In this document: positions 1 to 64,000 of the stretch, in pieces
Layout of the letters: each line of letters opens with the position of its first letter
Numbering within the stretch: position 1 is the stretch's first letter
Source of the DNA: an uncultured virus (IMG/VR IMGVR_UViG_3300018080_000160)
Taxonomy: Duplodnaviria > Heunggongvirae > Uroviricota > Caudoviricetes
Strand: one strand, 5' to 3'
Virus record (IMG/VR): IMGVR_UViG_3300018080_000160
Length of the DNA stretch: 64,000 nt
Translations under genes and position numbers: made by a program
The notes under the pieces: model-generated
The model's database searches: none
What the model was told of the DNA's origin: nothing
What the model saw: only the letters and a program-made list of their open reading frames with translations

Positions 1-127
1 AAGAAAAAGAAAAAAAGAAAAAAAGAAAGCGAGAAGTAATTTGAAGGCATTACGGATAGGCGGTAAGGTACACTTACACCCTTACATTGCTCTCGTTGAC
101 TTTTGCTCTCCCATACTCTCGAATTTT

Positions 128-532
128 TTATTTTTTTGGACTATATTTTACTTCGACGAAATGAGCGCACTGTTCCCAATTGTCTTGTAGAAAATCCAAA
201 AGATATTCTGCAAGCCTTCTCTTGTATGGCCATCCTCCGTTGGGTCTAAGTTTTACCGTATCGTTGAAAATAATCTTTATGTGGTGAGTTCCGGATGTAT
301 TGCTTGGATGAGCTAGATACTGGTCGTGAACTAAATCAAAGAATTTCTTTTTGTCGATGATTAATTTGCGTTTTTTAGGTGTCTTAGGTTTGCGTGTGGA
401 TTGTTTCCTTGGCTTAGATGACCTCTTTTTTGTCGGGGGTTTCTTAGCCTTCTTCGGGGTTTTCTTTTTCGGTTTTTCTTCCTCTTCTGTGAAGCCAAGG
501 AGAGTATTTTGGAGAGCTTCGAGTTCTTCCAT
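128..532 (-). CDS. hypothetical protein with Lys/Arg-rich N-terminal half
   Basis: 134-aa ORF translationally coupled to the upstream ORF (overlap at 532); KPKKKTPKKAKK tract. Confidence 0.7.
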   Translation of the reverse strand: MEELEALQNTLLGFTEEEEKPKKKTPKKAKKPPTKKRSSKPRKQSTRKPKTPKKRKLIIDKKKFFDLVHDQYLAHPSNTSGTHHIKIIFNDTVKLRPNGGWPYKRRLAEYLLDFLQDNWEQCAHFVEVKYSPKK

Positions 533-894
533 TAGTCAACCACCACCAAGAATTCCTTCATCCGCTTAGCGAGGAGTCCCGCCCCAGCTTTCGCGTCCTT
601 CATTATCAAAGGAACCGCTTCCTTCAATATATTCACCACGTTCTTGTTATGCTTCTCTATTTTCTTCCGAATTTCAAGCATTTCTAGCTCGAACTTTGTC
701 GATTTGTTGTTGGCCCTGTCAATAATATCCTGTAACTCTCGGTTCTTCACTCCGCCATTCATTTCTATTTTCATACACTTCTGGAACCAAGCGTTCACAT
801 TCGTATCTAACTTGTTGATGTGTTTGGTGAATTTCTCTTTCTGTTCGATGCTTTTGAATCGGATAGTTCGGGTCAATCCGTTGTATTTTCCCAT
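532..894 (-). CDS. putative ribbon-helix-helix-like DNA-binding protein with coiled-coil C-terminus
   Basis: Likely start MGKYNG at 894 with GGTG SD; TRTIRF beta-strand followed by two helices resembles RHH; flanked by TGTGACACA sites. Confidence 0.5.
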   Translation of the reverse strand: MGKYNGLTRTIRFKSIEQKEKFTKHINKLDTNVNAWFQKCMKIEMNGGVKNRELQDIIDRANNKSTKFELEMLEIRKKIEKHNKNVVNILKEAVPLIMKDAKAGAGLLAKRMKEFLVVVD

Positions 895-912
895 TTTTCG
901 CACCTGATAAAA

Positions 913-954
913 TGTGTCACAAATAAAATAAAAAAGTGTCACATTTGTGACACA
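913..954. promoter_or_regulatory. TGTGTCACA/TGTGACACA motif cluster 1
   Basis: TGTGTCACA at 913 and inverted repeat GTGTCACA-TT-TGTGACAC at 936-953. Confidence 0.7.
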
Positions 955-1118
955 TCTTCCCACAAACTCTTCAAAAACTCTTTAATTAACGATATCTTCT
1001 CAGAATCCTTCTCTTCTGCAAGTCTCTTCTTCCAATAATTCCCAATCTCACACAACCGCTCCGCTATTTCCTCATCAATAAAATCGGAGACTGCTTCCAA
1101 TCGCATTTCGTAAGCCAT
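939..1118 (-). CDS. small acidic hypothetical protein (59 aa, not in ORF track)
   Basis: MAYEMRLEAVSDFIDEEIAERL...WEDVSQM*, preceded by GGTGA. Confidence 0.55.
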   Translation of the reverse strand: MAYEMRLEAVSDFIDEEIAERLCEIGNYWKKRLAEEKDSEKISLIKEFLKSLWEDVSQM

Positions 1119-1123
1119 TTTTT

Positions 1124-1155
1124 TGTGTCACCGTGTAACAACATAGTGTGACACA
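1124..1155. promoter_or_regulatory. TGTGACACA motif cluster 2
   Basis: TGTGTCAC at 1124, GTGTAACA at 1133, TGTGACACA at 1147. Confidence 0.6.
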
Positions 1156-1170
1156 TATTTATGCATTGTG

Positions 1171-1803
1171 TTACGAGATCAATTTCTCTTTACCACGTTT
1201 CTGGAGTTTCTCGTCCATCTTCGAGTACCGATCTCGTTTCCCCTTGGCCTTTTCTATCGCGTTAGCAAATTTCTCTTTGAATCCAGCCTCTCTCTCAATA
1301 TAATGCAATTCAATTTTTTTATCAATTACTTTGAGGATATTGCGTATTTCCGCTTTCAACTCTTTCTGTGCCTTCTTTGGGATTTTCAATTTAATTGAAG
1401 TAGATTTTGGGCAATTATCGCTCTTTAAACCGAGAATCGAACGCAGCTCCTTCATAGCTCCTCGCATCTTAGAATCCACGGAATCAATGCTGAGAACCTT
1501 ATTCACCAACTGGTCAACGTTCATCGAATCTAATAGATTTAGAATGATGTTCAACGCCTGTAAGAAGCGTTCTTTACCGTAAATCTTCTGTAATTTCTTG
1601 ATAGTTCGTGCATCGACAAACCGCAATTTCCCATACGCTATAAGCCCTAAAATCGTAGCAACCCATCCAAGGTTGCTTTTTATTGAATCTGCTTGTGCTA
1701 TCACCCATCTAACTATGGCCCAGAAGTCGAATACGAAGAAAAGTAGGTATAGAACGAGGAATGAGAAGAAAAAAATTAACGGAATTGAGTAGCGACGTTT
1801 CAC
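1171..1803 (-). CDS. membrane protein (2 N-terminal TM segments), possible lysis module
   Basis: Hydrophobic segments PLIFFFSFLVLYLLFFVF and LGWVATILGLIAY; end of tail operon. Confidence 0.65.
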   Translation of the reverse strand: MKRRYSIPLIFFFSFLVLYLLFFVFDFWAIVRWVIAQADSIKSNLGWVATILGLIAYGKLRFVDARTIKKLQKIYGKERFLQALNIILNLLDSMNVDQLVNKVLSIDSVDSKMRGAMKELRSILGLKSDNCPKSTSIKLKIPKKAQKELKAEIRNILKVIDKKIELHYIEREAGFKEKFANAIEKAKGKRDRYSKMDEKLQKRGKEKLIS

Positions 1804-1806
1804 GAG

Positions 1807-2262
1807 TTATAATACACCCAAGCCCCATAAAAGGATTACCATGAGGGCCATTCCGATGAAGAACCCAGCGATAGCCCAGTAAGAGGCAGCCTTAGCTTTC
1901 TCTTTGATGAGCTGGCTGTAAGTCATGGTGACGGTCTGGTTTAAGTCGATTCCTTTCATTCGAGTCACAAACTCTTCGGCTTTCGTTAACGCGCCAGCTA
2001 CATCATCATCGAGGGATTTGAGTTTATTGACGATCTCTTTTGGGATTTGTAGTTTCTCGGAGATGTAGCTCATACTCTTGTCCCAGATGTCTTTTGAGAC
2101 TGTCTCTTTTAACTCCTTTATTTTATCGCCGATTTTGCCTTCCACTTTGCCTTCTACGATATCTAATGTAGATTTAACGACAAACGGGCCGAGAATATCG
2201 ACGATCTTCTTCTCATCTAACCCTTCCAATACACTCTTGATTTCTTCCGTTGATGGCATCAT
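1807..2262 (-). CDS. C-terminally anchored membrane protein, possible lysis module
   Basis: Helical body plus terminal TM YWAIAGFFIGMALMVILLWGLGVL. Confidence 0.65.
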   Translation of the reverse strand: MMPSTEEIKSVLEGLDEKKIVDILGPFVVKSTLDIVEGKVEGKIGDKIKELKETVSKDIWDKSMSYISEKLQIPKEIVNKLKSLDDDVAGALTKAEEFVTRMKGIDLNQTVTMTYSQLIKEKAKAASYWAIAGFFIGMALMVILLWGLGVL

Positions 2263-2834
2263 TCATCTGCTCCTTTTTTAGCTGCGTTCATGCTTTCTCT
2301 CGAATCTGCTCTTGCTTTGGCCAGTATCTCCTTTTGTTCTTGTTGCATCTGCTCCTTCGTCACACCAGTTAATGTTGCGATGTTCTTCTGGTAATTCGTG
2401 ACGATGATCGAGAGAGTCGTGATAACCGCATTAATAACCATACCAACAAGATAGGCAAGATCCCCACCGAACGCACCGTATTTTGCTATGAGATAATCGT
2501 GTACCGCGAAGCTGAGAATTGTCCCGGTTGTAGATCCGAGAGTAATCCAAATAACCATTATCTTGATGTAGGTACTCGCGTGAATTCGTTTTGATGCTTT
2601 CCTAACACGCTTTCGGTTTTCTTTCTCAATCTTGTTGATGGTAGAGTCAATCCGATTTACTTTCTCGTTCCACGCCGCGTAAGCCGCGTCGTCATCTATT
2701 GGTATATCCTCGTAAAGCACAATCTTTTTTTCCTGCTGCTTGATGATGGCTTTGTTGAAGGCGTCTTGAACTTTTTTCTCGACTTCGCGTTGTTGGTCTT
2801 CAACGGAAGTCACTGGCTCTTCAGATTCAGACAT
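2259..2834 (-). CDS. 2-TM membrane protein, holin-like position
   Basis: Two hydrophobic segments flanked by coiled coils; downstream of tail fibre genes. Confidence 0.6.
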   Translation of the reverse strand: MSESEEPVTSVEDQQREVEKKVQDAFNKAIIKQQEKKIVLYEDIPIDDDAAYAAWNEKVNRIDSTINKIEKENRKRVRKASKRIHASTYIKIMVIWITLGSTTGTILSFAVHDYLIAKYGAFGGDLAYLVGMVINAVITTLSIIVTNYQKNIATLTGVTKEQMQQEQKEILAKARADSRESMNAAKKGADE

Positions 2835-2835
2835 C

Positions 2836-3075
2836 TTAACTACCCTCCAGAGCAGTCACTCTATCTTTCAAATCTTGCACTTCATCTTCTAAATCTGCTA
2901 TCCGACTTAGCAAAGTTACTGGCCACTCTCTATCAACTTCATCCGCATCCCACTCTTCAGAACAGTGAGTGCATGTATATTTCGTGATTTTACTTGCTTC
3001 TGGTTGCGTGGCATTCCAAGTTTCTGATAGCAGATGCCCACATTGTTTGCAATATAATCCCATTTTTTCATTCAC
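2836..3075 (-). CDS. small Zn-ribbon plus coiled-coil protein
   Basis: CKQC...CTHC and C-terminal heptads LEDEVQDLKDRVTALEG. Confidence 0.65.
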   Translation of the reverse strand: MNEKMGLYCKQCGHLLSETWNATQPEASKITKYTCTHCSEEWDADEVDREWPVTLLSRIADLEDEVQDLKDRVTALEGS

Positions 3076-3078
3076 TCC

Positions 3079-3567
3079 TTAAAATTCTAACCATCCATCC
3101 CAATCATTATAGACGATAGCCCAGCAATCACTATAACCTTGACGTATCGTTAGCGTGTTGGATTGACCGATTCCCATCCACGCTAATACAACAGCATCAT
3201 AAACGTAAGAGAATCGACCCGCATCTTCTGACATACTCATTGCGTTTGTTGCAAGCGCACCGTTCAGAAATAACGTGCTACATCCGCTGTTGGGGTTAAT
3301 GAGCGCGTCATCTTTAGAAGCTCTGTCAACAAGAACTGCTTTAACTCCTCCTGTTACTCCTCTCCAGTCCCAGACGTGATAGCCGAGGTTAATACAGTCG
3401 GTAATAAAGCTTTCAAGCGTTGACGAGTTCCCAACATTTTGTACGATTAGTAATGCGTAGTCCTCGCCTTTCCACTCCTCCGCACTGAGCTCACCACCAG
3501 TAGAGAGCTCCATTGAAGTGTGGCCATCTGGGTTTACCCACTCGAATCCTACTGCCATTCCTATCAC
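3079..3567 (-). CDS. hypothetical protein, tail-fibre associated
   Basis: 162-aa ORF overlapping the fibre stop codon. Confidence 0.65.
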   Translation of the reverse strand: MIGMAVGFEWVNPDGHTSMELSTGGELSAEEWKGEDYALLIVQNVGNSSTLESFITDCINLGYHVWDWRGVTGGVKAVLVDRASKDDALINPNSGCSTLFLNGALATNAMSMSEDAGRFSYVYDAVVLAWMGIGQSNTLTIRQGYSDCWAIVYNDWDGWLEF

Positions 3568-6500
3568 GAATTTATCTTGAATGTCATTCTATTGCGGCTC
3601 GTTTCCACTTTCCCTCGCGTTGCATCTACTTGTATAGCAATTGAAGCAAGATCACTTGCCAATTGCGCCACGACCAATCCATCGTTTCTGTAGCCAATAT
3701 ACCCGGCTGATGTAGCGTAGTAGACCGTTGCACTGTCCGTTTTAATCACGCCATAATAATCGTTCGGGTAACCGGGAAGCGCACCTTTATTTTTGAACAA
3801 TCCAATGTATGTTCCTTGGTTGCTGTGGCTTTGAGCTTGGATGTATCCTCCTCGATTCGATGTCGAGTCACCTGCATAACCGATAAATGCGATTGGTTGT
3901 GTAGTCTTCGCTCCATAATAGATTGGAAGCGTTGTCGCGTTAATTCCAATTGAAGCTAGGTACAACAACGCTTTATTAGCTGCGTTTTGATCTCCTGTCC
4001 AGTGTGCGCTTGCATTATTCATGTGTGCGAAAGCCCACGCAGATTGTGGAGCAGTGTCCGTCACATTTGTTGGAGGGTTCTCCAGCGAAGATTCCTTCAA
4101 GTACCCGGTGTGCGGATCTGCAGCACCAGCGTGAGATGAAATTAACGCATCTATGGCTGCATCTATTGATTCACCATCAGCAAGCTCTGCTGTGATTATT
4201 GCTTCGGTTGCACTCGTGAAATCTGTAATCGCAGCAGTCGTGTGCGTGTGTACCAATTGAGCATAAATTAAATCTGCTGCCACTTCTGTTAAACGGGTTG
4301 CCTCTAAATCTGTCAACCGAGATTCGATTGCCGAGTGTAAGTTCACCATTTCCGTGTGTTCGGGAGAGAACCCACTAATTATTTCGTCAAGCATGTCCTT
4401 GTCAGGAGCTGGGAAGTAATAACCACGGTAGTACCGAACGTCACTCAACTTCCCGCGAACGCCCCAGCTCAAGTCGCTTTGCACGTACCCAATCGTAGAA
4501 CTATTAACTCCAAGGTTGATTGCACCGCCAATATTCACGGTATCGACCAAAACTCCGTTCACATAACAATCCACGTCGTACGTGGTGTTATCGCAGCGAA
4601 TGTAGATGTGATACCACTCCCCAACCTCGAACGTGTACGGCACGTCCGAACCACTACCATTCGTGTGAATAACTCGTAACGATGTAGATCCAGCACCACC
4701 AACAATACCAATACCAAAACTCTCTCGCGCCCCCGAACCGACTCCCCCCATGACAAGTAACGCTTGGTGAGCGTCAGTAAAATCCTGCGGTGACCACCAA
4801 CACATCACACCTAATGACGTCAACCCGGAAGTCGAGTCAGCAGATAATCCAGTGCAGCTAAACCGATCTCCTTCATCGGCAGATGCACACGAAGAGTACC
4901 GTTTGTGACCCACTTTAGAGAACGAGTAATTACCAATAGGCGATCCCGGTAACGAACCATCCATGCTATAAGAGAAAGCTGGAGCAGGTCTCAGATAAGT
5001 GATGTTCTCCATGAGAACATTCGATACAGGCCCCGGAATTAAGTAGAATACGATATTTTTAACATTACTTGGATCTGCAGTGTTTGATCGTTTAATCTGA
5101 ATCTCAATCGTGCTACCAGCTTCAACGGGCCACGCATCCACCCTATCTAACCACCCCGTTCCTGCTGGCGTACTAATATTATAACTACGGGGAGTATCCT
5201 CGCCATCTATGACCATCTTCGTGGAACCACCGTGGTACGAGGGGCACGAGTGTTGCCAATTTGCGACAATTACACCTTGGCAAGGGGCAGCTTCAGCAGT
5301 AAATGCAGTAACCCACGCGATACTTCCAGAACCAACTTCTATTACCTCTTCCGGAACACTTCTATCGTGTTCTCCGTACTTGGAAGAACTAAAATCGACA
5401 TAATCTTTATTCGTAGCATCTCCGGGGTCAGTCGGAGCAGCGAGATTAGTAATCTTGTTACCGCCAGCGTTTAAATTCGCTCCTAAGTTGTCGATTTCTG
5501 CAGTCGTCGCAACAATTGTTTCGATAAATGCTTTCTTCCATGCATACCCATAGTTCGTTGGATCTGTACCAAGATGGGCATTAGCGTTATTCGGATTCAA
5601 AATCTTTGTCCGATATAATCCTTCGATAGTCTGCAGCATTTGTTGGTAGCGTATTTCCATCTGTGTGCGTAGTGAAACAGATATGAGGTCGTACTCGACA
5701 TCCACACTTAGATTTGCGTCAGGAGTTGCTTCGTGGTCTCCCAAAGCAAATCTAAATGTTTGAGAGCCATACTCCAAAGTCGGTAACGCTATTGTGCTAT
5801 AAAATTCAGCACGGAAAGCAATTGAAGTAACAGAAGCGGTTCCTCCGCCAATTCCTTGTAATCTAACTGTGAACAAGTCGTGGCAGACCATTTGATCTAC
5901 GAGATCGAATTCGAGCTCTACACCAGTAACCGGACTGTCGGTAATGGAATCTCTCCCGTTCGAGACGGTCACTTCCAAATCGGTTAGATTTGAGCCTTCG
6001 ACTGTCACATATAATCGAAGAATTTTTCCGGGCAAGAAGATAGGCCAATCTGCATAATCTGTTCCAAAAGCGATTGGGCCGCCATCTGGAGGAGCAGAAA
6101 CAGTGTAGTTGGCACAATCGTATAGGAACTTGTTCTCGTTAGCCAGATCGTCCTTGTATTGGAATTCCGAGATGTCCGGGCGGAGGATGTACCACGCATA
6201 AGAGTCCGCGTGTGCGCCATCACCGTAGAACCCGTGCGTAAGAGGTCTCGGAATAAGGTCTCTGACCTCCTTCGTGACTGTATTATAGATTTTGGAATCG
6301 TTACATCGTCTTGCAGAAGTTGGCGTGTCATCTATATGATTGAATCCGATCTTGAACTCCTTGAAGATTGGGTTCCACTTAGTCGTTATACCTGATTGAA
6401 GAGAAGGCTCTCCTCTAACATCCGTTTCCGGATTGAACCCAACACTTGCATCTATCACGAGATCCGTTACATCAGTAACCTCTACTTCAGAATCGCTTTG

Positions 6501-6866
6501 AACCTCCTCGAAAGTGAAGCCAACCCAATACACGTCAGCAGCAGTTGGTTCAGAACCACCGGGACTCCAATCTACATTTAGATTATCGCCATCTACCGAA
6601 ATAAGGTAGTCTGTAGTCTCGGTATAAGGTGCAGATCCATCGTGGTTATCCGAAACCCATGCTACGCTGAAGGAATCTTTCTTCCCGTTTGGGGTTAGGA
6701 GGTCTGTCCCTCCAGATACGGGGCCACGAATCATCCTTCTGACGAAGAAATTATCAGAAAGAATCTTATCTATATTCTCCCGAACCTGTTGAGTTTTATG
6801 GGTCTCTGGAAGGTTCGAAGTAATGTTATTTTTTCTAAGCACGAAATAATCTTCTGTCTCTACCAT
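3564..6866 (-). CDS. tail fibre / receptor-binding protein with LamG/ConA-like domain
   Basis: 1100 aa; trimeric neck-like motif NKITNLAAPTDPGDATNKDYVD; LamG-like GEWYHIYI..D..YVNG..GKLSDVRYY; position after baseplate genes. Confidence 0.8.
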   Translation of the reverse strand: MVETEDYFVLRKNNITSNLPETHKTQQVRENIDKILSDNFFVRRMIRGPVSGGTDLLTPNGKKDSFSVAWVSDNHDGSAPYTETTDYLISVDGDNLNVDWSPGGSEPTAADVYWVGFTFEEVQSDSEVEVTDVTDLVIDASVGFNPETDVRGEPSLQSGITTKWNPIFKEFKIGFNHIDDTPTSARRCNDSKIYNTVTKEVRDLIPRPLTHGFYGDGAHADSYAWYILRPDISEFQYKDDLANENKFLYDCANYTVSAPPDGGPIAFGTDYADWPIFLPGKILRLYVTVEGSNLTDLEVTVSNGRDSITDSPVTGVELEFDLVDQMVCHDLFTVRLQGIGGGTASVTSIAFRAEFYSTIALPTLEYGSQTFRFALGDHEATPDANLSVDVEYDLISVSLRTQMEIRYQQMLQTIEGLYRTKILNPNNANAHLGTDPTNYGYAWKKAFIETIVATTAEIDNLGANLNAGGNKITNLAAPTDPGDATNKDYVDFSSSKYGEHDRSVPEEVIEVGSGSIAWVTAFTAEAAPCQGVIVANWQHSCPSYHGGSTKMVIDGEDTPRSYNISTPAGTGWLDRVDAWPVEAGSTIEIQIKRSNTADPSNVKNIVFYLIPGPVSNVLMENITYLRPAPAFSYSMDGSLPGSPIGNYSFSKVGHKRYSSCASADEGDRFSCTGLSADSTSGLTSLGVMCWWSPQDFTDAHQALLVMGGVGSGARESFGIGIVGGAGSTSLRVIHTNGSGSDVPYTFEVGEWYHIYIRCDNTTYDVDCYVNGVLVDTVNIGGAINLGVNSSTIGYVQSDLSWGVRGKLSDVRYYRGYYFPAPDKDMLDEIISGFSPEHTEMVNLHSAIESRLTDLEATRLTEVAADLIYAQLVHTHTTAAITDFTSATEAIITAELADGESIDAAIDALISSHAGAADPHTGYLKESSLENPPTNVTDTAPQSAWAFAHMNNASAHWTGDQNAANKALLYLASIGINATTLPIYYGAKTTQPIAFIGYAGDSTSNRGGYIQAQSHSNQGTYIGLFKNKGALPGYPNDYYGVIKTDSATVYYATSAGYIGYRNDGLVVAQLASDLASIAIQVDATRGKVETSRNRMTFKINS

Positions 6867-7468
6867 TAGAATATCGCCTCGTAGACGACCACTTCAGTCT
6901 GACCAGCAGTCTTCACAACGGACGGAACGAACAACGCTCGATGCAACATAGAATACGGGTACTGCAGAGGGTCGTTTTGTGGATTAAACTCTGGGGGATC
7001 TTCTTGAAGAAATAATCCAGCTTCTCCAAGAGTTCCGCTATCACCAGATGCAATCGTAGCTTCCCACTTACAATGAGAAGCTACGTCTCTCTCAGCAACG
7101 GTTATGGCATACGCACCTCCAACCCACGGAGATTCAAGTTTCCAGTCATCTATCGTTGGCGGGGTAGTACCATCTCCGATATGGATATACGTCGGATAAA
7201 GGTTGCCACTATAATGACTAACATCATTCACCATCAAACTGGCGTGGAGCTCTCGACCAGTTTCAACCATCAAATTAAATGCTGGCGGCGTTTTCCCGAG
7301 TATTAGATGCCTTCCGGTCTTCAAGAAAACGATCTTGTCAATCTTATCAATAGAAATTCCTTTCTGGTGGTAATACTTACCAATCTTCTCGTAAAGTTCT
7401 GTATCTACGTGGATAAGCGTGAACCAACCACGGAATTTGTCGAATTCTGCTTTACATGATTCAATCAT
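6866..7468 (-). CDS. baseplate/tail-fibre attachment (tail-collar-like) protein
   Basis: IGDGTTPP..D..LE and TLGEAGLF motifs typical of myovirus fibre N-terminal attachment domains. Confidence 0.6.
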   Translation of the reverse strand: MIESCKAEFDKFRGWFTLIHVDTELYEKIGKYYHQKGISIDKIDKIVFLKTGRHLILGKTPPAFNLMVETGRELHASLMVNDVSHYSGNLYPTYIHIGDGTTPPTIDDWKLESPWVGGAYAITVAERDVASHCKWEATIASGDSGTLGEAGLFLQEDPPEFNPQNDPLQYPYSMLHRALFVPSVVKTAGQTEVVVYEAIF

Positions 7469-7490
7469 ACGTAATTCATTCTCCTTTCTC

Positions 7491-8471
7491 TTATAATAAC
7501 TTCATCCTAATTTCGTTTGGATCTGCAGTAGCTGGGGTGTATGACCATACTACATCAAGTGGAGTTTCCCATGCACCGCCACCATCCCACATCGGTGTAT
7601 ATCCTTCCCTATCCCCGTCAATGTGACTATCCCATTGACTATGCCAATCGTATCTGCCCAGAAGATACCTCAAAGCATCGAAAATATACACCCAGCTCTC
7701 TGGAGACCAAGTTTCATCCTCTATAATAGAGAAAAACCACTCTACTCCAATCACATTCGTTGCAATAGGCTTTATGCGGTTCATTAACCACTCGTAGTTC
7801 GGGAAGTCTTCAAATGCCCAAATAGCATCTAACGCAAGCGGTTTCGGTAAACGTACGCTCCATTCCATCGGGTCATCGTCACGAATATAGATTGTATCTG
7901 GATCTGTAGAACCAGTGAACAACTTAATGACATTCAGAATGTTTTCCTGAGTTGGCTGTATCTTAAAGTTTAACGCCTTTACAAGTGCGCGTTTACCTTC
8001 CTCGTTTAGATTTAGCCCCTCAAATCGGTTTGCGACTTGGTACAGTTGGCGATTGACGAGTATAGACACATCTTTGAAGAGATCGATTGATGCGCGGATT
8101 AATTCTCTGTTCACTTTGATCTTGTCTTGTTCGACTGCGACAGCACCCATCAACTTGGCAATACTACCCTCAAGACCGAGTATTTCAATTACATATCCAT
8201 CTTCTGCGCCAGTAACGACACTATCTCCTAAAGATTTAATCCAAGGTCTATTACCGTTAGCCTCATCTATCGAACATCCTTTTGGAGTCCACGGAGGAAT
8301 TTCAAATCTAAGAGTGACTGGGTTATCGTCTTTATCAATTACATCTTGAAGTAGAACAACCTCATTCTCTTCGTTGTCCTTGAGCGTATCTATAATAATT
8401 GGTTGGGGAGTTTCTGCGATAGAATCTGTCTCTTTATTCGTTACACTGAGACTTCCTCCACTTTCTATCAC
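7491..8471 (-). CDS. baseplate wedge protein (P2 gpI-like position)
   Basis: Follows baseplate J; T.ENI..VIK.FTG and LMNRIKP.A-like motifs. Confidence 0.55.
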   Translation of the reverse strand: MIESGGSLSVTNKETDSIAETPQPIIIDTLKDNEENEVVLLQDVIDKDDNPVTLRFEIPPWTPKGCSIDEANGNRPWIKSLGDSVVTGAEDGYVIEILGLEGSIAKLMGAVAVEQDKIKVNRELIRASIDLFKDVSILVNRQLYQVANRFEGLNLNEEGKRALVKALNFKIQPTQENILNVIKLFTGSTDPDTIYIRDDDPMEWSVRLPKPLALDAIWAFEDFPNYEWLMNRIKPIATNVIGVEWFFSIIEDETWSPESWVYIFDALRYLLGRYDWHSQWDSHIDGDREGYTPMWDGGGAWETPLDVVWSYTPATADPNEIRMKLL

Positions 8472-8539
8472 CAGTTCTCTTACCTCTCTTATTGTGCTAT
8501 CGGAGTAGGCAAAAACATTTAATCTTTTAATTATATTTC

Positions 8540-10324
8540 TTACAGTGATGACAAACTCACCCCAGTCAGTTTTGCGATTTCCTTATCTTGCATTAAGATG
8601 TCAGCATCGACCTCCAGTTTCAGAAAATAGAAATCTGTCTCATCTGGTTTGTTACCACTCACAGACCAGTCTATTTGCCACGGAACTCCGGTACTGATTG
8701 TGTAGTCACTATACTCAGTTCCTCCACCATCTTCGTCAGAGTTTACATATACAGTTGTAATTAACTCCCCGTGTTCTAATGGTAGATCATCTACATTCAC
8801 TCCCTCACCGCGTTGGACGCGCAGAATGACAGAGAACTTGAAATTCTGTAATCTTAAGACGTCATCTTGTGATGTAATGATTGCAGAAGCTCGCTCACGA
8901 TATACATCCTCGGTAATACCGAGGGCATTGAAGTAAGCAGCTTCATCGTCGAGAACACTATCTTCAACCTCGCTAAGCGTAGCACCAGTCTGAAGCGTTA
9001 CATCACCTATAACTTCGATTAATACTTCGTAGGCGAGAGTAAGAGCGTGAACCAATTGCACGTAATATTTATCGTCTTCTGAAGGTTCGGACGTACCACC
9101 ACCAGCCGGAGACCAGTTAATAGTATCAGTTTCGGTCTGGTAGGGCAGATAATCAACTCCCGGTTCGTATGGGTCAAATCCATCTTCTCTATCAGAGATA
9201 AACCCAACCCCGTACACGTTGTTGTATGGAGTATCAAGCGGAAATATGTCTTCCCCGTTCACAGTACCTTTAATTATCTCTAAGATGTGGCACGGTGCAG
9301 CACCAACCATCTTAAAATTCAATAGATCGGTAAGAATTCGGTTATATGTCTCTTGTTCTACTGGTGTACGCTCAAATGCAACGACAGGTTCGAACCAACC
9401 AAGATGCTCGATAACCTTTGCACCACGGACTTCCGGTTTATTACGAAGGAAGGATTCCACAGCAAGTTTATTGACCGAAGGGAATGGTGCTTTTAATATT
9501 CTACCAATACACTGTAAATCTGTCTCTCTATCTGACCCATTTGTAATTGCGATGTCGTTTGTCACGGAAGAGATACCAGAAATAGGAGTACCGAGGTGGT
9601 AAATCTCATTCGTGTTGACATTACCATTACTTCCGGGTGTAGTGCAAGTTACAGGAATACGGGCAGAATACCCGGTAAATTTAACGTAGTAAACATCTCC
9701 TTCCGACGGTTCAGTTCCTCCGATACCCCACTCGATTGCGTCGTCTCCAGAGACATAAGTAACGAAATCTACCCCTTCAGTGTAAGGATTGTTCCCGTTT
9801 GCTTGTTCGGCTACCCAATCTATCCCAATAGCATCAAAGAACTTGTCTGCATCTTGCTGATAGGATAACAAGTCAGTAGAACCACCACCACGAGTAAATT
9901 GAATAACTTCACTCATTATTACCGCTTCATCAGTGGTATATTCAATATAGTACGCTCCACCTTTGTTATTATCAATACTCGTACTTGATGGGATAGTTAC
10001 AGAATCCGAAACATTTTTGACGAATACGAGAGTCCCACTTGCTGCAAGTTGCTCGGTTCTCCATAGTCCGCGCAAGTTCATGTGTAAATCTACAAGAAGT
10101 CCTTTCGAGAACTGGGGAAATTGTGAATTGAATACTTCATTCTGGAGAGTCCACTCTTGGTAAATCTCCTCGGAAATGGCCTCGGTGAATTTCACAATTG
10201 GATTCATTCCAGTTAGATCCACGTCCGTACCGAAGTAATCCTTGAGTCGTTCGATGACATCGTTTCGGATAGTGGCCAAAGGCTTTATCGTGAACAGTCC
10301 ATTACTCCCAATACCGTAACTCAT
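8540..10324 (-). CDS. baseplate J-like wedge protein with inserted repeated domains
   Basis: AASGTLVF, VTCTTPGSNGNV, GISSVTN..GSDRETD motifs. Confidence 0.85.
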   Translation of the reverse strand: MSYGIGSNGLFTIKPLATIRNDVIERLKDYFGTDVDLTGMNPIVKFTEAISEEIYQEWTLQNEVFNSQFPQFSKGLLVDLHMNLRGLWRTEQLAASGTLVFVKNVSDSVTIPSSTSIDNNKGGAYYIEYTTDEAVIMSEVIQFTRGGGSTDLLSYQQDADKFFDAIGIDWVAEQANGNNPYTEGVDFVTYVSGDDAIEWGIGGTEPSEGDVYYVKFTGYSARIPVTCTTPGSNGNVNTNEIYHLGTPISGISSVTNDIAITNGSDRETDLQCIGRILKAPFPSVNKLAVESFLRNKPEVRGAKVIEHLGWFEPVVAFERTPVEQETYNRILTDLLNFKMVGAAPCHILEIIKGTVNGEDIFPLDTPYNNVYGVGFISDREDGFDPYEPGVDYLPYQTETDTINWSPAGGGTSEPSEDDKYYVQLVHALTLAYEVLIEVIGDVTLQTGATLSEVEDSVLDDEAAYFNALGITEDVYRERASAIITSQDDVLRLQNFKFSVILRVQRGEGVNVDDLPLEHGELITTVYVNSDEDGGGTEYSDYTISTGVPWQIDWSVSGNKPDETDFYFLKLEVDADILMQDKEIAKLTGVSLSSL

Positions 10325-10755
10325 ATCAAAAACACATCCGTTTTATATTCTATTAATTGTGTGCGGTCTTGAACCGTGCTGAAACGCACTGTAACTTTCC
10401 AGTGTCGCCCGTAATCATCCTCTCCAACCTCACCAACGAGACCAACTTCAATTCCGTCAACCTCAAGAACTTCAGGGTCTTGCATAATAGTCATATAAGC
10501 AGATTGGCGTAATATTTCTTCGCGGGTAATCCCAGCGTGTTCGTTGCTCAATCTACTATCTATTATGGTTTGTAAGTCGAATCCCTCGAACGGTCTCCAC
10601 CTGTCCGTTAATAATATCGTCTTGAATCTGATGTCGAGACGCTGAAATAGTTCTTCCTCGCTATAACCGTCAGGCTCACCTAACATTTCCAGTTGCCCGT
10701 CCGGGTCGAAGGATAAACCACCATTTTCAAGTAGGAATGTCCACACCATTTTCAA
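10321..10755 (-). CDS. baseplate wedge / sheath initiator (gp25/Mu gp46-like)
   Basis: ELFQRLDIRFKT...EG...IMQDPEVLEV; synteny. Confidence 0.65.
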   Translation of the reverse strand: MKMVWTFLLENGGLSFDPDGQLEMLGEPDGYSEEELFQRLDIRFKTILLTDRWRPFEGFDLQTIIDSRLSNEHAGITREEILRQSAYMTIMQDPEVLEVDGIEVGLVGEVGEDDYGRHWKVTVRFSTVQDRTQLIEYKTDVFLI

Positions 10756-11147
10756 GCACTCTTGAGTTTAGTTTGACCACTATCTACATATACTTTATTC
10801 TCTGGGCCTTGAATTCCGGTCGCTTCATCTCCTTCTCTCAAAATCTTCTGACCAGCATCCTTTAGACTGTTAGAAGTACCCATAAGCGTTACTATTTCAT
10901 TAATTGGCGATAGCGGGGAAGGTGTAGAGCATGTTCCAGATGGAGGCCCCGGAACCGTGCCGCCCACGTATTGAAACGTGCCTACAGCCATTAGTTCGGT
11001 TTTTTTGTCATCCACCGTTATCTTATTACCGTTTGTGATGACGAGACTAATCTTTTGCCACGAACCAGTTCCGCAGATATCACTTGGATGGGTGTTCGGG
11101 TCTGCTTCATAAACTGTCATACCCTCAACAGCGATAAACTCACTCAT
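10752..11147 (-). CDS. putative spike-tip (PAAR-like) protein
   Basis: 131 aa directly after the spike; KDAGQKILREGD..GQTKLKS resembles PAAR-like tips. Confidence 0.55.
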   Translation of the reverse strand: MSEFIAVEGMTVYEADPNTHPSDICGTGSWQKISLVITNGNKITVDDKKTELMAVGTFQYVGGTVPGPPSGTCSTPSPLSPINEIVTLMGTSNSLKDAGQKILREGDEATGIQGPENKVYVDSGQTKLKSA

Positions 11148-12670
11148 GAGACATTCATCACACTCCCACTAAGTTCTGCAGTGACACTACCGTTCGTAAT
11201 CGTTATTGTGCTTCCATCTAAAGAGATTTCCGTGTTTCCGGCTTTCAAACTTATATTCCCATCTTGGTAAACAATCTCGGTTTCGTCCCCAACCTCGATT
11301 TCCAGTCCAGCCCCTGCTTTTTCAGGACGTGAGAGGGTAAGGTAATCGTCACCGATACGTATCACCAAACTCTTTGCGTGAAGAATCTCGTTACCATCTT
11401 TGTCGATGATATGGATACGGGCTTTCCCAGAGTCCGAACCTCCTGCTGGGATGAATTCAGCGTCATCGTTCTCTTCTAACGGCGGTAGATTTAAATCTTT
11501 AGTGTAGATTTTACCCAATACTACCATATCATTATTGTTAATGCGAGCTACGAGAAGCCTCTCACCCGGATATACTGGTTTGACCCTACCGTATTGATCT
11601 AATGCTGTTCCGCACAATATTGGGATTTTTGTCGCTTTTGCTCCATCAGGGTTAGATTCAGTTATTAGATTTAAGGTCGGATCGGGCGTGGACGAGGAAT
11701 CAGGACCGCCTCGCGTGTAACCAAAAACTGCGTCAACTTTGTTGGAAGTGTAATCATACACCTCAGCATTCGCAACAATCATTCCACGACCCATCTCTAC
11801 CCGTTTCGTTATTAGGTTACTCATCTGAGTGAGAAAATCGTTAAACAAACCAGTATTCAAGTTATTAACTTGATTCGGTTCTAAATCAATCTGTGTAGCC
11901 AAAATCTCAGTATAGACATCATCTGCTATCGCTTTATGCACTATAGTATGCGCCAGCAATGTTGGCAGGTTAATCTCATCAGAGAGAATAGTAAACATCT
12001 CACCGGGTTGTATATCTGGCGTTAAATCTACCCGAATCCAATACCCACTAATTAACTCCCCGTTAACTCTATCTTTTATAAATCTAATACCTCTAATATC
12101 AGAACCAAGCACACTACCAAACGATTTCCCACTCGGAATACCGTATTGTCCCCAATCATTCACGAAAACGACTTCTCCTTTGTTCAAGAAGAATACATAA
12201 TCGTACTTATCTACAATATATAGAAGACAATCCAAAGCACTTACTCGGTCAAATTGCAAGCTCGAAATCAAATCTGTACCAATAACAGTCCTCGCAGATA
12301 CATCAGCCTCTCCGATTATCGCATTCACAATCTCTGCTATTGTCTGGTCTTGCCAGAAGGATGTTATGTATGTCTCGCGCAATCTTCTATACGATTGAGG
12401 CTCAAACGCTAATTTAAGTAGCGTACTTGGTTTAGGCTTACTGAAAACCATACTTTTCAAGTATGCGTCCATCACTCGTAAAGTCCCTATCTCGATAACA
12501 TACTCAGCATCAACAAAATCACCCACAACCGCCCCAACTATATCACGCACTTCGAAATGTGAGATTGGAGGAATCTTACCCATAGAAAAAACAATCTCAA
12601 AATTTGCTCCTACTCCTTTTGTTACATCTTCCGTGCCGCCTTTCTTGATGGAGTAGTAAATTGTAGACAT
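11144..12670 (-). CDS. baseplate hub fused to central spike (VgrG-like architecture)
   Basis: Hub-like WQDQTIAEIV..QFDRVSALD..YVFF; OB-fold-like PVYPGERLLVA; C-terminal beta-helix-like repeats. Confidence 0.7.
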   Translation of the reverse strand: MSTIYYSIKKGGTEDVTKGVGANFEIVFSMGKIPPISHFEVRDIVGAVVGDFVDAEYVIEIGTLRVMDAYLKSMVFSKPKPSTLLKLAFEPQSYRRLRETYITSFWQDQTIAEIVNAIIGEADVSARTVIGTDLISSLQFDRVSALDCLLYIVDKYDYVFFLNKGEVVFVNDWGQYGIPSGKSFGSVLGSDIRGIRFIKDRVNGELISGYWIRVDLTPDIQPGEMFTILSDEINLPTLLAHTIVHKAIADDVYTEILATQIDLEPNQVNNLNTGLFNDFLTQMSNLITKRVEMGRGMIVANAEVYDYTSNKVDAVFGYTRGGPDSSSTPDPTLNLITESNPDGAKATKIPILCGTALDQYGRVKPVYPGERLLVARINNNDMVVLGKIYTKDLNLPPLEENDDAEFIPAGGSDSGKARIHIIDKDGNEILHAKSLVIRIGDDYLTLSRPEKAGAGLEIEVGDETEIVYQDGNISLKAGNTEISLDGSTITITNGSVTAELSGSVMNVS

Positions 12671-12674
12671 ATCT

Positions 12675-13904
12675 TTATCCCGCTATAGTTTGTGATGCAA
12701 TTTCCTCTTCTGTTTTTTGACGAACAATCATTTCTACCCGTAAAGAGGCTAATCGTTGTTCACCAAGTTTGTGCTGCGTGTAGCCTACATCAAGCTTGGA
12801 AAATATACATACAATCTCGTCAGTCGAGAATTGCATACCCTCGTAAACCTCTGAACTGTAAACATAATCAAATGCAAACTCAGTTCCAGTCAATGCGACA
12901 ACTTCAGCACCCTCCGTTGCTGGATCTCTCCGGAAAAGAGAACAACGAACACAGAAATTCTCTGGTTCCCCCGTAATAGGATTTGAGTTTACTGCTTCAG
13001 CGTTCTGGTTCCCAACAGCTTTTAATGAAATTTTATAGATGTATGACGGGTTGTTGCCTAATGGGTTCCGAAATCTGAAGTAGAAAGATTGAGTTGGCGT
13101 GTCTTGTTTGATTGGAAGGTGATACCAAACATTAGATTCGATGTTGGAGGCTGGAACAACTACAAAATTATCAATTAACTCCTCTGAAGTTCCCTCCTCA
13201 ATCTGAATACCTCCATCGAATTGTTCAAGAATTTCAGCGAGTTGCTCAGTAGTTACTTGGTTCCAATTTACATCTACGACAAAGATGCTACCGTCATTCG
13301 GTATTTGGGCTTCTACAGGGTCAACAAGCATCCTTTGACTGTGCATAAAAGACCCCATACCTTCTGCAGCAATTAGACTAAGAGTAGCTACAGTGGTTGC
13401 GGTGGCAAATATCGTCGTTGCCTTTAGATTGTAATCTTTCGGTCTTACCTTCTCAAGATTTAAGATAAAAGCGTATGTATCTCTCTGCTCTGCTGAGTGC
13501 GTGAAAGCAAGAGATTTAATAGCCATATTGAATTCGGTAGCCATCGGAGAGATGAACGGGAAATTAATAGTCCCAAAAAACAATTGTTCTAACAGCCCCG
13601 GAGTGAATGAACCTTTAATTGCTTTCTTTCGCTGATCTGAAATCCACAATTGAAGATTTCGTATCTGAACGAGAATTTCCTTGAAGAACCGCTTTCCAGT
13701 TCCTTTCAAGTACCCCACAAGTGTAACATTAGTTTCACCTTTAGCAACCCCATAAACGGAACGTTCACTCGTTTGTTTGTCTTTTGTGATTAGATTACCG
13801 AAGGTTTGCAGCACTTTGGTTGGAATGTAGAACGGAACAGGGCCATACCACACAAGAGTTAAGTATGTGCTATCTACATCACCAAATAAACCATCTACAG
13901 ACAT
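12675..13904 (-). CDS. tail tube initiator / baseplate protein
   Basis: Position between tape measure and hub; NMAIKSLAFTH..YAFILNLEKVR. Confidence 0.5.
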   Translation of the reverse strand: MSVDGLFGDVDSTYLTLVWYGPVPFYIPTKVLQTFGNLITKDKQTSERSVYGVAKGETNVTLVGYLKGTGKRFFKEILVQIRNLQLWISDQRKKAIKGSFTPGLLEQLFFGTINFPFISPMATEFNMAIKSLAFTHSAEQRDTYAFILNLEKVRPKDYNLKATTIFATATTVATLSLIAAEGMGSFMHSQRMLVDPVEAQIPNDGSIFVVDVNWNQVTTEQLAEILEQFDGGIQIEEGTSEELIDNFVVVPASNIESNVWYHLPIKQDTPTQSFYFRFRNPLGNNPSYIYKISLKAVGNQNAEAVNSNPITGEPENFCVRCSLFRRDPATEGAEVVALTGTEFAFDYVYSSEVYEGMQFSTDEIVCIFSKLDVGYTQHKLGEQRLASLRVEMIVRQKTEEEIASQTIAG

Positions 13905-15646
13905 TATAATGTACCTCCCGTACCTAAGAACGCTGACATAATCGTAGTCACGCGCTCTCTTACTTGTTGCACTATATGATCTACAATCTCGTCACTTGTA
14001 ATCGTGTCAGCATTCACCTGAATGTCAATATTAAATGTAACTCCACTACTGGGAGTACCGCTTTGTGATGGAGGACTTGGCGGTGTTGGTGTTCCGGTAG
14101 GTGTGATAGGAGCAGTAGGAGGAGTGTATGTCATTGTTGGTGGAATTGCTCCAGCTTCTAATCCTAAAGCTGCACCGATTATCTCCTTCACATTGAGAAT
14201 AGTTTCTACGGTCATTTCTGGTCTTCCAAAGCCAGTACCAGTCATCCAAGATAGATTCGAACGAAATCCAGCAACTTGTAACCAAGTAGGAATTTTAGTA
14301 GCACCAGTATAGTCAAACAAATGACCTGTAAACCTCAAAACTTCAAGATCAGCTTTGAAACTTTCTGGAACCTCCGGCATCTTCAAATCTACTTCAACTT
14401 CAACCGTGTGCGGGAAATCTTCAATTATAGAGACAGCACGGAAAGTACCATCAACTATATTCAACTCCGCAGGCGGTAAATTACTTAGATCAAGCCCGGA
14501 GATTGGAAGTCTAAATTGAAAGCGGCTGGCTTCTTGCTGAGCCATAATAATAGCGTTATTAATTGAAACATCAGACAATGTAACCGGAAGAACTACTGGA
14601 GCAACTCTGTTCTTTACATCTTGTGGAATCCAGATGTCAGAGATTATCATAGTAAGATTAGCGTTATCGAGCAATTCTTGAAGGTAGTCCTTTGGTTGTT
14701 CGTTTGGGAAATATAGATGATGAATAGGCATACCTATATCCCAACTATGCAAGTCATTCATTACTTCCCTAAGTACGCTGCGTCTACTCAAAGGAAAATA
14801 CAGATGGTGAATAGGCAGATTTACTTGACCGATAGCACCACTCAAAACATTCATTACATCATTTATATTAACTGTTGCGACGACTTCCGCAGGTATAATG
14901 AGTGGAAGACCACCAATATTCGTGTAATCAATATTTTTAACATTAAAATCTACATTGACTTGTCTCTTCCCAAATCCTTTCTGTTGAGTCGCATTAAGTT
15001 TTACTTTAATTTCAGGAGGTGTAGTCTTAAAATTGGATAAATCTATTGGAGGAGTTGCAACCAAAGTGATTGGAATTTGATCTGGAACATCAAGTTTTAT
15101 TGGAACGGGTGTATTAGAGATATCGTTTTTGATAGCATCCATATCCAGTTCCGGGGTAATAGGGAAAAAGAAACCGCCGAGGCGGATTAGGTTCTCTCTG
15201 AAAGCGAGCATCTCTTCGAGAATATCACCAACATCAAGAGAAGGAATGATCTTGATTTCTCTACCCTCATAATCTTTAAGCGATTTGTCTAAATCGCTTA
15301 GTTCGTCAACTAAATCGCTGACCGACTTCGTTCCTTCTTTTATAGTAGCAGTTAAATTTTGGTCAATAATCTTAGATAGCTCTATGCTTTGTTCTGCAAG
15401 CGTAGTGAAAGCATCAAGCGTAGCTATCAAACTCTGATTCATAGATTCAGCCGCAACAGCTTGTAGACCAAGCTGGTCAGTCATTTTCTCAGCAGCAGCC
15501 TCTATATCGTTTATAGCAGTACCAAGATCGTTAAATTTGTCAATGGTAGTTTTTATAGAGTTTCTTATACCTGATAATGACTGAGCTATAGATTTCGGCG
15601 TTTGTTTTAACCCTATTTCTATGAACAGATTACCTACCGATGGCAT
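13904..15646 (-). CDS. tape measure protein (atypical)
   Basis: Position after chaperone; N-terminus VGNLFIEIGL and helical first ~160 aa; C-terminal VTFNIDIQVNA..IVQQVRE. Confidence 0.6.
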   Translation of the reverse strand: MPSVGNLFIEIGLKQTPKSIAQSLSGIRNSIKTTIDKFNDLGTAINDIEAAAEKMTDQLGLQAVAAESMNQSLIATLDAFTTLAEQSIELSKIIDQNLTATIKEGTKSVSDLVDELSDLDKSLKDYEGREIKIIPSLDVGDILEEMLAFRENLIRLGGFFFPITPELDMDAIKNDISNTPVPIKLDVPDQIPITLVATPPIDLSNFKTTPPEIKVKLNATQQKGFGKRQVNVDFNVKNIDYTNIGGLPLIIPAEVVATVNINDVMNVLSGAIGQVNLPIHHLYFPLSRRSVLREVMNDLHSWDIGMPIHHLYFPNEQPKDYLQELLDNANLTMIISDIWIPQDVKNRVAPVVLPVTLSDVSINNAIIMAQQEASRFQFRLPISGLDLSNLPPAELNIVDGTFRAVSIIEDFPHTVEVEVDLKMPEVPESFKADLEVLRFTGHLFDYTGATKIPTWLQVAGFRSNLSWMTGTGFGRPEMTVETILNVKEIIGAALGLEAGAIPPTMTYTPPTAPITPTGTPTPPSPPSQSGTPSSGVTFNIDIQVNADTITSDEIVDHIVQQVRERVTTIMSAFLGTGGTL

Positions 15647-15785
15647 TTATCCCTACCGCGTTTGTTTTTCTATATTTATTGACCAAAAACTCAAAAAATG
15701 TTTGCGATGATGTCTGTCCTTTTTGTGTGGTTAGCCCACCGTTTATTACTTTCTTTTCTTGCGGGTAACTGAATTTACTCTTCAC
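15630..15785 (-). CDS. putative frameshift extension of tail assembly chaperone (+1 frame)
   Basis: 52-codon open frame covering the whole chaperone-tape measure gap, reachable at TTT-CGT. Confidence 0.45.
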   Translation of the reverse strand: MKSKFSYPQEKKVINGGLTTQKGQTSSQTFFEFLVNKYRKTNAVGINAIGR

Positions 15786-16359
15786 GAAACCCCTTAATCG
15801 CGGCTTGTCCTTCTTCTGAAGCAGAAGTACGCTTCAGAATTTCTCCGCAAATTTCAGTAGCCATAGGGTGTCGTTTGATTACATCTACCGCTACTTCTGG
15901 TGGCAAGCTACGTAGTTTTTCGTTATAATCCCGCATTGAGTAATAAGCGAGCCAGAACTTTATTTGTTGTCGTGCTTGTACGAGTGTTAGTTCATCTGTA
16001 GGACTGAGATCCCCGATCTCCTTGTCAACTTCACCTTTCCGCAATCGTAGCCAGATTCGTTTGAATATATCAGTCTCTGAGAATTCCTTCCACCCACGTA
16101 CAAAAGCATCAGTGTGTTCGTGGTCGAGGACATCTCTGATTCGTAGATTCGTCCCATCACTCAAAGTAATCTCCTCGCCTTCTAAACTGAAATCTTCAAG
16201 TCTCTTCTGGACTGCGATAATTTCGAGTGGGTCAATGCTCAGATATTGATCTCTGTTCTGTTTGATTATTCCAGCAAACTTATCGAGTGTTTTGCTCATT
16301 TCTGGTGGTACAATCTTTTGATTTTCCGTTGTCATCCGTCTCTCACCTCCATCTGTCAT
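15775..16359 (-). CDS. tail assembly chaperone
   Basis: Synteny between tube and tape measure. Confidence 0.6.
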   Translation of the reverse strand: MTDGGERRMTTENQKIVPPEMSKTLDKFAGIIKQNRDQYLSIDPLEIIAVQKRLEDFSLEGEEITLSDGTNLRIRDVLDHEHTDAFVRGWKEFSETDIFKRIWLRLRKGEVDKEIGDLSPTDELTLVQARQQIKFWLAYYSMRDYNEKLRSLPPEVAVDVIKRHPMATEICGEILKRTSASEEGQAAIKGFREE

Positions 16360-16360
16360 T

Positions 16361-16377
16361 CAAAAAGAAAAAAAGAA
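16361..16377 (-). terminator. U-tract terminator after tail tube gene
   Basis: U-rich tract on the minus strand immediately after the stop codon. Confidence 0.55.
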
Positions 16378-16836
16378 TTAATAGTGGTGTCCATACTCGC
16401 GGGTCGTGCCATCCTCCTCGGTGTGTTTCAGCGTTAGAGCCTTAGCAGTAACACTAATCGTTGGGATGTCGTCTGGAGACATTCCAGTACCCCGGATGCT
16501 GGTAAGAATTGCATCGTCCCATTGCATATTGCCAAGCTTCCAAGCACCATTCGAGTCATCGTGTTCAACGAGAAGGATGGTGAATTGCTCACTTTTGTTG
16601 AGACGTTGTACCATCCGTTGCGGGGTAACATCACCGAGCTGGTAGATAACCAAAGTAAACGAATAGCGTGGATTCTTGTGGTGATAACCCACATTACCTT
16701 TCGTTAGCGTGTCGATTTCGATTTTCTCTCCATTTAGAAAGAATTCGAAAGATCGGCACGGAACGAGGTCACTACCAAAGGAGACAGCGAGTTGCGAGCG
16801 TTGGTCAATCGAGGGGATTGAATCTATTGCTGACAT
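16378..16836 (-). CDS. tail tube protein
   Basis: 152 aa, beta-rich, immediately after sheath. Confidence 0.75.
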   Translation of the reverse strand: MSAIDSIPSIDQRSQLAVSFGSDLVPCRSFEFFLNGEKIEIDTLTKGNVGYHHKNPRYSFTLVIYQLGDVTPQRMVQRLNKSEQFTILLVEHDDSNGAWKLGNMQWDDAILTSIRGTGMSPDDIPTISVTAKALTLKHTEEDGTTREYGHHY

Positions 16837-16850
16837 TCTCTAACATCCTC

Positions 16851-18269
16851 CTAAAGTGGTGTCACGTACACATCTATCGTGTGCAGCGACATATTCTGTC
16901 GATACGCGAAATATACCGTGGTATGCCTTGCATCTTCAGCATCTTGGATAGTTTGCTTCTGAAGCTCGGTCGCGTTGTTCTGCTGCGCAGCAAGCAGTGC
17001 ATCGTACAGAGGAAACACTACCGGGTCAACTCCATATCTTCCACGTAGATTGTCCGGGTTGTAGATTGCACCAGCAGCGAAGAGAGCCGATTGAACGGTT
17101 AGAAGTTTCCCGCGAACAACCGCTATATCGGTAGGGCTGCCCAACTTGACATGGCCGACGATTGCTGGATTTGTGAGCTGGCTCTTGATAAGATTGTCGA
17201 TGTAATCATAAGTTCTAATCTCGTCAATCCACGGAAATTCCCGCGTGGAGTCAATCGTCCATCCTTGGTTACAGACAACTCCCTCACCCAACAACCAATC
17301 TGGGTCAAATGCAACATTGATATAGGCGTCCAGAAGAGATTGCATATCGGTACTGTTGTATTGTCCGTGCCAGTTGATGCCCGTCACTCCTTTGAAGTGC
17401 ATAGATTCCCACGGGTAATTCGAGCAAGCTACACCACCCATTGCAACCGCGAAATCTTTAAATTCAAGCCAGTTCGCGCTGGGGTCAGTCGCAGTTGCGT
17501 CATAATAACCGCATCTATTTGCGAACAATGCCACGCGAGTGCTATCCAGAGTGGTCGCAGTCGTCAAAATATCCGTCGCATCTAACCACTGCCCGTTTAT
17601 GAATGTAATCCGGGGTTTTCCGCCGGATGCCGCAGTAACACAGTGGGTTTTCAGCTTCCCGACGAGCGTGGAGTTGAATTGGTACGCGGCAGCAACAACA
17701 TTAACCGTAACAGTCTCAATCTGGGATAAGGCTGCCTCCATATTTGCACTGGTCACTTCCTGCCACGTAACTTTCACATTGCTCGTCCCAGTAGCAGCAG
17801 CAACCTTGAGACACACTTTCCCATTCGAGTAATCTACCACGTAATCAACATTTTCCTCTAACTGCACGAGAGCAGTTCCGTCCTTTGCGGTGTTATCCAC
17901 CTCGACCTTGACGCTGCCTGCTTCCATTTGGAGTGTGATGTCACCGGAGACATCGACTTCTTTGTTATCTGCTCCATCATAGGAAGCATTAACCTCATCT
18001 TCCAGATCGTACTCAACGATGTAAAGCTCGCGGCCACCGTTTGCGAAATAGTCATACGCAGCACGATAGAGACCCCAACCACCACGGAGGGAATCTGCTT
18101 GTGGGAAATCTGTTAAGATTTCGGCCAGAGCGGAGTAAGGGCCACGAACTTGATTCGAGTAAGTCCCCGGCCCCGGCCCCACGAGTCCAAACATCGTAAA
18201 TTGGACGGGTTGAGCCGCGACTTGACCAGTCCCGGCTTTATAGACTTTTACTGGGTTTAGATCAACCAT
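16851..18269 (-). CDS. contractile tail sheath protein
   Basis: LYRAAYDYFANGGRELYIV; LLDAYINVA; WIDEIRTYDYI; SLHTIDV. Confidence 0.85.
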   Translation of the reverse strand: MVDLNPVKVYKAGTGQVAAQPVQFTMFGLVGPGPGTYSNQVRGPYSALAEILTDFPQADSLRGGWGLYRAAYDYFANGGRELYIVEYDLEDEVNASYDGADNKEVDVSGDITLQMEAGSVKVEVDNTAKDGTALVQLEENVDYVVDYSNGKVCLKVAAATGTSNVKVTWQEVTSANMEAALSQIETVTVNVVAAAYQFNSTLVGKLKTHCVTAASGGKPRITFINGQWLDATDILTTATTLDSTRVALFANRCGYYDATATDPSANWLEFKDFAVAMGGVACSNYPWESMHFKGVTGINWHGQYNSTDMQSLLDAYINVAFDPDWLLGEGVVCNQGWTIDSTREFPWIDEIRTYDYIDNLIKSQLTNPAIVGHVKLGSPTDIAVVRGKLLTVQSALFAAGAIYNPDNLRGRYGVDPVVFPLYDALLAAQQNNATELQKQTIQDAEDARHTTVYFAYRQNMSLHTIDVYVTPL

Positions 18270-18270
18270 T

Positions 18271-19269
18271 TTAAAGCCTCACTATATCTTTTACCTCAAT
18301 TTCTTTCAATACTTCGTACTCAACCACAGTCAGTTCCTCGTAACGAAGCCGAATGTGGGTTTGAGCATCAACCATATACTCGTTCTCCATGTAATCCATA
18401 GAGAAAGGCGTTTGCTCGACTGTAACAAATGTGATACCTTTCTGCAGTGTTGCCCATGTAGATGTCACATGCTTCCTTATAGCATCTGCTATTTGGTCTG
18501 CTATTTCTTTCCGGGAAATAAAAACCTGTGGGTCTGGTTCGTGACCTTTATTCTTATCACGCGCCACAACATCAATCTGCATCAATGCTTCACGGACATA
18601 GCCTCTATACGATGCTAACTTGTAGTAATAGCTTCTAACCAGTAAATCCCCACCTACATTCGTACCGATTTGTATCCCTACTGGATTGTCCCCGACTTTC
18701 TTGAACTCCTCAAATCTTATCTTGTAGGTTCCGGTGAGGTCGCTAACCCAAGTATGAATAACAAACTCTAACCAATCATCGCTCTCTATTAGTTCGTTGT
18801 AGTATATCTTCTGAGCCATCACATTATCATTAGGGTCATAGACGATAACTTTAAGCCAAGAGGAAGAGTTAGTGGGGACATTAGTAAAGAACTTCATAGA
18901 ATAGAATCCCGGCTCAGATACAGTAAACTCTTCCTCGTGTGCAGTATTACCCTCAACAAGAACATAGCCAGACTGTGTTTCGTCAGATTGTTGAAAGTCA
19001 ATAGTTGTTGCGATTCCTTCACGCAATGTACGATTCATAAACAACATAGTAGATTCCATATCCTCAATCGGATAAGAAATAACACAAGTAGGCATACTTA
19101 GAATGTTTTTCCTGACTTCATCTTCTTGTAGCTGGTTCTCTCTTACCCAGAAAATGTCCATCTCGATGGTTTTCTCGTGTTCTTGTTGTCTGATTTTGAA
19201 TGGTAATCGAGGTATAGTGTGGAGAAGGTCGTTCTCTAATACTCGTTTGTATTCAACCGGAACCGGCAT
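18271..19269 (-). CDS. tail terminator / neck protein with inserted domain
   Basis: MPTCVISY..MQIDVVA motifs; position upstream of sheath. Confidence 0.5.
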   Translation of the reverse strand: MPVPVEYKRVLENDLLHTIPRLPFKIRQQEHEKTIEMDIFWVRENQLQEDEVRKNILSMPTCVISYPIEDMESTMLFMNRTLREGIATTIDFQQSDETQSGYVLVEGNTAHEEEFTVSEPGFYSMKFFTNVPTNSSSWLKVIVYDPNDNVMAQKIYYNELIESDDWLEFVIHTWVSDLTGTYKIRFEEFKKVGDNPVGIQIGTNVGGDLLVRSYYYKLASYRGYVREALMQIDVVARDKNKGHEPDPQVFISRKEIADQIADAIRKHVTSTWATLQKGITFVTVEQTPFSMDYMENEYMVDAQTHIRLRYEELTVVEYEVLKEIEVKDIVRL

Positions 19270-19692
19270 TTAATCCTCCTCCTCGCAGTGTACCGTTATC
19301 ATATTAAATTCTCGGCAAGATTTCTTCACATCTTTCACGAAATAACGAGTTCCATCCTCATCTATCAAAACATCAGCGATGGATACATTTACAAGGTTTG
19401 GATTAAGCGTACAAGATGTTCGCATCACATACCATGCCCGAGTTTTGACACCAGTGTTTAGCATGTGATGTTGCTCCTCTTGCATCCGCCAAAAGAATAC
19501 TTCATAAGTCCCCATGTCAGTTTCTTCACTTCGGACAAACTCCAAGTCCTCCAAATCCCCTCTCGTCTGCTGGTTTTCCTTAGTTCGGCGTAACCACTGA
19601 ATCTTTCGAAGAGGAAGGAGAAATTGAATATCTCCCCCAAGATCGGTCTCAACTGGGAACTCGTTACTCATCATAGTACCTCCGACGTACAT
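19270..19692 (-). CDS. head closure (stopper)-like protein
   Basis: ~135 aa, D.LIDEDGTRYFVKDV; neck synteny. Confidence 0.55.
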   Translation of the reverse strand: MYVGGTMMSNEFPVETDLGGDIQFLLPLRKIQWLRRTKENQQTRGDLEDLEFVRSEETDMGTYEVFFWRMQEEQHHMLNTGVKTRAWYVMRTSCTLNPNLVNVSIADVLIDEDGTRYFVKDVKKSCREFNMITVHCEEED

Positions 19693-20668
19693 CCCTCGAT
19701 GTTGCGTGTGCGTTCATATCAAGCATCTCATTATCTCTTGCAAACCCTCGCATCGATCTCTGGGCAGATCCAGCTTCTCCAGCACGGAAAATGTCGATTA
19801 GTGTATCGAGTTCTTGTTTCGCCATCTCACAGAAATCCATCGGAGAACCTTCTGCTCCTTTATAGATTCCAGTTACAGAAGCAAAAGACTTAGATATCCC
19901 ATCTCCGCTGATAGATTGAATAGGCCCAGCAACTCCAGAGCCAATACCGAACTGCCCGGTGATGCAGAGAGTTCTATAAGATGCAGCTTTCTCTAATTGC
20001 GTTTTTGTGTATTCATCTGATAGAAATTCCGTCCAATCTATCCCTACTCTTCGTAACTGGGAGACTACCCAGTTTTCGGAATATTTAATGTTTGTGTCGT
20101 TGATTTGCTGGGCTTTAACGGTTCCAAGAGATAAATCAGAGATAATCTGCTTAGATGTCATTAAAGGTGTATATTGCGTAGATATTTGCTCCGCCGAGTG
20201 AATAAACCACGAAATTTCAACATCATCTACTTCTGGAGTGTCTGCTCCATCAGAGATGAGTGTAATTCGTATTCTAACTACATCTCTACCGTTTTCGTTA
20301 GGGTAGTAGTTATCGAAGACTGCTGTGGTGTAGTAAACCCAGCCTCCGTCATTATACTCGGGTTTTTCAATCCCCCAGTAGGAACCTTCATCGTTACTGA
20401 ACTGAACTTCTATCAGCACTCCGGTTCCAGTGGGCGTATCAAATAACGAAGACAAGCGAAGCCACTTTTTCACTTTGTCTGGTTGCAGCGGAGGTGTAAC
20501 TACAAGATTCATACCGGAATTGTATGTACCGCCCCCTAAATCTTTCAATTTAAGTTTTCCGGTATCAAATTCAACATATTGACTATCGAAGGTGTAACCG
20601 GATGGGTCAGAGAAATCGAATAACCCGACTCCTTCATTGACTTGTTCGGTGATTACGGGTTCGCTCAT
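19664..20668 (-). CDS. head-tail adaptor-like protein with extra N-terminal domain
   Basis: C-terminal QLEKAASY..IQSISGDGISKSF resembles adaptor family. Confidence 0.5.
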   Translation of the reverse strand: MSEPVITEQVNEGVGLFDFSDPSGYTFDSQYVEFDTGKLKLKDLGGGTYNSGMNLVVTPPLQPDKVKKWLRLSSLFDTPTGTGVLIEVQFSNDEGSYWGIEKPEYNDGGWVYYTTAVFDNYYPNENGRDVVRIRITLISDGADTPEVDDVEISWFIHSAEQISTQYTPLMTSKQIISDLSLGTVKAQQINDTNIKYSENWVVSQLRRVGIDWTEFLSDEYTKTQLEKAASYRTLCITGQFGIGSGVAGPIQSISGDGISKSFASVTGIYKGAEGSPMDFCEMAKQELDTLIDIFRAGEAGSAQRSMRGFARDNEMLDMNAHATSRDVRRRYYDE

Positions 20669-21030
20669 GGGGTAACAGCCTCCAGTAATGTGAATTTACT
20701 GTCAACAACGGTCTTTTCCTGACCGCCAATAATTACTTTCACGTCGTAAACATAATCTCCAGCATCTAAATCTCGCGTATTGGCAGGAATAATTTTAACA
20801 TAGCACTGGCCGGGGCTTGTCACTTGGTCTAATATCTCAATCTCGTTAATAGAGCCGCCAGCATCCGGGCTACGCCTCTGAACTGAAACCGCTGGAGTTG
20901 TCTTAGTTTTTTTCACTGTAAAAATAACCCCGGCTCCTGTTAAATCAATCGTGTCATCATTTTCATCATATACAGTAAGAAGCCATGTACCATGATTGCC
21001 TTTGTGTATTTGTATAGCATTAACCGTCAT
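20665..21030 (-). CDS. BppU-like Ig-fold virion protein
   Basis: IDLTGAGVIFTVKK..G..V.I..T..L.AGDYVYDVKV. Confidence 0.6.
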   Translation of the reverse strand: MTVNAIQIHKGNHGTWLLTVYDENDDTIDLTGAGVIFTVKKTKTTPAVSVQRRSPDAGGSINEIEILDQVTSPGQCYVKIIPANTRDLDAGDYVYDVKVIIGGQEKTVVDSKFTLLEAVTP

Positions 21031-21190
21031 CTCTCAACACTCCTGTTAGTTCTTCAACGCGAATCATAGTACCATTGATCTCTCCAACACCCACCATCTC
21101 ACCAGAGAGTTCACCGTCTAATATTAACAACGGGTTCTGTTCTATCTTTCTTGGTTCTATCCAACCAAGTGAGGCGAATCCTACGGTCAA
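21020..21190 (-). CDS. small hypothetical protein (56 aa, not in ORF track)
   Basis: TTG start overlapping upstream TGA; fills the gap; MTVGFASLGWIEPRK... Confidence 0.5.
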   Translation of the reverse strand: MTVGFASLGWIEPRKIEQNPLLILDGELSGEMVGVGEINGTMIRVEELTGVLRDDG

Positions 21191-22845
21191 AGTTCACGCA
21201 CCATCCTATGCAAGTTTACTCTATTGAATCCATCAATTCCGACACTTAAAGTATATTTGTATAGAAGACCAGTTATCTTGTCGTGGAGCTCTGCGTTGGT
21301 TTTTGAATCGTATATGTAAGCTACGCAGTCAGTATGGTTGTCTGCTACGTCGTATTCGTAGTCATCGACCACTATATTATCGTGAACCAATCCAAGAACT
21401 CTGGATAACATCTCGGTGATATTGTCCAAGACGGTACTGAAGTTTGCGGGAATTAGATCGGTTTTAGCACGAATCTGAACGACATTACCATCAATAGTGC
21501 TTAGAAGAGATTCGTTATCATTTATCTCTCCGATAATCTCGTCTTTGTTTGCTGTAGCTTGTGTCTCTGAAGTGGGGTCGGCTGGAAGATTGTCCGTCTT
21601 TGCCTTAATCGCTTGTGCTGTCGATTCGAGAGCAAGATCAGCCACATCCGCTGATTCTCCTTCCCAAGACGAAGATCCGTGCGTAGATGATAGTTCTGAA
21701 TCTATATCAGCAGCAGACGGAATTGCGTTCAGAATCTGAGTGCGGTTGAGTGTTGCATTAGATTCTGCTGCGGGATCTACCGGAAGATTGTCTGTCTTAA
21801 CCTTCACATCTTGTACGGACGCTTCCAACGCAAGACCGCTGACATCTGCCTTATACTGGTTAGGATTATCAAGATCGGACTGTGCAGCATCCATCTGGTC
21901 ACTCAACGCCTTCAAATCATCACTGTCAGACCCCCGAATGGCCGACTCAGAAACGGAGATTGCAGAGGTTATGGCAGATTGGGAAGCAGGATCGGCAGGC
22001 AGATTGTCTGTTTTTGATTTAACTGCTTGCACTGACGCTTCAAGTGCAAGAGCAGAGATATCTGCCTTGTATTGATTAGGATTATCAAGATCCGCTTGAA
22101 TCGCAGCTAACGCAGCAGAGTATTCTCCAACTGCAGGTAGCGCATCAATCTTGATCTCGTTAGCATCGATCTCCGCAATTATGTTCGTTTCTTTCGTGTC
22201 CATGTAGGATTTGAGATCGGCTTCCATCGTGTCCGTATCAGCGAGAATGTCCGTTACATTTCCTTGCATCGCATCGATCTTAGTTTCATTCGCGTCGATC
22301 TCTGCAATTATATTGGCAGTGTTAGTGGTCGCGTTCGCTTCCGTTGCGAGAGCCGAGACATCTGCTTTATATTGATTAGGATTGTCGAGGTCTGCCTGAA
22401 TTGCTGCAAGTGCAGCGGTATATTCATCTGTAGCTGGGAGTGCATCTATCTGGTCGGATATGGACTTGAGTGTGTCCGAATCCACACCACGGATGTTAGA
22501 TTCAGCGGTAGAGATTGCAGCCTCAACTTGGCTCTGATCTGCTGGATCAGATGGTAAGTTTGTAGTCTTTTCGTGAATGGCACGGACATCTGCGACGGAG
22601 GATTCGGAGTAGAGGTATCGCGCATCAACTGTATCAGTGCCAGCGTTGTAGATGACTACATACTGTTCCGTGTCGTCGTAAGAACTCCAAGAATACTTGT
22701 ACCACCCATCACCAATCTCGCTCATAGACTGAGCATTCACGACAACAGAATTATCCGAGACCTTCCTAACAGTAACAGTAGGGGTCAACCCTGTCTCGGG
22801 CGCACCAGCCAATGTGAAAAATGCTGTTAGGACTCTCGTAGCCAT
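21187..22845 (-). CDS. repeat-rich fibrous virion protein
   Basis: Repeats KTDNLP.DP and ADLDNPNQYKAD.S.LA.E; acidic coiled coil. Confidence 0.7.
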   Translation of the reverse strand: MATRVLTAFFTLAGAPETGLTPTVTVRKVSDNSVVVNAQSMSEIGDGWYKYSWSSYDDTEQYVVIYNAGTDTVDARYLYSESSVADVRAIHEKTTNLPSDPADQSQVEAAISTAESNIRGVDSDTLKSISDQIDALPATDEYTAALAAIQADLDNPNQYKADVSALATEANATTNTANIIAEIDANETKIDAMQGNVTDILADTDTMEADLKSYMDTKETNIIAEIDANEIKIDALPAVGEYSAALAAIQADLDNPNQYKADISALALEASVQAVKSKTDNLPADPASQSAITSAISVSESAIRGSDSDDLKALSDQMDAAQSDLDNPNQYKADVSGLALEASVQDVKVKTDNLPVDPAAESNATLNRTQILNAIPSAADIDSELSSTHGSSSWEGESADVADLALESTAQAIKAKTDNLPADPTSETQATANKDEIIGEINDNESLLSTIDGNVVQIRAKTDLIPANFSTVLDNITEMLSRVLGLVHDNIVVDDYEYDVADNHTDCVAYIYDSKTNAELHDKITGLLYKYTLSVGIDGFNRVNLHRMVREL

Positions 22846-23195
22846 TAGATTTCAACAACCGTTCCGTTAATGTAGCCTTGATTAACCAAGTATTCCGCGA
22901 TCTCTTTCTCCAAATCAGCGTGAACCGAAAGCGTACCAGTAGGGGAGTCTGCAAACGCATCGTACTCCCCGTTGACAAACTCGAATTGTTTACCGGGTAT
23001 AGGGGGCTTGTATTTTACACCTTCGTCAAAATAGACCAACCCAAGCCATATCCTCACGATTGCAGGCATTCCAGTTCCCCGAAACTCCATCTCGAACTTG
23101 CATACTTGCCAATGCGTGAGCGGAGGCAACTGGCTCCCGTACAACTCAGACGGGTATGTTATCGGTTGACTCAACTGTATGAATCTTTGTGTCAT
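22845..23195 (-). CDS. hypothetical protein
   Basis: 116-aa ORF coupled to its neighbours. Confidence 0.6.
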   Translation of the reverse strand: MTQRFIQLSQPITYPSELYGSQLPPLTHWQVCKFEMEFRGTGMPAIVRIWLGLVYFDEGVKYKPPIPGKQFEFVNGEYDAFADSPTGTLSVHADLEKEIAEYLVNQGYINGTVVEI

Positions 23196-24495
23196 TCAAA
23201 TCCCTCATAATCTTTTTGTAGAACTCGTAATGTGTGAATGCGTTATCTCTCCAACCGTTCTTGCTGGTAAACTCCCACGCAAGATCAACTTTTGCCTCGT
23301 CGTAATTGAAGTTTCGTATTGCATCTATAAGCGCATCAGCAGACGGTTCAATTATATCACAACATTGGCCCGGAAGGTATTCGATGATTGGACATTCGGT
23401 CGAAATTATTGTAGGGACGCGAAGTGCCATCCATTCACCTACAACAATCTCGTAGGAACCATATCGTGATGGAACCAAACCGATATCTGCAATCTTCATC
23501 AAATCCCACTTCAAATCTTGCCCGCAATGACTTTCCCATTCAAAGTTGGGACATTCTTCGAGTGTACGCTTAGCCATCTGAGCAAGTTCGGTGGCTCCTT
23601 TATCGTGGGTAAATGAATACACGGAAATTAAGATGAACTTGTATTGGGGAAATTCCCGCACCGCTTCCAAGAAGAAATCAATCCCCTTCTGGGGTACAAG
23701 CCGACCAACAAGAACTATAATCTTCTCGTACTTGCCAAGTCGTTTCTTTCGTTCATCCAAGTTAAATCTAATTGTCTGCAAGTAGTCGTGATTTATAGCG
23801 TTAGGAATGACGGTAATCTTATCTTCAATTAGCGGCATCCACTCAACCACTTTATTCTTGTAATAATTTGATAGTGTATGGATAGCGGCAGCATCTGTAT
23901 AAGCAAGTGCCTCTCTCGTTACCGATAAACGCCAGTGCGCGGATTTATACATCTTTTGAGGCCCGAGATACACGGACAAGTGTATGCTTACGACTTTCGG
24001 GCAATTATAATAATACGAAAGGGTTTCTGCGACAAACCACATATCCGTATCGTGTGCGTGAATGAGGTCGAATTCTAAATCTCTTAGATTAAGCGCGAAG
24101 TTGTTCATAAAGTTGTGGTACGCCTTCATCTCCTCGAATATAACCTTCCCGTGACCGTGAACCCCAACTTTCTTTCCATTTACTTCCACAATTGTTTTAT
24201 CGTTGATTACAGGATAATCGTTTAGAAAGAATGAATTGTATATTCTGTAAAATCCTTTTCTGTAGTACCAATTCGCTGGATCTATCTTCTCTGTAACTTC
24301 TTTTGATGCTACGAAAAATCCGGGTTCGCAACCTGCTGGAGTAGGCGAAAAGATGACGATATCTACATATTCACACAAGTAGTCACACATCTGGCGCATG
24401 TAAACACCACGACCACCGATGGGATTAAGGACATCTTCCCCGCAGAGCATTAAAATTTTAAGCAGTGTAGATCCCCTCCACGCGATAAAATCCAA
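23146..24495 (-). CDS. GT-B fold glycosyltransferase (GT4-like)
   Basis: KILML..GGRGVY; FDLIHAHD; VIPNAI; VGRLVPQKGID; ADIGLVPSRY..EWMA.RVP; true start probably ~24450-24465. Confidence 0.9.
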   Translation of the reverse strand: MDFIAWRGSTLLKILMLCGEDVLNPIGGRGVYMRQMCDYLCEYVDIVIFSPTPAGCEPGFFVASKEVTEKIDPANWYYRKGFYRIYNSFFLNDYPVINDKTIVEVNGKKVGVHGHGKVIFEEMKAYHNFMNNFALNLRDLEFDLIHAHDTDMWFVAETLSYYYNCPKVVSIHLSVYLGPQKMYKSAHWRLSVTREALAYTDAAAIHTLSNYYKNKVVEWMPLIEDKITVIPNAINHDYLQTIRFNLDERKKRLGKYEKIIVLVGRLVPQKGIDFFLEAVREFPQYKFILISVYSFTHDKGATELAQMAKRTLEECPNFEWESHCGQDLKWDLMKIADIGLVPSRYGSYEIVVGEWMALRVPTIISTECPIIEYLPGQCCDIIEPSADALIDAIRNFNYDEAKVDLAWEFTSKNGWRDNAFTHYEFYKKIMRDLNDTKIHTVESTDNIPV

Positions 24496-24967
24496 TGAGA
24501 TTGATAATAGAATTCACCGACGGGTGCGTGTTCAGAATGGTTAATTTAAGTTCATCTCCATCAATCTGCGCGTGTTTGATGCGCGAAGCACCACCACTTG
24601 AATTGTAGTGAGCAGAAGAGAGATAATTCTCAGTGGAATACTTCCGATAGCGTTGCCAGTATTCCCAAACCGTGTACGGGAATCCGGCAGGATAAGATGC
24701 AATTGTCGTGACGGAATACTCGTCAAGTTCAGCCCATGCATCGTCTACATCTCGCGTGACCTCGATGTACCCACCCATTCCACGCTTGCGCGTGTATGAA
24801 ATGCTGTGCGGGACAATTACATCTATGTGACCATACGCGAAGTTATCCCTACTGAGAGTTGCGATGACGAATGTTGTATCGCCCGGTGGAATCGTTTCAC
24901 CACTCAAAGAGAAGTTTCCTTTCTCAACTAAGTCCAATGTTCTGTTAGGAGCGTGAGGAGGAAACAA
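24458..24967 (-). CDS. hypothetical virion-module protein
   Basis: 169-aa ORF in operon. Confidence 0.6.
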   Translation of the reverse strand: MFPPHAPNRTLDLVEKGNFSLSGETIPPGDTTFVIATLSRDNFAYGHIDVIVPHSISYTRKRGMGGYIEVTRDVDDAWAELDEYSVTTIASYPAGFPYTVWEYWQRYRKYSTENYLSSAHYNSSGGASRIKHAQIDGDELKLTILNTHPSVNSIINLIGFYRVEGIYTA

Positions 24968-24978
24968 GATATCCCCTC

Positions 24979-25410
24979 CTAAGCGACTGAACCGATTACA
25001 ACAATATCAAATGTATCTGCGCCTGCTACGTCGTCACATTGCAAGTGTAGCTTTGATGTTTCGTCTAAGTCGTAGTAAGGCTGTTTTGGGTCGAATATCT
25101 TGGTGAGCTTCGCGTTATTACCAGCCTCAGTTACAATCTCGTACTCGTGAGCATCATCCAAGAAGATTCGAATGTCAAAGTTAGCAGAATCGCTCTTTAC
25201 AAGCAGATAATGTAGCATAAAGCCATTCGAGGGTAAATCTAAGTCAATCTTACCTTCTGCTTGCTCCGTAACTGTAATCGGTGTACCGAGTTCATCTGAC
25301 ATCACAAGTTTATATCGGCCATCCGACTTACCGGAAGGGAGACCACCAACTGTCGGGTATGCTTTCTTACCATCGGTTCCAATTATACAAACGCCTAATG
25401 TGTCTGACAT
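24979..25410 (-). CDS. hypothetical virion-module protein
   Basis: 143-aa ORF, GAGG SD. Confidence 0.65.
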   Translation of the reverse strand: MSDTLGVCIIGTDGKKAYPTVGGLPSGKSDGRYKLVMSDELGTPITVTEQAEGKIDLDLPSNGFMLHYLLVKSDSANFDIRIFLDDAHEYEIVTEAGNNAKLTKIFDPKQPYYDLDETSKLHLQCDDVAGADTFDIVVIGSVA

Positions 25411-25433
25411 TATATTTTCCCTCAGTTTTTGGT

Positions 25434-25508
25434 TGGTGACACGGGGGGGAATCGAACCACCCGACCTGCCCTTATCAGGGACACGCTCTACCGCTGAGCT
25501 ACCGCGTC
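25434..25508 (-). tRNA. tRNA-Ile (GAT), CCA encoded
   Basis: GACGCGG-TA-GCTC-AGCGGTA-GAGC-G-TGTCC-CTGATAA-GGGCA-GGTCG-GGTGG-TTCGATT-CCCCC-CCGTGTC-A-CCA; one U.C mismatch in the T stem. Confidence 0.92.
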
Positions 25509-25529
25509 ATATTAAATAAAAAAGGGGAA

Positions 25530-25853
25530 TTAAGTTTTGGAGATTACGAAGGCATACATCTTGCCGACTGCATCTCTCGGGGTAATTTCCTGTGCGAGAA
25601 ACTTTGCATCATCCAGAGTTTCGATATAAGTCTCCAGATCAGCCATCTGGTCTGGTAATCTATAGTACGCGCAGATACATGGATTTACTCCAGCAGCAGT
25701 CTTCGAAGTCAAGATAGCGTAAATCTTACCGCTTGCATCTTGTTCCGTGAATCGCAGCGAGAGGAAATCTGCATCTTTGATTACCTCGATAGCGTCATGA
25801 AGATCCGTTACCTGCTCTGGTAAGCGGAAGGTTTGGGCTACTTGGTTCGCCAT
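25530..25853 (-). CDS. internally duplicated small head-module protein
   Basis: Two ~50-aa copies of RLP.Q..DL...IE...DA.FL......DA.GK.YA...SKT. Confidence 0.75.
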   Translation of the reverse strand: MANQVAQTFRLPEQVTDLHDAIEVIKDADFLSLRFTEQDASGKIYAILTSKTAAGVNPCICAYYRLPDQMADLETYIETLDDAKFLAQEITPRDAVGKMYAFVISKT

Positions 25854-25867
25854 TTACCTTACCTCCC

Positions 25868-26833
25868 TTACAAGCTCACCGCATTTTTGTACCCGAAGAT
25901 AAATTGCGGTCGGAAGATGTCACATGCCATTATCCCGCCAACTTGAATCTCAGTAGCATCACGCATCAGTTTGTGCTTGCTCCGAGTGAATAACCCTTTC
26001 AGAACATGCATCGCACCGAGTTGTTTACCACGCTTGAAGATATAAGCGTCGTCACCAACGATAGGCGTGAGTGCTGACTTTTCATCTTCGTTGTCGGTGA
26101 GAATATCGGCATTGGCCTCGAAAATTTCCAGTCCGGCAAGTCTTCCATGCGAACCCGGAACGTTCGTCTCAATCATATTGTCGTCCTTGATGAGACGCTG
26201 CGTTAAGGGGCCGTACCTGTCCCATTGCTTCATCCCAGTATTATTTTTAATTGCCTCGACCACATCGGGACTGCACAACATCGTATCAGGAACGACTTTC
26301 GCGTACTTCTTGACATTCGTTTTCGCGTGGATTAAATCTTTCACGATATCTACCGGGCCAGAACCTCCTTCCCAGTTCTTCCCGCCATTGTCCAAATCAA
26401 CCCAGAAGTAGTTCTCCGCATCACTCGCCACCGCAGGGATGTTCATATAACACGCATCAATGATGGCGTGAATTCGAAGCCACTCTTGGCGTAGGGCAAA
26501 CCGCTCAGTCAAGTTCTCAACGGAATCTTTCACAATGTTCCGTCCCTCGACCATATCAGTGAAATCTGACACGAGATCGCGTTCTTTGAAAGGTTCAACG
26601 CGACCAACCCGTTGCTCGTACCGGGTGTGGATGAGCGGGCCTTTGTCGTTCTCAGCCACTTTGGGGGTCATACCACCAACGACACCGTAGTATCGCCAAC
26701 GGTAGGTTAGATTCTTAACTTGGCGGTCAGGCAAGAAATACTTCCCAACGAATTCGCCCTGCAATCGCTTGAGGGCGATGGGTAGCATGTAATCCGGGTG
26801 TAGGATGCTTAAGCCTTCAAATGTCTGTGACAT
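25868..26833 (-). CDS. major capsid protein (HK97 fold)
   Basis: 321 aa; TPKVAEN..P; RQEW; DIVKDLIHAK..PDTMLCSPDVVEAI..N; GRLAGLEI; downstream of protease. Confidence 0.85.
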   Translation of the reverse strand: MSQTFEGLSILHPDYMLPIALKRLQGEFVGKYFLPDRQVKNLTYRWRYYGVVGGMTPKVAENDKGPLIHTRYEQRVGRVEPFKERDLVSDFTDMVEGRNIVKDSVENLTERFALRQEWLRIHAIIDACYMNIPAVASDAENYFWVDLDNGGKNWEGGSGPVDIVKDLIHAKTNVKKYAKVVPDTMLCSPDVVEAIKNNTGMKQWDRYGPLTQRLIKDDNMIETNVPGSHGRLAGLEIFEANADILTDNEDEKSALTPIVGDDAYIFKRGKQLGAMHVLKGLFTRSKHKLMRDATEIQVGGIMACDIFRPQFIFGYKNAVSL

Positions 26834-27673
26834 TTACACCAACTCCAATCGGGTGCGTTCATACGTGTCGGCATCGGTGCGAGCATTAGCATCTTTCAAC
26901 GCACGTCCAACAGTGAACTGGTAAACTCGGTCATCGTAAGCCTGAATCTTGAGGAGCAAAACATCCCCATCGGCCAGAGCAGTACCGATTTTCACGATGT
27001 TATCTCCCGTGGTTGGCTGTAACGAAATCTCTCCAGCACCGGGATCTGCAGTGTCGTCAGCAATCACAGTCAGAGCCACGTTTCCGGGAGTGGAGACATC
27101 CAGAATGGAGCCAGACACGATAGATTTAATCTTCCAACACCCATCCGGGAGGAAATCACTCAAATCAAGATCGGCATCAGCAGCAACCCCAGCAGCAGGC
27201 GTGAAATACGTGAGTTGTTGTTCCGTGAATTGCTGGACAACATCTCCAAGCTCCCCGTAAGTGTTTTCGGGGTCACACATTACCATGTGAGGCGCACTAA
27301 TTCCATTCGCGTCGATTCCCGCAGCAATGTTGATATGGCCCATCCGAGTACGCTTCACAGCTTCCCCAGAATAAGTAGGCTTCATCAGAATGCCGCTATA
27401 GTTTTTGTATTGCGCGGCAACCATCGCCTTGTGTTCTCCTTCAGCGTGACCACCTGCCCCAGCTTCTTGACTGAGATACAGTGGGATTCCGGCATAGTTG
27501 ATTTCCCTTAGCGGGAAACGCTTCTTCGTACCAAGACCCATATCCTCTCCGGCAATACCGCCCCAAATCGCTTCTGAGGTGGGGGGCCGCTTCATCCAAG
27601 GGATCTCGGAAGATTCATCTTCAACAATATTCGCTTTGCGTGGGTCGTATGACATCTTAGAACCCTCCGTCAA
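26834..27673 (-). CDS. head decoration/cement-like protein
   Basis: Between protease and capsid genes; C-terminal VGRAL.DA. Confidence 0.5.
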   Translation of the reverse strand: MTEGSKMSYDPRKANIVEDESSEIPWMKRPPTSEAIWGGIAGEDMGLGTKKRFPLREINYAGIPLYLSQEAGAGGHAEGEHKAMVAAQYKNYSGILMKPTYSGEAVKRTRMGHINIAAGIDANGISAPHMVMCDPENTYGELGDVVQQFTEQQLTYFTPAAGVAADADLDLSDFLPDGCWKIKSIVSGSILDVSTPGNVALTVIADDTADPGAGEISLQPTTGDNIVKIGTALADGDVLLLKIQAYDDRVYQFTVGRALKDANARTDADTYERTRLELV

Positions 27674-28757
27674 TTGGCCCCATTAAATCGCCGGGCTGTC
27701 GCTGACCAGCAACACCTTGACCGTCAATAAGCTTGTCGGTCACTTCTTGCCTTTGTTGGGGGGTTAGATTGTCGTACTGACCAATCTCCGTGACCGGAGA
27801 ATCTGGTTGTAAACCCCCTAACTGGTGGCTGACATCAAGACCCTTAGCTGCAAGTTTACGTTGCCGCTCAAAACTCTCCAACATAATAGTCAGAGCATCC
27901 GAGTTCAGCTCTTGCAGACGTTCGAGCCTTTTCTTTCCTTCTTCCTTCTTGGTGTCGAACTTCTCGTAAGTCAAGATTTGCTTGATGATTGGCTCCTTCT
28001 TCGCATCTTCCACTGCCTTTTCAGTTTCAGCAATGGTCTGCTCAAAGGTTTCAATAGCACCGTCCTTCTCACTTACCACCGTGTTGAGTCGCTCGATTTC
28101 GTTCTCTTGAAGCACAATCGTCTTCTCGTAACGTTCGATCTTGCCTCGAAGTTCATCAAGCAAATCGGTCTGACTGTCGATGGTTGTTTGTAGGTCGGTC
28201 TTGACCTTCTCAAAAAGCTCGATAACCTTATCGGTTCCGTCGGGCATTTTGACACCTTTTTCAAAAGTTAGTATTTCTTGTATAGTGCATTCTTCACAAA
28301 CTGGATCTCTCGCAAGTGATACCTCACGTATGTGGAATTTAACTATCTCTTTCGTGTTTTTGTCTCTCTGAGCAAATATACCAGCAGAAATCCCTTTAAA
28401 TCTTCGTTGATTGAGAGGCAGTGACATATCTTCCGTTAATATATCACGTACCTTCCGTGCTGTAGTTGTATCATCGTAGACTTCAACTTTAACCATTGGT
28501 TCGTCAATTTCATCGTCCCACCAGACCTTATCGACGACACCAACGAAAGAACGTACATCCTTCTCAGGGGAAATATGGAAAACACGTACTTCCTTATTCA
28601 CCCCCGTTTTAGAATAACGCTTAAGGATTGGTCGTGGAATAAGTTTGCTGGTATGCAGTTGTGCGGTTATATAAAACTTGTTTTCAGCGTTCTCTACATC
28701 TAAATCTGTCTGAGAGAAGATTTCGAGAGATTCGCTGTAAGTTTGCACGGAGCTCAT
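27657..28757 (-). CDS. prohead protease fused to coiled-coil scaffold
   Basis: VRVFH..VG; FKGISAG; IREVSLARDP; long C-terminal coiled coil. Start at 28757 (ATG) or 28856 (GTG); the extension to 28961 overlaps the motif array. Confidence 0.8.
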   Translation of the reverse strand: MSSVQTYSESLEIFSQTDLDVENAENKFYITAQLHTSKLIPRPILKRYSKTGVNKEVRVFHISPEKDVRSFVGVVDKVWWDDEIDEPMVKVEVYDDTTTARKVRDILTEDMSLPLNQRRFKGISAGIFAQRDKNTKEIVKFHIREVSLARDPVCEECTIQEILTFEKGVKMPDGTDKVIELFEKVKTDLQTTIDSQTDLLDELRGKIERYEKTIVLQENEIERLNTVVSEKDGAIETFEQTIAETEKAVEDAKKEPIIKQILTYEKFDTKKEEGKKRLERLQELNSDALTIMLESFERQRKLAAKGLDVSHQLGGLQPDSPVTEIGQYDNLTPQQRQEVTDKLIDGQGVAGQRQPGDLMGPIDGGF

Positions 28758-28885
28758 CAGATTCAATCTTTTGTTAGTTGCTCGTTGTAAACCAATCTTC
28801 CCGCCCCGATATTTATATCTTGCGTCCGGCTCGATGATCTGGTTATTTTCCTTCACCCTATATGTATGTTGAAATAGTCTATAGA

Positions 28886-28928
28886 TGTGACACATTTGTG
28901 ACACATTTGTGACATAAGTAGAGTCACA
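28886..28928. promoter_or_regulatory. TGTGACACA motif cluster 3 (11-bp tandem)
   Basis: TGTGACACATT-TGTGACACATT-TGTGACATA plus GAGTCACA, in a divergent promoter region. Confidence 0.75.
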
Positions 28929-29021
28929 AAGCCAAAAACACCTCCCGGTGCGAGGAACCAAAGAACTTTTATTGACGGTTCGTGATATTGTCCATAGAAC
29001 TGACTACCAGATGGTATAGAT

Positions 29022-29471
29022 TTGAACGAGAGAGAATTCTTCGAATACGTGTCCAAGAGAAACAAAATCGCTGTTATTGGCTACCCTTCAGTAGGAAAAT
29101 CCACAATCACCTACAGAATGGAAGCTAGTCCTCTATTTAAAAATCACAGCGTTTTCCACATGGATAAGATTCATTACAAAACATTCGGAGATTTAGTAAC
29201 GAAAGGAATAGCAGATTTAATCCGTATGCTGCACGGAAAAAGGAAATGGATTATTGAAGGCGTTCAGTGTTTCTGGTTTTTGAGAAAAGTCGCCATGAAT
29301 TATGAAAACGATCTATTCCCTGATTTAATTTTAAATGTTAGCAAGCGGAAATACAACCCGGAACCACGCCATGAACGATTTATTAAAACGATAAACACCA
29401 TCTGGAAGCAGTTTGACGAGATATGCGAGAGAGATAGTCTTAAATTTGAGTTTCTAAACTACCGAAGGTGA
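29022..29471 (+). CDS. P-loop nucleotide kinase-like protein
   Basis: IAVIGYPSVGKST; FHMD; WIIEG. Confidence 0.7.
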   Translation: MNEREFFEYVSKRNKIAVIGYPSVGKSTITYRMEASPLFKNHSVFHMDKIHYKTFGDLVTKGIADLIRMLHGKRKWIIEGVQCFWFLRKVAMNYENDLFPDLILNVSKRKYNPEPRHERFIKTINTIWKQFDEICERDSLKFEFLNYRR

Positions 29472-29477
29472 ACCGAA

Positions 29478-29711
29478 TTGACGTATCATAATGAAAAGTA
29501 TTTTTGTAACCACTGCGGGGAAGTCATAGAATCTGACGAACTCGTTACCAAAGAGTTAATGTATCGTTATTGCGAGTGGATTATAACGAGATTCCGGCAG
29601 AAGATGAAACGGAAATGCTCCACTACATTCGTCACCGCCCACTTTCATAATGAATGTTGGGAAAAGGCGTCCTCTCGACCAAAAAAGCCAAATGGTGGAA
29701 TGCATGGATAA
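29478..29711 (+). CDS. small Zn-finger protein
   Basis: CNHC...HFHNEC. Confidence 0.55.
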   Translation: MTYHNEKYFCNHCGEVIESDELVTKELMYRYCEWIITRFRQKMKRKCSTTFVTAHFHNECWEKASSRPKKPNGGMHG

Positions 29712-29775
29712 AGGAAGTATTGTAAATGGCTGATAATAGGGTCTACAAACGCAAAAAAAAGGATGGGATTAAGCA

Positions 29776-29979
29776 ATGACTAAAAAGAAAAAAAAACGGA
29801 CGAAAATCGGGTTCGTGGTTGAGGTCGTGCCCAGAGAACCGCGCTTCTTCATGCCCTCGCAGGAGTCACTCGAACAAGATGCCCGGGATATGGTAGCCCA
29901 GATCAAGCGGCATGTTGACTGGGTGAACCATGTGAATGTATTCTGGGAATTCGCCGAAGAGGAGGCGGCGCGGGAATGA
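29776..29979 (+). CDS. micro-ORF chain member 1
   Basis: Ends EEEAARE* in the conserved junction. Confidence 0.6.
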   Translation: MTKKKKKRTKIGFVVEVVPREPRFFMPSQESLEQDARDMVAQIKRHVDWVNHVNVFWEFAEEEAARE

Positions 29980-30149
29980 TTCACTCTGAAGCGGTGGATT
30001 GTCCAATCTGTCAATTTCCCAGTTACCCAGCGGAAACTTGGGTTAGCACTTCGGCAGCATGTCAGTTTTGGCCCTATATCTGTACTAATCCGGTAGAATG
30101 TCACACGATCCTGTATCAATTAAGTGAGGTGACGACGCGGGATGTGTAA
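29976..30149 (+). CDS. micro-ORF chain member 2, Zn ribbon (57 aa)
   Basis: ATGA overlap; CPIC...CTNPVEC. Confidence 0.6.
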   Translation: MIHSEAVDCPICQFPSYPAETWVSTSAACQFWPYICTNPVECHTILYQLSEVTTRDV

Positions 30150-30264
30150 CCCGTACTATCCAGCGCATCTGCTCGTCGAGTGGCGCGAGCAAGAGAAAGC
30201 GCGGGAGCAGATCGGTTACGAATTGCGCCAGATCCTCCGGCGCAAGCGGGAGGCGGTCAAGTGA
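30142..30264 (+). CDS. micro-ORF chain member 3 (40 aa)
   Basis: GAGGTGA SD; MCNPYYPAHLL...REAVK*. Confidence 0.5.
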   Translation: MCNPYYPAHLLVEWREQEKAREQIGYELRQILRRKREAVK

Positions 30265-30428
30265 GCGAGAAGAAGTGTGGACACTGCGGGGCAACCCCCG
30301 TCACCCATTACTACGATTATCGCTGCCACTGGTCGCTACCAAAGGTTCGGGTCTGGTTGTGTGAAAAATGCGCGAAAAAACACAACGAGGCTCTAATTCA
30401 TCGCAAAGAGGAGGCGGCACGGGAATGA
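30261..30428 (+). CDS. micro-ORF chain member 4, Zn finger (55 aa)
   Basis: GTGA overlap; CGHC...CEKC; ends EEAARE*. Confidence 0.6.
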   Translation: MSEKKCGHCGATPVTHYYDYRCHWSLPKVRVWLCEKCAKKHNEALIHRKEEAARE

Positions 30429-30685
30429 ACGAGGAGGATGTCATGAATTTCGAGGCGGGGTATAAACGCGCGATAGCGCACCTCCGCGCGGGTGAGTTTG
30501 AGTCGCCCTTGGGCCAGATCCTTGGAAAAGTGGTGCTGGAGATCCTCGCGGACGAGCGGGAAAAGTTTGCCGCGAAACTCGTGGAGCAATACTGGTCGTA
30601 CAAGAAGGAGAATTCGTGTTATGACGCTAACACTCTCCTATCTCATTTACTCGGGATTATTAAAAAGGAGGCGGCCCGGGAATGA
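30425..30685 (+). CDS. micro-ORF chain member 5 (86 aa)
   Basis: ATGA overlap; ends KEAARE*. Confidence 0.6.
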   Translation: MNEEDVMNFEAGYKRAIAHLRAGEFESPLGQILGKVVLEILADEREKFAAKLVEQYWSYKKENSCYDANTLLSHLLGIIKKEAARE

Positions 30686-30819
30686 GGTTTGACCTGTATT
30701 ATGATCGAGGTCACTGGGTACTCGTCTGTGAGGACTGGGGCCTGAGATCCAGTTCCAAACGCCTGAGTCTACTCCTCAAAATCATCAAGCGATGTATCAC
30801 GGAGGCGGCGCAGAAATGA
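30682..30819 (+). CDS. micro-ORF chain member 6 (45 aa), weak HicB-N-like pattern
   Basis: MRFDLYYDRGHWVLVCEDWGL...EAAQK*. Confidence 0.5.
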   Translation: MRFDLYYDRGHWVLVCEDWGLRSSSKRLSLLLKIIKRCITEAAQK

Positions 30820-30856
30820 CGGGAAATAGAGAGATTGAACGAGGCGACAAAATAAA

Positions 30857-31081
30857 ATGAGTGTAGAGTTAATCAAAAAAGCAGGTAGACCGTACAAAAT
30901 CCAACGAACATCTAAAAACTCGATTCGAATCTACATCCCCCTCGACATCACCATTGATTCTCAATTCAACCTCAGCGATGAATACATAGCATCGTTGGTA
31001 AAAATTAGAGAAATAGATGGGTCGGAACGAGTTGGAGTGTTTCTCGAACCTCCCAAAAAGGCTGATGAAGCCTTATATTAA
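30857..31081 (+). CDS. AbrB/MazE-like DNA-binding protein
   Basis: KIQRTSKNSIRIYIP swapped-hairpin pattern. Confidence 0.55.
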   Translation: MSVELIKKAGRPYKIQRTSKNSIRIYIPLDITIDSQFNLSDEYIASLVKIREIDGSERVGVFLEPPKKADEALY

Positions 31082-32025
31082 CTTTTTTTTCCTTTAGCGG
31101 CCATTTGGCTCATTTTTTTCTTTCCAAACTTGGCACGACCAAGTGCAGCCGCTAATGCTCCGGAATCTTTAACACCTTTTTGTTTCCCGAGTTTATCCTT
31201 TAACTCTTGAAATCTTTCGCCAGAACCTGCTTTTGGAGCTTTCTTTTGACCGGGCTTTTTCGTAGGTTGGTTCTTCCCGCCTTTCAACGAACCGGGCTTC
31301 ACCTTCTTTTTCTTCTTCTTCTTCTCGTCGTTCTCCATTCCACTTCCATCAGCCTTACCCTTGCCCGGCCCCATACCGCGCCCGTGGGGGCCAGTCCCGT
31401 CAGGTGTGTGCCCGCCGGGGCCTCTTTTCTCGAAAATTTCGATAGCAGTCCCTTTCTGTATTCGTAAGCGGATTTTCAACAAAGCCGCTTCAGCTTCGTC
31501 CTTACTCAAATTAGTACGTCGCTTGAAATCTCCCTCGGCTCGGTATAACTCACTTTCAAGCGGCCAAATCTTCTCTCGTATCTCATCAACATCGCTATAA
31601 CTCTCAATCTTCTGGCTACGAAGATTGTGGAGTTGCGTATAGATATTCTCGTAATCTTGGAGAATATCATCAGCCGTTCTCATTGTTTGACCAAGCTCGT
31701 AAGCAAGAACTACTTCTTCTGGGGTAAACCCCTTGTCAGACTTCACGATCTCACCTTCTTTTTTATTTTTTGTCTTTCTCTTTATACTTGCAGTGCAGAT
31801 AGCGTAAGCAGAACTTTCAGATTTTCCTTTATCCATAAGCTGCTTTACACAACTATCAAGTTTTGCATCTAATTCTGGAGATCCTAAACTAAATTGCTGG
31901 ATCTCCTCGGAAAACAAATGTGAGAACGCTAAAATTTCTGCGTTGCTCATATTCGTTCCTTTCTTCTTCACATAATTTGCTACTGACCGATAACACTTCG
32001 GAATAACCATATTATCACATCGCAT
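31078..32025 (-). CDS. head-module protein with basic Gly/Lys-rich C-terminus
   Basis: SCVKQLMDKGKSESSAYAIC helix pair; long basic tail; likely start MVIPK or MSNAE. Confidence 0.7.
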   Translation of the reverse strand: MRCDNMVIPKCYRSVANYVKKKGTNMSNAEILAFSHLFSEEIQQFSLGSPELDAKLDSCVKQLMDKGKSESSAYAICTASIKRKTKNKKEGEIVKSDKGFTPEEVVLAYELGQTMRTADDILQDYENIYTQLHNLRSQKIESYSDVDEIREKIWPLESELYRAEGDFKRRTNLSKDEAEAALLKIRLRIQKGTAIEIFEKRGPGGHTPDGTGPHGRGMGPGKGKADGSGMENDEKKKKKKKVKPGSLKGGKNQPTKKPGQKKAPKAGSGERFQELKDKLGKQKGVKDSGALAAALGRAKFGKKKMSQMAAKGKKS

Positions 32026-32764
32026 TTAAGATTACCATTAGATGCCTCATAGCTCGTCTCCAACCAACTACCCAATCAAGCCGAAAGATTGTAAGAAGTT
32101 CTCTAAGGAAGGAGCGTTTTGGGATGAATATCTCTGCTTTTTTGAATGTTTTCTTGATTAAGATTCTATTATAGATTCTAATTGCTAATCTACGAACGGT
32201 ATTTATGAACTTGTCAATATTCATTTTGCCTTCAATGTCAGCTTTCCCGATCTTCAAGTTTTCCATTGGTTTGCGCAGAGAAATAGTCTGTTTGTATCGC
32301 ATGCGTTTAAAATGTGCTTTTGCGAGGGATCTCTTCCAGCCCATCCGTATCAACATCTTGGAGCCAAATTCGTGTTGCCAACCCCAACGCAACCGCCCTT
32401 TCCCTGCAACCATACCACGGAAGAGGCCTACTTGATAACGAACGGGGAGGTCTCCTTGTGGCGTGTGTTGAATGTGCGTGTACCGCATGTGGATTGAATC
32501 TCGTAGAAGCCCCTCGTCAACGAGAATTTGCTCAGGTGTCGTAAATGCTGTTGGTCTTCCCGCTGCTCTTTTTGCTCTTTTAGATTCCACGGTGACATCT
32601 GCCAACGGTGGCCACCATGGAGGAGCGTTTCTGAACTGTTCGAGAACTTTTGAGTAATAATCTTGAGTAAGACCAGTAAGCGTCGCGGAGAGGTACTGAC
32701 CAAGATTATCGGCTAAAAACTGGAGCTTTCTCGTGTCTGTAGCAGATATATTAAATGAAAACAT
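32015..32764 (-). CDS. virion morphogenesis protein (Mu gpG-like)
   Basis: WPPLA..T...K; ILVDEGLLRDSI; QHEFG; IPKRSFL. Confidence 0.75.
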   Translation of the reverse strand: MFSFNISATDTRKLQFLADNLGQYLSATLTGLTQDYYSKVLEQFRNAPPWWPPLADVTVESKRAKRAAGRPTAFTTPEQILVDEGLLRDSIHMRYTHIQHTPQGDLPVRYQVGLFRGMVAGKGRLRWGWQHEFGSKMLIRMGWKRSLAKAHFKRMRYKQTISLRKPMENLKIGKADIEGKMNIDKFINTVRRLAIRIYNRILIKKTFKKAEIFIPKRSFLRELLTIFRLDWVVGWRRAMRHLMVILNAM

Positions 32765-32776
32765 TACTTAACCATC

Positions 32777-35700
32777 CTAATCCTTGGCGGTTTTCTTTGC
32801 ATCTTTCTTCTTAGATGCCTTCTTTTTCGCAGCCTTCTTCTTAGCTGCCTTCTTCTTAGCTGGTTTTGGTTTTGGAGGTTCCTTTTTTGGTTTTGGAGGT
32901 TCCTCTTTTTTGCCTCCAGTTAATTTTTCATATGTTCGTTGTAGAGCGGAGATCATACTCTGTGCGTCCTTCTTTTCTTTCGCGGTTGCTTCCGGGTCAT
33001 TTAATGTTTCGTTCCAATATTCTAAGTCATCCTCGATGTCTTCCGCTGTTTGTTCCTCGTCCTCATTAATGTCACCTTCTTTGAGATTGCCTGCACGACG
33101 TTCTAATTCCGCACCAATATCAGTAATAGCTTTGTTCTCCTCGTCGCTACGCTCAAGTAACTTCTTCCGTTTAAGTTCTTGGTTCATTTCCTCTAAATCT
33201 GAATCGCTAAAGTCTTTTATCGGCTTAGATTTTAATGCATCTGGAATGTTTTCGAGCATTCGTTGGTGAGCTTCAAGCTTCTCGTCCGCTTCTTCCTCTT
33301 CCATGGCATCTTTGAGCTTTCTTTCCAATGCGTTTCTTGACTTGGCAGTAGTCTTTATATCGTACTCTTCTTTCAAGATTTCTCGAATCTCATCATCAGA
33401 ATACTCTTTCATCTTCTTCTCGTGAGTTTCCCTCGCTTTTACCCTCTCTGCAGCAGAAGGCTCTTCCGGTTCTTCTGGTTTAGGAACTTCCTTCGGAGCT
33501 CTCTTCGGAGCTTTCTTAGGAGCTTTCTTGGGAGCTTTCTTGGGAGCTTTCTTGGGAGCTCTCTTCGGAGCTTTCTTAGGAGCTTTCTTAGGAGCTTTCT
33601 TGGGAGCTTTCTTGGGAGCTTTCTTGGGAGCTTTCTTGGCTGGGAGCTTGGTTTGCCCTTTCGGTGGTTTCTCTTCCTTCTTGGGGGCTTTAGTACCAAG
33701 TTTCTTTCCCAACATTCCTTCTACTTCCTTTAGTTTCTTCTGTAATGTCTCAGATTTCATCCGCTCGAAGTTACCACGCGGCTTCTTGACTCCTTTTGGA
33801 AGTTGACTAATCTTCTCCCGCAATGAAGCAGCAAGTTGCTGTTGTTGTTCTTTCTTCGAAATAGGCTTTCCTTCCAGCGTCTGCTGTGCTGGCGGTTTCT
33901 CTTCCTTCTCTCCAGAAACGAGATTGACCAAATCTGCTTTTCGTGTGACGTCTTTTGGAATGTCGATCTTGTTCTCATTTAGCCATTCCTTGATGGTAGA
34001 GACTGTCCAATCACGGGTATTCTCCGGTTTCTCGCCGGGGTATTTCGCTTCTTCCTCGGCAGCAGCTTCTTCAGTTGGCTCTGCACCTTTTTCTTCTGCC
34101 CATAGATCGGTTGGGAGACCTAACGATTCTCGCTCCTCTTTCCATTTTTCCATATCAAACCCGAGATTTTCTTCCGGATTGCTCAACAGCTTATCCATTT
34201 TACCGACATCTATTTTCTTGCCCTTGAAATCTTCGTAAGCTTTAGTTATGTCGAGGATATTCTGCTTCGGAAATTTCTTGCCACCTTTTTGTTCCGCTTG
34301 CAACTGGCGTTGCACGTATTTTGCAACCATCTCCTCGAACTTCATCCGAGATTGTTCGACATTCTTCGGGCCTTCAACTTTCTTGCGTCCTCTTTGTTTC
34401 GGTTTTCCTTCTCCGCGCATCTCTTCAGCTTCTTCCTCGGTAATCTCTTTCATTTCCATCGGAGTCTGGAATACCTTATCGAGCTTTAGATTTCCTTCTT
34501 CGTCGAAAACAGGATTGCCCTCGTCATCTCGTCTGACTGCTTTGCCAACCGGAACTTCGTACTCCTCTCCTCCTATCATTACTTTGTAAGGTTCAGGCTC
34601 CTCAGTCGTGTATAATTTGCCACCGCTTTCAACTTCTGCTTGAATGAGTTTTCCTTGCTCTGCTGCCTTCTGTAGGAGTTTCTGGATACTGGGCATCGTG
34701 TATTTCCCTTTTTCTCCTCGGACTTCCTTCCCACCTTCCATCTTCATACCCATCTGCTGTTCAACGACACCCTCAGCCAAATCACGAATCGAGTCACTAT
34801 GCGATGCAAACTCGTTTGCAACATTCGTAATCTCTTTCTCCATCATATCGTAAGCTTCTTGCACGTTCTCGAATTTTTCCTTCGTGCTTTCGACGAGACT
34901 ATTAATCTTCCCAGCAAGCTCATCGTCATACTCGATAACTACACCGGGACGAACAGTAGAGCTAAGCTCCGTGAACATTGCATCCATATCTTGACGGGCT
35001 TTGTCGATTATCTTACTGAAACCTGAAAGTCGATTATTGAGTCTGTCCATATTAAGTTCCATTTTATCCTGTGTCTTAACCGTCTCAACAAGCTGCTGGC
35101 CCACGCCAGTCATGTATTGGTCAAATTTTGATTGTATATTCTCTATCTGTGATTGATACTGCGAAGAAGCCCGTTCCGCGAGTGCTTTATGAGCTAACTC
35201 GCTTGTCCGTAACCGAGACACTTCTTCTTTTGCTCTCGATAACGCTTCAGCATATCTGAGTGCTGGGTGATTTTTAATATAGTCATTCCGAAGATCCTGC
35301 AAACCTGTAGGCGAAAATCTTCTATTTCTATTTAGATTTTTCTGCCACTTCTCGGTAAGCAAATCTATCATGTATTCCTGACGTTCGCTGAGTTTGTCCG
35401 GGTCTCCCTCGTATATCACATCAAACCCAACGAGTTTATTATTCTCGATGGTTGGAGTGAGAACTACCTTAGCCCCATCTACATTTATGACATACCATTC
35501 ATCACCAGAGCCAAGACGTTTGTAGATAGCAAACATACGAGCTTCTTTGGATAGGAGCGGCTTAGGAACAACTTTACCGTCTTTATTTAACCATTTAGTT
35601 CCTTTTCCATAAGTCCCCGGCTTTCTGGTAAGCCACTCACCGTTTTTCCCAATCGCAGTAACAGGTAAAGGTTTTAGATTAGCCTTAAATTTATCCCCAG

Positions 35701-36874
35701 AATATCTTAACTTACTTTTAGTTAATTTCCTATACGTGTGCTTTCGCAAAGCATCAATGTAATTTTTCCTCTTCTCGTGAGGTACATTCAACGCAACTTC
35801 CATCGCTGTATCGAGCGCGTTCTTCTGAGTTGCATCAAAACCGGGAGCGGACAAGATATCCAAAGATTTTACAAAATCTGTCTCTATCTTAGACATAGGC
35901 TTGTTCTTGTCAATATTTAACTCCTCAGCGGTGAGTTCACGAACTCTTGCAAGACGTTTGTGAGCTTGGGATAATCTTCTAACTACATCTTTAATTTTAG
36001 GCCGAAATGGCCTCTCATCAATGTTATTTTCACGCGCTAACTGTAGCTGTTCATCTATGACCTTCTTCACTTGGTCTTCATCCGGGAGTCTGTTCGCCGG
36101 GATACCTGAAGCAATTTCGTCATACTTCGCGTACCTATCGCGTTTGACTTTATCACTTTCCTCCATAAGCTCGGATAACGTGATATTAGCTATCGCACCT
36201 TCTAATCGTCTAATCTGCTCAAAACTACGAAGTGAGCGTTCGAACGCATTTTCTGCTTCTCTTTTTTGCTGTTCTCTCCTCTCCCTCTCGTACCTTTCAC
36301 GCTCTTTTATCATCCAGTCCGGTAACTCGGACATCTTGTGTGTGATAAGTCCAAGTCTATTGCGCAGTTTCTGCTCCTCTTTAGCTGCCTTATTGAAGGT
36401 ACTCTGGTCTATATTACCACGACTAAGCATTTTCTCTAAATGCGTTCGAGTTGCGAACGCTTTATCGATCTGCTCTTTTAGTTTTAGAGCTTTTTTCTTG
36501 AGTTTTGCGTTCCGTTCATTAATCTCCCGCATTTCCTTTATCTTACGCTTTTCGACAGCTTCTTGTATCTTTTGAACGGATTCTTCCGAATATATGGATG
36601 TAGGTTCTTCCTCTGGCTTCTTAGGTTTGCGGCCTTTCTTCTCCCACTTCCACAACCCCTTACCAACTTTAACCTTTACCCTATCCCCAACAACAATTCT
36701 CTTTCCTACTGGAGCTTCAGGCCGACCAACTTTCCCTTCTCCTTGCCCCGGAGGTGCGGGCATTGCTTGCCCACCTTTCGGGACGCGAAGGGCTGGCTCT
36801 CGTGGTTTTGCTGGGCCGGGAGGCTTCGTGGGCATATACTTGAGGATAATCTCCTCTAAATCTTTGGCCGCCAT
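32777..36874 (-). CDS. large charged coiled-coil protein with HeH/LEM-like motifs and histone-H1-like PKKA repeats
   Basis: 1365 aa; WTVSTIKEWLNENKIDIPKDVTRKADLVNLV; (APKK)n; AAKKK tail. Confidence 0.8.
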   Translation of the reverse strand: MAAKDLEEIILKYMPTKPPGPAKPREPALRVPKGGQAMPAPPGQGEGKVGRPEAPVGKRIVVGDRVKVKVGKGLWKWEKKGRKPKKPEEEPTSIYSEESVQKIQEAVEKRKIKEMREINERNAKLKKKALKLKEQIDKAFATRTHLEKMLSRGNIDQSTFNKAAKEEQKLRNRLGLITHKMSELPDWMIKERERYERERREQQKREAENAFERSLRSFEQIRRLEGAIANITLSELMEESDKVKRDRYAKYDEIASGIPANRLPDEDQVKKVIDEQLQLARENNIDERPFRPKIKDVVRRLSQAHKRLARVRELTAEELNIDKNKPMSKIETDFVKSLDILSAPGFDATQKNALDTAMEVALNVPHEKRKNYIDALRKHTYRKLTKSKLRYSGDKFKANLKPLPVTAIGKNGEWLTRKPGTYGKGTKWLNKDGKVVPKPLLSKEARMFAIYKRLGSGDEWYVINVDGAKVVLTPTIENNKLVGFDVIYEGDPDKLSERQEYMIDLLTEKWQKNLNRNRRFSPTGLQDLRNDYIKNHPALRYAEALSRAKEEVSRLRTSELAHKALAERASSQYQSQIENIQSKFDQYMTGVGQQLVETVKTQDKMELNMDRLNNRLSGFSKIIDKARQDMDAMFTELSSTVRPGVVIEYDDELAGKINSLVESTKEKFENVQEAYDMMEKEITNVANEFASHSDSIRDLAEGVVEQQMGMKMEGGKEVRGEKGKYTMPSIQKLLQKAAEQGKLIQAEVESGGKLYTTEEPEPYKVMIGGEEYEVPVGKAVRRDDEGNPVFDEEGNLKLDKVFQTPMEMKEITEEEAEEMRGEGKPKQRGRKKVEGPKNVEQSRMKFEEMVAKYVQRQLQAEQKGGKKFPKQNILDITKAYEDFKGKKIDVGKMDKLLSNPEENLGFDMEKWKEERESLGLPTDLWAEEKGAEPTEEAAAEEEAKYPGEKPENTRDWTVSTIKEWLNENKIDIPKDVTRKADLVNLVSGEKEEKPPAQQTLEGKPISKKEQQQQLAASLREKISQLPKGVKKPRGNFERMKSETLQKKLKEVEGMLGKKLGTKAPKKEEKPPKGQTKLPAKKAPKKAPKKAPKKAPKKAPKKAPKRAPKKAPKKAPKKAPKKAPKRAPKEVPKPEEPEEPSAAERVKARETHEKKMKEYSDDEIREILKEEYDIKTTAKSRNALERKLKDAMEEEEADEKLEAHQRMLENIPDALKSKPIKDFSDSDLEEMNQELKRKKLLERSDEENKAITDIGAELERRAGNLKEGDINEDEEQTAEDIEDDLEYWNETLNDPEATAKEKKDAQSMISALQRTYEKLTGGKKEEPPKPKKEPPKPKPAKKKAAKKKAAKKKASKKKDAKKTAKD
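33492..33640. repeat. 12-bp tandem repeat (about 12 copies) encoding APKK/APKR
   Basis: Unit CTTTCTTGGGAG with variants; 60-bp higher-order period. Confidence 0.95.
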
Positions 36875-36883
36875 ATTCGATCT

Positions 36884-37237
36884 CTACCCCTCAAATAATC
36901 TTTTAAGAGAGTGTGCTGCCGCTTTCTGCGCAATCTGTTTTTTAGTAGGATCTGTCTCTTCAAGCGTCTTACTAAGCTCTCCTCTAACTTTCTTCTTCTT
37001 GCTCTTTTCAGATTTCTTTTTCTTTTTCTTACCTTTCGTACCGCCTCTCAAGAGCCTTCGCTTAGCCAGCTTGCGTTCAAGAGATTGCTTCTCTCTAACT
37101 TCCGGTCTAATACCAGTCTCCGGATGGTACTTCATCGCACCACTCTTCTCTTTCCGGAAGAATCCACGATGACCAGCACGAGAACCAGCAGCATACTTCT
37201 CGATTATTTCTTCAACTTGTCTATTGTTTTTGGACAA
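36884..37237 (-). CDS. small highly basic head-module protein
   Basis: 117 aa, KGKKKKKKSEKSKKKK. Confidence 0.7.
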   Translation of the reverse strand: MSKNNRQVEEIIEKYAAGSRAGHRGFFRKEKSGAMKYHPETGIRPEVREKQSLERKLAKRRLLRGGTKGKKKKKKSEKSKKKKVRGELSKTLEETDPTKKQIAQKAAAHSLKRLFEG

Positions 37238-38072
37238 CTGGAACCACCACTACCTTTCCTTTACTTTTCTTTTGCACATAACTAACTGGAACAGGAACCA
37301 AAGAACACTTACAGTAAGGATGTGGATCTGGAGGTTTAATCACATCCCTCTTCGTGAAAGGACTCTTTCCGAACGAATGTCCTATCTTTACCGCTTTTCC
37401 GTGCAGCCCCTGACAGAAATCACAAGTATTGGTCTCAAAACTCGCTTGCCACATCCAATGCGTGATTCCAGATGCAATATAAACTCTGGCACGGCCATTA
37501 TTGATTGCACGGCGGACTTCGTTATGTGCGATGTTCCGTGCCCGCCGTATATTTGTCTTCGTAATCTTTCGTATATCTTGAGCGAGTTGCTCCACGGTTT
37601 TCTTCGCATCTAATGTTTCTGCAACTAAAACACGAATCTTAGATAACTGATTTTGGCTCAAGTTTTTGATTAACGAGACATTCACATTAGTTAGATTTGT
37701 TATAGTCTGAGAAACAGGAACGATTTTCGGAGCAGTAACTCCGACTTGTTTGAGTTTACTTGCTCCTTGTTTAACTCCACGAACAACTGCAGTTTTTACG
37801 AATTTTTGTAGTTGACTCTTCAAGAAAGGTAACTGAATTCGGTCAAGTGAGCGTTCTATTCTATTCAAATCTTTCTGGCTCACTACATCTTTTATTTTCT
37901 TCTTCGCGTACTGCTTAATCACGAATTCCTCACCTTTCAACGCATCTAATGTAATTTTTTCCTCTGCTTTCAGAATCCTGACCGCGTATTTGTAATAAGG
38001 GATATACAAATTACTGGATTCCGTCTGATCTTTCTTTATCTTGAAGAAAGACTCCGGCAAAGCTTTCGTCAC
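37221..38072 (-). CDS. minor head protein (MuF / SPP1 gp7-like)
   Basis: RARNIAHNE..A; W......TCDFC..LHG; PP.PHPYCKC. Confidence 0.9.
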   Translation of the reverse strand: MTKALPESFFKIKKDQTESSNLYIPYYKYAVRILKAEEKITLDALKGEEFVIKQYAKKKIKDVVSQKDLNRIERSLDRIQLPFLKSQLQKFVKTAVVRGVKQGASKLKQVGVTAPKIVPVSQTITNLTNVNVSLIKNLSQNQLSKIRVLVAETLDAKKTVEQLAQDIRKITKTNIRRARNIAHNEVRRAINNGRARVYIASGITHWMWQASFETNTCDFCQGLHGKAVKIGHSFGKSPFTKRDVIKPPDPHPYCKCSLVPVPVSYVQKKSKGKVVVVPVVQKQ

Positions 38073-39967
38073 TACTCTTCCTCTTCTACTGCTTTTCTCG
38101 TTCTTAGCTTGCCTCCACGAACTTCCTCACGTTTGGCAACACTTTCCTCCCCAATCTCTTCCTCTGGGAGTTCCTCCTCCCCAGAAGGGACGCCAAGAGA
38201 AGCCATAAGATTTTGTCTGAATTCCTCGTCAACGAACATTTGCTCAAGTTCTTGGAGTTTGTCCATCGGAACGCTCTCATCTTCCACTTCTTCTCCTGCA
38301 AACTCTTCATCCGACTCTTCCATCTCAGAAGCTCCTTCCATTCCCGGCATTTCTCCTTCCATGCCTTCCGCTCCTTCCATACCTTCTTCCATACCTTCCA
38401 TGCCTTCCATCCCTTGTTGGGCTTGCATTCTTTCACTCATTTCGTCGAGTAATTCATCTTCAGATTTGAATTCGAGTGGAAGACCGACACGACGAAGATT
38501 CTGGCGTGTTTCCTCCATGGAAACGATATTACGGTCAAATGCTTGGAATAACATCCCAGAGAATCCTGCGACATCCCTTTCTCTGCTCTCACCGAATTGG
38601 ACGTCAATTCGGTTTATATCGAGTTCGTCATCAAAATGGAGAAAGATTAGATCGTTTAGAATGTTTTGAATAATATCTCGAATCTGAGATCGAACTGCTT
38701 TAACTGGAATAGAAACAGATTCCATAACATTAGCTCCACCAGTAAGCGAATGCTTCTGGCCTTCTAATCCGGTAGTTGTGAGCAGTGCCATCGACATACG
38801 AAGTCCGTAGGCTTTCTGCTCATCTATTAATCTAAAAGCGTTAGTGAAATCCATCGTAGGAGTTTTCACATCTAATACTTGAACTTCCCAGCCTTCCGAG
38901 ATAACCTGACCATCGCCATCGTACTCTTTGCCTTCAATAGCGATAGATTCACCGTTTCGAAATTCAGCACCCATCGAAGATGCTGATTGTAGCTTATCCA
39001 AGAACTTAGCATCGTTCTGGTCACGTTCTGAGTGTCTGGCAACGCGGATAAGAATAATAGGGAAAGCAGTTTTTTCGAATGCTTTATTCCGATAAAATCT
39101 TAATTCGATTGTGGAAATCATCTCGGAAACGATGGTTGATAACGGTGCTTTTCCGAGCCATAACATACAATCATAATAAGTATTGTACGGGAGTTCGATA
39201 GGTTTCGTCCAATCTACCATCCCAGATGACGAATAAGGTGCGTAAGGGCCACGCATAGACGGAACCCACTTGTCAAAGCCAGTGCGTGAATCCGGCATCT
39301 GACTTTGTTTGATTGGGTACATCACAATCTTGCGCCACAATCTCGTATCGTGACCGACGGGAGCGTAAAGCCGAGGGTCGAGGTGAACGAGAGCCATATC
39401 TCCGGGTTCCACCATCATATCATCTTCGCGTCCGAAGTATTTGGCAAAGACAGAATACCCCGTGGTCATATTATCTATGACCCACCACGGGATAACATAC
39501 GAGTCGAGAGACCTGTTCTTCCCACCAGCCTTTCTCGACCATTCCCGTGCGAAGTTGGTGTAGAGTTCATCTTCCCCTTTGAGGTCTTCGTCATATATAG
39601 TAATTGTAGTGCCATCACCACGCACCATACCGATGAATTGGTCGATAAGGTTCTGTACGACACCATCACCGTTATATAGAGCAATGTTAGTGCTTTTAGT
39701 GGGGAATACAATCCAATTCCTCAGCTCAGCAAGCCGGGGAATGACAAGAAACGGAGAATAAGGGTCGTGACGGACATCAAATGTAGATTGCGGGTAGTTT
39801 TTCCCTTTATCCGCATCGTACGTGAGTGCATCTTCGAGGGTAAGAACCCTACCTTCGTCTTGCGAGTATCTCACAATCGCTGACTTTATGCCACGACGCT
39901 CCATCGTCTCCTTTACCTGTGAAACGATGTTCGTTTTCTCTTTTTCAGTAATCGTCTCTGTGGCCAT
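38072..39967 (-). CDS. portal protein with acidic low-complexity tail
   Basis: Position between TerL and MuF; size; (MEG)n/E-rich C-terminus; ATG at 39967 with GAGG SD. Confidence 0.8.
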   Translation of the reverse strand: MATETITEKEKTNIVSQVKETMERRGIKSAIVRYSQDEGRVLTLEDALTYDADKGKNYPQSTFDVRHDPYSPFLVIPRLAELRNWIVFPTKSTNIALYNGDGVVQNLIDQFIGMVRGDGTTITIYDEDLKGEDELYTNFAREWSRKAGGKNRSLDSYVIPWWVIDNMTTGYSVFAKYFGREDDMMVEPGDMALVHLDPRLYAPVGHDTRLWRKIVMYPIKQSQMPDSRTGFDKWVPSMRGPYAPYSSSGMVDWTKPIELPYNTYYDCMLWLGKAPLSTIVSEMISTIELRFYRNKAFEKTAFPIILIRVARHSERDQNDAKFLDKLQSASSMGAEFRNGESIAIEGKEYDGDGQVISEGWEVQVLDVKTPTMDFTNAFRLIDEQKAYGLRMSMALLTTTGLEGQKHSLTGGANVMESVSIPVKAVRSQIRDIIQNILNDLIFLHFDDELDINRIDVQFGESRERDVAGFSGMLFQAFDRNIVSMEETRQNLRRVGLPLEFKSEDELLDEMSERMQAQQGMEGMEGMEEGMEGAEGMEGEMPGMEGASEMEESDEEFAGEEVEDESVPMDKLQELEQMFVDEEFRQNLMASLGVPSGEEELPEEEIGEESVAKREEVRGGKLRTRKAVEEEE

Positions 39968-40084
39968 TTTCCTCAAAGAAACCTATTGTTCCAGTGCTAT
40001 AAAAACTGTTTGTAGGCACACAATTAAAGTTAAATACTCGCATTACTTTGAGATACATAACAAATAAATATCACCCGCTTAGTA

Positions 40085-40618
40085 TTGAAGGTGTTAATAA
40101 ATACGGTGAAAAACGCACTCCCACTTAATAAAAAAGAATTTCAGCAATTCATAAAAGACAACGCAGACAAGTTCTTGACGAAAACTGAAGCATATAACAC
40201 CGTCCGCGAAGCGTTGCGTGATGATATTAGAATATTTGGTGATGATGAGATGAGTGAAAATTTCTTAGATGAATTATTGGCCGAGGATGACGATTTCGGG
40301 GGCAAAAAACAGGTAACCCTCGATGAAGCGTTAGGGAAATTTATGACAGTCCCTCACGAAGCGAAGAAGAATTACGGGTTAATACTCACCGCAAGCGGGA
40401 AAGCATTCGGGTCGTTCAACACGAAAGTTTACACGCCGGAAGTAATAGCGTTGAAGTATAGCTCGGTTCTCGGGCCTTCAAAAATAATCGAGGTAGTTGT
40501 TCGTGGGAGGCAAACCATCGCAGTAACGAGTCAATACTGCAAACTCAAAGATATGGACGAACTCGAACTTCCAACCAACCCGACCAACTTCAACCGTCAA
40601 GGTAGTTGCTCCGCTTAA
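40085..40618 (+). CDS. hypothetical protein inserted antisense between TerL and portal
   Basis: 177-aa ORF filling the gap; true start may be internal. Confidence 0.55.
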   Translation: MKVLINTVKNALPLNKKEFQQFIKDNADKFLTKTEAYNTVREALRDDIRIFGDDEMSENFLDELLAEDDDFGGKKQVTLDEALGKFMTVPHEAKKNYGLILTASGKAFGSFNTKVYTPEVIALKYSSVLGPSKIIEVVVRGRQTIAVTSQYCKLKDMDELELPTNPTNFNRQGSCSA

Positions 40619-42233
40619 CCATAACTACAAAACTACCAACTTTTTCTTTTCTTTTTTGTTGCTTCTCTAACATTTCTCTGCTGACATTATACTCTTTTGG
40701 TTTTCGGTCATCTACGACAATATGAGTCGTCTTCTTGCGTCTTGCGCGAAATCTACGAGTTACTTTGTATAGCCCGTGCATCAGCGCGTCAACGAAGTCA
40801 TCCTTTCCTTTCTTGAGAGTACCAGTAGTGAAGTCATCTGTCTTACCTGCTAACTTCTTCCACCGTAAGGAGATTAACTCACCAATCAAAAGCGTGAAAT
40901 CTTTCGGTATCTTGATGAGCCTCTCCTCAAAGAAATAACACATATTCTCGACGAAACGATTTTTCATCAATTTTTTCTTAGTTCCTTTAGCACCGAAGGA
41001 ATCTGAAGCAGAGCCAAATCTTGAACGAGAGAAGGAACAGCCTATTACTGCACACTCCCTTTCGAGATTATCGCAGAGAGCCTTAGAGATAGGTGCATCT
41101 TCCACTATTACATAAACAGGCCCGAAATCTTCAGCACCTAAGTAATTTAGACAACGCTCTGCTTCTCTAAGAATCTTAGTGCGCATAGATTTCTCCGTAA
41201 TGTTCTGATAGCCTTGAGCATTATAGATATATACCCTTCCAGCCTTTATACCAAGAGTAACAAAAGTAGAATAGTGGTTAGAGCGAGCAGGGTCGCTGCC
41301 AATCACAAAATACTCCATGGATGCAGGATCTGGTAGATTTGGAATGAAGTAATCGTTAGTAGCGGCATCTATATCCTCCTGCCGGATAATAGAGCCACCA
41401 TAAGAACTCCATTCACCAAGAACATTTCTCCTTATCGCATGGATAGATTTATACTTCTTTTTCATCTGTTCGACGGTTTTCGGGAATAACCATCCCCCTT
41501 TTTCCACCAAACAATCATAGGCTGACCAGTGGTGGGTCTTAAAATCGTGTTTTGGGTCATGTTCCCACTCGTATGAAACATGGCCGGGGTCGTCCGGCGT
41601 TCCCGCTATGACGCATTTCCACGCCGGGGCTGTAATCATCTCCCCCCAATATTCTTCAATAACATCCTCGGGTGTGCTGCAAATTTCGTCAATAATTTGC
41701 ACCTTTGCCCGTGGGCCTTTAACATCTGTCTGTGAAGCAGCCAATATCATCAACTGAGACTCAGTTCGACGAAATATTGCTGTGCGTTTCTGCGGAACAG
41801 CCAACTGATTAAGAACTGGGCTGTTTTTTATCATCTTCTTTGCATACTTGCGGTACGCTTCACCTGCCTGACGCTCTGAACCTGCCAAGATTGGAATGTC
41901 CCATCTATGGTTGTTACAGTCGTGTCTGTAAATATCTAACACCGCACAATAACAGATAAGGAAAGATTTCGCGCCACCACGATTACAGCGCAGGAACAAG
42001 TTCGGAATGTCCGCGTCAAGAAAATCGTGCATGAATTCAATTTGAAAAGAAGTAAATCCACGGAACTCATTCATCTCGCTCATATCTTTCATGAGATCAA
42101 TGCCAAGAATTTCATCTGCAAACCGCTCAGGGTACTTGGTAAAATAATCAAATTCACCCATCTGAGCGCGTTCATGGGTGCGGAATTGGAGGATTAACTC
42201 CTCATACTCCGCAACCGTCATTTGTGTGGCCAT
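40590..42233 (-). CDS. terL: terminase large subunit
   Basis: Walker A RCNRGGAKS; KG..QIIDE; AGTP; nuclease GSDPA..DDFVDAL. Confidence 0.9.
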   Translation of the reverse strand: MATQMTVAEYEELILQFRTHERAQMGEFDYFTKYPERFADEILGIDLMKDMSEMNEFRGFTSFQIEFMHDFLDADIPNLFLRCNRGGAKSFLICYCAVLDIYRHDCNNHRWDIPILAGSERQAGEAYRKYAKKMIKNSPVLNQLAVPQKRTAIFRRTESQLMILAASQTDVKGPRAKVQIIDEICSTPEDVIEEYWGEMITAPAWKCVIAGTPDDPGHVSYEWEHDPKHDFKTHHWSAYDCLVEKGGWLFPKTVEQMKKKYKSIHAIRRNVLGEWSSYGGSIIRQEDIDAATNDYFIPNLPDPASMEYFVIGSDPARSNHYSTFVTLGIKAGRVYIYNAQGYQNITEKSMRTKILREAERCLNYLGAEDFGPVYVIVEDAPISKALCDNLERECAVIGCSFSRSRFGSASDSFGAKGTKKKLMKNRFVENMCYFFEERLIKIPKDFTLLIGELISLRWKKLAGKTDDFTTGTLKKGKDDFVDALMHGLYKVTRRFRARRKKTTHIVVDDRKPKEYNVSREMLEKQQKRKEKVGSFVVMVKRSNYLDG

Positions 42234-42251
42234 TAGGAAAAAGTAGGGGAG

Positions 42252-42473
42252 TTAGAATATTAAAACTTTTGACATAATCGTGTAAAGTGTCTCCCTAACT
42301 TGGTAAATCGTCGTACCGTCGTCCAGTTGCCTCAGTTCACCCCATTCAGGATGCAGTTCTACGAGTAAAACGAACAAATCAAGTTCAGCGGTCGATTCAA
42401 TCGTGTACGTCTTTGTAAAATTATCCCACCGCAAATTTACCATCCTCCCGCCGACCTCCAAAAATCGAGACAC
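42252..42473 (-). CDS. hypothetical protein
   Basis: Likely start MVNLRW with GGAGG SD; followed by U-tract. Confidence 0.5.
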   Translation of the reverse strand: MSRFLEVGGRMVNLRWDNFTKTYTIESTAELDLFVLLVELHPEWGELRQLDDGTTIYQVRETLYTIMSKVLIF

Positions 42474-43425
42474 TCAATGCTGGCATTTTAGTCTGCCATT
42501 GTTTTGCGAACTCTGCCAGTGCCTCAATAACTATTCGCTCACGTACATAAATTGGCGTTCCAATCGGAAAGAGCTCTTTGACTTCTTCGTAGTCTTCGTC
42601 CGTGAAAGTCAAGTTCATATCACGTCGGCCCTTCGCTTTGTTATACAAAATTTCGACAATTCTATGTCTGATTTTACCTTCCGTGTTGTCCGCATACACT
42701 GAATTCGTGGATAACACATCAGGATTTAACATTGGATATGACTTTCTCCAATCAGATACAATATTCGAAGTAGCTTTTCTATACAATTCCATCTCTTTCG
42801 ATACTTGTGTCTTTCCGACCCCTCTCGGAGCAAACATCATACCACTTGAGTAAGGTTTTATCATATTAGCTGCAATCTTCATGAGTCCGGATGTATTATA
42901 ATCCGAATCACGGATATGATTCTGCAAGATTGCCCAATCAACCTCAAAACTATACTGACACGCTTCATACACTTCCTCCGTGTATTTCCGGCAATTTGCA
43001 CACACCGTAAATCGTTCATGTGCCCAACACGACTTTCGGCGAATTCTAACCTTCCCTTTTCCTTTCTTGGTAAGTTTACAATTAGATTTAACCGTGGTAT
43101 TGCCATCTGCGTCGTCTTTGATATCTAACCAACCCCACTTGGCTGCCATTTTACAAACCGTGTGAAATACTTCTCTTGGCAAATTTGGAAATATCCTATC
43201 CATGTTATCCCGAAAAACCCACCACCACGCTCCTTTTTCGGGGTAGCCATGCAAAATTCGAACCGCTTCGCCAACCCACCTATAAAAAAAGATCGTGAGG
43301 TGTTCGGCTCTTTTAGGATGAAAAATAAAAGAGGAACGTGCTTTAACTCTCATCATATCATTATTCACTGAAATCACAATCCTCGTTCTCGCAGATTCGA
43401 GTAAATTGGATGTCCCCCTTAACAA
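42421..43425 (-). CDS. hypothetical protein with possible winged helix and Cys cluster
   Basis: REVFHTVCKMAAKWGWLDI; CWAH..CANC..C. Confidence 0.6.
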   Translation of the reverse strand: MLRGTSNLLESARTRIVISVNNDMMRVKARSSFIFHPKRAEHLTIFFYRWVGEAVRILHGYPEKGAWWWVFRDNMDRIFPNLPREVFHTVCKMAAKWGWLDIKDDADGNTTVKSNCKLTKKGKGKVRIRRKSCWAHERFTVCANCRKYTEEVYEACQYSFEVDWAILQNHIRDSDYNTSGLMKIAANMIKPYSSGMMFAPRGVGKTQVSKEMELYRKATSNIVSDWRKSYPMLNPDVLSTNSVYADNTEGKIRHRIVEILYNKAKGRRDMNLTFTDEDYEEVKELFPIGTPIYVRERIVIEALAEFAKQWQTKMPALSVSIFGGRREDGKFAVG

Positions 43426-44020
43426 ACTTCTCCCTAACGCTCAGCGTATTCCGACCACAACGAGGACATCGCAGACCACTCGGTTTGCGCACAATATTCA
43501 CGACGGATCTGTATTGGAACACACCACGCGATTTCTTGGAGATTTCTCGGTGAGAATCTACCAATTCCCTTAGATACCGTCCAACTCTATCGGTAGTATC
43601 TTTCACCTCAAACTTGTTCTCGTACAACGCACGAGCATGAGCAAGTGCAAGAATGCCATCTTTCTTGAGAATTCCGACAAGCCACTGCTTCACGCGACGG
43701 GCTGGGGCATTCTTTTTGGTGGGTCTGCGTTGGAGGTGGGGCACGGAAATGGTGTGTTCTTTTTCCGGCGCGGAGCCTTTTTCCTCTTTCTCTGGAATTT
43801 CTTTGGGCTGAGTTTCTACCGGAATCACCTCTGCAACGATTGACTGGAAAGTTACAGCAGATTCCAAGCGAGTAGCGAAACGCAAATACACTTTTATACG
43901 TTCAAAGATTTCGTCGTCGCTAATAGGCTTTCCCTTCGATAAGACCTTCACAATCTCAGCCACAACCTTCATCGTCTTCGGGTTGACGAAGAACACCATA
44001 GGGATTTTATCGCTTGACAT
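43361..44020 (-). CDS. putative DNA-binding protein (winged helix plus C-terminal Zn ribbon)
   Basis: RVGRYLRELV...I.KKSRGVFQY; CPRC...CENEDC. Confidence 0.6.
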   Translation of the reverse strand: MSSDKIPMVFFVNPKTMKVVAEIVKVLSKGKPISDDEIFERIKVYLRFATRLESAVTFQSIVAEVIPVETQPKEIPEKEEKGSAPEKEHTISVPHLQRRPTKKNAPARRVKQWLVGILKKDGILALAHARALYENKFEVKDTTDRVGRYLRELVDSHREISKKSRGVFQYRSVVNIVRKPSGLRCPRCGRNTLSVREKFVKGDIQFTRICENEDCDFSE

Positions 44021-44876
44021 TTTTGTTTCTCCTTTTCATTTTCCTGATCTCTTTGCTCGACATAGAGCGAAACTTAGCGCGGTCACTCCTTCTACCTCGC
44101 GTTCTCGTTCGCGCACCAAATTCGACGCCTGCTTCACGACGCTGCTGGCGATTTGGGTAATACAGCCGCTTACCATTTACGATAGCCTCACGGACGCGAA
44201 CAGTAGTTGGATTATCAGAGATATTCAAGTATTCAGCAATTGCTTGCTTCACATCCTCCGAAATACCTTTTATTATCGGGTACATGTCAGATTTCTTGAA
44301 GTGGAACCATTTCTTTGACCCACGAATGTGTTCGCAAACTTGTCTGAAAGCCAGCCACATGGAGATGAGAATATCATAGACGTGCCATTTCGTAGGCTTA
44401 AACGAATCAAAAACAAGTCTACAATACCCGATAACATAATCCTGCAACTCAAAAATCGGAGGATTCTCCATCGAAAGCGAGGACAACAGACCCAAGAACA
44501 TCGCCCGTCTGGACACTACTTTATCTTCGTTGAAGTAGTGATTGCCCTTGAAAAGACGGTATATGCTCTCAAAATGCATGGGAACGCTTTTTACTTGAAA
44601 AAACTCGAAGAACTTGCTCTGAAACGACTCGAACTCAGCCGCAGAAACATAGTCGGCGATGGGGTTCAAATCTTTCACTAATCTATCGTCCGAAATTTCC
44701 TCTCTCGAAATAAGAGGAGATTCAAAAAGATAAACCCCCATCAACTCCGTGATAATTACCTCGTCCCACGGGTCGATTTGGTCTGCCTTTACTTGAAACA
44801 TCCGCCGTATGTCGTCCTCGTTTTCACTAAAAGATTTGATGGCCTCTTTGATTTTCTCGTCGATTTTATCTCGCAT
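44007..44876 (-). CDS. hypothetical protein with Arg-rich tail
   Basis: 289-aa ORF, GGAGG SD. Confidence 0.7.
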   Translation of the reverse strand: MRDKIDEKIKEAIKSFSENEDDIRRMFQVKADQIDPWDEVIITELMGVYLFESPLISREEISDDRLVKDLNPIADYVSAAEFESFQSKFFEFFQVKSVPMHFESIYRLFKGNHYFNEDKVVSRRAMFLGLLSSLSMENPPIFELQDYVIGYCRLVFDSFKPTKWHVYDILISMWLAFRQVCEHIRGSKKWFHFKKSDMYPIIKGISEDVKQAIAEYLNISDNPTTVRVREAIVNGKRLYYPNRQQRREAGVEFGARTRTRGRRSDRAKFRSMSSKEIRKMKRRNKNVKR

Positions 44877-44888
44877 TTCCGTGCCTCC

Positions 44889-45431
44889 TCAGATATACAT
44901 GCCACCGTGCGGTTCCGATTCTCGGTTCTCGTCCTTGTCCGTTTTTTTGTGCCCCGGAAGGGAATTCTGGCGTTTTAGAATTGGGATTATTTTTAATGTC
45001 CGCATTCCGGGAGGCAACTGGGCTTGGAGTTGCTCGATAAGAGGTTGCACTGGAAAGTGTTCTTCAATCATGGCTTGTACCTGTTTTTCGCCTGCTATGA
45101 TGGATTCTTCAATCCGCTCGTCTAATTGACGGTTTAACATCTCCCGGATAATGAACTCACCGAGTAGGTGGTAATACCGCTGCCCAACGCTATCGTAGCG
45201 CAACGAGCAAACGATAAACTCGGTGTAGATGTCTCGGGAAAGGGCAAAGAGAATATCTGGGGCCATTTCGTTCGTGCGTTTTGGGTCAAACATGGACGCG
45301 AGATCGTACCAAGCGCATCCTCCACATTCGGGGCAGACGAGATAGCAGGATTCGTCGTTTATTTCGGCAGTGTCAGTGAACCCGCACCGCCAACAGCAAA
45401 CAGTGATTTTGGACATTTTTTCGGTCACCAT
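44889..45431 (-). CDS. Zn-ribbon protein, first gene of an operon
   Basis: CWRC...CPEC; TATA box about 25 nt upstream (probably leaderless). Confidence 0.7.
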   Translation of the reverse strand: MVTEKMSKITVCCWRCGFTDTAEINDESCYLVCPECGGCAWYDLASMFDPKRTNEMAPDILFALSRDIYTEFIVCSLRYDSVGQRYYHLLGEFIIREMLNRQLDERIEESIIAGEKQVQAMIEEHFPVQPLIEQLQAQLPPGMRTLKIIPILKRQNSLPGHKKTDKDENRESEPHGGMYI

Positions 45432-45451
45432 TTACTATAGTGAGGTTAATG

Positions 45452-45523
45452 TTATATAAATATGTTGTGTAATTGTTGTGGTGTCACATTTGTGACTCTC
45501 TTGTGTCACATTTGTGTCACATT
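45452..45523 (-). promoter_or_regulatory. TATA promoter with upstream TGTGACACA cluster 4
   Basis: Minus-strand TTTATATAA at ~45452-45460; motif copies at 45481, 45491, 45502, 45513. Confidence 0.7.
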
Positions 45524-45553
45524 GGATTGATGGATTTTGTCGGCGGCTAAATG

Positions 45554-45866
45554 AAAAAAAAAGAGAAAGCGTGTCTACCAAGTACCCCCGTGCGAGTAGA
45601 TTTCGGCTGTAGTGGCCCCTTTCGGTACTCGTACAGCGTAATTTCGACCCGCACCCCTCTCGGGCTTGTATCTTGGTAGTGTTTGGTCACTGCTCACCGT
45701 AGGTCTCTCGAAAAACTTATCGAGGCTGCCCCACCCCTTCCTATCCGTCACCCCGTGCCATTGGGGCCACTGCGTCACCCCGTCTCCCCCCTCGGGTGGC
45801 TATCTGCGTGATCTCGGTCTGGCTTCGTCGGGTATCGGGGTGCATCGGTTCAAGCGAGACGAGTGA
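45554..45866 (-). ncRNA. candidate structured non-coding RNA (~300 nt)
   Basis: GC-rich island, TATA-like CTTATA at 45883-45888, U-tract end, nested helices and GNRA tetraloops. Confidence 0.6.
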
Positions 45867-46203
45867 ATGTATGCCATCGTGGTATAAGAAGGTTACGATA
45901 GTTTAGCCGGAGGTAGAGTGAAAAAACGCCCCGCGTATTTAGGAACCTGATGTCTCCGCCCCCCAAACCGCCGCCGATCTTTGGAGATCGACGGAAACTT
46001 CAGCCATCTCCGAATTTTTGGCCATTAAACTTAGATTCGGATGAATCTATGCATCTGAATCATACCAGCTTGATGGAAACTATAGGATCTCCATCCCAAA
46101 TGGTCCTGCGTGACCCCTATGGCGTCCTTTGGGACGTGGAGTCACGTCAATTCTATGGCCCAAATCTAAGTTAGAATCGACGTAGGGCTGATCTGCATTA
46201 GCA

Positions 46204-46917
46204 TTAAGGTGAGGGTTTTTCCATCATAATCTTGCGCGGAATTCCATCAACCTTTTCCCCATTATCCCCAACAATCTCGATCTCACCACTTTCAAGAGAT
46301 TTTTGGACGTTAGCGACCTTTTCCGCGATCTCTTGCAAGCTCGGGATAGGTGACGTTCCAGCATGAATTTCGTTGTTGTGGCTTGTTGTGTTAACTGTAT
46401 TGATGGAAATGCGACGTGCATCCACATTTGGGCTGGAACCCTTAGATCGCGCCATGCGTCCGCAATGCTCGGAAAGAAGCTTGAGTAGCTTGTCCATCCG
46501 ACGCATGAGGAATTTCCTATACTCCACGTCGATAGCTCCTTCAAGCTCGTATTTGGTTAGATGGATTTGGGCTTTAATCTCTTGCCCAACGTCGATAGGC
46601 TCTTTGCTAAGCATGAATCGACGTATGGCGTCCAAATCATGCATGTGACGTTTGGCATGATTGGCGATAGATGTAGGATGGATTACTTCTCCCATCTCAG
46701 CCAAACGTATAGCTATTTCCTTTGGTTTCTTTTTTTGGACAATCATATTGTTGATTGTGGCTGCAAATTGGCTCACACAACATTTACATTGAGGATTGAA
46801 GACTTTGAGTATGCTATCAGGCACTACATCTACCGAATCAGATGCATCTTCCTCAGAATCTATCAAAGATTGTAATGGGCCTTCAGAATCGTTAGTTTTA
46901 TCTTTCACGTAGTTCAC
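46204..46917 (-). CDS. Zn-binding HTH protein, candidate terminase small subunit
   Basis: CKCC..I......KEIAIRL......SIANHAKRH followed by helical region; TerS role is inference. Confidence 0.5.
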   Translation of the reverse strand: MNYVKDKTNDSEGPLQSLIDSEEDASDSVDVVPDSILKVFNPQCKCCVSQFAATINNMIVQKKKPKEIAIRLAEMGEVIHPTSIANHAKRHMHDLDAIRRFMLSKEPIDVGQEIKAQIHLTKYELEGAIDVEYRKFLMRRMDKLLKLLSEHCGRMARSKGSSPNVDARRISINTVNTTSHNNEIHAGTSPIPSLQEIAEKVANVQKSLESGEIEIVGDNGEKVDGIPRKIMMEKPSP

Positions 46918-46940
46918 CAGATAAGGCTATGCGGCTTGCT

Positions 46941-46994
46941 AATATAAGTATTTTGTGACACATGAAAAATAGGTTGTGTTACAAATGTGTCACA
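46941..46994 (-). promoter_or_regulatory. TATA promoter with TGTGACACA cluster 5
   Basis: Minus-strand CTTATATT adjacent to motif at 46954; further copies at 46975 and 46986. Confidence 0.7.
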
Positions 46995-47181
46995 ACCTTC
47001 TTCCCATTTCACACCCTAAACAAATTCGTGAGAGATCCTACCAATTTGGCGATCTACCAACCCAATTTGCCGCCTAAACCAACGAAAAGTTTTAATTTGT
47101 CAAATTACTTGTCAATCCCAAGCCACTTTGTGACAATATGCGCCCAAAAACTGCCAAAGTCAATCAAACTTCCATCTACTC

Positions 47182-47325
47182 CCGTCTTAACCTATGTATG
47201 GTCAATCTAATGGTCAAGGCATACCTATATAGTATATAATAATAATAATAATAATAAATCTCTCTCTCTACACCCTATATAGCTAAGGCTTGACTACCAC
47301 ATTGACCACAATCAAGTTTAGACGG
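47182..47325. repeat. large imperfect inverted repeat around an AT-rich core (origin-like)
   Basis: TGGTCAATCTAATGGTCAAG vs CTTGACTACCACATTGACCA (16/20), outer CCGTCT/AGACGG, inner CTATATAG pair, (AAT)n(CT)n core. Confidence 0.7.
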
Positions 47326-47507
47326 TAAAATATGGCCACATCTAAGATTTGGGATGAAATACAGCCCAAATTTGCTTGTATCTCATCTCGAAATAACACA
47401 AAAATTCACGAAATAGCACAAATCAAGACGCATAACCACAAATTGACTTAGTATAACCCCGAATAGCCACAAAAATCTACCTATTAACCCCAAATGGAGA
47501 TTCAGAA

Positions 47508-47984
47508 ATGCTGGATGAAAACGAGTTAAAAACCCTAAAGGTCTTGAAAACTCGCACCAAAAACAACCCGCTTAGTGACCCATTGTTTAGGGCCACTGAT
47601 AAGTATATTCGGTCAACCCTATTAGAGGAACTTGAAAAACCGGAGAAAGAGGTAAAGGAGCTCGTAATACGTGCCTACCATAGGTATGTTTCAGATCCTA
47701 CTTGCATCCCACCAATAGTTAACACCCTTATTGATAATCCTCTACTCCAAGTTCAAGATACCTACGAAATCTTGGCCCAAATCCAAGATTCGGAGTCAAA
47801 TCTCGGTAAACACACGTCTATGGGCTTGCTCCACCTAACCAAAAAACTGATGAATTTCTTTAAACCTAAAATCCTCAAGGTTGACGTGTTTCTGATAGAC
47901 CTAATGCGCCAAGTTTACGGGAATAGGGCCGTCCTTAACGCAATATCGAATTTGAAGGCAAATCTAACTCAGAACAAAGATTAG
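47508..47984 (+). CDS. hypothetical helical protein
   Basis: 158 aa with GGAG SD, followed by U-tract. Confidence 0.7.
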   Translation: MLDENELKTLKVLKTRTKNNPLSDPLFRATDKYIRSTLLEELEKPEKEVKELVIRAYHRYVSDPTCIPPIVNTLIDNPLLQVQDTYEILAQIQDSESNLGKHTSMGLLHLTKKLMNFFKPKILKVDVFLIDLMRQVYGNRAVLNAISNLKANLTQNKD

Positions 47985-48152
47985 AGCCTTAGAACCGAGT
48001 ATCTCTAATCTCTCAATTCCTCTCTTTTTTTGTCCGAATCTCCCATTGGTCCTGCATAACTCCTTCTATCTCTCCAAATCTAAGTGTTGTAGCAGATTCG
48101 GAATAGATTTAGCCCAGAAAGGTGCTATACGAAAACCATTTCATTTTTAGAT

Positions 48153-48194
48153 AAAAAAAAGGGAGATCCCAAGGCCTAAGCCTTAGAATCTCCC
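48153..48194 (-). terminator. 15-bp hairpin plus U8 terminator ending the accessory array
   Basis: GGGAGATTCTAAGGC-TTAG-GCCTTGGGATCTCCC-TTTTTTTT (G.U pairs on the minus strand). Confidence 0.75.
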
Positions 48195-48199
48195 ATAGA

Positions 48200-48328
48200 T
48201 TAGGAGTTAAGTGGGATTATGATGAAGTCTTCATCCCAAATCTGGGTTTGGATGAATTCCTGCATTTCATCATAATCCTCGAAGACGTGGTAATCCCCGG
48301 ATGAATAGAGCTCAAGAGCATAAGGCAT
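48200..48328 (-). CDS. acidic micro-protein (42 aa)
   Basis: MPYALELYSSGDYHVFEDYDEMQEF... Confidence 0.55.
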   Translation of the reverse strand: MPYALELYSSGDYHVFEDYDEMQEFIQTQIWDEDFIIIPLNS

Positions 48329-48329
48329 G

Positions 48330-48626
48330 TTAATCCACTATCCGCCATTTCTTCCCGTTTAGGTCTTCCCCTTCATAGACTGCAAGAGGTTTCCTATTCC
48401 GTTCATCAGGTAAATCGGAAGGCTCATCAAAGCAATTAAACTCAGATTCAATTTCCTCAAGTTCACGATCTGATATTTCCTCAATTTCAGGAAATATTTC
48501 CTCAAGTTCTTCACCCAAATCTTGAAATGCGTCAAGCATTGAATCGCAAGAGCCACAATCGAAGGATTTTGCAATAGACTCGATTAATGCTTCCACCTTA
48601 TTCAAAGGGATTTTTCCTTTCACCAT
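48330..48626 (-). CDS. acidic hypothetical protein
   Basis: 98 aa, GGTGA SD. Confidence 0.7.
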   Translation of the reverse strand: MVKGKIPLNKVEALIESIAKSFDCGSCDSMLDAFQDLGEELEEIFPEIEEISDRELEEIESEFNCFDEPSDLPDERNRKPLAVYEGEDLNGKKWRIVD

Positions 48627-48844
48627 TATATTTCACCTTTCTCTTGCTGAAGGATCTCGCGTAATTGGGCGATCTCCTCCGCGATCTCTTCCATAGAAGC
48701 AAGGATTTGGTCACAATCCTCAGCTCGAACCCGGCAAAATTGTGTTTCTTTCCGGAAAAACGACATTTCCCAGAAAAAATTAGAGATTTTGTCCAAAATG
48801 GTGCTTTGGACGATCTCGAAAGATTTACTTGCCATCTCGGTCAA
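48626..48844 (-). CDS. hypothetical protein
   Basis: Coupled to neighbours. Confidence 0.6.
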   Translation of the reverse strand: MTEMASKSFEIVQSTILDKISNFFWEMSFFRKETQFCRVRAEDCDQILASMEEIAEEIAQLREILQQEKGEI

Positions 48845-49181
48845 TCTCCTCGCTTTGTTCGTCGAACCAATCGGGGATTTCGGATGTAATCCGTTCCTTG
48901 CCTATGATCTCGGTATAATCCCCAGATTGAAGTTTGGCTTCTACTTTCTGCCAAATCTCTTCGTGGGAGCAGGCAGTTACTCGAATCTGCCTATATACCT
49001 TGGCTACTACAAAGACGTCAAGCTCCTTGCTTTCGCCGTTTTTTTGACCGGGGGTTTCGTTGTTTGGCCCAACCCGATTATTCTCCTCTTCCGGGGTAGG
49101 CTCTTCTTCAGCCAATTGGCTGAAATACTTCCTAATGGCTTCCATAACAGCCATAATGGAAGGTTTCTTTTCCTTTGCCAT
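48825..49181 (-). CDS. acidic hypothetical protein
   Basis: Start MAKEKK with AGGAG SD. Confidence 0.7.
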   Translation of the reverse strand: MAKEKKPSIMAVMEAIRKYFSQLAEEEPTPEEENNRVGPNNETPGQKNGESKELDVFVVAKVYRQIRVTACSHEEIWQKVEAKLQSGDYTEIIGKERITSEIPDWFDEQSEEIDRDGK

Positions 49182-49215
49182 TTTTGTTTCTCCTTTTAGA
49201 TTTGTGCCCAATGAA

Positions 49216-49260
49216 GGGCTTTGGTTATCGTACTAAGCCCTTTCTCTATTGAAAGAGAAA
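49216..49260 (-). promoter_or_regulatory. structured intergenic element A
   Basis: TCTCT-TTCAAT-AGAGA then GGGCTT-AGTACGATAACCA-AAGCCC. Confidence 0.7.
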
Positions 49261-49300
49261 AAAAGGAGAGAAAAGAGATTGTTGGTTATTTTCCCCTAAT

Positions 49301-49474
49301 CTACTTCCATGAAAGGGGATTGATGAGATCGTAAAGCTCATCAATGATTGAGTAGCCTTCTTCTTCCAGATCGCCGATCTCAAAGTTTAGAGATCGGACG
49401 TCCAAGAGAAACATTTTGGCTTCAACGTGGCTCAATTTAATTTTTACTGATTTCTTCTTCATTTTTACCTTCAT
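49301..49474 (-). CDS. small hypothetical protein
   Basis: Start MKVKMK with GGTGA SD. Confidence 0.6.
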   Translation of the reverse strand: MKVKMKKKSVKIKLSHVEAKMFLLDVRSLNFEIGDLEEEGYSIIDELYDLINPLSWK

Positions 49475-49497
49475 TCTATTCACCTTTTCACCCAACT

Positions 49498-49543
49498 TTC
49501 GGGTTTGGTTTATGTATTAACCCGAATTCCGATTTGCACGGAA
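49498..49543 (-). promoter_or_regulatory. structured intergenic element B
   Basis: TTCCG-TGCAAAT-CGGAA then TTCGGGTT-AATACATAAACCA-AACCCGAA. Confidence 0.7.
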
Positions 49544-49601
49544 AATAAAAGAGAAAAAGGGGTGTTTGCTTCAGAACCAACAAATATTCCAAATCTCTCG
49601 G

Positions 49602-49754
49602 TTATGCGTCTAAACCGATAGATTCTTCCAGAATCTCATAAAAATCCAAGAGATTCTCCAAATATCTGTTGTGGACTTCCCAGCTCGCGTTTAAATCCAC
49701 AACATTAAGGATCTCTTGGAAGAGATCGTAACAATCTTTTTTATGCTTGTCCAT
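49602..49754 (-). CDS. micro-protein (50 aa)
   Basis: MDKHKKDCYDLFQEIL...GLDA*, AGGTGAG SD. Confidence 0.6.
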   Translation of the reverse strand: MDKHKKDCYDLFQEILNVVDLNASWEVHNRYLENLLDFYEILEESIGLDA

Positions 49755-49775
49755 CTAATTCTCACCTTAGATTTG

Positions 49776-49810
49776 CGCCCAAGGAAGGATTTGAGCCTTC
49801 TACTCGGACA
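49776..49810 (-). ncRNA. tRNA minihelix-like element (acceptor stem plus T arm)
   Basis: GTCCGAG-TA-GAAGG-CTCAAAT-CCTTC-CTTGGGC-G. Confidence 0.55.
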
Positions 49811-49842
49811 TAGTTAGATTTTGGTTAAAAAAAAGGGAGAGA

Positions 49843-50004
49843 TTAAAGTTTAGGGACATCTATTTCGGGGAAATTTTCGAGGAAAAGATCCCGAATTTCC
49901 TTCACTTTCCACCCAATCTTTTCATCCTCTTGGGTGTATTTGACCAATAGGGCTATGGCATTGCCCATAATGGTCGTAGCTCGTTGTATTCCTTCTATAT
50001 TCAT
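49843..50004 (-). CDS. micro-protein (53 aa)
   Basis: ATGA overlap; MNIEGIQRATTIMG...VPKL*. Confidence 0.55.
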   Translation of the reverse strand: MNIEGIQRATTIMGNAIALLVKYTQEDEKIGWKVKEIRDLFLENFPEIDVPKL

Positions 50005-50156
50005 TTTTCTTCATCTCTTTTTGTTTCTTTAGGTTTATTCTCGCTAAAAACCGTCGAAAAGGCTATCCATTGCCGGAATGAAGAGATTTGCTCGTTATCG
50101 CAAATCTCCTCAACCAGAAATGCGGGGAGATGGAAATTTTTGGTCGTTATTGGCAT
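50001..50156 (-). CDS. micro-protein (51 aa)
   Basis: AAGGAG SD; MPITTKNFHLPAF...DEEK*. Confidence 0.55.
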   Translation of the reverse strand: MPITTKNFHLPAFLVEEICDNEQISSFRQWIAFSTVFSENKPKETKRDEEK

Positions 50157-50311
50157 TTTGGTTTCTCCTTTGATAGATTTAGTTTTACTTCTTCTCGGAA
50201 GGGCCTAAGCCTTGCACGGAAAGGCGATATGCCAAATTCCTTAGTGCGCTTAGATTTGAAACCAAACTTGCTGAATCTAATACATACAACGAGAAAAAAG
50301 AAAAAAAAGAG

Positions 50312-50617
50312 TTAAAATGTAGTTTTACACTTGAAATAGTGTTTAAACGAATCCATGGGCATCAAAAATCTACCTTTGTGGCCCATTATCAATCCCCGTC
50401 TAACTATTGCGCGGGGAGGATTCGTATTAGGCTCTTTCAAGTGGAAAACGAGTATGGCTTTGTGGATATTACCGGAAAGCTGATCTGGTGTTTTCCCGAG
50501 ATTTGTAACTTGTCCGGTAAAAATATAGCAAGGTAGATCGGGTTTTCGCCCAATCCTCTTGCGGTATTCCCTCAGATCGTCGTGTAGTTTGAAGATCCCG
50601 TACATTGTGAAGCTCAT
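50312..50617 (-). CDS. hypothetical protein
   Basis: 101 aa, ATGA overlap with the vWA gene. Confidence 0.65.
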   Translation of the reverse strand: MSFTMYGIFKLHDDLREYRKRIGRKPDLPCYIFTGQVTNLGKTPDQLSGNIHKAILVFHLKEPNTNPPRAIVRRGLIMGHKGRFLMPMDSFKHYFKCKTTF

Positions 50618-52863
50618 TTCAAAGCTTCCGCCTTGTACCTATCAATAGCTCGCGCGATAAGCTTTTTCAGCTCATTAGTGACCCGATCTATCGACGTACT
50701 AACCTTCTCGTCTTTCCGGAAGAAGTTTCCGGTAAATCCGTTAAGGTCAAAGCCTTCAACCCCAACCAAATAGGGTTTTATAGGCTCACGTCGGAGATCA
50801 TTCATTATCGCACCAGATACTGTTGGATCTTGGTCTGCTGATTCCCCATCGGTTATTACGAAGAGCAGCCGGAGTTTCTCGGGACGTTTGCGCAGCTCGT
50901 TAACAACATGAGCCATAGCAGGCCACATAACGGTTCCACCAGATGTTAATCTGATAAAGGTATGGCGGAATGTATGGAAGGGTTCCTCAAAGCCTTTAAC
51001 CCGATAGAACAGATTCTCAAAGTTCCACATCCCAAATGGGATATTGGCTTTAGCAAGGGCACCTGCGATAACTCCGGCAAATTTCTCGCATGAATCTGTA
51101 TCCATGCTTCCGGAAACATCCGTTAACAACCCAACAGATAGATTTAATCTGCCGGATTTCGCCAATTGTTTCCCACTAAAGAGCTTGGTGGTGCTTGGGT
51201 TACTCTTGGCTTTCAACAGGCGTCGCATGTTGAGCTTTCCCGAGTTTTTTCTCCGGAGTCTTTCAGTCCCTTCACCAAGTTTTCTGTTGAAGAAATTCCC
51301 CAGATCCTCACTTTCTTTATCTATGTGAAGATCCCGTAGTCTTTGGCGCAATTCGGGGGAGTCTTCCCGTAATTGGGGAGTTCTACGCATGCTTCCCGAA
51401 CCAGAACCCGCACCCGCTCCCATAACTTGCCCTTTATTGCAGAGCTTCTTCAAATCTTGCTTAAGCTCTTGCAATTGGCCCTTGGTGAGTTTTTGGAGCA
51501 TCTCATTGTCACCAGCTTGTTCTTTCTGCTGGTTTATGAGCTTTCTTCTATTAATCCGCTTTACCTTGGGGGTTTTAGGCTTTCCATCCTTAGATTTGCC
51601 CCCTTTAGGCTTCCCGTCTTTGGGCTTTTTGGGATCTTTAGGATCTCCATTCCCTTTCCCGTTTTTGGGCTTTCCGGGGCCTTTGGGATCTTTACAATCT
51701 CCTTTAGGCTTCCCGTCTTTGGGCTTTCCGGGATGATCTTGCGGGTTACCGGGTTGATCTCCTTGATCTTGTGGGTTACCGGGTTGATCTCCTTGGGGGT
51801 TCCTTGGTGGTCCTGCTGGATCTCCCCCCTTAGGTGGGTCGGAAGGTGGATTCGACGGTCCTGATGGCCCCCTTGGGGGTTCCGGCTCAAGAGATTCCCC
51901 GGATTCGAGGAATTCTCTCAAGTAGGTCAAGCAATGTTCCGCATGCTCTACGATATCTGACATATTCGCGCCTTTCTTCATTAGATTTTTGCGCAAATAA
52001 TTTCCGGCATGGAGAATCTCCCGAATCGCTCGCTGGGAGAGCTGCTCTTCCAAAGGTTTGTCAAACATGATTCCTCCGGAGAGAGTCTGTTGTAACCAGC
52101 TCTCCCAGACCTTTTCCTCAAGATCGTCGATCTGGTCGATTTTTGGACGCTCAAGTAAATAACCTTTGTCCACGTCCTCGAACCGAGTAATGTAACCCGG
52201 CGAATCTTGATCTCCGAGGAAATTGGTTAATACATCGGATGCCAAATTCAATCCTAATGCAGCTTTCTCGGGGATCGTCGGGAATTTCCGCTGAATCTTA
52301 GCCATTTCTTCCAGATCAGCGGTTCCGTAAAGCACATGGTCTATCTCATGCTTGAAGATCCGTTCTATCCGATCTATGAGCAAACCGGGATTACTCCCGT
52401 AGATTCGTGCTTTTGTATCTACCGAGATCACGATTTGGTCGTTGTTGGTCGCCGAAAGCCCATTCCCGTTCTGGAATTTAACGGGAATCTTTGGGGCGTT
52501 ATACTTCTTCTTCCAAAATTCGAATAACTCAAGCACATCGAATTCTGGAAGTTTACGTTCCGCTAAACCGCCGTGTTTGGCGATTACGTCACGTACAATG
52601 TCCCAAGGGACGTTTCGGTATAATGCCTTCTTTGGCTTCTTCACCCATGTTGAATAGGGTTGAAGCAAAATCTCCTTCCGGCTCACGTTTCGTATTTCCA
52701 GCTCTTCCCATGGCCCTCTAAAATTCTGCGGCCTGCAAGCCGCATAGTCACCCACTTTGACCCGGAACATGAACCCGTCGTTACATTCGACGGATTTTAG
52801 TGGATCTCCGTAGGAATTCCTTGGAAGGCCCATAACAAGAGCTGAAAGCTCTTTTTTATTCAT
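50614..52863 (-). CDS. vWA-domain protein with HExxH metallopeptidase-like region and P/G/K-rich linker
   Basis: HEIDH; MIDAS DVSGS...GGT...ITDG; QGDQPGNPQD and KPKDGKPKG repeats. Confidence 0.9.
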   Translation of the reverse strand: MNKKELSALVMGLPRNSYGDPLKSVECNDGFMFRVKVGDYAACRPQNFRGPWEELEIRNVSRKEILLQPYSTWVKKPKKALYRNVPWDIVRDVIAKHGGLAERKLPEFDVLELFEFWKKKYNAPKIPVKFQNGNGLSATNNDQIVISVDTKARIYGSNPGLLIDRIERIFKHEIDHVLYGTADLEEMAKIQRKFPTIPEKAALGLNLASDVLTNFLGDQDSPGYITRFEDVDKGYLLERPKIDQIDDLEEKVWESWLQQTLSGGIMFDKPLEEQLSQRAIREILHAGNYLRKNLMKKGANMSDIVEHAEHCLTYLREFLESGESLEPEPPRGPSGPSNPPSDPPKGGDPAGPPRNPQGDQPGNPQDQGDQPGNPQDHPGKPKDGKPKGDCKDPKGPGKPKNGKGNGDPKDPKKPKDGKPKGGKSKDGKPKTPKVKRINRRKLINQQKEQAGDNEMLQKLTKGQLQELKQDLKKLCNKGQVMGAGAGSGSGSMRRTPQLREDSPELRQRLRDLHIDKESEDLGNFFNRKLGEGTERLRRKNSGKLNMRRLLKAKSNPSTTKLFSGKQLAKSGRLNLSVGLLTDVSGSMDTDSCEKFAGVIAGALAKANIPFGMWNFENLFYRVKGFEEPFHTFRHTFIRLTSGGTVMWPAMAHVVNELRKRPEKLRLLFVITDGESADQDPTVSGAIMNDLRREPIKPYLVGVEGFDLNGFTGNFFRKDEKVSTSIDRVTNELKKLIARAIDRYKAEALK

Positions 52864-52889
52864 AGCTTTCTTCTCCTTATTGGTTTTTT

Positions 52890-52955
52890 GCGTCTCATGG
52901 AGATTTAAACCCCATTAGCCACTTATCAGGCTTCTCCTTTGCGGAGTAGAGACGT
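52890..52955 (-). ncRNA. degenerate tRNA-like cloverleaf in the 5' leader of the vWA gene
   Basis: CGTCTC-TA-CTCC-GCAAA-GGAG-A-AGCC-TGATAAGT-GGCT-A-ATGGGG-TTTAAAT-CTCCAT-GAGACG-C. Confidence 0.65.
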
Positions 52956-53010
52956 TGGTTAAAAATAAGAGAGAAAAAGAGTTTTTGAATCCAAGAGCTA
53001 ATCTCGGATT

Positions 53011-53160
53011 CTAATGGCTAAAAGCCATATCTACATCATTCCTTTCTGCCAAAATGTTGTAGACTTCCTTGGCTTTCGCCCAATCGCTTTCATCTTGCGA
53101 AAGCTCAAAGGCCATAGCCATACCGATTAGATCGGCTGAATCTCTATCTTCATAGTTCAT
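53011..53160 (-). CDS. acidic micro-protein (49 aa)
   Basis: AAGGAG SD; MNYEDRDSADLIG...AFSH*. Confidence 0.6.
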   Translation of the reverse strand: MNYEDRDSADLIGMAMAFELSQDESDWAKAKEVYNILAERNDVDMAFSH

Positions 53161-53191
53161 TTTGCTTTTCTCCTTTGTTATTCACCCAAAT

Positions 53192-53236
53192 TTCGGGTTT
53201 GGTTTAGATTTGAACCCGAATCTCTATTGAAAGAGA
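53192..53236 (-). promoter_or_regulatory. structured intergenic element C
   Basis: TCTCT-TTCAAT-AGAGA then TTCGGGTT-CAAATCTAAACCA-AACCCGAA. Confidence 0.7.
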
Positions 53237-53263
53237 AAAAAGGAGAGAAAAAGACTTTGGTGC

Positions 53264-53482
53264 TTAGAAAACGATAGGATCTCGAAATTTTAGAGCATCT
53301 TGAACGTTACGTTCACATGCCCATGTAAAATCAGTATATTCATCCCACTTGATGAAAGTGGTCACGTACTGATTCGAGATGGTAAATCCATCCCGATTTA
53401 CAGTTACTTTCATCCCATCTCTAAGTTCAACGTACACTTCCCCAAATTCAATCTCTAGCTTGAAGTATTTTTTATTTTCCAT
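53264..53482 (-). CDS. small hypothetical protein
   Basis: Start MENKKY with GGGTGA SD. Confidence 0.6.
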   Translation of the reverse strand: MENKKYFKLEIEFGEVYVELRDGMKVTVNRDGFTISNQYVTTFIKWDEYTDFTWACERNVQDALKFRDPIVF

Positions 53483-53501
53483 AGTATTTTCACCCATATT
53501 A

Positions 53502-53545
53502 GGGCTTTGGTTTATGTGCTAAGCCCATTTCGGATTTGAACCGAA
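53502..53545 (-). promoter_or_regulatory. structured intergenic element D
   Basis: TTCGG-TTCAAAT-CCGAA then GGGCTT-AGCACATAAACCA-AAGCCC. Confidence 0.7.
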
Positions 53546-53581
53546 AAAATAAAAAGAAAAAAGGGTGTGTGAGCTTTAGGC

Positions 53582-55402
53582 TCACTTTTCGCTGATCTCG
53601 ATAAGGGGGGAGTTAATTACATCCCCATCCTCTTTTCGCTCGGAAATAACGAGCTGGTTAATTTCCTGCTCGTAACAATCAGGCGAGAAGAATCTCTCGA
53701 AAAATTCCTTTACATGTTTCGAGATTAGGGACATCTCCTCACTATCATGCTCGGATGTTCGATTCTGGGCAAACGTGGTGACGTTTTTGTCCACAAGGTC
53801 ACCCAATTTGAACTTCCATCTCTTACCGAGAATATCCCATGCGAGCTCGCCTAATTGACGCATGCACGGGATTGAAGCTTTGGTTGTGCTTTCCGGAAGC
53901 TTAGCCCATACTTCTCGGAAGGCTGAAGCCAAAGCCCACGCACCACGTTCACTGAATCCCAGCTCTCGGTTATTTCTGAGAGAGATTTTGAACTTGGCAC
54001 GTAGGTAGTCTGCGATCTGGTCCTGAGTCGGGATTGGGAAACGAATCCATCTCCAGCGAGTAGCGACCGAATCAGATGGATCTACACCAAGAGGTAGACC
54101 ATCCGGGTTAAGTGAAGAGAGAATTATCGCGGATTCGACGGGAGAAACCACTTTTCGGTTCCAAACTTCCGGTTTATACGTGCCTTCCATTAGTTCTTTA
54201 ACCGTTGGTTTCTCTTTCAACCAAAGGGTGAGCTCTTGGAAGATCGTATTAAGAGCCTTCAAACTATCGTCGATCTCCTTAATTTCCTCAATCTGCAAGA
54301 GAGTTAACCCTTGAGTCGCGGCTAAATGGACAAATTGGGCTATATCTCCCGCTAATTTGATGGTCGCATTGTTTCGGAAGCCGTCGCTCACCTGAAAGTC
54401 CATTGCTTCATCAGACCTTGAGGGAGCAATGGTAAAGGCGTCTTTCCCCGGAGTTAATCCCAGAATCTTCATTAACACTTCCCCAAGGAAAGATTTACCG
54501 GTTCCCGGCTCCCCGGCAAGCATTATGCATGCTGGGATGCCACGATTCATTCGTTCTGCAATGGCTTTGATTGTTTCTTTGCCCTTGCCCATGTAGTCTT
54601 TGAATCCGTACGACCAGAGGTCGGAAGTGAATTGAGCATCCAGAATTTCCGCTGAATCATATACAGCGGTAAACTCCTTCTCCGATTCGGCCACCATAAA
54701 GCATGCGTCGACGTATCTGTATGCTTCAAGGTAATTCCCGAGAGATAGCGATCTAAGGGTCGCCTGCAAGATCGGATTGTTAGTTTCATCCAATTGGGCG
54801 ATCTCTTCAATCTCCTCGATGGTTCCGGGGATGTCGCTTAATGCCTGCATAAGGGAATAATTTCCGTCTTTCATCTCTTCCCTTTTTTTGGCCTTTTTCT
54901 CCCGTTCCTCAGCTTCTTTCTCAAGGCGCAAAGCTTCCTCAGATTGGAAGTTTGCCCATTTCTGATTGATCTCCTCGAACTTCCTTTGTTTCTGGGCGAT
55001 TTGCTCCTTGGAAAGCTTCCCACCAAACTTCTCTTGGAGAGAAAGCATAGCCTTGGTGTATTCCTCAAGGCTTGTTATAGATAGCTCGTTAGTTTTCTCG
55101 GAATTAGGGCTTTCGGGTTCCTTGGTGGTCGTTTTCTCGGGATTGAGGAAATATACGGAAGATCCATGCTTTCCCTCTTTCAAGACCAATTCTTTGGCTC
55201 TAAGTCCGTTTAGGGCATTGGAGATGTTGTAATTCTCCACGTCAGCCCTATCGAACCCAGTTTTTCCCCAATGCTTGTCAAAATCGCGGATTTCGTCTTG
55301 AATATCCGCCCATGGTGATCTCGGATGAGATCGTAAAAAATCCATGGCGATTTTGGTAGCTACGTCTTTCAGGGATGGTTGTTTGTTGTTTGTATCTGCC
55401 AT
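53582..55402 (-). CDS. MoxR/dynein-like AAA+ ATPase with extended N-terminus
   Basis: MLAGEPGTGKS; Walker B LLQIEEI; SSLNP; TRW arginine finger; near the vWA gene. Confidence 0.85.
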   Translation of the reverse strand: MADTNNKQPSLKDVATKIAMDFLRSHPRSPWADIQDEIRDFDKHWGKTGFDRADVENYNISNALNGLRAKELVLKEGKHGSSVYFLNPEKTTTKEPESPNSEKTNELSITSLEEYTKAMLSLQEKFGGKLSKEQIAQKQRKFEEINQKWANFQSEEALRLEKEAEEREKKAKKREEMKDGNYSLMQALSDIPGTIEEIEEIAQLDETNNPILQATLRSLSLGNYLEAYRYVDACFMVAESEKEFTAVYDSAEILDAQFTSDLWSYGFKDYMGKGKETIKAIAERMNRGIPACIMLAGEPGTGKSFLGEVLMKILGLTPGKDAFTIAPSRSDEAMDFQVSDGFRNNATIKLAGDIAQFVHLAATQGLTLLQIEEIKEIDDSLKALNTIFQELTLWLKEKPTVKELMEGTYKPEVWNRKVVSPVESAIILSSLNPDGLPLGVDPSDSVATRWRWIRFPIPTQDQIADYLRAKFKISLRNNRELGFSERGAWALASAFREVWAKLPESTTKASIPCMRQLGELAWDILGKRWKFKLGDLVDKNVTTFAQNRTSEHDSEEMSLISKHVKEFFERFFSPDCYEQEINQLVISERKEDGDVINSPLIEISEK

Positions 55403-55510
55403 TTTTGTTCACCCGCTAACGGGGTTGATGGTTAGAGCATTATTTCTTTGCTCTTCTCTTCCCTTTCTCATTTGAGAAAGAAGAGAGAAGAAAAAAGAAA
55501 AAAGAAAATA

Positions 55511-55849
55511 TTACTGGTAGAGCCTTTTTAGAGCGATCTCCCACGCCTGCCCTTCTTCCCCGGCTCGCGGAGGAACATGCTTGGGCATATCAATCAGTTC
55601 CGAGCTTGGTTCATAATCCTCAACAATCTCAGTGAGATTGTCAATCATTTCAACAAGCTCCGGCTCGATATTGTGTAACCCATGCCCAGATTCTGCTTCA
55701 ACCAAAATCCGAGCGATCTCCAGCTCGTGGGAAGCCTCTAAGAGGGCTTCCAAGACGACCCGTCTTAGACGCAAGACGGGAGCATTCTCAATGGTACAAT
55801 TCTTCACTAACAGCTCATTAATGCTGTTTTCGTTGTTGTTTTCTGCCAT
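55511..55849 (-). CDS. acidic hypothetical protein, first gene of the accessory array
   Basis: 112 aa; shares GAACAAAAATGGCAGA start context with the AAA gene. Confidence 0.7.
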   Translation of the reverse strand: MAENNNENSINELLVKNCTIENAPVLRLRRVVLEALLEASHELEIARILVEAESGHGLHNIEPELVEMIDNLTEIVEDYEPSSELIDMPKHVPPRAGEEGQAWEIALKRLYQ

Positions 55850-55955
55850 TTTTGTTCAATCCTTGACAAATTCGATGGTAGGAGTTATCGGGAAGAATTT
55901 CCGAATTACAAAAACAGTATCTCCCCGTAAATCCTTAATTAACCAATTTTTTGAC

Positions 55956-55972
55956 ATATATATAAAGTTATC
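55956..55972 (-). promoter_or_regulatory. archaeal-type TATA promoter for the accessory array
   Basis: Minus-strand GATAACTTTATATATAT. Confidence 0.6.
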
Positions 55973-56889
55973 TATGGCCTTTTTGCTTGCCCATAGCGAA
56001 AGATTGGATGAATACTATAGTCAACAAAGAGGGATCTCAGCCCTATTCTCCCGAATTTCGTGAATCTTTCCCCAATTTAAACTGCATAGACGTGGAATTG
56101 AGGAAATAACACTTTTCGTCTATACAGCTTTCCATTAGATACAGCCTATTTCCATCCCAATATTCCCTTTCCGTGCATAACTGGAAGAGCAGCATAGATT
56201 TCTACGGAAAGTGACTAAAAATCTAATGGGAAAGCCTTCTAAAGTCCACCAAATCGAGATAAAAAATTCAAGGCGATAATTTCAGATCACAATGTGAAGA
56301 GAATCGAGTAAAATCTGTTTTTGTTATCAGTTTTCCCCAAATCTAATGTATCTCTCAGGACCAATACGCAGTATAAATACTGGTAGATTTGGGTTTTTGG
56401 GAGAGTTCTATGGTCAATTTCCTGTACCAAGATTTGTTAGTTTAGCCGGGGAAAGATTCTGGTTAAATTGACTAAAGCATTGCCGGGGATCTCGAATGAG
56501 CATTATGAATTCTATAGAATCAAGCATAGAATCTATAGATTCCCGGCTAAACTGAAATTTAGGTGATCTATAGTGAGATCATACCTTTTTGTCTTAGCAC
56601 AACCCGTTTAGACTTAGATTTGGGGGGTTTTGGGCGAGTTTGGTCAAATTGGTAGTAGATTTCCGGTATTTGGGCGAGAATCTAAGCGCAAAGTGGCTAA
56701 AAAGTGCCTAAAAATAAGATGTCGCTCCACAGGACCGGAAAAGTCCTTTTTGTGAGCCTAAACATTAGATTTGGAGATTTGGGAAAGTGGTATAATCGAC
56801 CATTAGATTCGGCAGAGCAGAACGGCGGCAGAAAAACCCGGTTTTTAGGCGAAGCTAATTTTCCCGCGCTGGGGACTTTCCAAAAAGTA

Positions 56890-57369
56890 AAACATCTTCG
56901 GAGCTCATTATTCTGCAGAATAGATTCATCAGTTATGCCTCCCGGCAAGCGTAGTTAATTTAATCTTTGTGTGCCGCACGGAAAAAATGAAACATCTTCG
57001 GAGCTCTCGTCTCGGTTTTTGGCAGACAGTTGCCCCAATAGGAGGTAAAAATCGATCTCTGTTATATGCCGTTTTTCGGCGAGATAGCAGACGACAAAAT
57101 CGAAACATCTTCGGAGCTATTTTTCTGAACATTGTTTTAATCTTTGAGCGTATCTATGTTCAGTTTGCACCAGTAAAGAATGGGCCAAATGAACATTGTT
57201 TAGGATGAAAGAAAAAAGAGATAGGAGCCAAAGAGTTAGCGAGGTTTGGGGGTGACCGAAACGGGCACGGGAGGGTATATACAAAGGAGAAACTTTGCAA
57301 AATGTGAAGGGGGGAGGTAGAAATAATCCCGCTTACACCCTGTCCAATCGACAAACATCTTCGGAGCTC
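56890..57369 (+). repeat. four direct repeats AAACATCTTCGGAGCT
   Basis: Copies at 56890, 56990, 57103, 57353; a 15-bp copy also at 61303. Confidence 0.9.
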
Positions 57370-57774
57370 CTAATATAGTTCCTCTATTGTTTCTAATTCC
57401 TCTTCATCGAGATAGAGGAAACTTAGGATTGGGTACTCCACACCGTCTATTTCCTCCGCTTGTTTCGTGCTAACAGCACGGAAAATTGATATATCATAAT
57501 CGCCCATATTAGACGCGGTAGCGACTTTTGAAACGATATTATTATCCAGATCGAATACTACAAGAGAAATCTTCTTCCCTCGTCGAGCTTCAAATATTCT
57601 ATCGTTCACGCGATTGAATTCCTCTATTTTCCAGATGTTTAAGTTTCGGATCTGCTCCGCAAAGTAATCGTCGTCTTGTTCTCTCAGGAAGTCAATGATC
57701 ATACGTTTGATGTCTTTAGAGCGGTAGAACCCAACGCCGGATGGATAACGCGCCCAGAATTGCACATTCGTCAT
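57370..57774 (-). CDS. hypothetical protein
   Basis: 134 aa, AAGGAG SD. Confidence 0.7.
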   Translation of the reverse strand: MTNVQFWARYPSGVGFYRSKDIKRMIIDFLREQDDDYFAEQIRNLNIWKIEEFNRVNDRIFEARRGKKISLVVFDLDNNIVSKVATASNMGDYDISIFRAVSTKQAEEIDGVEYPILSFLYLDEEELETIEELY

Positions 57775-57932
57775 TTCTGTATCTCCTTTACGATAATGTC
57801 AATAATAACATCAGCGATAGCGTCCCACTTGGCGTTCATTTTCATTCCGAGTTTCAGATAGTATTCGAGTTTCTCGGCGATGATTTTCTTACATTTTCTG
57901 ATTTTTTCTATAAACGCCTTAATCTTCCTCAT
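57771..57932 (-). CDS. small hypothetical protein (53 aa)
   Basis: Likely start MRKIK at 57932; longer version overlaps the ERCC4 gene. Confidence 0.5.
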   Translation of the reverse strand: MRKIKAFIEKIRKCKKIIAEKLEYYLKLGMKMNAKWDAIADVIIDIIVKEIQK

Positions 57933-58719
57933 CCTCCTGCTCGTCGGGGTGCGTCTGCCACTCTTCAGCCTCGTAATCCGAATCTTTTCCTCGGATATAC
58001 TCGTAAATCTTTTTCGCAATCTTGTACGGTTTTTTCTTGAATCGTTCAAGATTCACAGCATTCACGTCTAACCCGGAAATGATGAGAGATAATGCAGGAA
58101 TGGTTAACGAACAAATTTCATAGACTGTAAGCCCGCTATCAGCAATCTTATTGGCGATAACAGGCCCGACATCTGGGATTGAGCGTACCATCGTAGCTGT
58201 AGGGTTTCCCTTCACTGGCTTTACCGTTTTCGTGAGATCGACTTTAATAGACTCGATAGAGGATGCTCCATACATTATCGTGCGAATAACCCACCAGAAG
58301 AAATCGTGGAGATTTGGAAATCCACACACGACTGGAATCCCAGCCGCGAAATACTTGCTCATAACAGTGAGAATAGCAAGCCTCTTCTGGTCATCAACAG
58401 ATGTCATATCCCCGTGAACTGCGACAACAGGAATCTTTTTGTTGTCACGAGCTTTTACTAATTTTACTAACTGGCTCCGGTAACGCGGGACATTCGTACT
58501 ATCTCGATCTACGATAGATGCAAAGAAATCGTCCCATGTTTTTCGCTCGATAACCACGCCATTACCCTCGAAGTCTCCTGCTTCCAATTTCAGTTTTCTG
58601 ATGTCCAGATTAATCGGATCTCTCTTCTGAACCCCATTATTCATGTGCCGGATAACATCCTCCAGCGCACTGATTACGTGCTTGGGTTCGCGGGTATCAA
58701 CAATTATACTCAAATCCAC
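57919..58719 (-). CDS. ERCC4/XPF/Mus81-family nuclease with HhH motif
   Basis: IIVDTRE; GDF; IERKTWDDFFASI; SIPDVGPVIA. Confidence 0.93.
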   Translation of the reverse strand: MDLSIIVDTREPKHVISALEDVIRHMNNGVQKRDPINLDIRKLKLEAGDFEGNGVVIERKTWDDFFASIVDRDSTNVPRYRSQLVKLVKARDNKKIPVVAVHGDMTSVDDQKRLAILTVMSKYFAAGIPVVCGFPNLHDFFWWVIRTIMYGASSIESIKVDLTKTVKPVKGNPTATMVRSIPDVGPVIANKIADSGLTVYEICSLTIPALSLIISGLDVNAVNLERFKKKPYKIAKKIYEYIRGKDSDYEAEEWQTHPDEQEDEED

Positions 58720-58731
58720 TTGGGATTCTCC

Positions 58732-59106
58732 TCACTTCATTTTATCTGGCGATTTGAATATGTTCATGCGGTTTGGGCACGATTGACACAGCCTCTCGAA
58801 TTGCTGCATCGAGAATTTGCAGTTCTCAATATCCCGTTTGCCTTTACACGGGAGATGTTCGTTTGCATCTACCTTCTTCTGCTTTGGGATGTTAGATACG
58901 CTGAAAGTGCTTACATCGGAGAAATTGACAAAGATTTCCCCTCCCCCGGACTTCCCCTGATCTATATACAGGAAGTATTGCTTGTCAATAATTGGAGCTT
59001 TCACTAATTTCCCCGAAATTACATCCCCTGCCTTTGTCTTGACTGAGATTTTCGCGCCAAGCAAAGCAGCAAGCCTTTTTATCTGTAACAATTCGTCTTT
59101 TGCCAT
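58732..59106 (-). CDS. Sm/Lsm-like fold protein with C-terminal Cys4 cluster
   Basis: GAKISVKTKAGDVISGKL (Sm1-like), GEIFVNFSDVSTF (Sm2-like); C-x7-C-x9-CxxC. Confidence 0.5.
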   Translation of the reverse strand: MAKDELLQIKRLAALLGAKISVKTKAGDVISGKLVKAPIIDKQYFLYIDQGKSGGGEIFVNFSDVSTFSVSNIPKQKKVDANEHLPCKGKRDIENCKFSMQQFERLCQSCPNRMNIFKSPDKMK

Positions 59107-59182
59107 TTTTTTGACCTCATATAGAATAAAAAAAGTGGTCTATAGCTCCTATGTGAGCGAGCTATATTTAAGTTTAGCCTAC

Positions 59183-60145
59183 TTACCTCGCGCTGCTCTT
59201 CTTCTTGGCGGTTCGAGTTCGTTTATTCAACTGCGATGCAATCCACATCACTGCAATCTTTGGATGCGCTCCAACCGCGATTCGGTAATCTGCCTCTGCG
59301 ATAAGAGCGATTAGATTACGCTTAGCAGATTCGCTAATCTTACTTTCGATTGTGTAGTCGAGCAACTCGGTCAAGAACTGTCTCTCGCTGACGGAGAGTT
59401 TTTCGACCACATCTACAACGAACGAACCAGTTTGGGTGATACTGCTATTGATAGCAATCTTTACGAATTTAGAACACGCTTTTCGAACGCCGCTGCCAAA
59501 CACAGAGATGTCACCTCCCTTTTCGTACACGCCAAGCATCTTAATCGCGTGGCGCATCTGACCGTTGGAAGATTTGACGATCTCGTTCAAATCATTGTCA
59601 TCGTACTCGACTTTTTCTCGTTTGGCCACCTCCTTCAAGCGTTCAATTATCGCGTCGTCCTCGATGGGTCGAAATCTGGCAATGAAGCAACGGTCAAGTA
59701 TAGCTGGGTGAATCTTTGATTCGTCATTTGCAGTGAATAGACAAAGGACATTCCGCGATCTGGTTTCTAAATCTCGACGAAATCCTTGCTGTGCTGCCGT
59801 ACTCATATTATCGATCTCCTCACCCACGAAAATCTTACGCCTACCACTCGTAAAGCAAGCAGTAGACATAAATTTCGTAAACGGGCCACGGAGATTGTCT
59901 ATTCTACCGTCTTTGGAAGCATTCACTTCCATAAAATCGCGCTCGCCAACGGAAAACGATTTGCGTATCACGTTAATACAGCTCGTCTTGCCCGTACCCG
60001 GCGGCCCTACAAATAGAACATGAGGCATCTTCTCTCTCGGGTCGTTTTTCTCCTTTTCGACTAATACCCTCAATCTTTTCAAGACTTTCTCGTTCCCTTT
60101 CAAGTCTTTCCACGAACGGGGCCTGTATCTAACTTCAAGACTCAT
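59183..60145 (-). CDS. rfcS: clamp loader (RFC) small subunit
   Basis: RYRP; PHVLFVGPPGTGKT; EVNAS; EEIDNMS..AQ; DRC (SRC motif variant). Confidence 0.93.
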   Translation of the reverse strand: MSLEVRYRPRSWKDLKGNEKVLKRLRVLVEKEKNDPREKMPHVLFVGPPGTGKTSCINVIRKSFSVGERDFMEVNASKDGRIDNLRGPFTKFMSTACFTSGRRKIFVGEEIDNMSTAAQQGFRRDLETRSRNVLCLFTANDESKIHPAILDRCFIARFRPIEDDAIIERLKEVAKREKVEYDDNDLNEIVKSSNGQMRHAIKMLGVYEKGGDISVFGSGVRKACSKFVKIAINSSITQTGSFVVDVVEKLSVSERQFLTELLDYTIESKISESAKRNLIALIAEADYRIAVGAHPKIAVMWIASQLNKRTRTAKKKSSAR

Positions 60146-60678
60146 TTTTGTTTCTCCTTTTTTTCTGATATTTCTGCTAAGTAACGCATCTTTTCGTCGA
60201 TAAGCACTTCCAAATCTTTAAATTGGGAGAGCTTCTCGTCAACTTCTATTTTTACATCAATTAATACATTCAAAAGTCTATCAATGTCTATTAACTCTAT
60301 CTTTTTAGTAATAACAGCAACATTTGCATCACAAGGCAGCCCAGATTCGATAGTTTTTACCATACTTTCGATTTTGTTAACTCCAGTCTGCGAACGAAAC
60401 CACTCGTGCGGAATCTGCAAGATTAGGAGCTGCTTCTTTATTTGACTTCTCGCAAGAAAAATCTGGTCAAGAGTAAAATGATTTTTACAGTTATGACAAA
60501 GGTATTGGGGAGATAGAGGAACAGTAGGTTGTGCAACACTCTTCTGTGCTATCTTAATTGTGCTTGAACTCCCACATAAGGGACATTCAGGCGATTTTGG
60601 TGGTTGGAACTTGTGATTACAGTTCGGACACACGAATATCTGAGATACTGGGTCGAAATGGGCTAAGCCGCTACACAT
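60142..60678 (-). CDS. multi-Zn-ribbon protein
   Basis: CPNC, CPLC, CHNC. Confidence 0.7.
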   Translation of the reverse strand: MCSGLAHFDPVSQIFVCPNCNHKFQPPKSPECPLCGSSSTIKIAQKSVAQPTVPLSPQYLCHNCKNHFTLDQIFLARSQIKKQLLILQIPHEWFRSQTGVNKIESMVKTIESGLPCDANVAVITKKIELIDIDRLLNVLIDVKIEVDEKLSQFKDLEVLIDEKMRYLAEISEKKEKQK

Positions 60679-60689
60679 TGGACATAAAT

Positions 60690-61820
60690 CTACTTTGTTC
60701 GAAATATGTCAAACCCCCCGCGTTTTTTGCTGCGTTTTTTCGATGTTCGTTTTTTAGGTTTTCTGCGCTTGGCGGTTTTCTTTTTCACGGTTGCTTTCTT
60801 GTCTTTTAGATTCCATTTCCGTCGCGTTGTAGTATCTGGGGTGACAATGTGAATCTTTTGAGGGATTATACTGAATGCAACTGTGGCCATTATCATTTTC
60901 TTTTTTGCAACATAAACGAACATCGAGATTTTATCGACCACTTCGCGGTTATGTGCGTTAAGATTCTGTTCGGCGAGGTATATAACCAAAGTGGTTAGAT
61001 TGATTTTCTGCTCTTTCAGAATTGCGTACACTCTCTGTCTGTCTGTGTTTATCAATACTTGCCCTACAATGTCTTTCACGCGCATCTGCTTGACTTCGTT
61101 CCTACTCGTGGCTCCATACTTCAAGATTTGGATTCCTTTGTAAAGTGGGTACATCTTAGCCGCTTTTTTGATAATCTTAACTGAAAGATTCGGGAAAAGA
61201 TGTGTTAGAACAGCGGTACGAGTCGTCTCATTAGCCTCCTTAAACTCTATCACCTCTGCATTCAAGGAGATTTCTTTTTTACGGAGTTTGTAGGTTCTTT
61301 TCAACATCTTCGGAGCTATCCGCGTGATAATAATACATGGAACGCGACAAGCATCCATCAACTCATTCAACTGCAGCATTGTTTGTTTATTGAACTTATC
61401 GAGCGAATCTACCACGACAATCTTTGGTTTGCCAATGAGGGTTGAATACCCAACTTCCTGAAAGAGTTCTTTAATTTTCTTTCGTGCCAAATCAACAAAC
61501 ACAAGTTCATGCGTGTTTTTGAATTTCTCGTTCACAAAATAAGATTTCCCAGTTCCTTGCGGCCCGGAAAGGATAACTAAACGGTTTTGGTACACCGCAC
61601 GAATAATTCTCGCTCTCTGCTCGGAGTTACCTAAATAAAATATGCTTTCGTCCGCGTAAATCTGATCTTCTATTGAATCTCGCAAGAACGGGTAATACTT
61701 GTAGAGTATTGGGATTATATCTACGCTTTCTCCCGTTTTTTCGAGAGTTTCGAACAAGTCGAATTGGTTTGCTTTCAAGTGTTTGAAAAACATTTTTAAT
61801 TTCATTACCAGTCCTCCCAT
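60690..61820 (-). CDS. divergent clamp loader large subunit-like AAA+ protein
   Basis: VILSGPQGTGKS; KIVVVDSLD; PCIII; basic tail ending GFDIF (possible PIP-like); near rfcS. Confidence 0.65.
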   Translation of the reverse strand: MGGLVMKLKMFFKHLKANQFDLFETLEKTGESVDIIPILYKYYPFLRDSIEDQIYADESIFYLGNSEQRARIIRAVYQNRLVILSGPQGTGKSYFVNEKFKNTHELVFVDLARKKIKELFQEVGYSTLIGKPKIVVVDSLDKFNKQTMLQLNELMDACRVPCIIITRIAPKMLKRTYKLRKKEISLNAEVIEFKEANETTRTAVLTHLFPNLSVKIIKKAAKMYPLYKGIQILKYGATSRNEVKQMRVKDIVGQVLINTDRQRVYAILKEQKINLTTLVIYLAEQNLNAHNREVVDKISMFVYVAKKKMIMATVAFSIIPQKIHIVTPDTTTRRKWNLKDKKATVKKKTAKRRKPKKRTSKKRSKKRGGFDIFRTK

Positions 61821-62287
61821 AGTCGTTCTAACAATTTCTCTTTTGATTTTTGCTTTCTGGTGAATTCTGCTATCTGTTGTTGAACCACCGAGTCTAAATA
61901 TGTCCTTACTGGGTCTGATATTGTATCGAATGCAAGCGTCCCCTCCACTTCATCTGTCGTGTAAAGCCCGACCCTACTCACAATCATCATATCATCAATT
62001 ATAGTAGATTTACCGTCCTTTTCGAGGCGTAATGTTAATGGGTCGCGGTTCATTATGTTTCTACACAACAGAACTTCTTGTAAATCGTCTACTTCTACTA
62101 TAATTCTATATCGAGGTGATCCTTCTGTTTTGAAATACTGTTTGCGTTCACCATTAGGTTCCATAATAACAACAGGAACATGCTGCGTCTCAGTCACCAC
62201 TGTCATACTGCGTACAGAAACGGATATTTCCTCTCCTCTATCTTTAAAATCTACAAACAAATTACTTTCTGTGCCAGTGTTTGTCAA
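61805..62287 (-). CDS. hypothetical protein
   Basis: 160-aa ORF in operon. Confidence 0.6.
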   Translation of the reverse strand: MTNTGTESNLFVDFKDRGEEISVSVRSMTVVTETQHVPVVIMEPNGERKQYFKTEGSPRYRIIVEVDDLQEVLLCRNIMNRDPLTLRLEKDGKSTIIDDMMIVSRVGLYTTDEVEGTLAFDTISDPVRTYLDSVVQQQIAEFTRKQKSKEKLLERLWEDW

Positions 62288-62705
62288 AGGAATCCTCCCA
62301 AATTAGATTTAAATCAAAATTGTCATCACGACAAAGACTATGGAAGAGCTGTTCGCTTTTACAAAAGATTTTGGTTGTATAGCAGCTATACGCTTTTTCT
62401 TGCAGTATGGTAGCAAAATTTAACACCACCACGTCGCTCGCGTACATTGCAGAGATAACCCACATATCCTCCTTCTTCCACGCATTTGCTATGCAGATTT
62501 TCGATTTATTGTGCTTGTTTTCATTGAACAAGTTTGCTGTGAATGCGTTGCGAATCCGAACTACAGCAAAGAAAGTGTAGAACGGTTTCCGTCCGTCCCA
62601 ATCTTCGTATTCCTTTATACGTGCATTGAAAATCTTTAGATCGGAAATTGGGACGTGGGTAGTTTGCATCACGAAGGTGAGCCGGAATTGCTGCATGTTT
62701 ATCAT
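62262..62705 (-). CDS. hypothetical protein
   Basis: 147-aa ORF beginning beside the motif cluster. Confidence 0.6.
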   Translation of the reverse strand: MINMQQFRLTFVMQTTHVPISDLKIFNARIKEYEDWDGRKPFYTFFAVVRIRNAFTANLFNENKHNKSKICIANAWKKEDMWVISAMYASDVVVLNFATILQEKAYSCYTTKIFCKSEQLFHSLCRDDNFDLNLIWEDSFDKHWHRK

Positions 62706-62707
62706 AA

Positions 62708-62752
62708 TGTGTCACAACCGTGTGTCACATTTGTGACACAAAAGGTTTTAAT
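62708..62752. promoter_or_regulatory. TGTGACACA cluster 6 with BRE/TATA-like element
   Basis: TGTGTCACA at 62708; inverted repeat TGTGTCACA-TT-TGTGACACA at 62721-62740; then AAAGG-TTTTAAT. Confidence 0.75.
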
Positions 62753-62791
62753 GCTCAACAACTATCTACTGTATTAGCACACAACAATTTA

Positions 62792-63037
62792 ATGTTTGAG
62801 GTGTTGAAACTGCCAAAAAAGAATTTTGAGATCAATCTCGAAAACTTCCCGAATCACTTGCTGCGGATGCGTGGACACGCGAGGCGGAAGATGCCTTCGG
62901 TTCCAGTTCCGTATATGTCGCTAACGGAGCATCTGGACGGGAAAACGACGGATCTTCCAGAGATTCCGATCTACATAAAGAAGCACGAAGGTCAGACTCT
63001 TATGATTGCAGTGCTTCCAAGCGAAGAAGAGGTATGA
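62792..63037 (+). CDS. small hypothetical protein
   Basis: Likely start near 62792; the extension to 62720 lies in the motif cluster. Confidence 0.55.
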   Translation: MFEVLKLPKKNFEINLENFPNHLLRMRGHARRKMPSVPVPYMSLTEHLDGKTTDLPEIPIYIKKHEGQTLMIAVLPSEEEV

Positions 63038-63040
63038 TAA

Positions 63041-64000
63041 ATGCCGCCGAAAAAGAAAACAAGCAAAAAGCCCGCCAAGAAAAAGGCGAAGAAGACTGCT
63101 AAGCGTAAAGCAACGAAGAAACCTTCTAAATCTAAATCAAACGGGAGTGATATGGTTATTGACATATCCTTCCTTGAGGAGGGTGACTGGGCAAAGGTTA
63201 ATATGAGCCAGTCCGAGCTTGTTGCTGAACTGGAGCAGGTATGGGAGGCTGAGAGTATTTTGCGTCCGCAAGTTAAGAAAAACAACCCGAAGCTCTTTGA
63301 GCGAAAGGTTCTGTCCACTTTTGAGGGCAGAATGCGGCGGAAGCTCGCATCTACAGCACAAGCAGGTAACGAATCTTGTTACATCTTCGGGATGTCGATG
63401 CCATTCGACCCATACGCTGCGATGGCTGGCAAGTGTATGAACGAGTACCAGAAAGATCCGACTGGTGCGATGAATAAGTTCGTGAAAACTCGCAAAAACA
63501 AACGCGGAAAACGAGAGGTTTACCCAATCTTCTACCCGACCTACGCAAAAGACACACGAGACCGAATCGGTAAGGAAATCAAAGGTACATCGTGGATGAC
63601 TTCAATCGTCGGTGTTTGGGGGCCACAAGATGCGAAAAAGACTAAACCGTTCGTTACAATCGCTGGAGGCAGCTTCGGAGACGAGCATGTAAGTCTAAAG
63701 TGCCCCAACTGCGGAAACGAGTCAGTTTTCAAGATTTGCCCCGATTGTGGAACAAAAAAAGCGTTTGTCCTCCCGGAGATTATGAAAAGGATGTTCCATC
63801 CCTGTTCGTTTGACATGCGCGTAAAGGTAGATGACCAAGGCAACGAAACAATCGCATGGACGAAGCAAACCGTCCCGAAACTTAAAGATAACCCCACGGA
63901 AAAACAGATGGACATCTGGGGGTTGCTTGAAGGGAACAAGGTTCTGCGCGGACACAGAATAACTACCAAGTCAGTGCTTAGCACCTACAAGAAATACAAG
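63041..64000 (+). CDS. partial protein with Lys-rich N-terminus and Zn ribbon (runs off the window)
   Basis: MPPKKKTSKKPAKKKAKK...; CPNC..CPDC; frame read as open to the window end; GAGG SD. Confidence 0.75.
   Translation, partial: MPPKKKTSKKPAKKKAKKTAKRKATKKPSKSKSNGSDMVIDISFLEEGDWAKVNMSQSELVAELEQVWEAESILRPQVKKNNPKLFERKVLSTFEGRMRRKLASTAQAGNESCYIFGMSMPFDPYAAMAGKCMNEYQKDPTGAMNKFVKTRKNKRGKREVYPIFYPTYAKDTRDRIGKEIKGTSWMTSIVGVWGPQDAKKTKPFVTIAGGSFGDEHVSLKCPNCGNESVFKICPDCGTKKAFVLPEIMKRMFHPCSFDMRVKVDDQGNETIAWTKQTVPKLKDNPTEKQMDIWGLLEGNKVLRGHRITTKSVLSTYKKYK

Follow-up and report, generated by a model that had tools for sequence, protein, structure and literature searches.

A GC-rich non-coding island with one RNA-like module in the late region of an uncultured tailed virus: an orphan candidate

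Background

Small RNAs of tailed phages are among the described systems closest to the locus analysed here. RNA C and RNA D of phage T4 are orphan small RNAs without an assigned family. In phage lambda, the 6S transcript that runs from PR' to tR' is located upstream of the late operon and is subject to Q antitermination. The pRNA of phi29, which we take to be the Rfam family Phage_pRNA (RF00044), goes with a phi29-type packaging ATPase and a protein-primed genome. We know of no described family of structured non-coding RNAs from archaeal tailed viruses, and a literature search for such a family yielded nothing relevant in sources that were accessible in part.

The window of this study, i.e. 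the whole stretch of DNA analysed, comprises 64,000 nucleotides (64 kb) of an uncultured virus (IMG/VR record IMGVR_UViG_3300018080_000160). An earlier note, made from the sequence alone, had proposed that positions 45554-45890 encode an unclassified viral non-coding RNA with a structured length of about 300 nt. In our analysis the stretch was non-coding, belonged to no Rfam family and had an RNA-specific fold in its 3' third, but the structured length of about 300 nt was not confirmed. The island is a real non-coding GC-rich stretch with one credible RNA-like module of 105 nt, and is an orphan candidate.

Like the two T4 RNAs, the island may give rise to a short, stable, non-coding transcript of a tailed virus, although it is a candidate known from sequence alone. 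The T4 RNAs are encoded in a tRNA cluster and freed by tRNA processing, whereas the island is located 20 kb from the only tRNA of the window. With the PR'-tR' unit of lambda it shares, as a positional analogy only, a short unit with a terminator ahead of a lysis, packaging and head-tail block. In contrast to lambda, the gene that follows the island is equipped with a TATA box and operator repeats of its own, no antiterminator was identified, and the virus appears to be archaeal, as indicated by a clamp loader resembling an archaeal RFC small subunit (E 4e-33). The phi29 pRNA likewise is encoded by a virus and has a structure with a three-way junction. A phi29-type pRNA was nevertheless rejected, as there was no covariance-model match, the virus has a T4-type terminase rather than a phi29-type motor, and no interlocking loops were identified. 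GOLLD, ROOL, OLE and raiA RNAs resemble the island in being GC-rich, GNRA-bearing and often phage-borne. These families have covariation support across many genomes, whereas the island has no second copy and matches none of them.

Genomic context of the island

Family searches and structure comparisons identified the following features in the window.

8540-10324: baseplate J-like protein (Pfam)
25434-25508, minus strand: tRNA-Ile, anticodon GAU, GC 0.64 (Rfam match at 25437-25508)
25868-26833: major capsid protein (PHROG and Pfam)
37221-38072: Mu-F-like head protein (Pfam scan)
40590-42233: large terminase, T4-type with nuclease domain (Pfam matches to Terminase_6N and Terminase_6C)
57919-58719: ERCC4 nuclease (Pfam)
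59183-60145: clamp loader (family match and structure comparison)

The closest solved relatives of the clamp loader are the RFC small subunits 2chq and 1iqp, presumably archaeal entries, which match over the full length at E 4e-33; the match to T4 gp44 has an E of 5e-16. Because the clamp loader matches the archaeal RFC small subunit best, the host is likely archaeal. The same sequence was present in two sediment metagenome DNA runs from two studies, one of which may be its source, while no RNA run was among those containing it; unitigs from these runs were identical to the window, with no variation, where they covered it (44916-45066 and 45848-46067).

The island is situated in a gene-free gap of 772 nt (45432-46203) between two minus-strand genes. 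The gap and its surroundings contain the following features.

46204-46917, minus strand: upstream gene, 237 aa, conserved in relatives
45927-46203, minus strand: hairpin-dense upstream half of the gap, outside the coordinates given in the earlier note
45902-45926: right copy of an imperfect 25-nt direct repeat, ending in plus-strand A6, i.e. minus-strand T6 (45921-45926)
45883-45888, minus strand: CTTATA, a TATA-like candidate promoter, weak match
45686-45860, minus strand: G-rich 5' part (G 0.36, U 0.14), in the RNA sense with four GGGGUG and one CACCCC
45575-45679, minus strand: predicted three-way junction of 105 nt (MFE fold, shuffle test)
45572-45574, minus strand: ACA directly 3' of the closing stem, read from the sequence
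45554-45562, minus strand: T9 (U9) run, plus-strand A9, joint-longest T-run of the minus strand
45535-45559: left copy of the imperfect 25-nt direct repeat, running into the A9/T9
45452-45527, minus strand: promoter region of gene 44889-45431, with TTTATATAA and copies of GTGTCACATTTGTG at 45481-45527
44889-45431, minus strand: downstream gene, 180 aa, an ORFan heading the block that leads into the large terminase (40590-42233)

Read along the minus strand, the hairpin-dense part (46203-45927) is followed by the T6 run (45926-45921), CTTATA (45888-45883), the GC-rich island and the T9 run (45562-45554). Further on there are two to three copies of GTGTCACATTTGTG (45527-45481) and then TTTATATAA (45460-45452), which sits 20 nt ahead of the ATG of the 180-aa gene.

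The motif TGTCACATTTGTG together with its near-palindrome occurs in 15 copies at up to two mismatches versus 1.76 expected, a number reached in 0 of 100 shuffles. Copies are located at 937-952, 28888-28914, 45481-45527, 46980-46992 and 62723-62738. About 11 of the 15 are found just upstream of gene starts, and four two-mismatch copies lie within genes. The motif probably serves a viral regulator as its operator or promoter element.

The upstream 237-aa protein carries invariant C44, C47, H87 and H91 (C-x2-C ... H-x3-H), a long helical region and a coiled coil, and its AlphaFold model (mean pLDDT 63.6) has a confident helical core. It is the sole neighbour of the island that is conserved across relatives, with homologues at 200-904 of L001, 188-1267 of L003 and 17019-17888 of L006; the homologue in L003 has a GC-rich, proline-rich C-terminal extension. 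A protein word search with the 237-aa protein found only the protein itself. Foldseek comparisons with PDB and BFVD gave no match at E <= 0.001, and small terminases appeared only at E of about 2-3 with TM <= 0.26. Because no fold match was obtained at this threshold, nothing beyond position speaks for the idea that this protein is a small terminase and that the island serves it as a pac site. For the 180-aa protein no homologue besides itself was found. Two suggestions of the earlier note on the wider context failed: no link of the island to packaging was found, and an Sm-like gene elsewhere in the window was not recovered, as none of the 78 ORF translations matched an Sm/LSM family (Pfam, E <= 0.01).

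Composition and coding potential

The GC maximum of the 64 kb lies within the island at 45721-45870 (0.647 versus a mean of 0.438; z 4.25 in 150-nt windows). The longest ORF of the island, 45575-45778 on the minus strand, encodes 67 aa from a GTG start. In a frame-specific codon model it scores -0.021, lower than each of 216 segments of the same length taken from real genes (mean 0.217, sd 0.083), and its GC content is flat over the codon positions (.54/.56/.62 versus about.53/.37/.56 in neighbouring genes). The generic codon score of 0.102 exceeds that of 98.7% of 153 spurious ORFs; since other minus-strand frames reach similar values, we ascribe this to the purine richness of the strand.

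None of the island ORFs matched PHROG or Pfam, also at E <= 10. In a HMMER search of 1.84 billion representative proteins, ORF 45575-45778 gave 3 matches at E <= 0.001 and none at E <= 1e-10, and no homologue of similar length was found among these representatives. The three matches are repeat proteins of 558-2,818 aa in each of which the matching stretch of 14-40 residues recurs. We read them as summed weak matches and not as homology. The island is non-coding by every test run. This agrees with the earlier description of a GC-rich island without a convincing ORF, and ORF 45575-45778 showed no codon-type signal.

Five of the 14 CACCCC sites of the window fall into the 190 nt of 45652-45842; the window-wide count is at the level of chance (15.4 expected). 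Among the island sites there is an exact repeat, CGTCACCCCGT, with two copies 27 nt apart and one inverted copy.

Two further GC-rich loci were noted. A second GC peak at 29960-30900 is a plus-strand cassette of small ORFs (57, 55, 86, 45 and 14 codons) opposite in orientation to the surrounding genes, with GGAGGCGG before each ORF and GGAGGCGGC in four of the five. As a possible kin of the island it was discarded, being an unrelated small-gene cassette. Another local GC peak coincides with tandem repeats of 30-54 nt (D3, D6, D10) at 51602-51793, inside the 749-aa gene 50614-52863.

Secondary structure

Folding of the 3' domain (45575-45679, minus strand) yielded a junction closed by the stem CTACCAAG/CTTGGTAG (45575-45582/45672-45679; 8+3 bp overall). 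It contains a CCC-GAGA-GGG hairpin at 45655-45664 and a long arm (45590-45654) formed by GTGCGGGT/ACTCGCAC and GCTGTA/TACAGC, with an internal loop about CGAAAU/AAUUAC and a CC-GAAA-GG tip (GAAA at 45620-45623). The stems, the GAGA hairpin, the long arm and its tip had all been listed in the earlier note and were recovered at the same coordinates. On the minus strand the domain reaches -41.0 kcal/mol, versus -28.9 +/- 3.15 for shuffled sequences (z -3.84), and 0 of 200 shuffles folded as well. The MFE structure is identical to the centroid and reappears intact in the centroid when 337 nt or 652 nt are folded. The plus strand is less stable (-37.5 versus -41.0 kcal/mol), and 2 of the 34 pairs are G-U pairs that would be C-A mismatches if the other strand were transcribed.

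Stability alone fails to single out the 3' domain, because the virus is rich in hairpins. In a composition-corrected scan its residual z was -2.38, and 2.05% of 8,520 windows, representing 60 distinct loci, were as good; among random 111-nt windows of the virus, 6 of 160 had a shuffle z <= -3.8. The stability of the domain is thus only in the top 2-4% of this virus and not unique. What does single it out is an RNA-specific detail, the paired GNRA tips. Both of its two hairpin loops are GNRA loops (GAGA and GAAA). At least one GNRA loop was present in the MFE folds of 38 out of 1,318 windows, and at least two in a 111-nt MFE fold in 1 out of 1,318 windows of the virus and in 1 out of 400 shuffles of the domain. 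The single window with two such loops, 7276-7386, has a weak fold of -19.3 kcal/mol. An RNA duplex search of the island RNA against 76 gene start regions gave a best value of -59.9 kcal/mol, which was equalled or surpassed by 67% of 60 shuffled RNAs.

The pairings that the earlier note had assigned to a 5' domain exist as complementarities: CACCCCG at 45748 and 45775 is complementary to CGGGGTG at 45837, and a CTCGA/TCGAG hairpin is found near 45709. The fold as a whole is no better than that of shuffled sequences. For 45686-45830 on the minus strand z was +0.31, with 125 out of 200 shuffles folding as well, and the plus strand of the 5' domain gave a z of -0.21. In the composition-corrected scan the 5' part even fell short of the stability expected for its composition (z +1 to +2.7). 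Its minus strand is G-rich and U-poor, which restricts pairing. From both tests it follows that the proposed 5' helices are not above chance. Over the whole 337 nt, z was +0.32 on the minus and -0.42 on the plus strand in comparison to dinucleotide shuffles. The proposed structured RNA of about 300 nt is therefore supported in part, namely for about one-third: the 3' domain of about 105 nt (z -3.84) stands, and the 5' two-thirds behave like shuffled sequence.

The upstream half of the gap, outside the flagged coordinates, is at least as structured as the island. On the minus strand, positions 45915-46205 fold with -102.8 kcal/mol into several hairpins of 9-13 bp, with the T6 run at the end; z was -3.79, none of 200 shuffles folded as well, and the plus strand had a z of -2.30. 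This half is either the 3'-UTR of 46204-46917 or a second unit. Given the structure of this half, the island may be no gene of its own but the last part of a longer non-coding region.

Other local folds of the window were recorded. An element of about 73 nt occurs three times (49487-49559, 53181-53253 and 53489-53561; 74-78% identical) and on the minus strand consists of a T-rich run, a TTCGGGTT...AACCCGAA hairpin and the start of a small ORF. The three small ORFs may be related, since their starts are alike. These elements account for several of the strongest local folds in the 48-56 kb region. The strongest composition-corrected local fold of the window (33526-33635, plus strand; -54.4 kcal/mol, residual z -6.3) is antisense within the 1,365-aa gene 32777-36874.

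Comparison with known RNA families

A search of the 64 kb with the 4,227 models of Rfam 15 at gathering thresholds returned only the tRNA at 25437-25508. At E <= 10 the gap gave SNORA17 on the operator repeats (16.4 bits versus a threshold of 29) and TB9Cs3H2 (12.8 versus 50), both of which we regard as chance. No known family thus matches the island. The statement of the earlier note that no RNase P, SRP or ribozyme core can be recognised was borne out, as clan models for SRP RNA and RNase P RNA did not match and no Rfam family was found.

The 3' domain resembles archaeal H/ACA sRNAs in its long lower stem with an ACA directly 3' of it (45572-45574). The 11 nt of the stem and 4 nt of the junction add up to 15 nt, in accordance with the spacing of about 14-15 nt between pocket and ACA; the chance of an ACA at one given position is 1/64. 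An H/ACA sRNA was rejected, as the arm has no K-turn or K-loop and no tandem G-A, and a two-sided guide pocket is lacking, the junction strands being 3 (or 13) and 4 nt long. The H/ACA models in Rfam gave only chance rows, at E 2.2 and 7.8, which fall on the opposite strand or at other positions of the gap.

Transcript ends and flanking repeats

Archaeal RNA polymerase terminates at oligo-T, i.e. a run of at least five T in the non-template strand, and this type of termination needs no hairpin. The U-tract that the earlier note had seen downstream of the island is the T9 run at 45554-45562, which begins 12 nt past the closing stem of the 3' domain. At the sequence level it has the form of an archaeal oligo-T signal, a T-run at the 3'-end of a unit in an intergenic position, and all six minus-strand T-runs of at least 8 nt are intergenic. 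The T9 run is likely the 3'-end or terminator of a minus-strand transcript. A bacterial-type intrinsic terminator was rejected, as it needs the U-run within 0-2 nt of the hairpin instead of 12 nt, and none was predicted at 45554-45582.

The CTTATA hexamer also is present where it had been described (45883-45888, minus strand). The same hexamer occurs 27-33 nt upstream of the start of 46204-46917, in a likely promoter. A bacterial-type promoter scan found no sigma-70-like site at 45883-45888. As a promoter of the island's own the hexamer is a weak candidate, and this promoter is the weakest link of a reading as RNA.

The two 25-nt direct repeats that bracket the island are identical at 18 of 25 positions (72%). 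With the A-run kept intact, 0 of 300 shuffles reached 18 and the maximum was 17. The repeats fit a duplicated terminator module or an insertion of the island with target duplication. The flanking repeat on the plus strand was also considered as a ribosome site with a start codon, and discarded: it is followed only by ORFs of 10 and 42 codons with spurious-like scores.

Related viruses

The virus has few relatives. Four homologues of the terminase were found in 5.8 billion clusters, one of which (P0002, 66% identity) is encoded on an 85-kb ENA contig. Scans with the large-terminase alignment A1 recovered 8 loci from JGI metagenomes, 1 from IMG/VR and 0 from GTDB genomes. The alignment of the 237-aa protein (A3) recovered only the same viral contig as the terminase search, and single-protein scans for related loci found nothing. 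Three distinct relatives of the virus were compared.

In the closest relative, L001, the terminase is 67% and the homologue of the 237-aa protein 33% identical. The latter gene is followed by a gap of 348 nt which has no similarity to the gap containing the island (local alignment score 19 versus a shuffle mean of 19.7) and which itself folds moderately well (z -2.39). When 17 ORFs of L001 were compared with the window by tblastn, only the 237-aa homologue matched, and nothing significant was found in the gap. The 9 kb between this homologue and the terminase (L001 905-10000) contain wholly different genes, several of them for Cys-rich proteins. L001's unrelated gap and gene cargo thus mark the interval from the 237-aa gene to the terminase as hypervariable, apparently a cargo hotspot, and leave the island so far unique to this virus.

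Searches for the island itself agree with this. A blastn search against the related loci found nothing; a covariance model of the 3' domain (R1), run at E <= 10 over 137,575 nt of related loci, recovered the domain of this virus alone; GenBank phages searched in distant mode contained no homologue of the island; and four pattern scans gave 0 matches. As no homologue is available, there is no covariation.

Discussion

We favour, tentatively and with somewhat less than even confidence, the reading that this non-coding island acts at the RNA level, as a short minus-strand transcript that stops at the U9 run and has the 3' junction for a functional module. A leftward transcript of the minus strand would end at 45554-45562, and the junction (45575-45679) would form a compact, nuclease-resistant 3'-end whose GNRA loops might serve as docking points for a protein or a second RNA. 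The G-rich 5' part (about 45686-45860, with its four GGGGUG) would be a largely single-stranded tail. We infer transcription itself, its start at CTTATA, which would produce a stand-alone RNA of about 300 nt, rather than a start further upstream, and any function. A regulatory or decoy role is a conjecture suggested by the position just before the packaging and late block. Several observations speak against the RNA reading: the searches returned no homologue and hence no covariation; the stability of the 3' domain is only in the top 2-4% of the virus; the 5' two-thirds and the complete 337 nt fold like shuffles; the promoter is a weak TATA-like hexamer; and the bracketing repeats also fit an inert insertion. 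A structured gap moreover is not unusual in this virus, because it has several other long hairpin-rich gaps.

The island might instead be an inert insert, about 340 nt of foreign or decayed DNA in a hypervariable region, functionless and with hairpins that are leftovers or chance. We hold this to be doubtful, though well worth weighing. Such an insert would account for the imperfect direct repeats around the island (18/25, 0/300 shuffles), for a composition unlike the rest of the virus, and for a setting in which the block from the 237-aa gene to the terminase is wholly different in L001 and the 180-aa neighbour has no homologue. The missing conservation of the island and a fold stability that ranks no higher than the top 2-4% for this genome point the same way. 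It is less compatible with two GNRA-capped hairpins in one defined junction, which are rare (1/1,318 windows), and with the joint-longest minus-strand T-run right after this junction. Nor does the island retain the protein similarity or codon periodicity of a decayed gene, as ORF 45575-45778 matches only 3 repeat proteins at E <= 0.001 and none at 1e-10.

Unlikely, in our estimation, is a mere unit boundary, in which the 772-nt gap belongs to the 237-aa gene as its 3'-UTR and terminator region, and the junction with U9 serves as a cis terminator or insulator, with no independent RNA gene. The upstream half of the gap, which is at least as structured (45915-46205, z -3.79), the two minus-strand T-runs (T6 at 45921-45926 and T9 at 45554-45562), the next gene's promoter and operator repeats directly after them, and the moderate fold of the equivalent gap in L001 (z -2.39) would all be expected at such a boundary. 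However, archaeal oligo-T termination would have no need of the hairpins, the spacing of 12 nt between stem and U-run is not that of a bacterial-type intrinsic terminator, T6 should already stop much of the upstream transcript, and the other gaps of the virus are AT-rich, not GC-rich.

A more far-reaching form of the preferred reading as an RNA would be a self-contained, horizontally inserted non-coding RNA cassette with promoter, G-rich tail, GNRA junction and oligo-U terminator, which landed at a terminator of an archaeal tailed virus, duplicated a target of about 25 nt and represents a new class of regulatory RNAs at the switch to the packaging genes. We regard this as improbable.

Slightly more improbable still is a function at the DNA level, with CACCCC/GGGGTG as binding sites of a viral protein (a pac-like or regulator array) and the 5' helices as by-products of repeat copies. 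The clustering of 5 of the 14 CACCCC sites within 45652-45842, including CGTCACCCCGT twice and its inverted copy, is in line with such an array, and so is the position of the island ahead of the packaging genes and directly after the gene of the conserved 237-aa protein, which is Zn- and helix-rich with a coiled coil. On the other hand, the motif is not enriched over the window (14 versus 15.4 expected), the local C-richness raises the local expectation, fold searches with the 237-aa protein gave nothing at E <= 0.001, the motif has no conserved counterpart in the gap of L001, and the GNRA-capped junction is left unexplained.

Translation of ORF 45575-45778 (67 aa, GTG start) into a small protein is scarcely believable: it is the longest ORF of the island, with a generic codon score (0.102) better than those of 98.7% of 153 spurious ORFs and weak stretches like the repeat units of large proteins, but that score stems from the purine-rich strand, the frame-specific score is below 216/216 gene pieces with flat GC, and neither a Pfam or PHROG match nor a homologue of similar length among 1.84 billion representatives was obtained.

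Conclusions

The useful result of this analysis is that the claim has been narrowed: of the 300 nt proposed, about 105 carry signal, and protein coding as well as known RNA families are excluded. As a single orphan sequence the island deserves to be kept as a lead but does not amount to a discovery. Should the 3' junction prove to be a genuine RNA module, it would be one of the rare structured non-coding RNAs in archaeal tailed viruses, whose RNA biology has hardly been explored, and its position before the packaging genes would provide a handle on late-gene control.

Follow-up and report, generated by a model that had tools for sequence, protein, structure and literature searches.

Class I intergenic repeats of halovirus HF2, an archaeal tailed virus, are 58–65 nt long, occur only between genes, precede early- and middle-region genes, and show blocks of conservation around both a TATA-like motif and an initiation region set a constant distance apart; each of the nine repeats assayed was active as a promoter (Russ, Pfeiffer and Dyall-Smith 2021, PMC8707807). 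In the archaeal tailed virus HGTV-1, most ORFs of the left genome arm are preceded by a TATA-like stretch along with an inverted repeat, a motif that was likened to PeSLs and suggested to control transcription and to favour shuffling (Sencilo et al. 2013, as summarised in PMC3950731). The PeSLs of T4-type phages are short composite modules in which a bacterial stem-loop terminator is combined with a sigma-70 early promoter, placed between small variable ORFs of a hyperplastic region (PMC4122927). On the terminator side, work on cellular genes of Methanococcus maripaludis describes U-tract terminators directly past the gene, with the highest termination efficacy at two U4 tracts (PMC8716108), and internal operon terminators together with internal start sites are reported to be common in an archaeon (PMC10450193).

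Here, we describe an accessory array of an uncultured, apparently archaeal, tailed virus whose eight long spacers look like the gene-end and gene-start signals ordinary for an archaeal virus, spread among its genes by copying and recombination, and not like imitations of tRNA. With about even confidence, we take the spacers to be terminator plus promoter/leader joints akin to the HF2 intergenic repeats, the HGTV-1 motif and the PeSLs. The HF2 repeats are matched here in size, in purely intergenic placement before genes, and apparently in a fixed distance between a TATA-like motif and a candidate initiation region, but the HF2 promoters were proven by reporter assay and primer extension whereas those proposed here are predicted from sequence (PMC8707807). 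The HF2 repeats as presented there have no sequence similarity to ours, and the present copies differ further in having two hairpins, kept by compensatory changes, behind a putative U-tract terminator. The HGTV-1 motif, compared by its description only, likewise joins a TATA-box-like region to an inverted repeat before many small ORFs in one genome arm, but it stands before most left-arm ORFs while a single cassette is found here in just four of eight joints (PMC3950731). With the PeSLs, our spacers share their place between small ORFs and signs of recombination between copies, and the composite gene-end and gene-start design may be shared as well: a terminator-like U tract opens 8/8 spacers, and a start signal may follow it (PMC4122927). 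They differ in that a putative archaeal U tract precedes the hairpins and that no sigma-70 early promoter is found, such sites not being enriched (8, versus 13.0 ± 3.5 in shuffles). Finally, the U tracts resemble the M. maripaludis terminators in having, typically, at least two U4+ runs within ~23 nt directly past the gene, and in lying within co-directional gene strings, where such terminators reduce downstream expression; those terminators are known from cellular genes, whereas ours are predicted by pattern in a virus (PMC8716108, PMC10450193).

Layout of the array and archaeal character of the virus

The array comprises 14 co-directional minus-strand ORFs, spanning 55849 to 48200 of the window (the whole 64-kb stretch of DNA analysed), and all features below lie on this strand. 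It is bracketed by a TATA box at its head (55966, within 55955..55967; 8/8 match, ~105 nt 5′ of the first ATG) and by a final terminator (48153..48194), a 15-pair hairpin followed by T8, as the sequence-only reading had described. That reading also assumed a single promoter and a single terminator; the first half holds insofar as the array region has only one 8/8 TATA match, while eight internal terminator-like U tracts had been missed.

Gene 1 (55511..55849, 112 aa) has no family assignment, and its start region and N-terminus recur at gene 2 (repeat D9, 71% over 56 nt). Gene 2 (53582..55402, 606 aa) encodes a putative AAA+ ATPase of MoxR/CobS-like type, given a weak Pfam AAA_16 match and Atlas features that lead to AAA_5 clusters. 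Gene 3 (53264..53482) encodes 72 aa from an SD-preceded ATG at 53482 (the ORF-list start is 53497), and gene 4 (53011..53160, 49 aa) is without a family. Genes 5 and 6 (50312..52863; 749 and 101 aa) overlap by 4 nt, gene 5 showing a weak VWA match and being CobT-like according to Atlas features, and genes 7 and 8 (49843..50156; 51 and 53 aa) overlap by 4 nt as well. Gene 9 (49602..49754, 50 aa) and gene 10 (49301..49474, 57 aa) are followed by genes 11–14 (48200..49181; 118, 69, 98 and 42 aa), which abut or overlap without long spacers. An SD lies 7–10 nt 5′ of the ATG in every gene that follows a spacer.

Judged from its genes and signals, the virus is of archaeal type. Archaeal RFC small subunits are the closest match to its clamp loader (4e-33, versus 5e-16 for T4 gp44), and consensus TATA boxes lie ~30 nt 5′ of SD-less start codons at 45431, 42233 and 46917. 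The terminase of the nearest relative, on an 85-kb contig, is 66% identical.

Putative gene-end and gene-start signals in the long spacers

All eight long spacers (S1–S8, 84–155 nt) begin with a pyrimidine tract, as had been noted, and each tract contains a T run of at least five, a type of run ~10-fold enriched in the spacers. Applying the archaeal terminator pattern from PMC8716108 (two U4+ runs within ~23 nt, or one long run, soon after the stop codon), we found it in 8/8 spacers, seven with at least two U runs and S6 with a U8, each 3–44 nt past the stop. Across the 64 kb, the sense strand carries half as many such sites as the antisense strand (33 versus 68), and nine of the 33 sense sites fall in the 8-kb array, each again 3–44 nt past a stop codon. 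Because the T tracts match the archaeal pattern at these positions, the array looks like about nine short units and not one clean operon; the premise of a single polycistron is weakened, given that each spacer opens with a match to the archaeal two-U-tract terminator.

Beyond the tracts, the spacers vary. In S1 (55403..55510), U tracts (55508–55491) lie within a long pyrimidine/purine hairpin (~55500–55443), followed by AACCA and a GGGTGA SD. S4 (52864..53010) has a hairpin past the stop codon, U tracts (52978–52961), AACCA, a four-way junction (52954–52891), a second AACCA and an SD. S5 (50157..50311) opens with U8 and U6 tracts (50311–50294) and continues with several hairpins, two CAAATC/AAATCTA motifs and an AACCA between SD and ATG, while S6 (49755..49842) carries a U8 (49834–49827), AACCA directly after it, a minihelix with a CTCAAAT loop (49809–49777) and a GGTGAG SD. 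The remaining four each hold a copy of a 65-nt two-hairpin repeat: S2 (53483..53581), with a small hairpin, three U tracts (53562–53544) and the copy at 53551–53487; S3 (53161..53263), with U tracts at 53252–53236, the copy at 53243–53179 and a separate AAGGAG SD; S7 (49475..49601), with a hairpin, U tracts at 49558–49542 and the copy at 49549–49485; and S8 (49182..49300), with AACCA, U tracts at 49274–49258 and the copy at 49265–49201, then CAAATCTAA and an AAGGAG SD. Further shared modules link the S1 leader to that of gene 1 (D9) and S4 to S6 (D12), and D13 is likewise shared. The AACCA motif, reported earlier 5′ of the SD in seven of eight spacers, does stand there and is present in all eight, its ten occurrences in 946 spacer nt being ~9-fold above background (p = 2e-7).

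The four repeat copies align without gaps, share 38–50 of 65 positions and lie directly before an SD and ATG. They score 78–86 bits under a model trained on those same four copies, so that these are scores of its own training sequences, and the next best match in the 64 kb reaches 13.1 bits. No match to the repeat was found in a 32%-identity relative (best E 0.65), and the spread of copies could be recent rather than selected. A structured element is thus shared by S2, S3, S7 and S8 only; the cassette is missing from S1, S4, S5 and S6, which counts against the reading of the spacers as terminator plus promoter/leader joints.

Within the repeat, a TATA-like 8-mer (5–7 of 8 matching) lies exactly 28 nt 5′ of AACCA in 4/4 copies. 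At a match of at least 6/8 and a distance of 24–32 nt, the pairing occurs at five of ten spacer AACCA sites versus 6/73 elsewhere (Fisher p = 0.003), and at a match of at least 7/8 at three of ten versus 0/73, an association that stems in part from paralogous copies and from the AT-richness of non-coding sequence. Promoters may be absent from the spacers, since these boxes are weak and show no purine-rich BRE ahead of them, while eight perfect TATA boxes occur in the same genome. Both hairpins also carry compensatory stem changes (both sides altered in 5/13 pairs; 93.8% pairing in hairpin B), which suggest that selection acts on a folded single strand and count against a plain DNA promoter, since such a promoter needs no folded strand. 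With a transcription start at AACCA, the RNA would lack the 5′ arm of hairpin B.

The two hairpins group the copies incongruently: hairpin A pairs S2 with S7 (14/17) and S3 with S8 (17/17), and hairpin B pairs S3 with S7 (25/29) and S2 with S8 (23/29). This 2×2 mosaic indicates recombination between copies. The earlier suggestion of exchange at the spacers is therefore borne out in part, given their structure, their partial repetition and these traces of recombination.

Alternative readings of the spacers

It is rather unlikely that one long early message is transcribed from the 55966 TATA box. The U tracts would then be partial internal terminators grading expression down the array, and the hairpins would work at the RNA level, as leader structures that stabilise it or control translation, for instance by protecting downstream RNA after U-tract cleavage or by coupling translation through pairing of the pyrimidine tract with the SD. 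The lone 8/8 TATA box fits this, as does the SD on every downstream gene, expected of internal operon genes (three promoter-proximal genes elsewhere in the window are without one), and internal terminators of partial effect have been described from an archaeon (PMC10450193). The hairpins kept by compensatory changes also suit a role in RNA, and the spacers fold better than coding sequence (mean z −2.49, versus −0.53 in 60 coding controls; Mann–Whitney p = 3.6e-5), upholding the claim that they are structured. In the MFE folds of S3, S4, S5, S6 and S8, the pyrimidine tract and the SD region are indeed paired, but this is expected from composition alone. Moreover, eight serial two-U-tract terminators would probably leave very little read-through for the last genes, going by published efficacies of 30–80%, and the fixed spacing of TATA-like 8-mer and AACCA would have no role.

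Punctuation by tRNAs is a known mode of transcript processing, and the spacer hairpins had been proposed to imitate the acceptor/T-arm and thereby let host RNase P or RNase Z cut a polycistronic RNA into single messages. All seven hairpins listed for this were found: four with 5-bp stems and 7-nt loops (53545–53529, 52914–52898, 49800–49784 and 49543–49527), two TCTCT-TTCAAT-AGAGA hairpins and the S1 hairpin. The four are among only six NNYAAAT-loop hairpins on both strands of the whole window. Their likeness to T-loops is superficial, however: measured against a T arm of a 5-bp stem, a G-C closing pair and a 7-nt UUCRANN loop, only 53545–53529, the first hairpin of the S2 repeat copy, fits, and does so exactly, while the other six break the T-loop invariants by G55, C54, U56, a 6-nt loop (two hairpins) or a 4-nt loop. 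What the spacer loops conserve is AAAU, whereas tRNA T-loops conserve U-U-C.

The cloverleaf and minihelix reported for two spacers are present. S4 folds robustly into a cloverleaf-shaped four-way junction (z −3.9; MFE 70% of the ensemble) with tRNA-like arm order, 6+6 bp that could stack like acceptor/T, and ACCA 7 nt beyond, and the S6 minihelix has 7+5 bp capped by a 7-nt loop. Past this helix comes GCAA rather than NCCA, and two similar minihelices occur in coding sequence; both the S4 and S6 elements are single-copy, and covariation does not speak for them, and the AACCA of the 65-nt repeat sits in a hairpin loop and not past an acceptor-like helix. Rfam searches at E ≤ 10 over 48100–56100 gave 25 matches, none of them tRNA or tRNA-like (RF00005), and one match for S4 alone, not to tRNA; a true tRNA-Ile elsewhere in the window scores 57.9 bits. 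Even at relaxed 80% thresholds, ARAGORN made no call in the eight spacers. It made 32 calls in the window at these thresholds, all outside the spacers and false. These results do not support the spacers as tRNA mimics, and we consider it very improbable that the S4 junction, the interrupted 12-bp S6 minihelix and the T-arm-like hairpins are degenerate tRNA-derived elements still cut by host RNase P/Z. If they were, the accessory messages of an archaeal virus would be punctuated by tRNA mimics just past U tracts, in the same slot as the true tRNA-Ile of the structural operon, which sits in a like spacer (stop, T tract, tRNA, ACCAAAA, SD, ATG).

Least credible of all is a role as targets of a site-specific recombinase by which gene cassettes are moved, like integron attC, which would suit small co-directional ORFs parted by imperfect inverted repeats behind one strong promoter, and the inter-copy exchange, but Pfam finds no integrase/recombinase family among the 58 window ORFs (the contig extends ~15 kb beyond the window), the repeat is in just 4/8 spacers and precedes the next gene's SD together with terminator-like T tracts, like regulatory joints, and ordinary homologous recombination explains the mosaic.

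Proposed organisation of the array

Under the reading of the spacers as terminator plus promoter/leader joints, the accessory region would be a string of about nine short transcription units, with each long spacer joining two of them. In the first half of a joint, the pyrimidine/T tract just past the stop would act as an archaeal terminator, typically of two or three U4–U8 runs within ~23 nt, a pattern that cooperates with aCPSF1/FttA, and would end or attenuate upstream transcription. The second half, argued less firmly than the first, may be a start module for the next gene: a TATA-like box, either weak or under regulation, then, ~28 nt downstream, an initiator region around AACCA, and finally a short SD-bearing leader. 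The strong TATA box at 55966 would drive the first unit, and read-through probably contributes to expression downstream. At four joints, the start module would be the one 65-nt cassette with its two conserved hairpins, and its copying and recombination between genes may have made this part of the genome, in the way reported for the HF2 repeats, the HGTV-1 motif and the PeSLs, a hyperplastic, shuffling-prone block.

Organization of the array and its spacers

The array comprises 14 co-directional ORFs on the minus strand (55849 to 48200), bounded, as the sequence-only reading had described, by the sole 8/8 TATA match of the array region (55966) at its head and by a 15-pair hairpin followed by T8 (48194–48153) at its end. 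Eight gaps of 84–155 nt (S1–S8) split the array genes into nine groups; in the rest of the window, where nearly every gene lies on the minus strand in close packing, inter-gene gaps are mostly −4 to +20 nt. Each spacer opens with a pyrimidine tract containing T runs of at least 5. The AACCA motif is present in all eight, 5′ of the SD sequence in seven, and its 10 occurrences in 946 spacer nt lie ~9-fold above background (p = 2e-7); a k-mer over-representation test on the sense strand returned nothing specific.

The spacers also fold better than their shuffles (z −0.93 to −5.32, mean −2.49) and differ in this from 60 coding stretches of similar length (mean z −0.53; Mann–Whitney p = 3.6e-5). 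The anticipated cloverleaf and minihelix are both there, the former as a robust cloverleaf-shaped four-way junction in S4 (−25.8 kcal/mol, z −3.9, MFE 70% of the ensemble) and the latter as a 7+5 bp helix with a 7-nt loop in S6. The four hairpins with 5-bp stems and 7-nt loops named earlier are likewise all present, accounting for four of only six NNYAAAT-loop hairpins on both strands of the 64 kb. The structured, T-tract-led spacers are real and not a product of chance.

Among the array products, a 606-aa protein has a weak AAA_16 match in Pfam and a 749-aa protein a weak VWA match (Atlas feature scores of 0.91–0.96 for the two). As leads only, these two large genes look like a MoxR/CobS-type AAA+ ATPase and CobT/VWA pair, a combination common in tailed viruses. 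Within the 749-aa gene, tandem imperfect repeats (51590–51900, minus strand; families D5, D6, and D10) give a Pro/Lys/Gly-rich low-complexity linker. The remaining 12 array ORFs matched no family in Pfam or PHROGs.

Several repeats and short words were noted around the array. Immediately upstream, a ~1.2-kb stretch without a convincing ORF (56200–57370, minus strand) carries a 13–17-nt word (core CTCCGAAGATGTT) four times at spacings of 100–250 nt (~57366, 57116, 57003, and 56903), and a fifth copy lies inside a gene at 61315; these repeats could be replication-origin iterons or regulator sites. Palindromic GTGACAC/GTGTCAC words, often in the form GTGACACAAATGTGACAC, cluster beside strong TATA boxes (45520–45487, 62739–62715, 46993–46961, 1154–1131, and 953–920) and are likely, as putative sites, the operators of a virus regulator. 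Between the terminator side of the array and gene 46917 lie 600 nt of non-coding DNA, which contain a short TTA/ATT microsatellite and, after it, TATA-rich sequence (~47230–47265, minus strand). The window itself starts within a 29-nt pyrimidine tract on the sense strand (1–29, minus strand), and further such spacers may lie past its edge.

A two-hairpin cassette in four spacers

A repeat search yielded a 73-nt family of three copies, which alignment and a covariance model (R1) resolved into four ungapped 65-nt copies on the minus strand, each with two hairpins (A and B), in S2 (53551–53487), S3 (53243–53179), S7 (49549–49485), and S8 (49265–49201). The model scores these at 78–86 bits, the four copies being its own training set, and the next-best match in the window at 13.1 bits. 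The other half of the spacers fall outside the family, with S1, S6, and S4 at noise level (12.3, 11.5, and 9.8 bits) and S5 without a match; the common structured element expected of all eight is thus confined to four.

The 13 pairs of the cassette have 88.5% of cells paired, a value reached by none of 500 shuffles, and five pairs are changed on both sides, which 25 of 500 shuffles equaled. In hairpin B, four of eight pairs carry compensatory changes and 93.8% are paired, with four sequences setting the limit of this evidence. Hairpin A forms one base out of register in S3 and S8 and is under-counted by the ungapped alignment. Grouping of the copies depends on the hairpin: for hairpin A, S2 and S7 share 14/17 positions and S3 and S8 17/17, vs. 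9/17 across groups, and for hairpin B, S3 and S7 share 25/29 and S2 and S8 23/29, with 14–21/29 otherwise. All four combinations of the two variants therefore occur, and this incongruence indicates recombination between cassette copies. Likenesses extend to other regions as well. One (D9; 71% over 56 nt) pairs the 3′ part of S1 with the gene 1 leader and the codons that open that gene; another (D12) is shared by S4 and S6 at their heads, and a third, seen by eye, joins S6 and S8 at their tails.

Four further readings of the cassette hairpins were set aside. Pairing of the AACCA loop with a downstream TTGGGTG as a pseudoknot fails on orientation and pairs (judged by eye), and a CACCC/GGGTG helix closing the cassette has 5 bp only and is common to S2 and S7 by descent. 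Palindromic operators of a dimeric regulator were rejected because the three hairpin-A and two hairpin-B stem types retain pairing and not sequence. Shielding of the RNA from FttA exonuclease after cleavage seems unlikely, since FttA is described as receiving the RNA straight from the exit channel of the polymerase (PMC11616081).

Putative terminators and start modules, and tRNA-like features

By its structural genes (capsid protein, Mu-F-like head protein, large terminase, baseplate J, and tail fiber-like proteins), the window is from a tailed virus. The premise that its host is archaeal was accepted because of four features: a clamp loader nearest to archaeal RFC small subunits (4e-33, with T4 gp44 at 5e-16 and bacterial gamma/tau at ~1e-7), an encoded ERCC4 nuclease, leaderless starts, and a sediment source. 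Perfect, or at least near-perfect, TATA boxes lie ~30 nt 5′ of SD-less start codons at 45431, 42233, and 46917 (minus strand), the leaderless layout typical of archaea, and the first genes of units appear leaderless. Among the sequencing runs listed, the stretch was found in one only, a sediment metagenome that is probably the source sample, and in no RNA run.

Sites with two T4 or longer runs within 23 nt, or a single run of at least T7, number 33 on the sense strand of the window and 68 on the antisense strand; such U-tract sites are therefore avoided in the direction of transcription. The array holds nine of the 33, each beginning 3–44 nt after a stop codon, and seven of the eight spacers have two or three T runs, with T8 in S6. 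In Methanococcus maripaludis, the terminator motif is reported as a ~23-nt U tract, with termination most effective, and aCPSF1 binding best, when two U4 tracts are present (PMC8716108), and operons are described as commonly containing internal terminators and internal start sites (PMC10450193). The spacer heads match archaeal terminators in pattern and are putative terminators, so that "one promoter, one terminator", as the region had been summarized, is not a fair description. A further T7 run, 5′ of the RFC gene (59107–59182, minus strand), follows a TATA-like box and, ~33 nt later, ACCA, and precedes the SD; lying within a probable leader, it misfits a simple rule that every T run terminates.

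The most likely account, to which we give about an even chance, is that the array consists of short units linked by archaeal terminator-plus-start modules, including the recombining 65-nt cassette. A TATA-like 8-mer lies exactly 28 nt 5′ of AACCA in all four cassette copies (consensus matches of 6/8 in S2, 7/8 in S3 and S8, and 5/8 in S7), and S4 has similar pairs twice. Boxes of at least 6/8 located 24–32 nt upstream of AACCA accompany 5/10 spacer occurrences vs. 6/73 elsewhere (p = 0.003), and boxes of at least 7/8 accompany 3/10 vs. 0/73, an association to which paralogy of the copies and the AT-richness of the DNA contribute in part. The 28-nt spacing would place the start near AACCA and leave a leader of ~20–30 nt with an SD. 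Against such starts, the spacer boxes are weak relative to the eight perfect TATA boxes in the window, and no purine-rich BRE was seen 5′ of them. The compensatory stem changes also point to folding as a single strand, something a promoter acting as DNA has no need of, and a start at AACCA would leave half of hairpin B untranscribed.

One transcript along the whole array, its terminators acting in part and its hairpins working at the RNA level, accounts better for these stems and the SDs. We consider this model rather unlikely. The fixed TATA–AACCA spacing has no explanation in it, and it leaves little expression for the last genes.

Mimicry of tRNA, with the spacers cut by RNase P and RNase Z, fared poorly and is very improbable. 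The Rfam tRNA model, which scores the true tRNA-Ile of this virus at 57.9 bits, found no match at E ≤ 10 in the 8-kb array (25 Rfam matches, most of them generic hairpin matches to S1) or in S4 searched alone, and none of 32 ARAGORN calls in the window at 80% thresholds falls in a spacer. As for the T-loop-like hairpins, the one at 53545–53529 fits (G–C closing pair, UUCRANN loop), and the other six of seven do not, having G at 55, C at 54, U at 56, a 6-nt loop (n = 2), or a 4-nt loop. The loops have AAAU then C in common, vs. the U-U-C conserved in tRNAs. Since CAAATC is also unpaired beside the SD in S5, S6, and S8 and within the loop of the second hairpin in S3, it counts as a motif at the sequence level and not as a T loop. 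In the cassette, AACCA lies within a hairpin loop, not 3′ of an acceptor-like helix; two more S6-like minihelices occur in coding sequence, and the S4 and S6 structures are single copies, carrying no covariation information. What keeps mimicry alive is that the true tRNA-Ile (GAU; 25508–25434, minus strand; CCA encoded), flanked by co-directional structural genes, occupies the same kind of spacer, in the order stop, T tract, tRNA, ACCAAAA, SD, and ATG. Integron-like cassette sites, the other proposal for the recombining spacers, are scarcely credible, with no recombinase family among the 58 window ORFs scanned.

Relatives, precedents, and meaning

No relative carrying the element was found, either with R1 on L007, a 32%-identity IMG/VR virus in the terminase alignment, or by pattern scans of three collections. 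Nothing like the array is seen in the 21 kb of L007 that was examined, and the virus lacks the cassette (best R1 match over its whole 83-kb record, E = 0.65). Scans with two IUPAC patterns drawn from hairpin B and its flank gave three and zero matches in viral_contigs, three in metagenome_contigs, and eight scattered singles in genome_contigs; the first six are chance matches in unrelated, apparently coding sequence, and the last eight are, judged by title, unrelated, mostly bacterial records. A blastn search of S7 against GenBank phages gave three short partial matches only (20–24% of the query, E 0.03–0.4). The terminase has no close relative in viral_contigs or genome_contigs, its relatives being one at 66% identity on an 85-kb contig plus shorter or more distant ones. 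The 606-aa protein had no relative in viral_contigs, and in a comparison with 7,996 scored candidates its sole match was to itself; tblastn of the 749-aa protein against GenBank phages returned nothing.

Precedent for the spacers as candidate start modules is strong. In halovirus HF2, all nine intergenic repeats tested acted as promoters, the TATA, BRE, and start site lying within the repeat (PMC8707807), and HGTV-1 is described as having a TATA-like region and inverted repeat before most ORFs of one arm (PMC3950731), a motif likened to the PeSLs of T4-type phages (PMC3950731; PMC4122927). Recombining terminator-plus-start modules would be of a kind for which archaeal tailed viruses and T4-type phages have already supplied descriptions.

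The array would add a case from a sediment-derived archaeal virus whose database relatives are very few, in which a variable, ORFan-rich region may be assembled from short units joined by reusable, recombining terminator-plus-start modules. The order of parts is unusual, with the U tract first and then two hairpins maintained by compensatory changes. The spacers provide a concrete test case for archaeal transcription units that end and restart within ~100 nt, and the array suggests that archaeal tailed viruses widely share this organization and shuffling of accessory genes, familiar already from haloviruses and T4-type phages.

Follow-up and report, generated by a model that had tools for sequence, protein, structure and literature searches.

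In the PeSLs of T4-type phages, as described in two reports (PMC2839356, PMC4122927), a stop codon in an AT-rich region is followed by a promoter, a stem-loop, a Shine-Dalgarno (SD) sequence and a start codon. The stem-loop is frequently situated between the promoter boxes or overlaps them, the elements mostly precede ORFans, and recombination between PeSLs has been shown; the first report also maps crossovers within the stem-loops (PMC2839356). For the archaeal virus HGTV-1, PMC3950731 describes a TATA-like box and an inverted repeat that precede the majority of the ORFs in one arm of the genome. We saw this motif directly in KC292026, where an analogous stem-loop occurs in more than a dozen cassettes and 8 of 13 CTCCTC-type hairpins contain sense-strand G.U pairs.

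The locus described here lies in a 64,000-nt (64 kb) stretch, the window, of a 78,956-bp contig from an uncultured virus (IMG/VR record IMGVR_UViG_3300018080_000160). A sequence-only reading had noted four minus-strand hairpins with a fixed loop. Reading of the minus strand and an exhaustive hairpin scan confirmed all four at their places, with stems of 6–8 bp and, in 4/4, a loop of exactly 13 nt ending in AACCA. The 6-bp core GGGCTT/AAGCCC given earlier for hairpin A was right but incomplete, since the full stem has 8 bp. The four copies, termed HP2, are as follows.

49242-49214, minus strand: hairpin A, 8-bp stem AAGGGCTT/AAGCCCTT, 13-nt loop AGTACGATAACCA
49526-49498, minus strand: hairpin B, 8-bp stem TTCGGGTT/AACCCGAA, 13-nt loop AATACATAAACCA
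53220-53192, minus strand: hairpin C, 8-bp stem TTCGGGTT/AACCCGAA, 13-nt loop CAAATCTAAACCA
53526-53502, minus strand: hairpin D, 6-bp stem GGGCTT/AAGCCC, 13-nt loop AGCACATAAACCA

All 30 pairs are Watson-Crick, with no G.U, and neither the closing UU/AA nor the 3' half of the loop varies among the copies. The pattern CCCA-N5-SGGSTT-TGGTT-N8-AASCCS, with at most two mismatches, matched the window four times, exactly at A–D, and gave no match in 100 dinucleotide-preserving shuffles. A covariance model built from A–D detected no further strong copy in the 64 kb (next best match, E 0.058), and no Rfam family matched the element. It is absent from a complete 83-kb IMG/VR genome, the one relative compared (terminase identity 32%).

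HP2 is the middle module of a longer unit of ~75 nt, and A–D align without gaps over ~85 columns. From 5' to 3' on the minus strand, each cassette opens with a pure pyrimidine tract containing T runs, which follows the stop codon of the gene before it; next come a second hairpin (HP1), HP2, TGGG, an SD sequence and a start codon. The tract, the second covarying hairpin with its TATA-like loop, and the gap-free unit had no place in the sequence-only reading. The invariant alignment blocks are T25-T28 with C29, AAT36-38, AACCAAA60-66 and TGGG76-79. Counted from the last A of AACCA, the A/T-rich box in the HP1 loop occupies -32 to -26; AACCA itself is 26–29 nt past the HP1 loop centre and 12 nt before the invariant TGGG(TGAA). 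HP2 lies 20–40 nt after the T5–T8 runs, among TATA-like boxes. The downstream boxes and genes are listed here.

49207..49210, minus strand: TGGG of cassette A (TTGGGCAC), 12 nt past AACCA
49487..49494, minus strand: TGGGTGAA box of cassette B
53181..53188, minus strand: TGGGTGAA box of cassette C
53489..53496, minus strand: TGGGTGAA box of cassette D; GGGTGA is 7 nt before the second ATG, and the first ATG overlaps the box
48825..49181, minus strand: gene after cassette A, 118 aa from ATG, in-frame TTG at 49211, no family found
49301..49474, minus strand: gene after cassette B, 57 aa, no family found
53011..53160, minus strand: gene after cassette C, 49 aa, no family found
53264..53497, minus strand: gene after cassette D, 77 aa, no family found

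No similarity was found among the four downstream genes (best E 0.72), which argues for a cassette logic. We consider it somewhat better than an even bet (probability about 0.55) that the unit is a repeated modular intergenic control cassette, a terminator-promoter-leader with HP2 at its centre, which would make each small ORFan of the accessory/early region a separate expression unit. The sequence itself shows the anatomy, the register, the compensatory pairing, the mosaicism, the unrelated downstream genes and the T tracts past stop codons; that the modules terminate and promote transcription, where it starts, and that HP2 acts in RNA are what we infer.

The first module is the pyrimidine tract, found in all four cassettes; a further site is listed for comparison.

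49251..49278, minus strand: tract of cassette A, 28 nt, T7, 23 nt past the upstream gene stop
49547..49562, minus strand: tract of cassette B, 16 nt, T5, then A and TTTTCC
53229..53254, minus strand: tract of cassette C, 26 nt, T5 and T6, 10 nt past the upstream stop
53551..53565, minus strand: tract of cassette D, 15 nt, T6 and T5, then A and T6
48153..48194, minus strand: end of the small-gene cluster, 15-pair hairpin, then T8

Ten of the 16 minus-strand pyrimidine tracts (at least 13 nt, with T5) lie within 0–40 nt past the stop of a minus-strand ORF, and at the ends of plus-strand units each of three terminal genes is followed by such a tract. No terminator hairpin precedes the tracts except at 48194-48153, the sole classical terminator-like site on the minus strand of the scanned region 48000-55700; in cassette D the tract does follow a small hairpin, which spans the stop codon of the upstream gene. 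The tracts, with T5–T8 runs right after the upstream stop, would therefore be hairpin-independent, archaeal-type oligo-T terminators.

The second module, HP1, belongs to a larger family.

49243..49258, minus strand: HP1 of A, TCTCT / TTCAAT / AGAGA
49527..49543, minus strand: HP1 of B, TTCCG / TGCAAAT / CGGAA
53221..53236, minus strand: HP1 of C, TCTCT / TTCAAT / AGAGA
53528..53546, minus strand: HP1 of D, TTTCGG / TTCAAAT / CCGAAA
49784..49800, minus strand: HP1-type hairpin in a neighbouring intergenic region, GAAGG / CTCAAAT / CCTTC
52897..52915, minus strand: HP1-type hairpin before the 749-aa gene, ATGGGG / TTTAAAT / CTCCAT, one G.U

The minus strand has 12 hairpins whose loop is of the NNNAAAT or TTCAAT type, compared with 3.2 +/- 1.8 in 200 block shuffles, and 6 of the 12 lie in intergenic regions at 49.2-53.6 kb with five different stems. 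The hairpin at 49784..49800 directly precedes CTTGGGCGCAAATCTAA, the downstream block that it has in common with cassette A, and has no HP2. Upstream of the 749-aa gene, AACCA is found ~25 nt past the loop centre, and TTTAAAT lies at -28 to -22 from AACCA. HP1 of A can be extended to 10 pairs with G.U (49238-49263), and this form competes with HP2. G.U pairs occur in the sense strand only, one in the hairpin at 52897..52915 and three in the extended HP1 of A, a strand hint in favour of the cassette.

We propose that the 6–7 nt loop of HP1 is a TATA-like box (TTCAAT, TGCAAAT, TTCAAAT) and that transcription would start at AACCA, whose 26–29 nt spacing corresponds to the start distance of archaeal RNA polymerase; TGGG(TGAA), the SD sequence and the start codon would follow, and the HP2 palindrome would bracket the initiation region. 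Against this model, three A/T-rich segments are candidate TATA boxes and each predicts another start: the T-tract end one at HP2, in its 5' arm or loop, the HP1 loop one at AACCA, and ATAAAC in the HP2 loop one just past TGGGTGAA. TTCAAAT and TGCAAAT are also poorer TATA candidates than the TATA-like sequences found elsewhere in the window (TTTTTATA, TTTTAATA, TTAAATATA), and neither has a purine-rich BRE-like flank.

A start at the last A of AACCA would place the HP2 loop at -12 to +1, roughly where an open complex would lie and of similar extent. HP2 could then be a single-stranded DNA hairpin promoter or cruciform in the style of the phage N4 early promoters, with the 13-nt loop as the region to melt; the stems are perfect on both strands and fold at -4.0 to -6.5 kcal/mol as single-stranded DNA. 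We regard this as very improbable. Duplex DNA would not readily extrude a stem of 6–8 bp with a 13-nt loop; N4 promoters have loops of 3 nt and require a virion RNA polymerase; and the 64 kb of the window yielded no RNA polymerase gene, with ~15 kb of the source contig lying outside it.

The sequence-only reading held that the stems covary, and compensation is indeed seen in both HP2 and HP1. In HP2, four of eight stem pairs show changes in both partners and the cells are 93.8% paired, although four copies in two stem classes represent at most two independent events. This level was matched by 7 of 500 shuffles, and slid controls were at most 69% paired. The RNAalifold consensus fold of the cassette consists of HP1 and HP2, with 5 of 13 pairs preserved by two-sided change. 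Preservation of pairing by such changes suggests that the HP2 structure itself is selected. Module-by-module comparison also bore out the mosaic flanks: A and C share the upstream hairpin block (17/18), as do B and D (14/18), whereas the HP2 arms pair A with D (14/16) and B with C (16/16). Since B and D are alike in HP1 and in the loop (11/13) but differ in both arms (10/16), the arms changed jointly within a similar cassette. Recombination between cassettes may shuffle modules and genes, as proposed for PeSLs.

Mosaicism would also be expected if the pairing had no function and the arms of repeated promoter/terminator DNA were a by-product of recombination or of template-switch correction of quasi-palindromes. 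The double changes are of transversion type only, the stems are all perfect, and the PeSL crossovers noted above fall within stem-loops. This explanation is improbable, because two hairpin families are maintained in register, six HP1 hairpins with five stems have one loop type, the 13-nt loop is exact in 4/4 copies, and the HGTV-1 stem-loop is preserved in >12 cassettes with sense-strand G.U pairs.

Every compensatory change in HP2 is a transversion, either G-C to C-G or A-T to T-A, and no G.U intermediate is seen, so maintenance of a palindrome at the DNA level also fits. The inverted repeat might be a double-stranded DNA operator, bound by a dimeric regulator of the virus or the host that would repress the small genes or set their timing. 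Its arms are perfect Watson-Crick at a constant spacing of 13 bp, and with a start at AACCA the palindrome spans about -20 to +9, the region around the start that archaeal repressors usually bind; at other places in the window, palindromic boxes of the TGTGACAC type likewise separate TATA-like boxes from start codons. We nevertheless consider an operator unlikely. A single protein would preserve its half-site, but the half-sites change jointly (GGGCTT/AAGCCC to CGGGTT/AACCCG), so that GGG and CCC lie 17 bp apart instead of 19; in the adjacent HP1 palindromes the arms are of five sequences unrelated to one another, and no DNA-binding domain was found in the small proteins of the cluster.

The sequence-only reading had proposed an operator or two-state switch in which the 3' CCC pairs instead with a downstream GGG near the SD sequence. 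This complementarity is present, with a 6-bp stem ACCCGA/UUGGGU in B and C, and the alternative stem (-5.8 to -8.2 kcal/mol) is energetically competitive with HP2 (-7.9 to -9.9 kcal/mol). With the whole hairpin in the 5' UTR, translation would be set by the balance between HP2 and the CCC/GGG stem, which covers the GGGTGA box, and either a protein recognizing the fixed AACCA loop or some physical signal would be the input. The folds differ by just 1.2–3.2 kcal/mol, and the HP2 closing pair has a local-ensemble probability of 0.46–0.83. In folds of 100–130 nt, HP2 is in the MFE structure for B and D, only in the centroid for C and absent for A. The invariant loop half and closing pairs also agree with such a switch, as does GGGTGA 6–7 nt before ATG in D, the only cassette where it is the plausible ribosome-binding site, and before the 606-aa gene. 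However, the alternative stem shows no covariation in any common register among A–D, the functional SD sequences of A, B and C (AAGGTGA or AAGGAG) lie further downstream, outside this stem, with the second SD of B and C nearer the ATG, and the element has no Rfam match. Given the upstream T5–T8 runs and TATA-like boxes, much mRNA may also omit the 5' arm. A leader switch is thus a doubtful account, if the least unlikely of the alternatives; the earlier interpretation as a whole is partly supported, its stems, fixed loop, mosaic and competing stem standing and the CCC/GGG stem lacking covariation.

Under the terminator-promoter-leader cassette, a start at AACCA would leave the unit's own mRNA without the 5' arm, so that HP2 would form only in read-through past the putative terminator. 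HP2 most likely forms in RNA that carries both arms, from upstream read-through or from transcripts started at the T tract, where it may insulate or attenuate and keep the CCC of its 3' arm off the downstream GGG.

The window represents an orphan tailed virus, probably archaeal, with replication genes of archaeal type, gene ends at T tracts and TATA-like boxes. Its clamp-loader-like protein matches the RFC small-subunit equivalog at 5e-54 versus 3.7e-28 for bacterial DnaX, and archaeal and eukaryal RFC at 4e-33 versus 4.6e-16 for T4 gp44. A Hef/ERCC4 nuclease is encoded, and TATA-like octamers stand upstream of the terminase and 634-aa genes, their centres 25–28 nt from the start codons. Against an archaeal host, the clusters nearest to the RFC-like protein by language-model features are tailed-phage clamp loaders. 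The cassettes could then be true bacterial PeSLs, with sigma-70-type promoters and hairpins that act as intrinsic terminators or attenuators. By eye, TTCAAA/TGCAAA/TTTCAA and CATAAA/TCTAAA/CGATAA are separated by 18 nt in 4/4, and the genes carry strong SD sequences. We give this very little credence: a consensus scan found no sigma-70-like site on the minus strand at A–D and no excess in 7.7 kb (7 versus 10.4 +/- 3.4 in shuffles), the would-be -10 lacks its final T, a T run precedes both hairpins and neither is followed by a U run, and for the replication genes the closest counterparts are archaeal RFC and Hef.

This context places the element with composite promoter/stem-loop cassettes and not with riboswitch-like elements, in our analysis. 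Like the PeSLs of T4-type phages, the cassettes of this virus would be composite promoter/stem-loop units before unrelated small ORFan genes, and the "TATA box plus inverted repeat" motif of the haloarchaeal virus HGTV-1 is analogous to them. Promoter-plus-stem-loop cassettes are already known from T4-like phages and one haloarchaeal virus, and the cassette of this virus looks like a new version of them.

The four hairpins placed by the sequence-only reading on the minus strand between 49.2 and 53.6 kb were all recovered at those sites, both by reading of the sequence and by a hairpin scan. Each hairpin (HP2; copies A–D) has a 6–8 bp stem and a 13-nt loop ending in AACCA, and is listed here as 5′ arm / loop / 3′ arm:

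49242–49214, minus strand: HP2 of copy A, AAGGGCTT / AGTACGATAACCA / AAGCCCTT
49526–49498, minus strand: HP2 of copy B, TTCGGGTT / AATACATAAACCA / AACCCGAA
53220–53192, minus strand: HP2 of copy C, TTCGGGTT / CAAATCTAAACCA / AACCCGAA
53526–53502, minus strand: HP2 of copy D, GGGCTT / AGCACATAAACCA / AAGCCC

A pattern combining stem class, loop length, AACCA and a downstream TGGG matched A–D and nothing else, also when up to two mismatches were allowed, and gave no matches in 100 shuffles. The A/D and B/C stem classes differ on both sides at four of the eight stem pairs with 93.8% of cells paired, a level of covariation that was reached by 7 of 500 shuffles; slid controls gave 69% at most. With only two stem classes, no more than two independent changes can be counted. 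When A–D were used to build a covariance model, the window yielded no fifth strong copy. The next match of this model (E = 0.058), the best one outside the family, is on the opposite strand at 47768–47806 (plus), where a perfect 8-bp hairpin, AATCTTGG / CCCAAAT / CCAAGATT, lies in or at the end of gene 47508–47984. The four-copy hairpin repeat is real, non-random and structured.

Each HP2 is part of an intergenic cassette of about 75 nt, and the four cassettes align without gaps over the whole stretch between the upstream gene's end and the TGGG box. The modules of the cassette, in 5′ to 3′ order, are followed here by two related hairpins from neighbouring intergenic regions:

Module 1: pure pyrimidine tract of 15–28 nt with T5–T7 runs
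Module 2: HP1, a smaller hairpin with a TATA-like loop; TCTCT/TTCAAT/AGAGA in A and C, TTCCG/TGCAAAT/CGGAA in B, TTTCGG/TTCAAAT/CCGAAA in D
Module 3: HP2
Module 4: four bases, then an invariant TGGG (TGGGTGAA in B–D)
Cassette end: Shine-Dalgarno sequence and start codon
49800–49784, minus strand: HP1-type hairpin in a neighbouring intergenic region
52915–52897, minus strand: HP1-type hairpin in a neighbouring intergenic region, with one G·U pair

Both HP1 and HP2 are contained in the consensus fold (RNAalifold). HP1-type hairpins occur 12 times on the minus strand of the whole window, compared with 3.2 ± 1.8 in block shuffles, and half of them (6/12) fall within the 4.4-kb cassette stretch, with five different stems. 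All four cassettes sit between a stop codon and the Shine-Dalgarno sequence and ATG of a small gene. The genes downstream of A, B, C and D encode 118, 57, 49 and 77 amino acids, respectively; none was assigned to a Pfam or PHROG family, and they are dissimilar to each other. Also between the cassettes is a 749-aa ORFan (50614–52863, minus strand) whose middle is long, of low complexity and rich in Pro, Gly and Lys; a DxSxS motif (DVSGSMD) resembling a von Willebrand A MIDAS site can be seen by eye, and the protein had no Pfam, PHROG or NCBIfam match.

Flanks and stems had been described as swapped between copies, and this mosaic pattern holds module by module. HP1 is nearly identical between A and C (17/18) and similar between B and D (14/18), the HP2 arms link A to D (14/16) and B to C (16/16), and the HP2 loop again links B to D (11/13). 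B and D are alike in the loop and on both sides of HP2, and differ in both HP2 arms. Recombination alone would need breakpoints flanking each arm; a joint change of both arms explains the pattern more simply.

We favour a role for HP2 at the RNA level. The arms change together, the distance between GGG and CCC differs by 2 bp between the classes, and five unrelated HP1 stems carry one loop type, all of which argues for a structure rather than the duplex site of a protein. The few wobble pairs are G·U on the minus strand, supporting RNA in the sense direction, and the predicted RNA hairpins are stable (−7.9 to −9.9 kcal/mol; −4.0 to −6.5 kcal/mol as single-stranded DNA). For stems of 6–8 bp that carry 13-nt loops, extrusion from a DNA duplex should come at a high cost, although this cost is itself deduced. 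Three points argue against action as RNA: the hairpins come after the presumed terminator, they may straddle the start site, and the HP2 changes are transversions throughout, with no G·U intermediates.

The window is part of a 78,956-bp source contig. A look-up of sequencing runs containing the 48–56 kb stretch listed one DNA run, possibly the source, and no RNA run. The window comes from a sediment metagenome and encodes a terminase, a Mu-F-like protein, a major capsid protein E-like protein and baseplate J, all tailed-virus genes, as well as tRNA-Ile (GAT; 25434–25508, minus strand; 57.9 bits with the Rfam tRNA model), which has an encoded CCA followed by ACCAAAAAC. Positions 49000–54000 had no blastn match among 50,697 phage records, including the haloarchaeal myovirus HGTV-1, and the 749-aa and 606-aa proteins matched only themselves among 5.8 billion clusters. 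Terminase homologues were 66% identical on an 85,110-bp ENA contig and 55% identical on a 3-kb JGI contig. The lack of a DNA match among phage records, the two large self-only proteins and terminase relatives of 66% identity at most indicate that the virus is, on sequence comparison, an orphan.

No related loci were found in IMG/VR via the 749-aa protein or the terminase, the B/C-type hairpin pattern had no IMG/VR match, and none of the six IMG/VR matches to a loop-to-TGGGTGA pattern had a hairpin. The full element pattern matched nothing in IMG/VR, three sites in JGI metagenomes and eight in GTDB genomes; by eye, none of these 11 has a T tract or cassette flank, and six of them have one repeated sequence in common. 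G001, a complete 83,186-bp IMG/VR genome with a 32% identical terminase, had no match to the HP2 hairpin model (best E = 4.5) and no obvious repeated hairpin cassette. A 16-mer of cassette A, TCTCCTTTTTTTCTCT (within window 49251–49278), is identical on the G001 minus strand at 26766 and 31465, after a gene end, where it is followed by a TTTAAATA box and then a Shine-Dalgarno leader. Such identity despite 32% terminase identity suggests a terminator/promoter style that is host-specific and common to the two viruses.

We consider an archaeal host likely, at about three in four. The window encodes a clamp loader resembling the RFC small subunit, which scores better against the archaeal equivalog (5e-54) than against DnaX (3.7e-28) and better against archaeal and human RFC (4e-33) than against T4 gp44 (4.6e-16); its nearest clusters are tailed-phage proteins by language-model features and archaeal RFCs by structure. 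A Hef/ERCC4-like nuclease is also encoded. Gene ends carry pyrimidine/T tracts without terminator hairpins, with 10 of 16 minus-strand pyrimidine tracts lying 0–40 nt past a minus-strand stop, and TATA-like octamers are centred 25–28 nt upstream of the start codons of the terminase and 634-aa genes. Sigma-70-like sites show no excess (7 in the region versus 10.4 ± 3.4 in shuffles). It is the combination of RFC-like and Hef-like genes, T-tract gene ends, TATA-like boxes and no sigma-70 excess that points to an archaeal host.

Other repeats and candidate control sequences occur in the window. Palindromic TGTGACAC / GTGTCACA boxes, often paired, lie between TATA-like boxes and the start codons of several genes (62708–62740, 46950–46998, 45480–45520, 28906–28960 and about 1040–1118) and look like operator sites of one regulator. 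A plus-strand gene (47508–47984) and a minus-strand gene (46204–46917) diverge from about 600 nt of non-coding DNA (46918–47507) with an (ATT)n microsatellite near 47240–47260 and TGTGACAC boxes, a layout that resembles a regulatory or lysogeny-type switch region. The 15-mer AGCTCCGAAGATGTT (GCTCCGAAGATGTT core) has five minus-strand copies (56904–57367 and 61316), four irregularly spaced in 1.5 kb of non-coding DNA at 55.85–57.37 kb and one in an AAA-ATPase gene (61316); these could be iterons or an origin, or another promoter class. The most frequent 8–9-mer of the window is (C)CAAATCTAA (reverse complement TAnnTTTG), with AAATCTAA having 20 minus-strand and 11 plus-strand copies. It is enriched in non-coding DNA and is found on both strands at 45.9–48.2 kb and 56.2–56.8 kb, and at 49203, 49774, 50257 and 53211, including the loop of hairpin C and, in both cassette A and a neighbouring region, a position just 5′ of the Shine-Dalgarno sequence.

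Our main reading, which we hold at a probability of roughly 0.55, is that the cassettes are composite control units of a probably archaeal orphan virus, resembling the promoter-early stem-loops (PeSLs) of T4-type phages and a motif of HGTV-1. Each cassette would combine terminator, promoter and leader, and the T tract would stop transcripts of the gene before it. Oligo-T is a termination signal for archaeal polymerases, with TTTTTYT described for Sulfolobus/SSV1 terminators. Measured from the last A of the invariant AACCA, the A/T-rich box in the HP1 loop of A–D lies at −32 to −26, which equals the TATA-to-start distance of leaderless-looking genes in this window; 5′ of the 749-aa gene, a TTTAAAT lies at −28 to −22 relative to another AACCA. 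Transcription may start at or near AACCA, in which case we infer that the HP2 palindrome spans about −20 to +9. Two other registers can be drawn. With the end of the T tract as TATA box, transcription would start at the GGG of the 5′ arm, producing a 5′-terminal hairpin in D; with ATAAAC in the HP2 loop as TATA box, it would start just past TGGGTGAA.

The start position could itself set the fold of the leader. The sequence-only reading had proposed that the 3′ arm of HP2 pairs alternatively with the GGG just downstream. This CCC/GGG stem does appear in some MFE folds, but it is 1.2–3.2 kcal/mol weaker than HP2 and shows no covariation. In an RNA starting at AACCA, it would be the sole possible fold. 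The palindrome would bracket exactly 13 nt around the start (about −12 to +1); RNA from the cassette's own promoter would lack the 5′ arm and its CCC/GGG stem would cover the GGGTGA box, whereas read-through RNA would have both arms, form the 13-nt-loop hairpin and leave the GGGTGA box free. Because the two RNAs would fold differently, a single DNA sequence would yield two states of translation, set by where the transcript began. The hairpin, or its DNA form, might also aid or gate promoter opening. We regard such an archaeal-virus promoter, with a leader fold dependent on the transcription start position, as improbable; the literature consulted here on related cassettes describes no such arrangement for archaeal viruses.

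A distant helix between the pyrimidine tract and the purine-rich Shine-Dalgarno region, present in several MFE folds, was rejected as indistinguishable from generic pyrimidine/purine complementarity, and would be moot if the tract terminates transcription. The AAGAAAGCTCC repeat was discarded as a promoter because it is a coding tandem repeat. A 12-nt coding tandem repeat, AAGAAAGCTCCC, has about 12 copies at 33499–33636 (minus strand; Lys-Lys-Ala-Pro-type) inside the 1365-aa ORF (32777–36874), a large protein without a detectable family.

Control signals of archaeal viruses are almost unknown beyond a few cultured systems. The composite unit that we prefer as a reading would, at about 75 nt, be a compact object for testing a T-tract terminator, a TATA-like box and a start-site hairpin in archaeal transcription. 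Even as simple repeated promoter DNA, the cassette would annotate independent transcription units in an orphan genome.

Several classes of known element were compared with the cassettes. Bacterial intrinsic terminators, defined as a G+C-rich short-loop hairpin with an immediate U run, were absent from the minus strand at A–D, and the only terminator-like match on an element was the plus-strand reading of C, with the tail TCTCTATTGA. The hairpins have 13-nt loops and no U run behind them. A gathering scan of the window with Rfam 15 returned only the tRNA, and a permissive scan of 48000–55700 matched none of the four hairpins. The cassettes have some traits of a tRNA, with a perfect loop of T-arm type in HP1 of D (UUCAAAU) and HP2 loops ending in ACCA, but the other HP1 loops deviate; a tRNA-like element was rejected given that no acceptor-like helix is present and that ARAGORN and Rfam find only the true tRNA-Ile. 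Integron attC-like sites were dismissed by eye on arm order and size.

Lambda-type nut boxB and HK022 put sites form small hairpins in RNA, with stems that covary around an invariant loop, and are located before terminators in phage early regions. BoxB has a 5-bp stem and a 5-nt loop beside boxA, with one or two sites per phage, 3′ of a promoter. The fixed loop and covarying stems of the cassettes are similar, but the window hairpins occur one before each small gene, and neither an Rfam match nor a boxA-like element nor an N-like protein turned up. Promoters of the N4 virion RNA polymerase, a giant enzyme, are 5–7 bp DNA hairpins with a 3-nt loop a few bases 5′ of the start. They likewise vary in stem sequence within a fixed geometry; however, their loop is 3 nt rather than 13 nt. 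Pfam searches of 74 ORFs found no RNA polymerase family, nor was one found in the 1365-aa protein, whose candidacy as a virion RNA polymerase was unsupported.

Two studies of PeSLs (Arbiol et al., 2010, PMC2839356; Comeau et al., 2014, PMC4122927) describe the order stop codon, AT-rich region, sigma-70 promoter, Shine-Dalgarno sequence and start codon, with a stem-loop that frequently falls between the promoter boxes or overlaps them. PeSLs mostly precede ORFans, number about 50 in phi1 and RB49, and have demonstrated promoter activity, terminator activity and inter-cassette recombination (PMC2839356, PMC4122927). The window cassettes share the T/AT-rich stretch, promoter boxes (putative here), a stem-loop within or over the promoter, and the Shine-Dalgarno sequence, as well as the position before mostly small ORFans in a plastic region and stems that vary between copies; their module-wise identities are mosaic, which may reflect recombination like that of PeSLs. 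All four cassettes have the intergenic stop-to-start placement before ORFans, and a stable stem-loop adjoins the putative boxes, judging by the HP2 energies and the consensus fold. In contrast to PeSLs, they have no sigma-70 −35/−10 pair; a consensus scan of the minus strand found a near-consensus promoter (TTGACA-N17-TATAAT type) at none of the four elements. The virus host is probably archaeal, the 13-nt HP2 loop is long and constant in its 3′ half, and the T run is 5′ of the hairpins, which consequently cannot act as bacterial intrinsic terminators. Compared with PeSLs, there are two hairpins instead of one and four full copies instead of about 50.

In one arm of HGTV-1, most ORFs are preceded by a conserved motif described as a "TATA box-like region plus inverted repeat", according to the account of Sencilo et al. 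(2013) in PMC3950731, which also states that its authors had already compared the motif with PeSLs. By direct inspection of HGTV-1 (KC292026), we found the motif before >20 minus-strand genes at 128–143 kb, in the order CCTTTTTATA, CTCCTCGTGGCACGAGGAG-type hairpin, TATATAAA, CTTAATAC, ATG; 8 of 13 hairpins of the CTCCTCGTGGCACGAGGAG type contain a sense-strand G·U pair. Both viruses are tailed, one archaeal and the other probably so, and in both, small ORFs follow a cassette that recurs along the genome and consists of a T-rich/TATA-like box (a candidate one in the window), a 7–9 bp hairpin within about 10 nt, further A/T boxes and an ATG, with the hairpin loop about 26 nt 3′ of the first T-rich box (manual count). 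Variant copies keep their pairing in both. The window cassettes have the inverted repeat downstream of the box, and the box itself is represented by T-rich tracts and TTCAAAT/TTCAAT/TGCAAAT in register, weaker than the canonical octamers of HGTV-1 and of other window genes. Unlike the cassettes, the HGTV-1 motif has one hairpin with loops of 3–7 nt, canonical TATA boxes, apparently leaderless genes in place of Shine-Dalgarno ends, and >20 copies rather than four; by eye, the motif cores differ throughout, with no sequence likeness.

In logic and geometry the window cassettes resemble PeSLs and the HGTV-1 motif alike, through a T-rich box, a hairpin with its loop about 26 nt further 3′, and additional boxes. 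Because of the lack of common sequence, the missing sigma-70 promoter, the two hairpins, the 13-nt loop with its fixed 3′ half and the Shine-Dalgarno ends, we file the window cassettes outside both families, as units that probably work like PeSLs and the HGTV-1 motif while being members of neither. If this is true, composite terminator-promoter cassettes whose stem-loops are under selection exist in three very different virus groups: T4-like phages, a haloarchaeal myovirus and, unrelated to both, an uncultured sediment virus. Tailed viruses would then seem to have converged on a means of inserting, insulating and shuffling small accessory genes.
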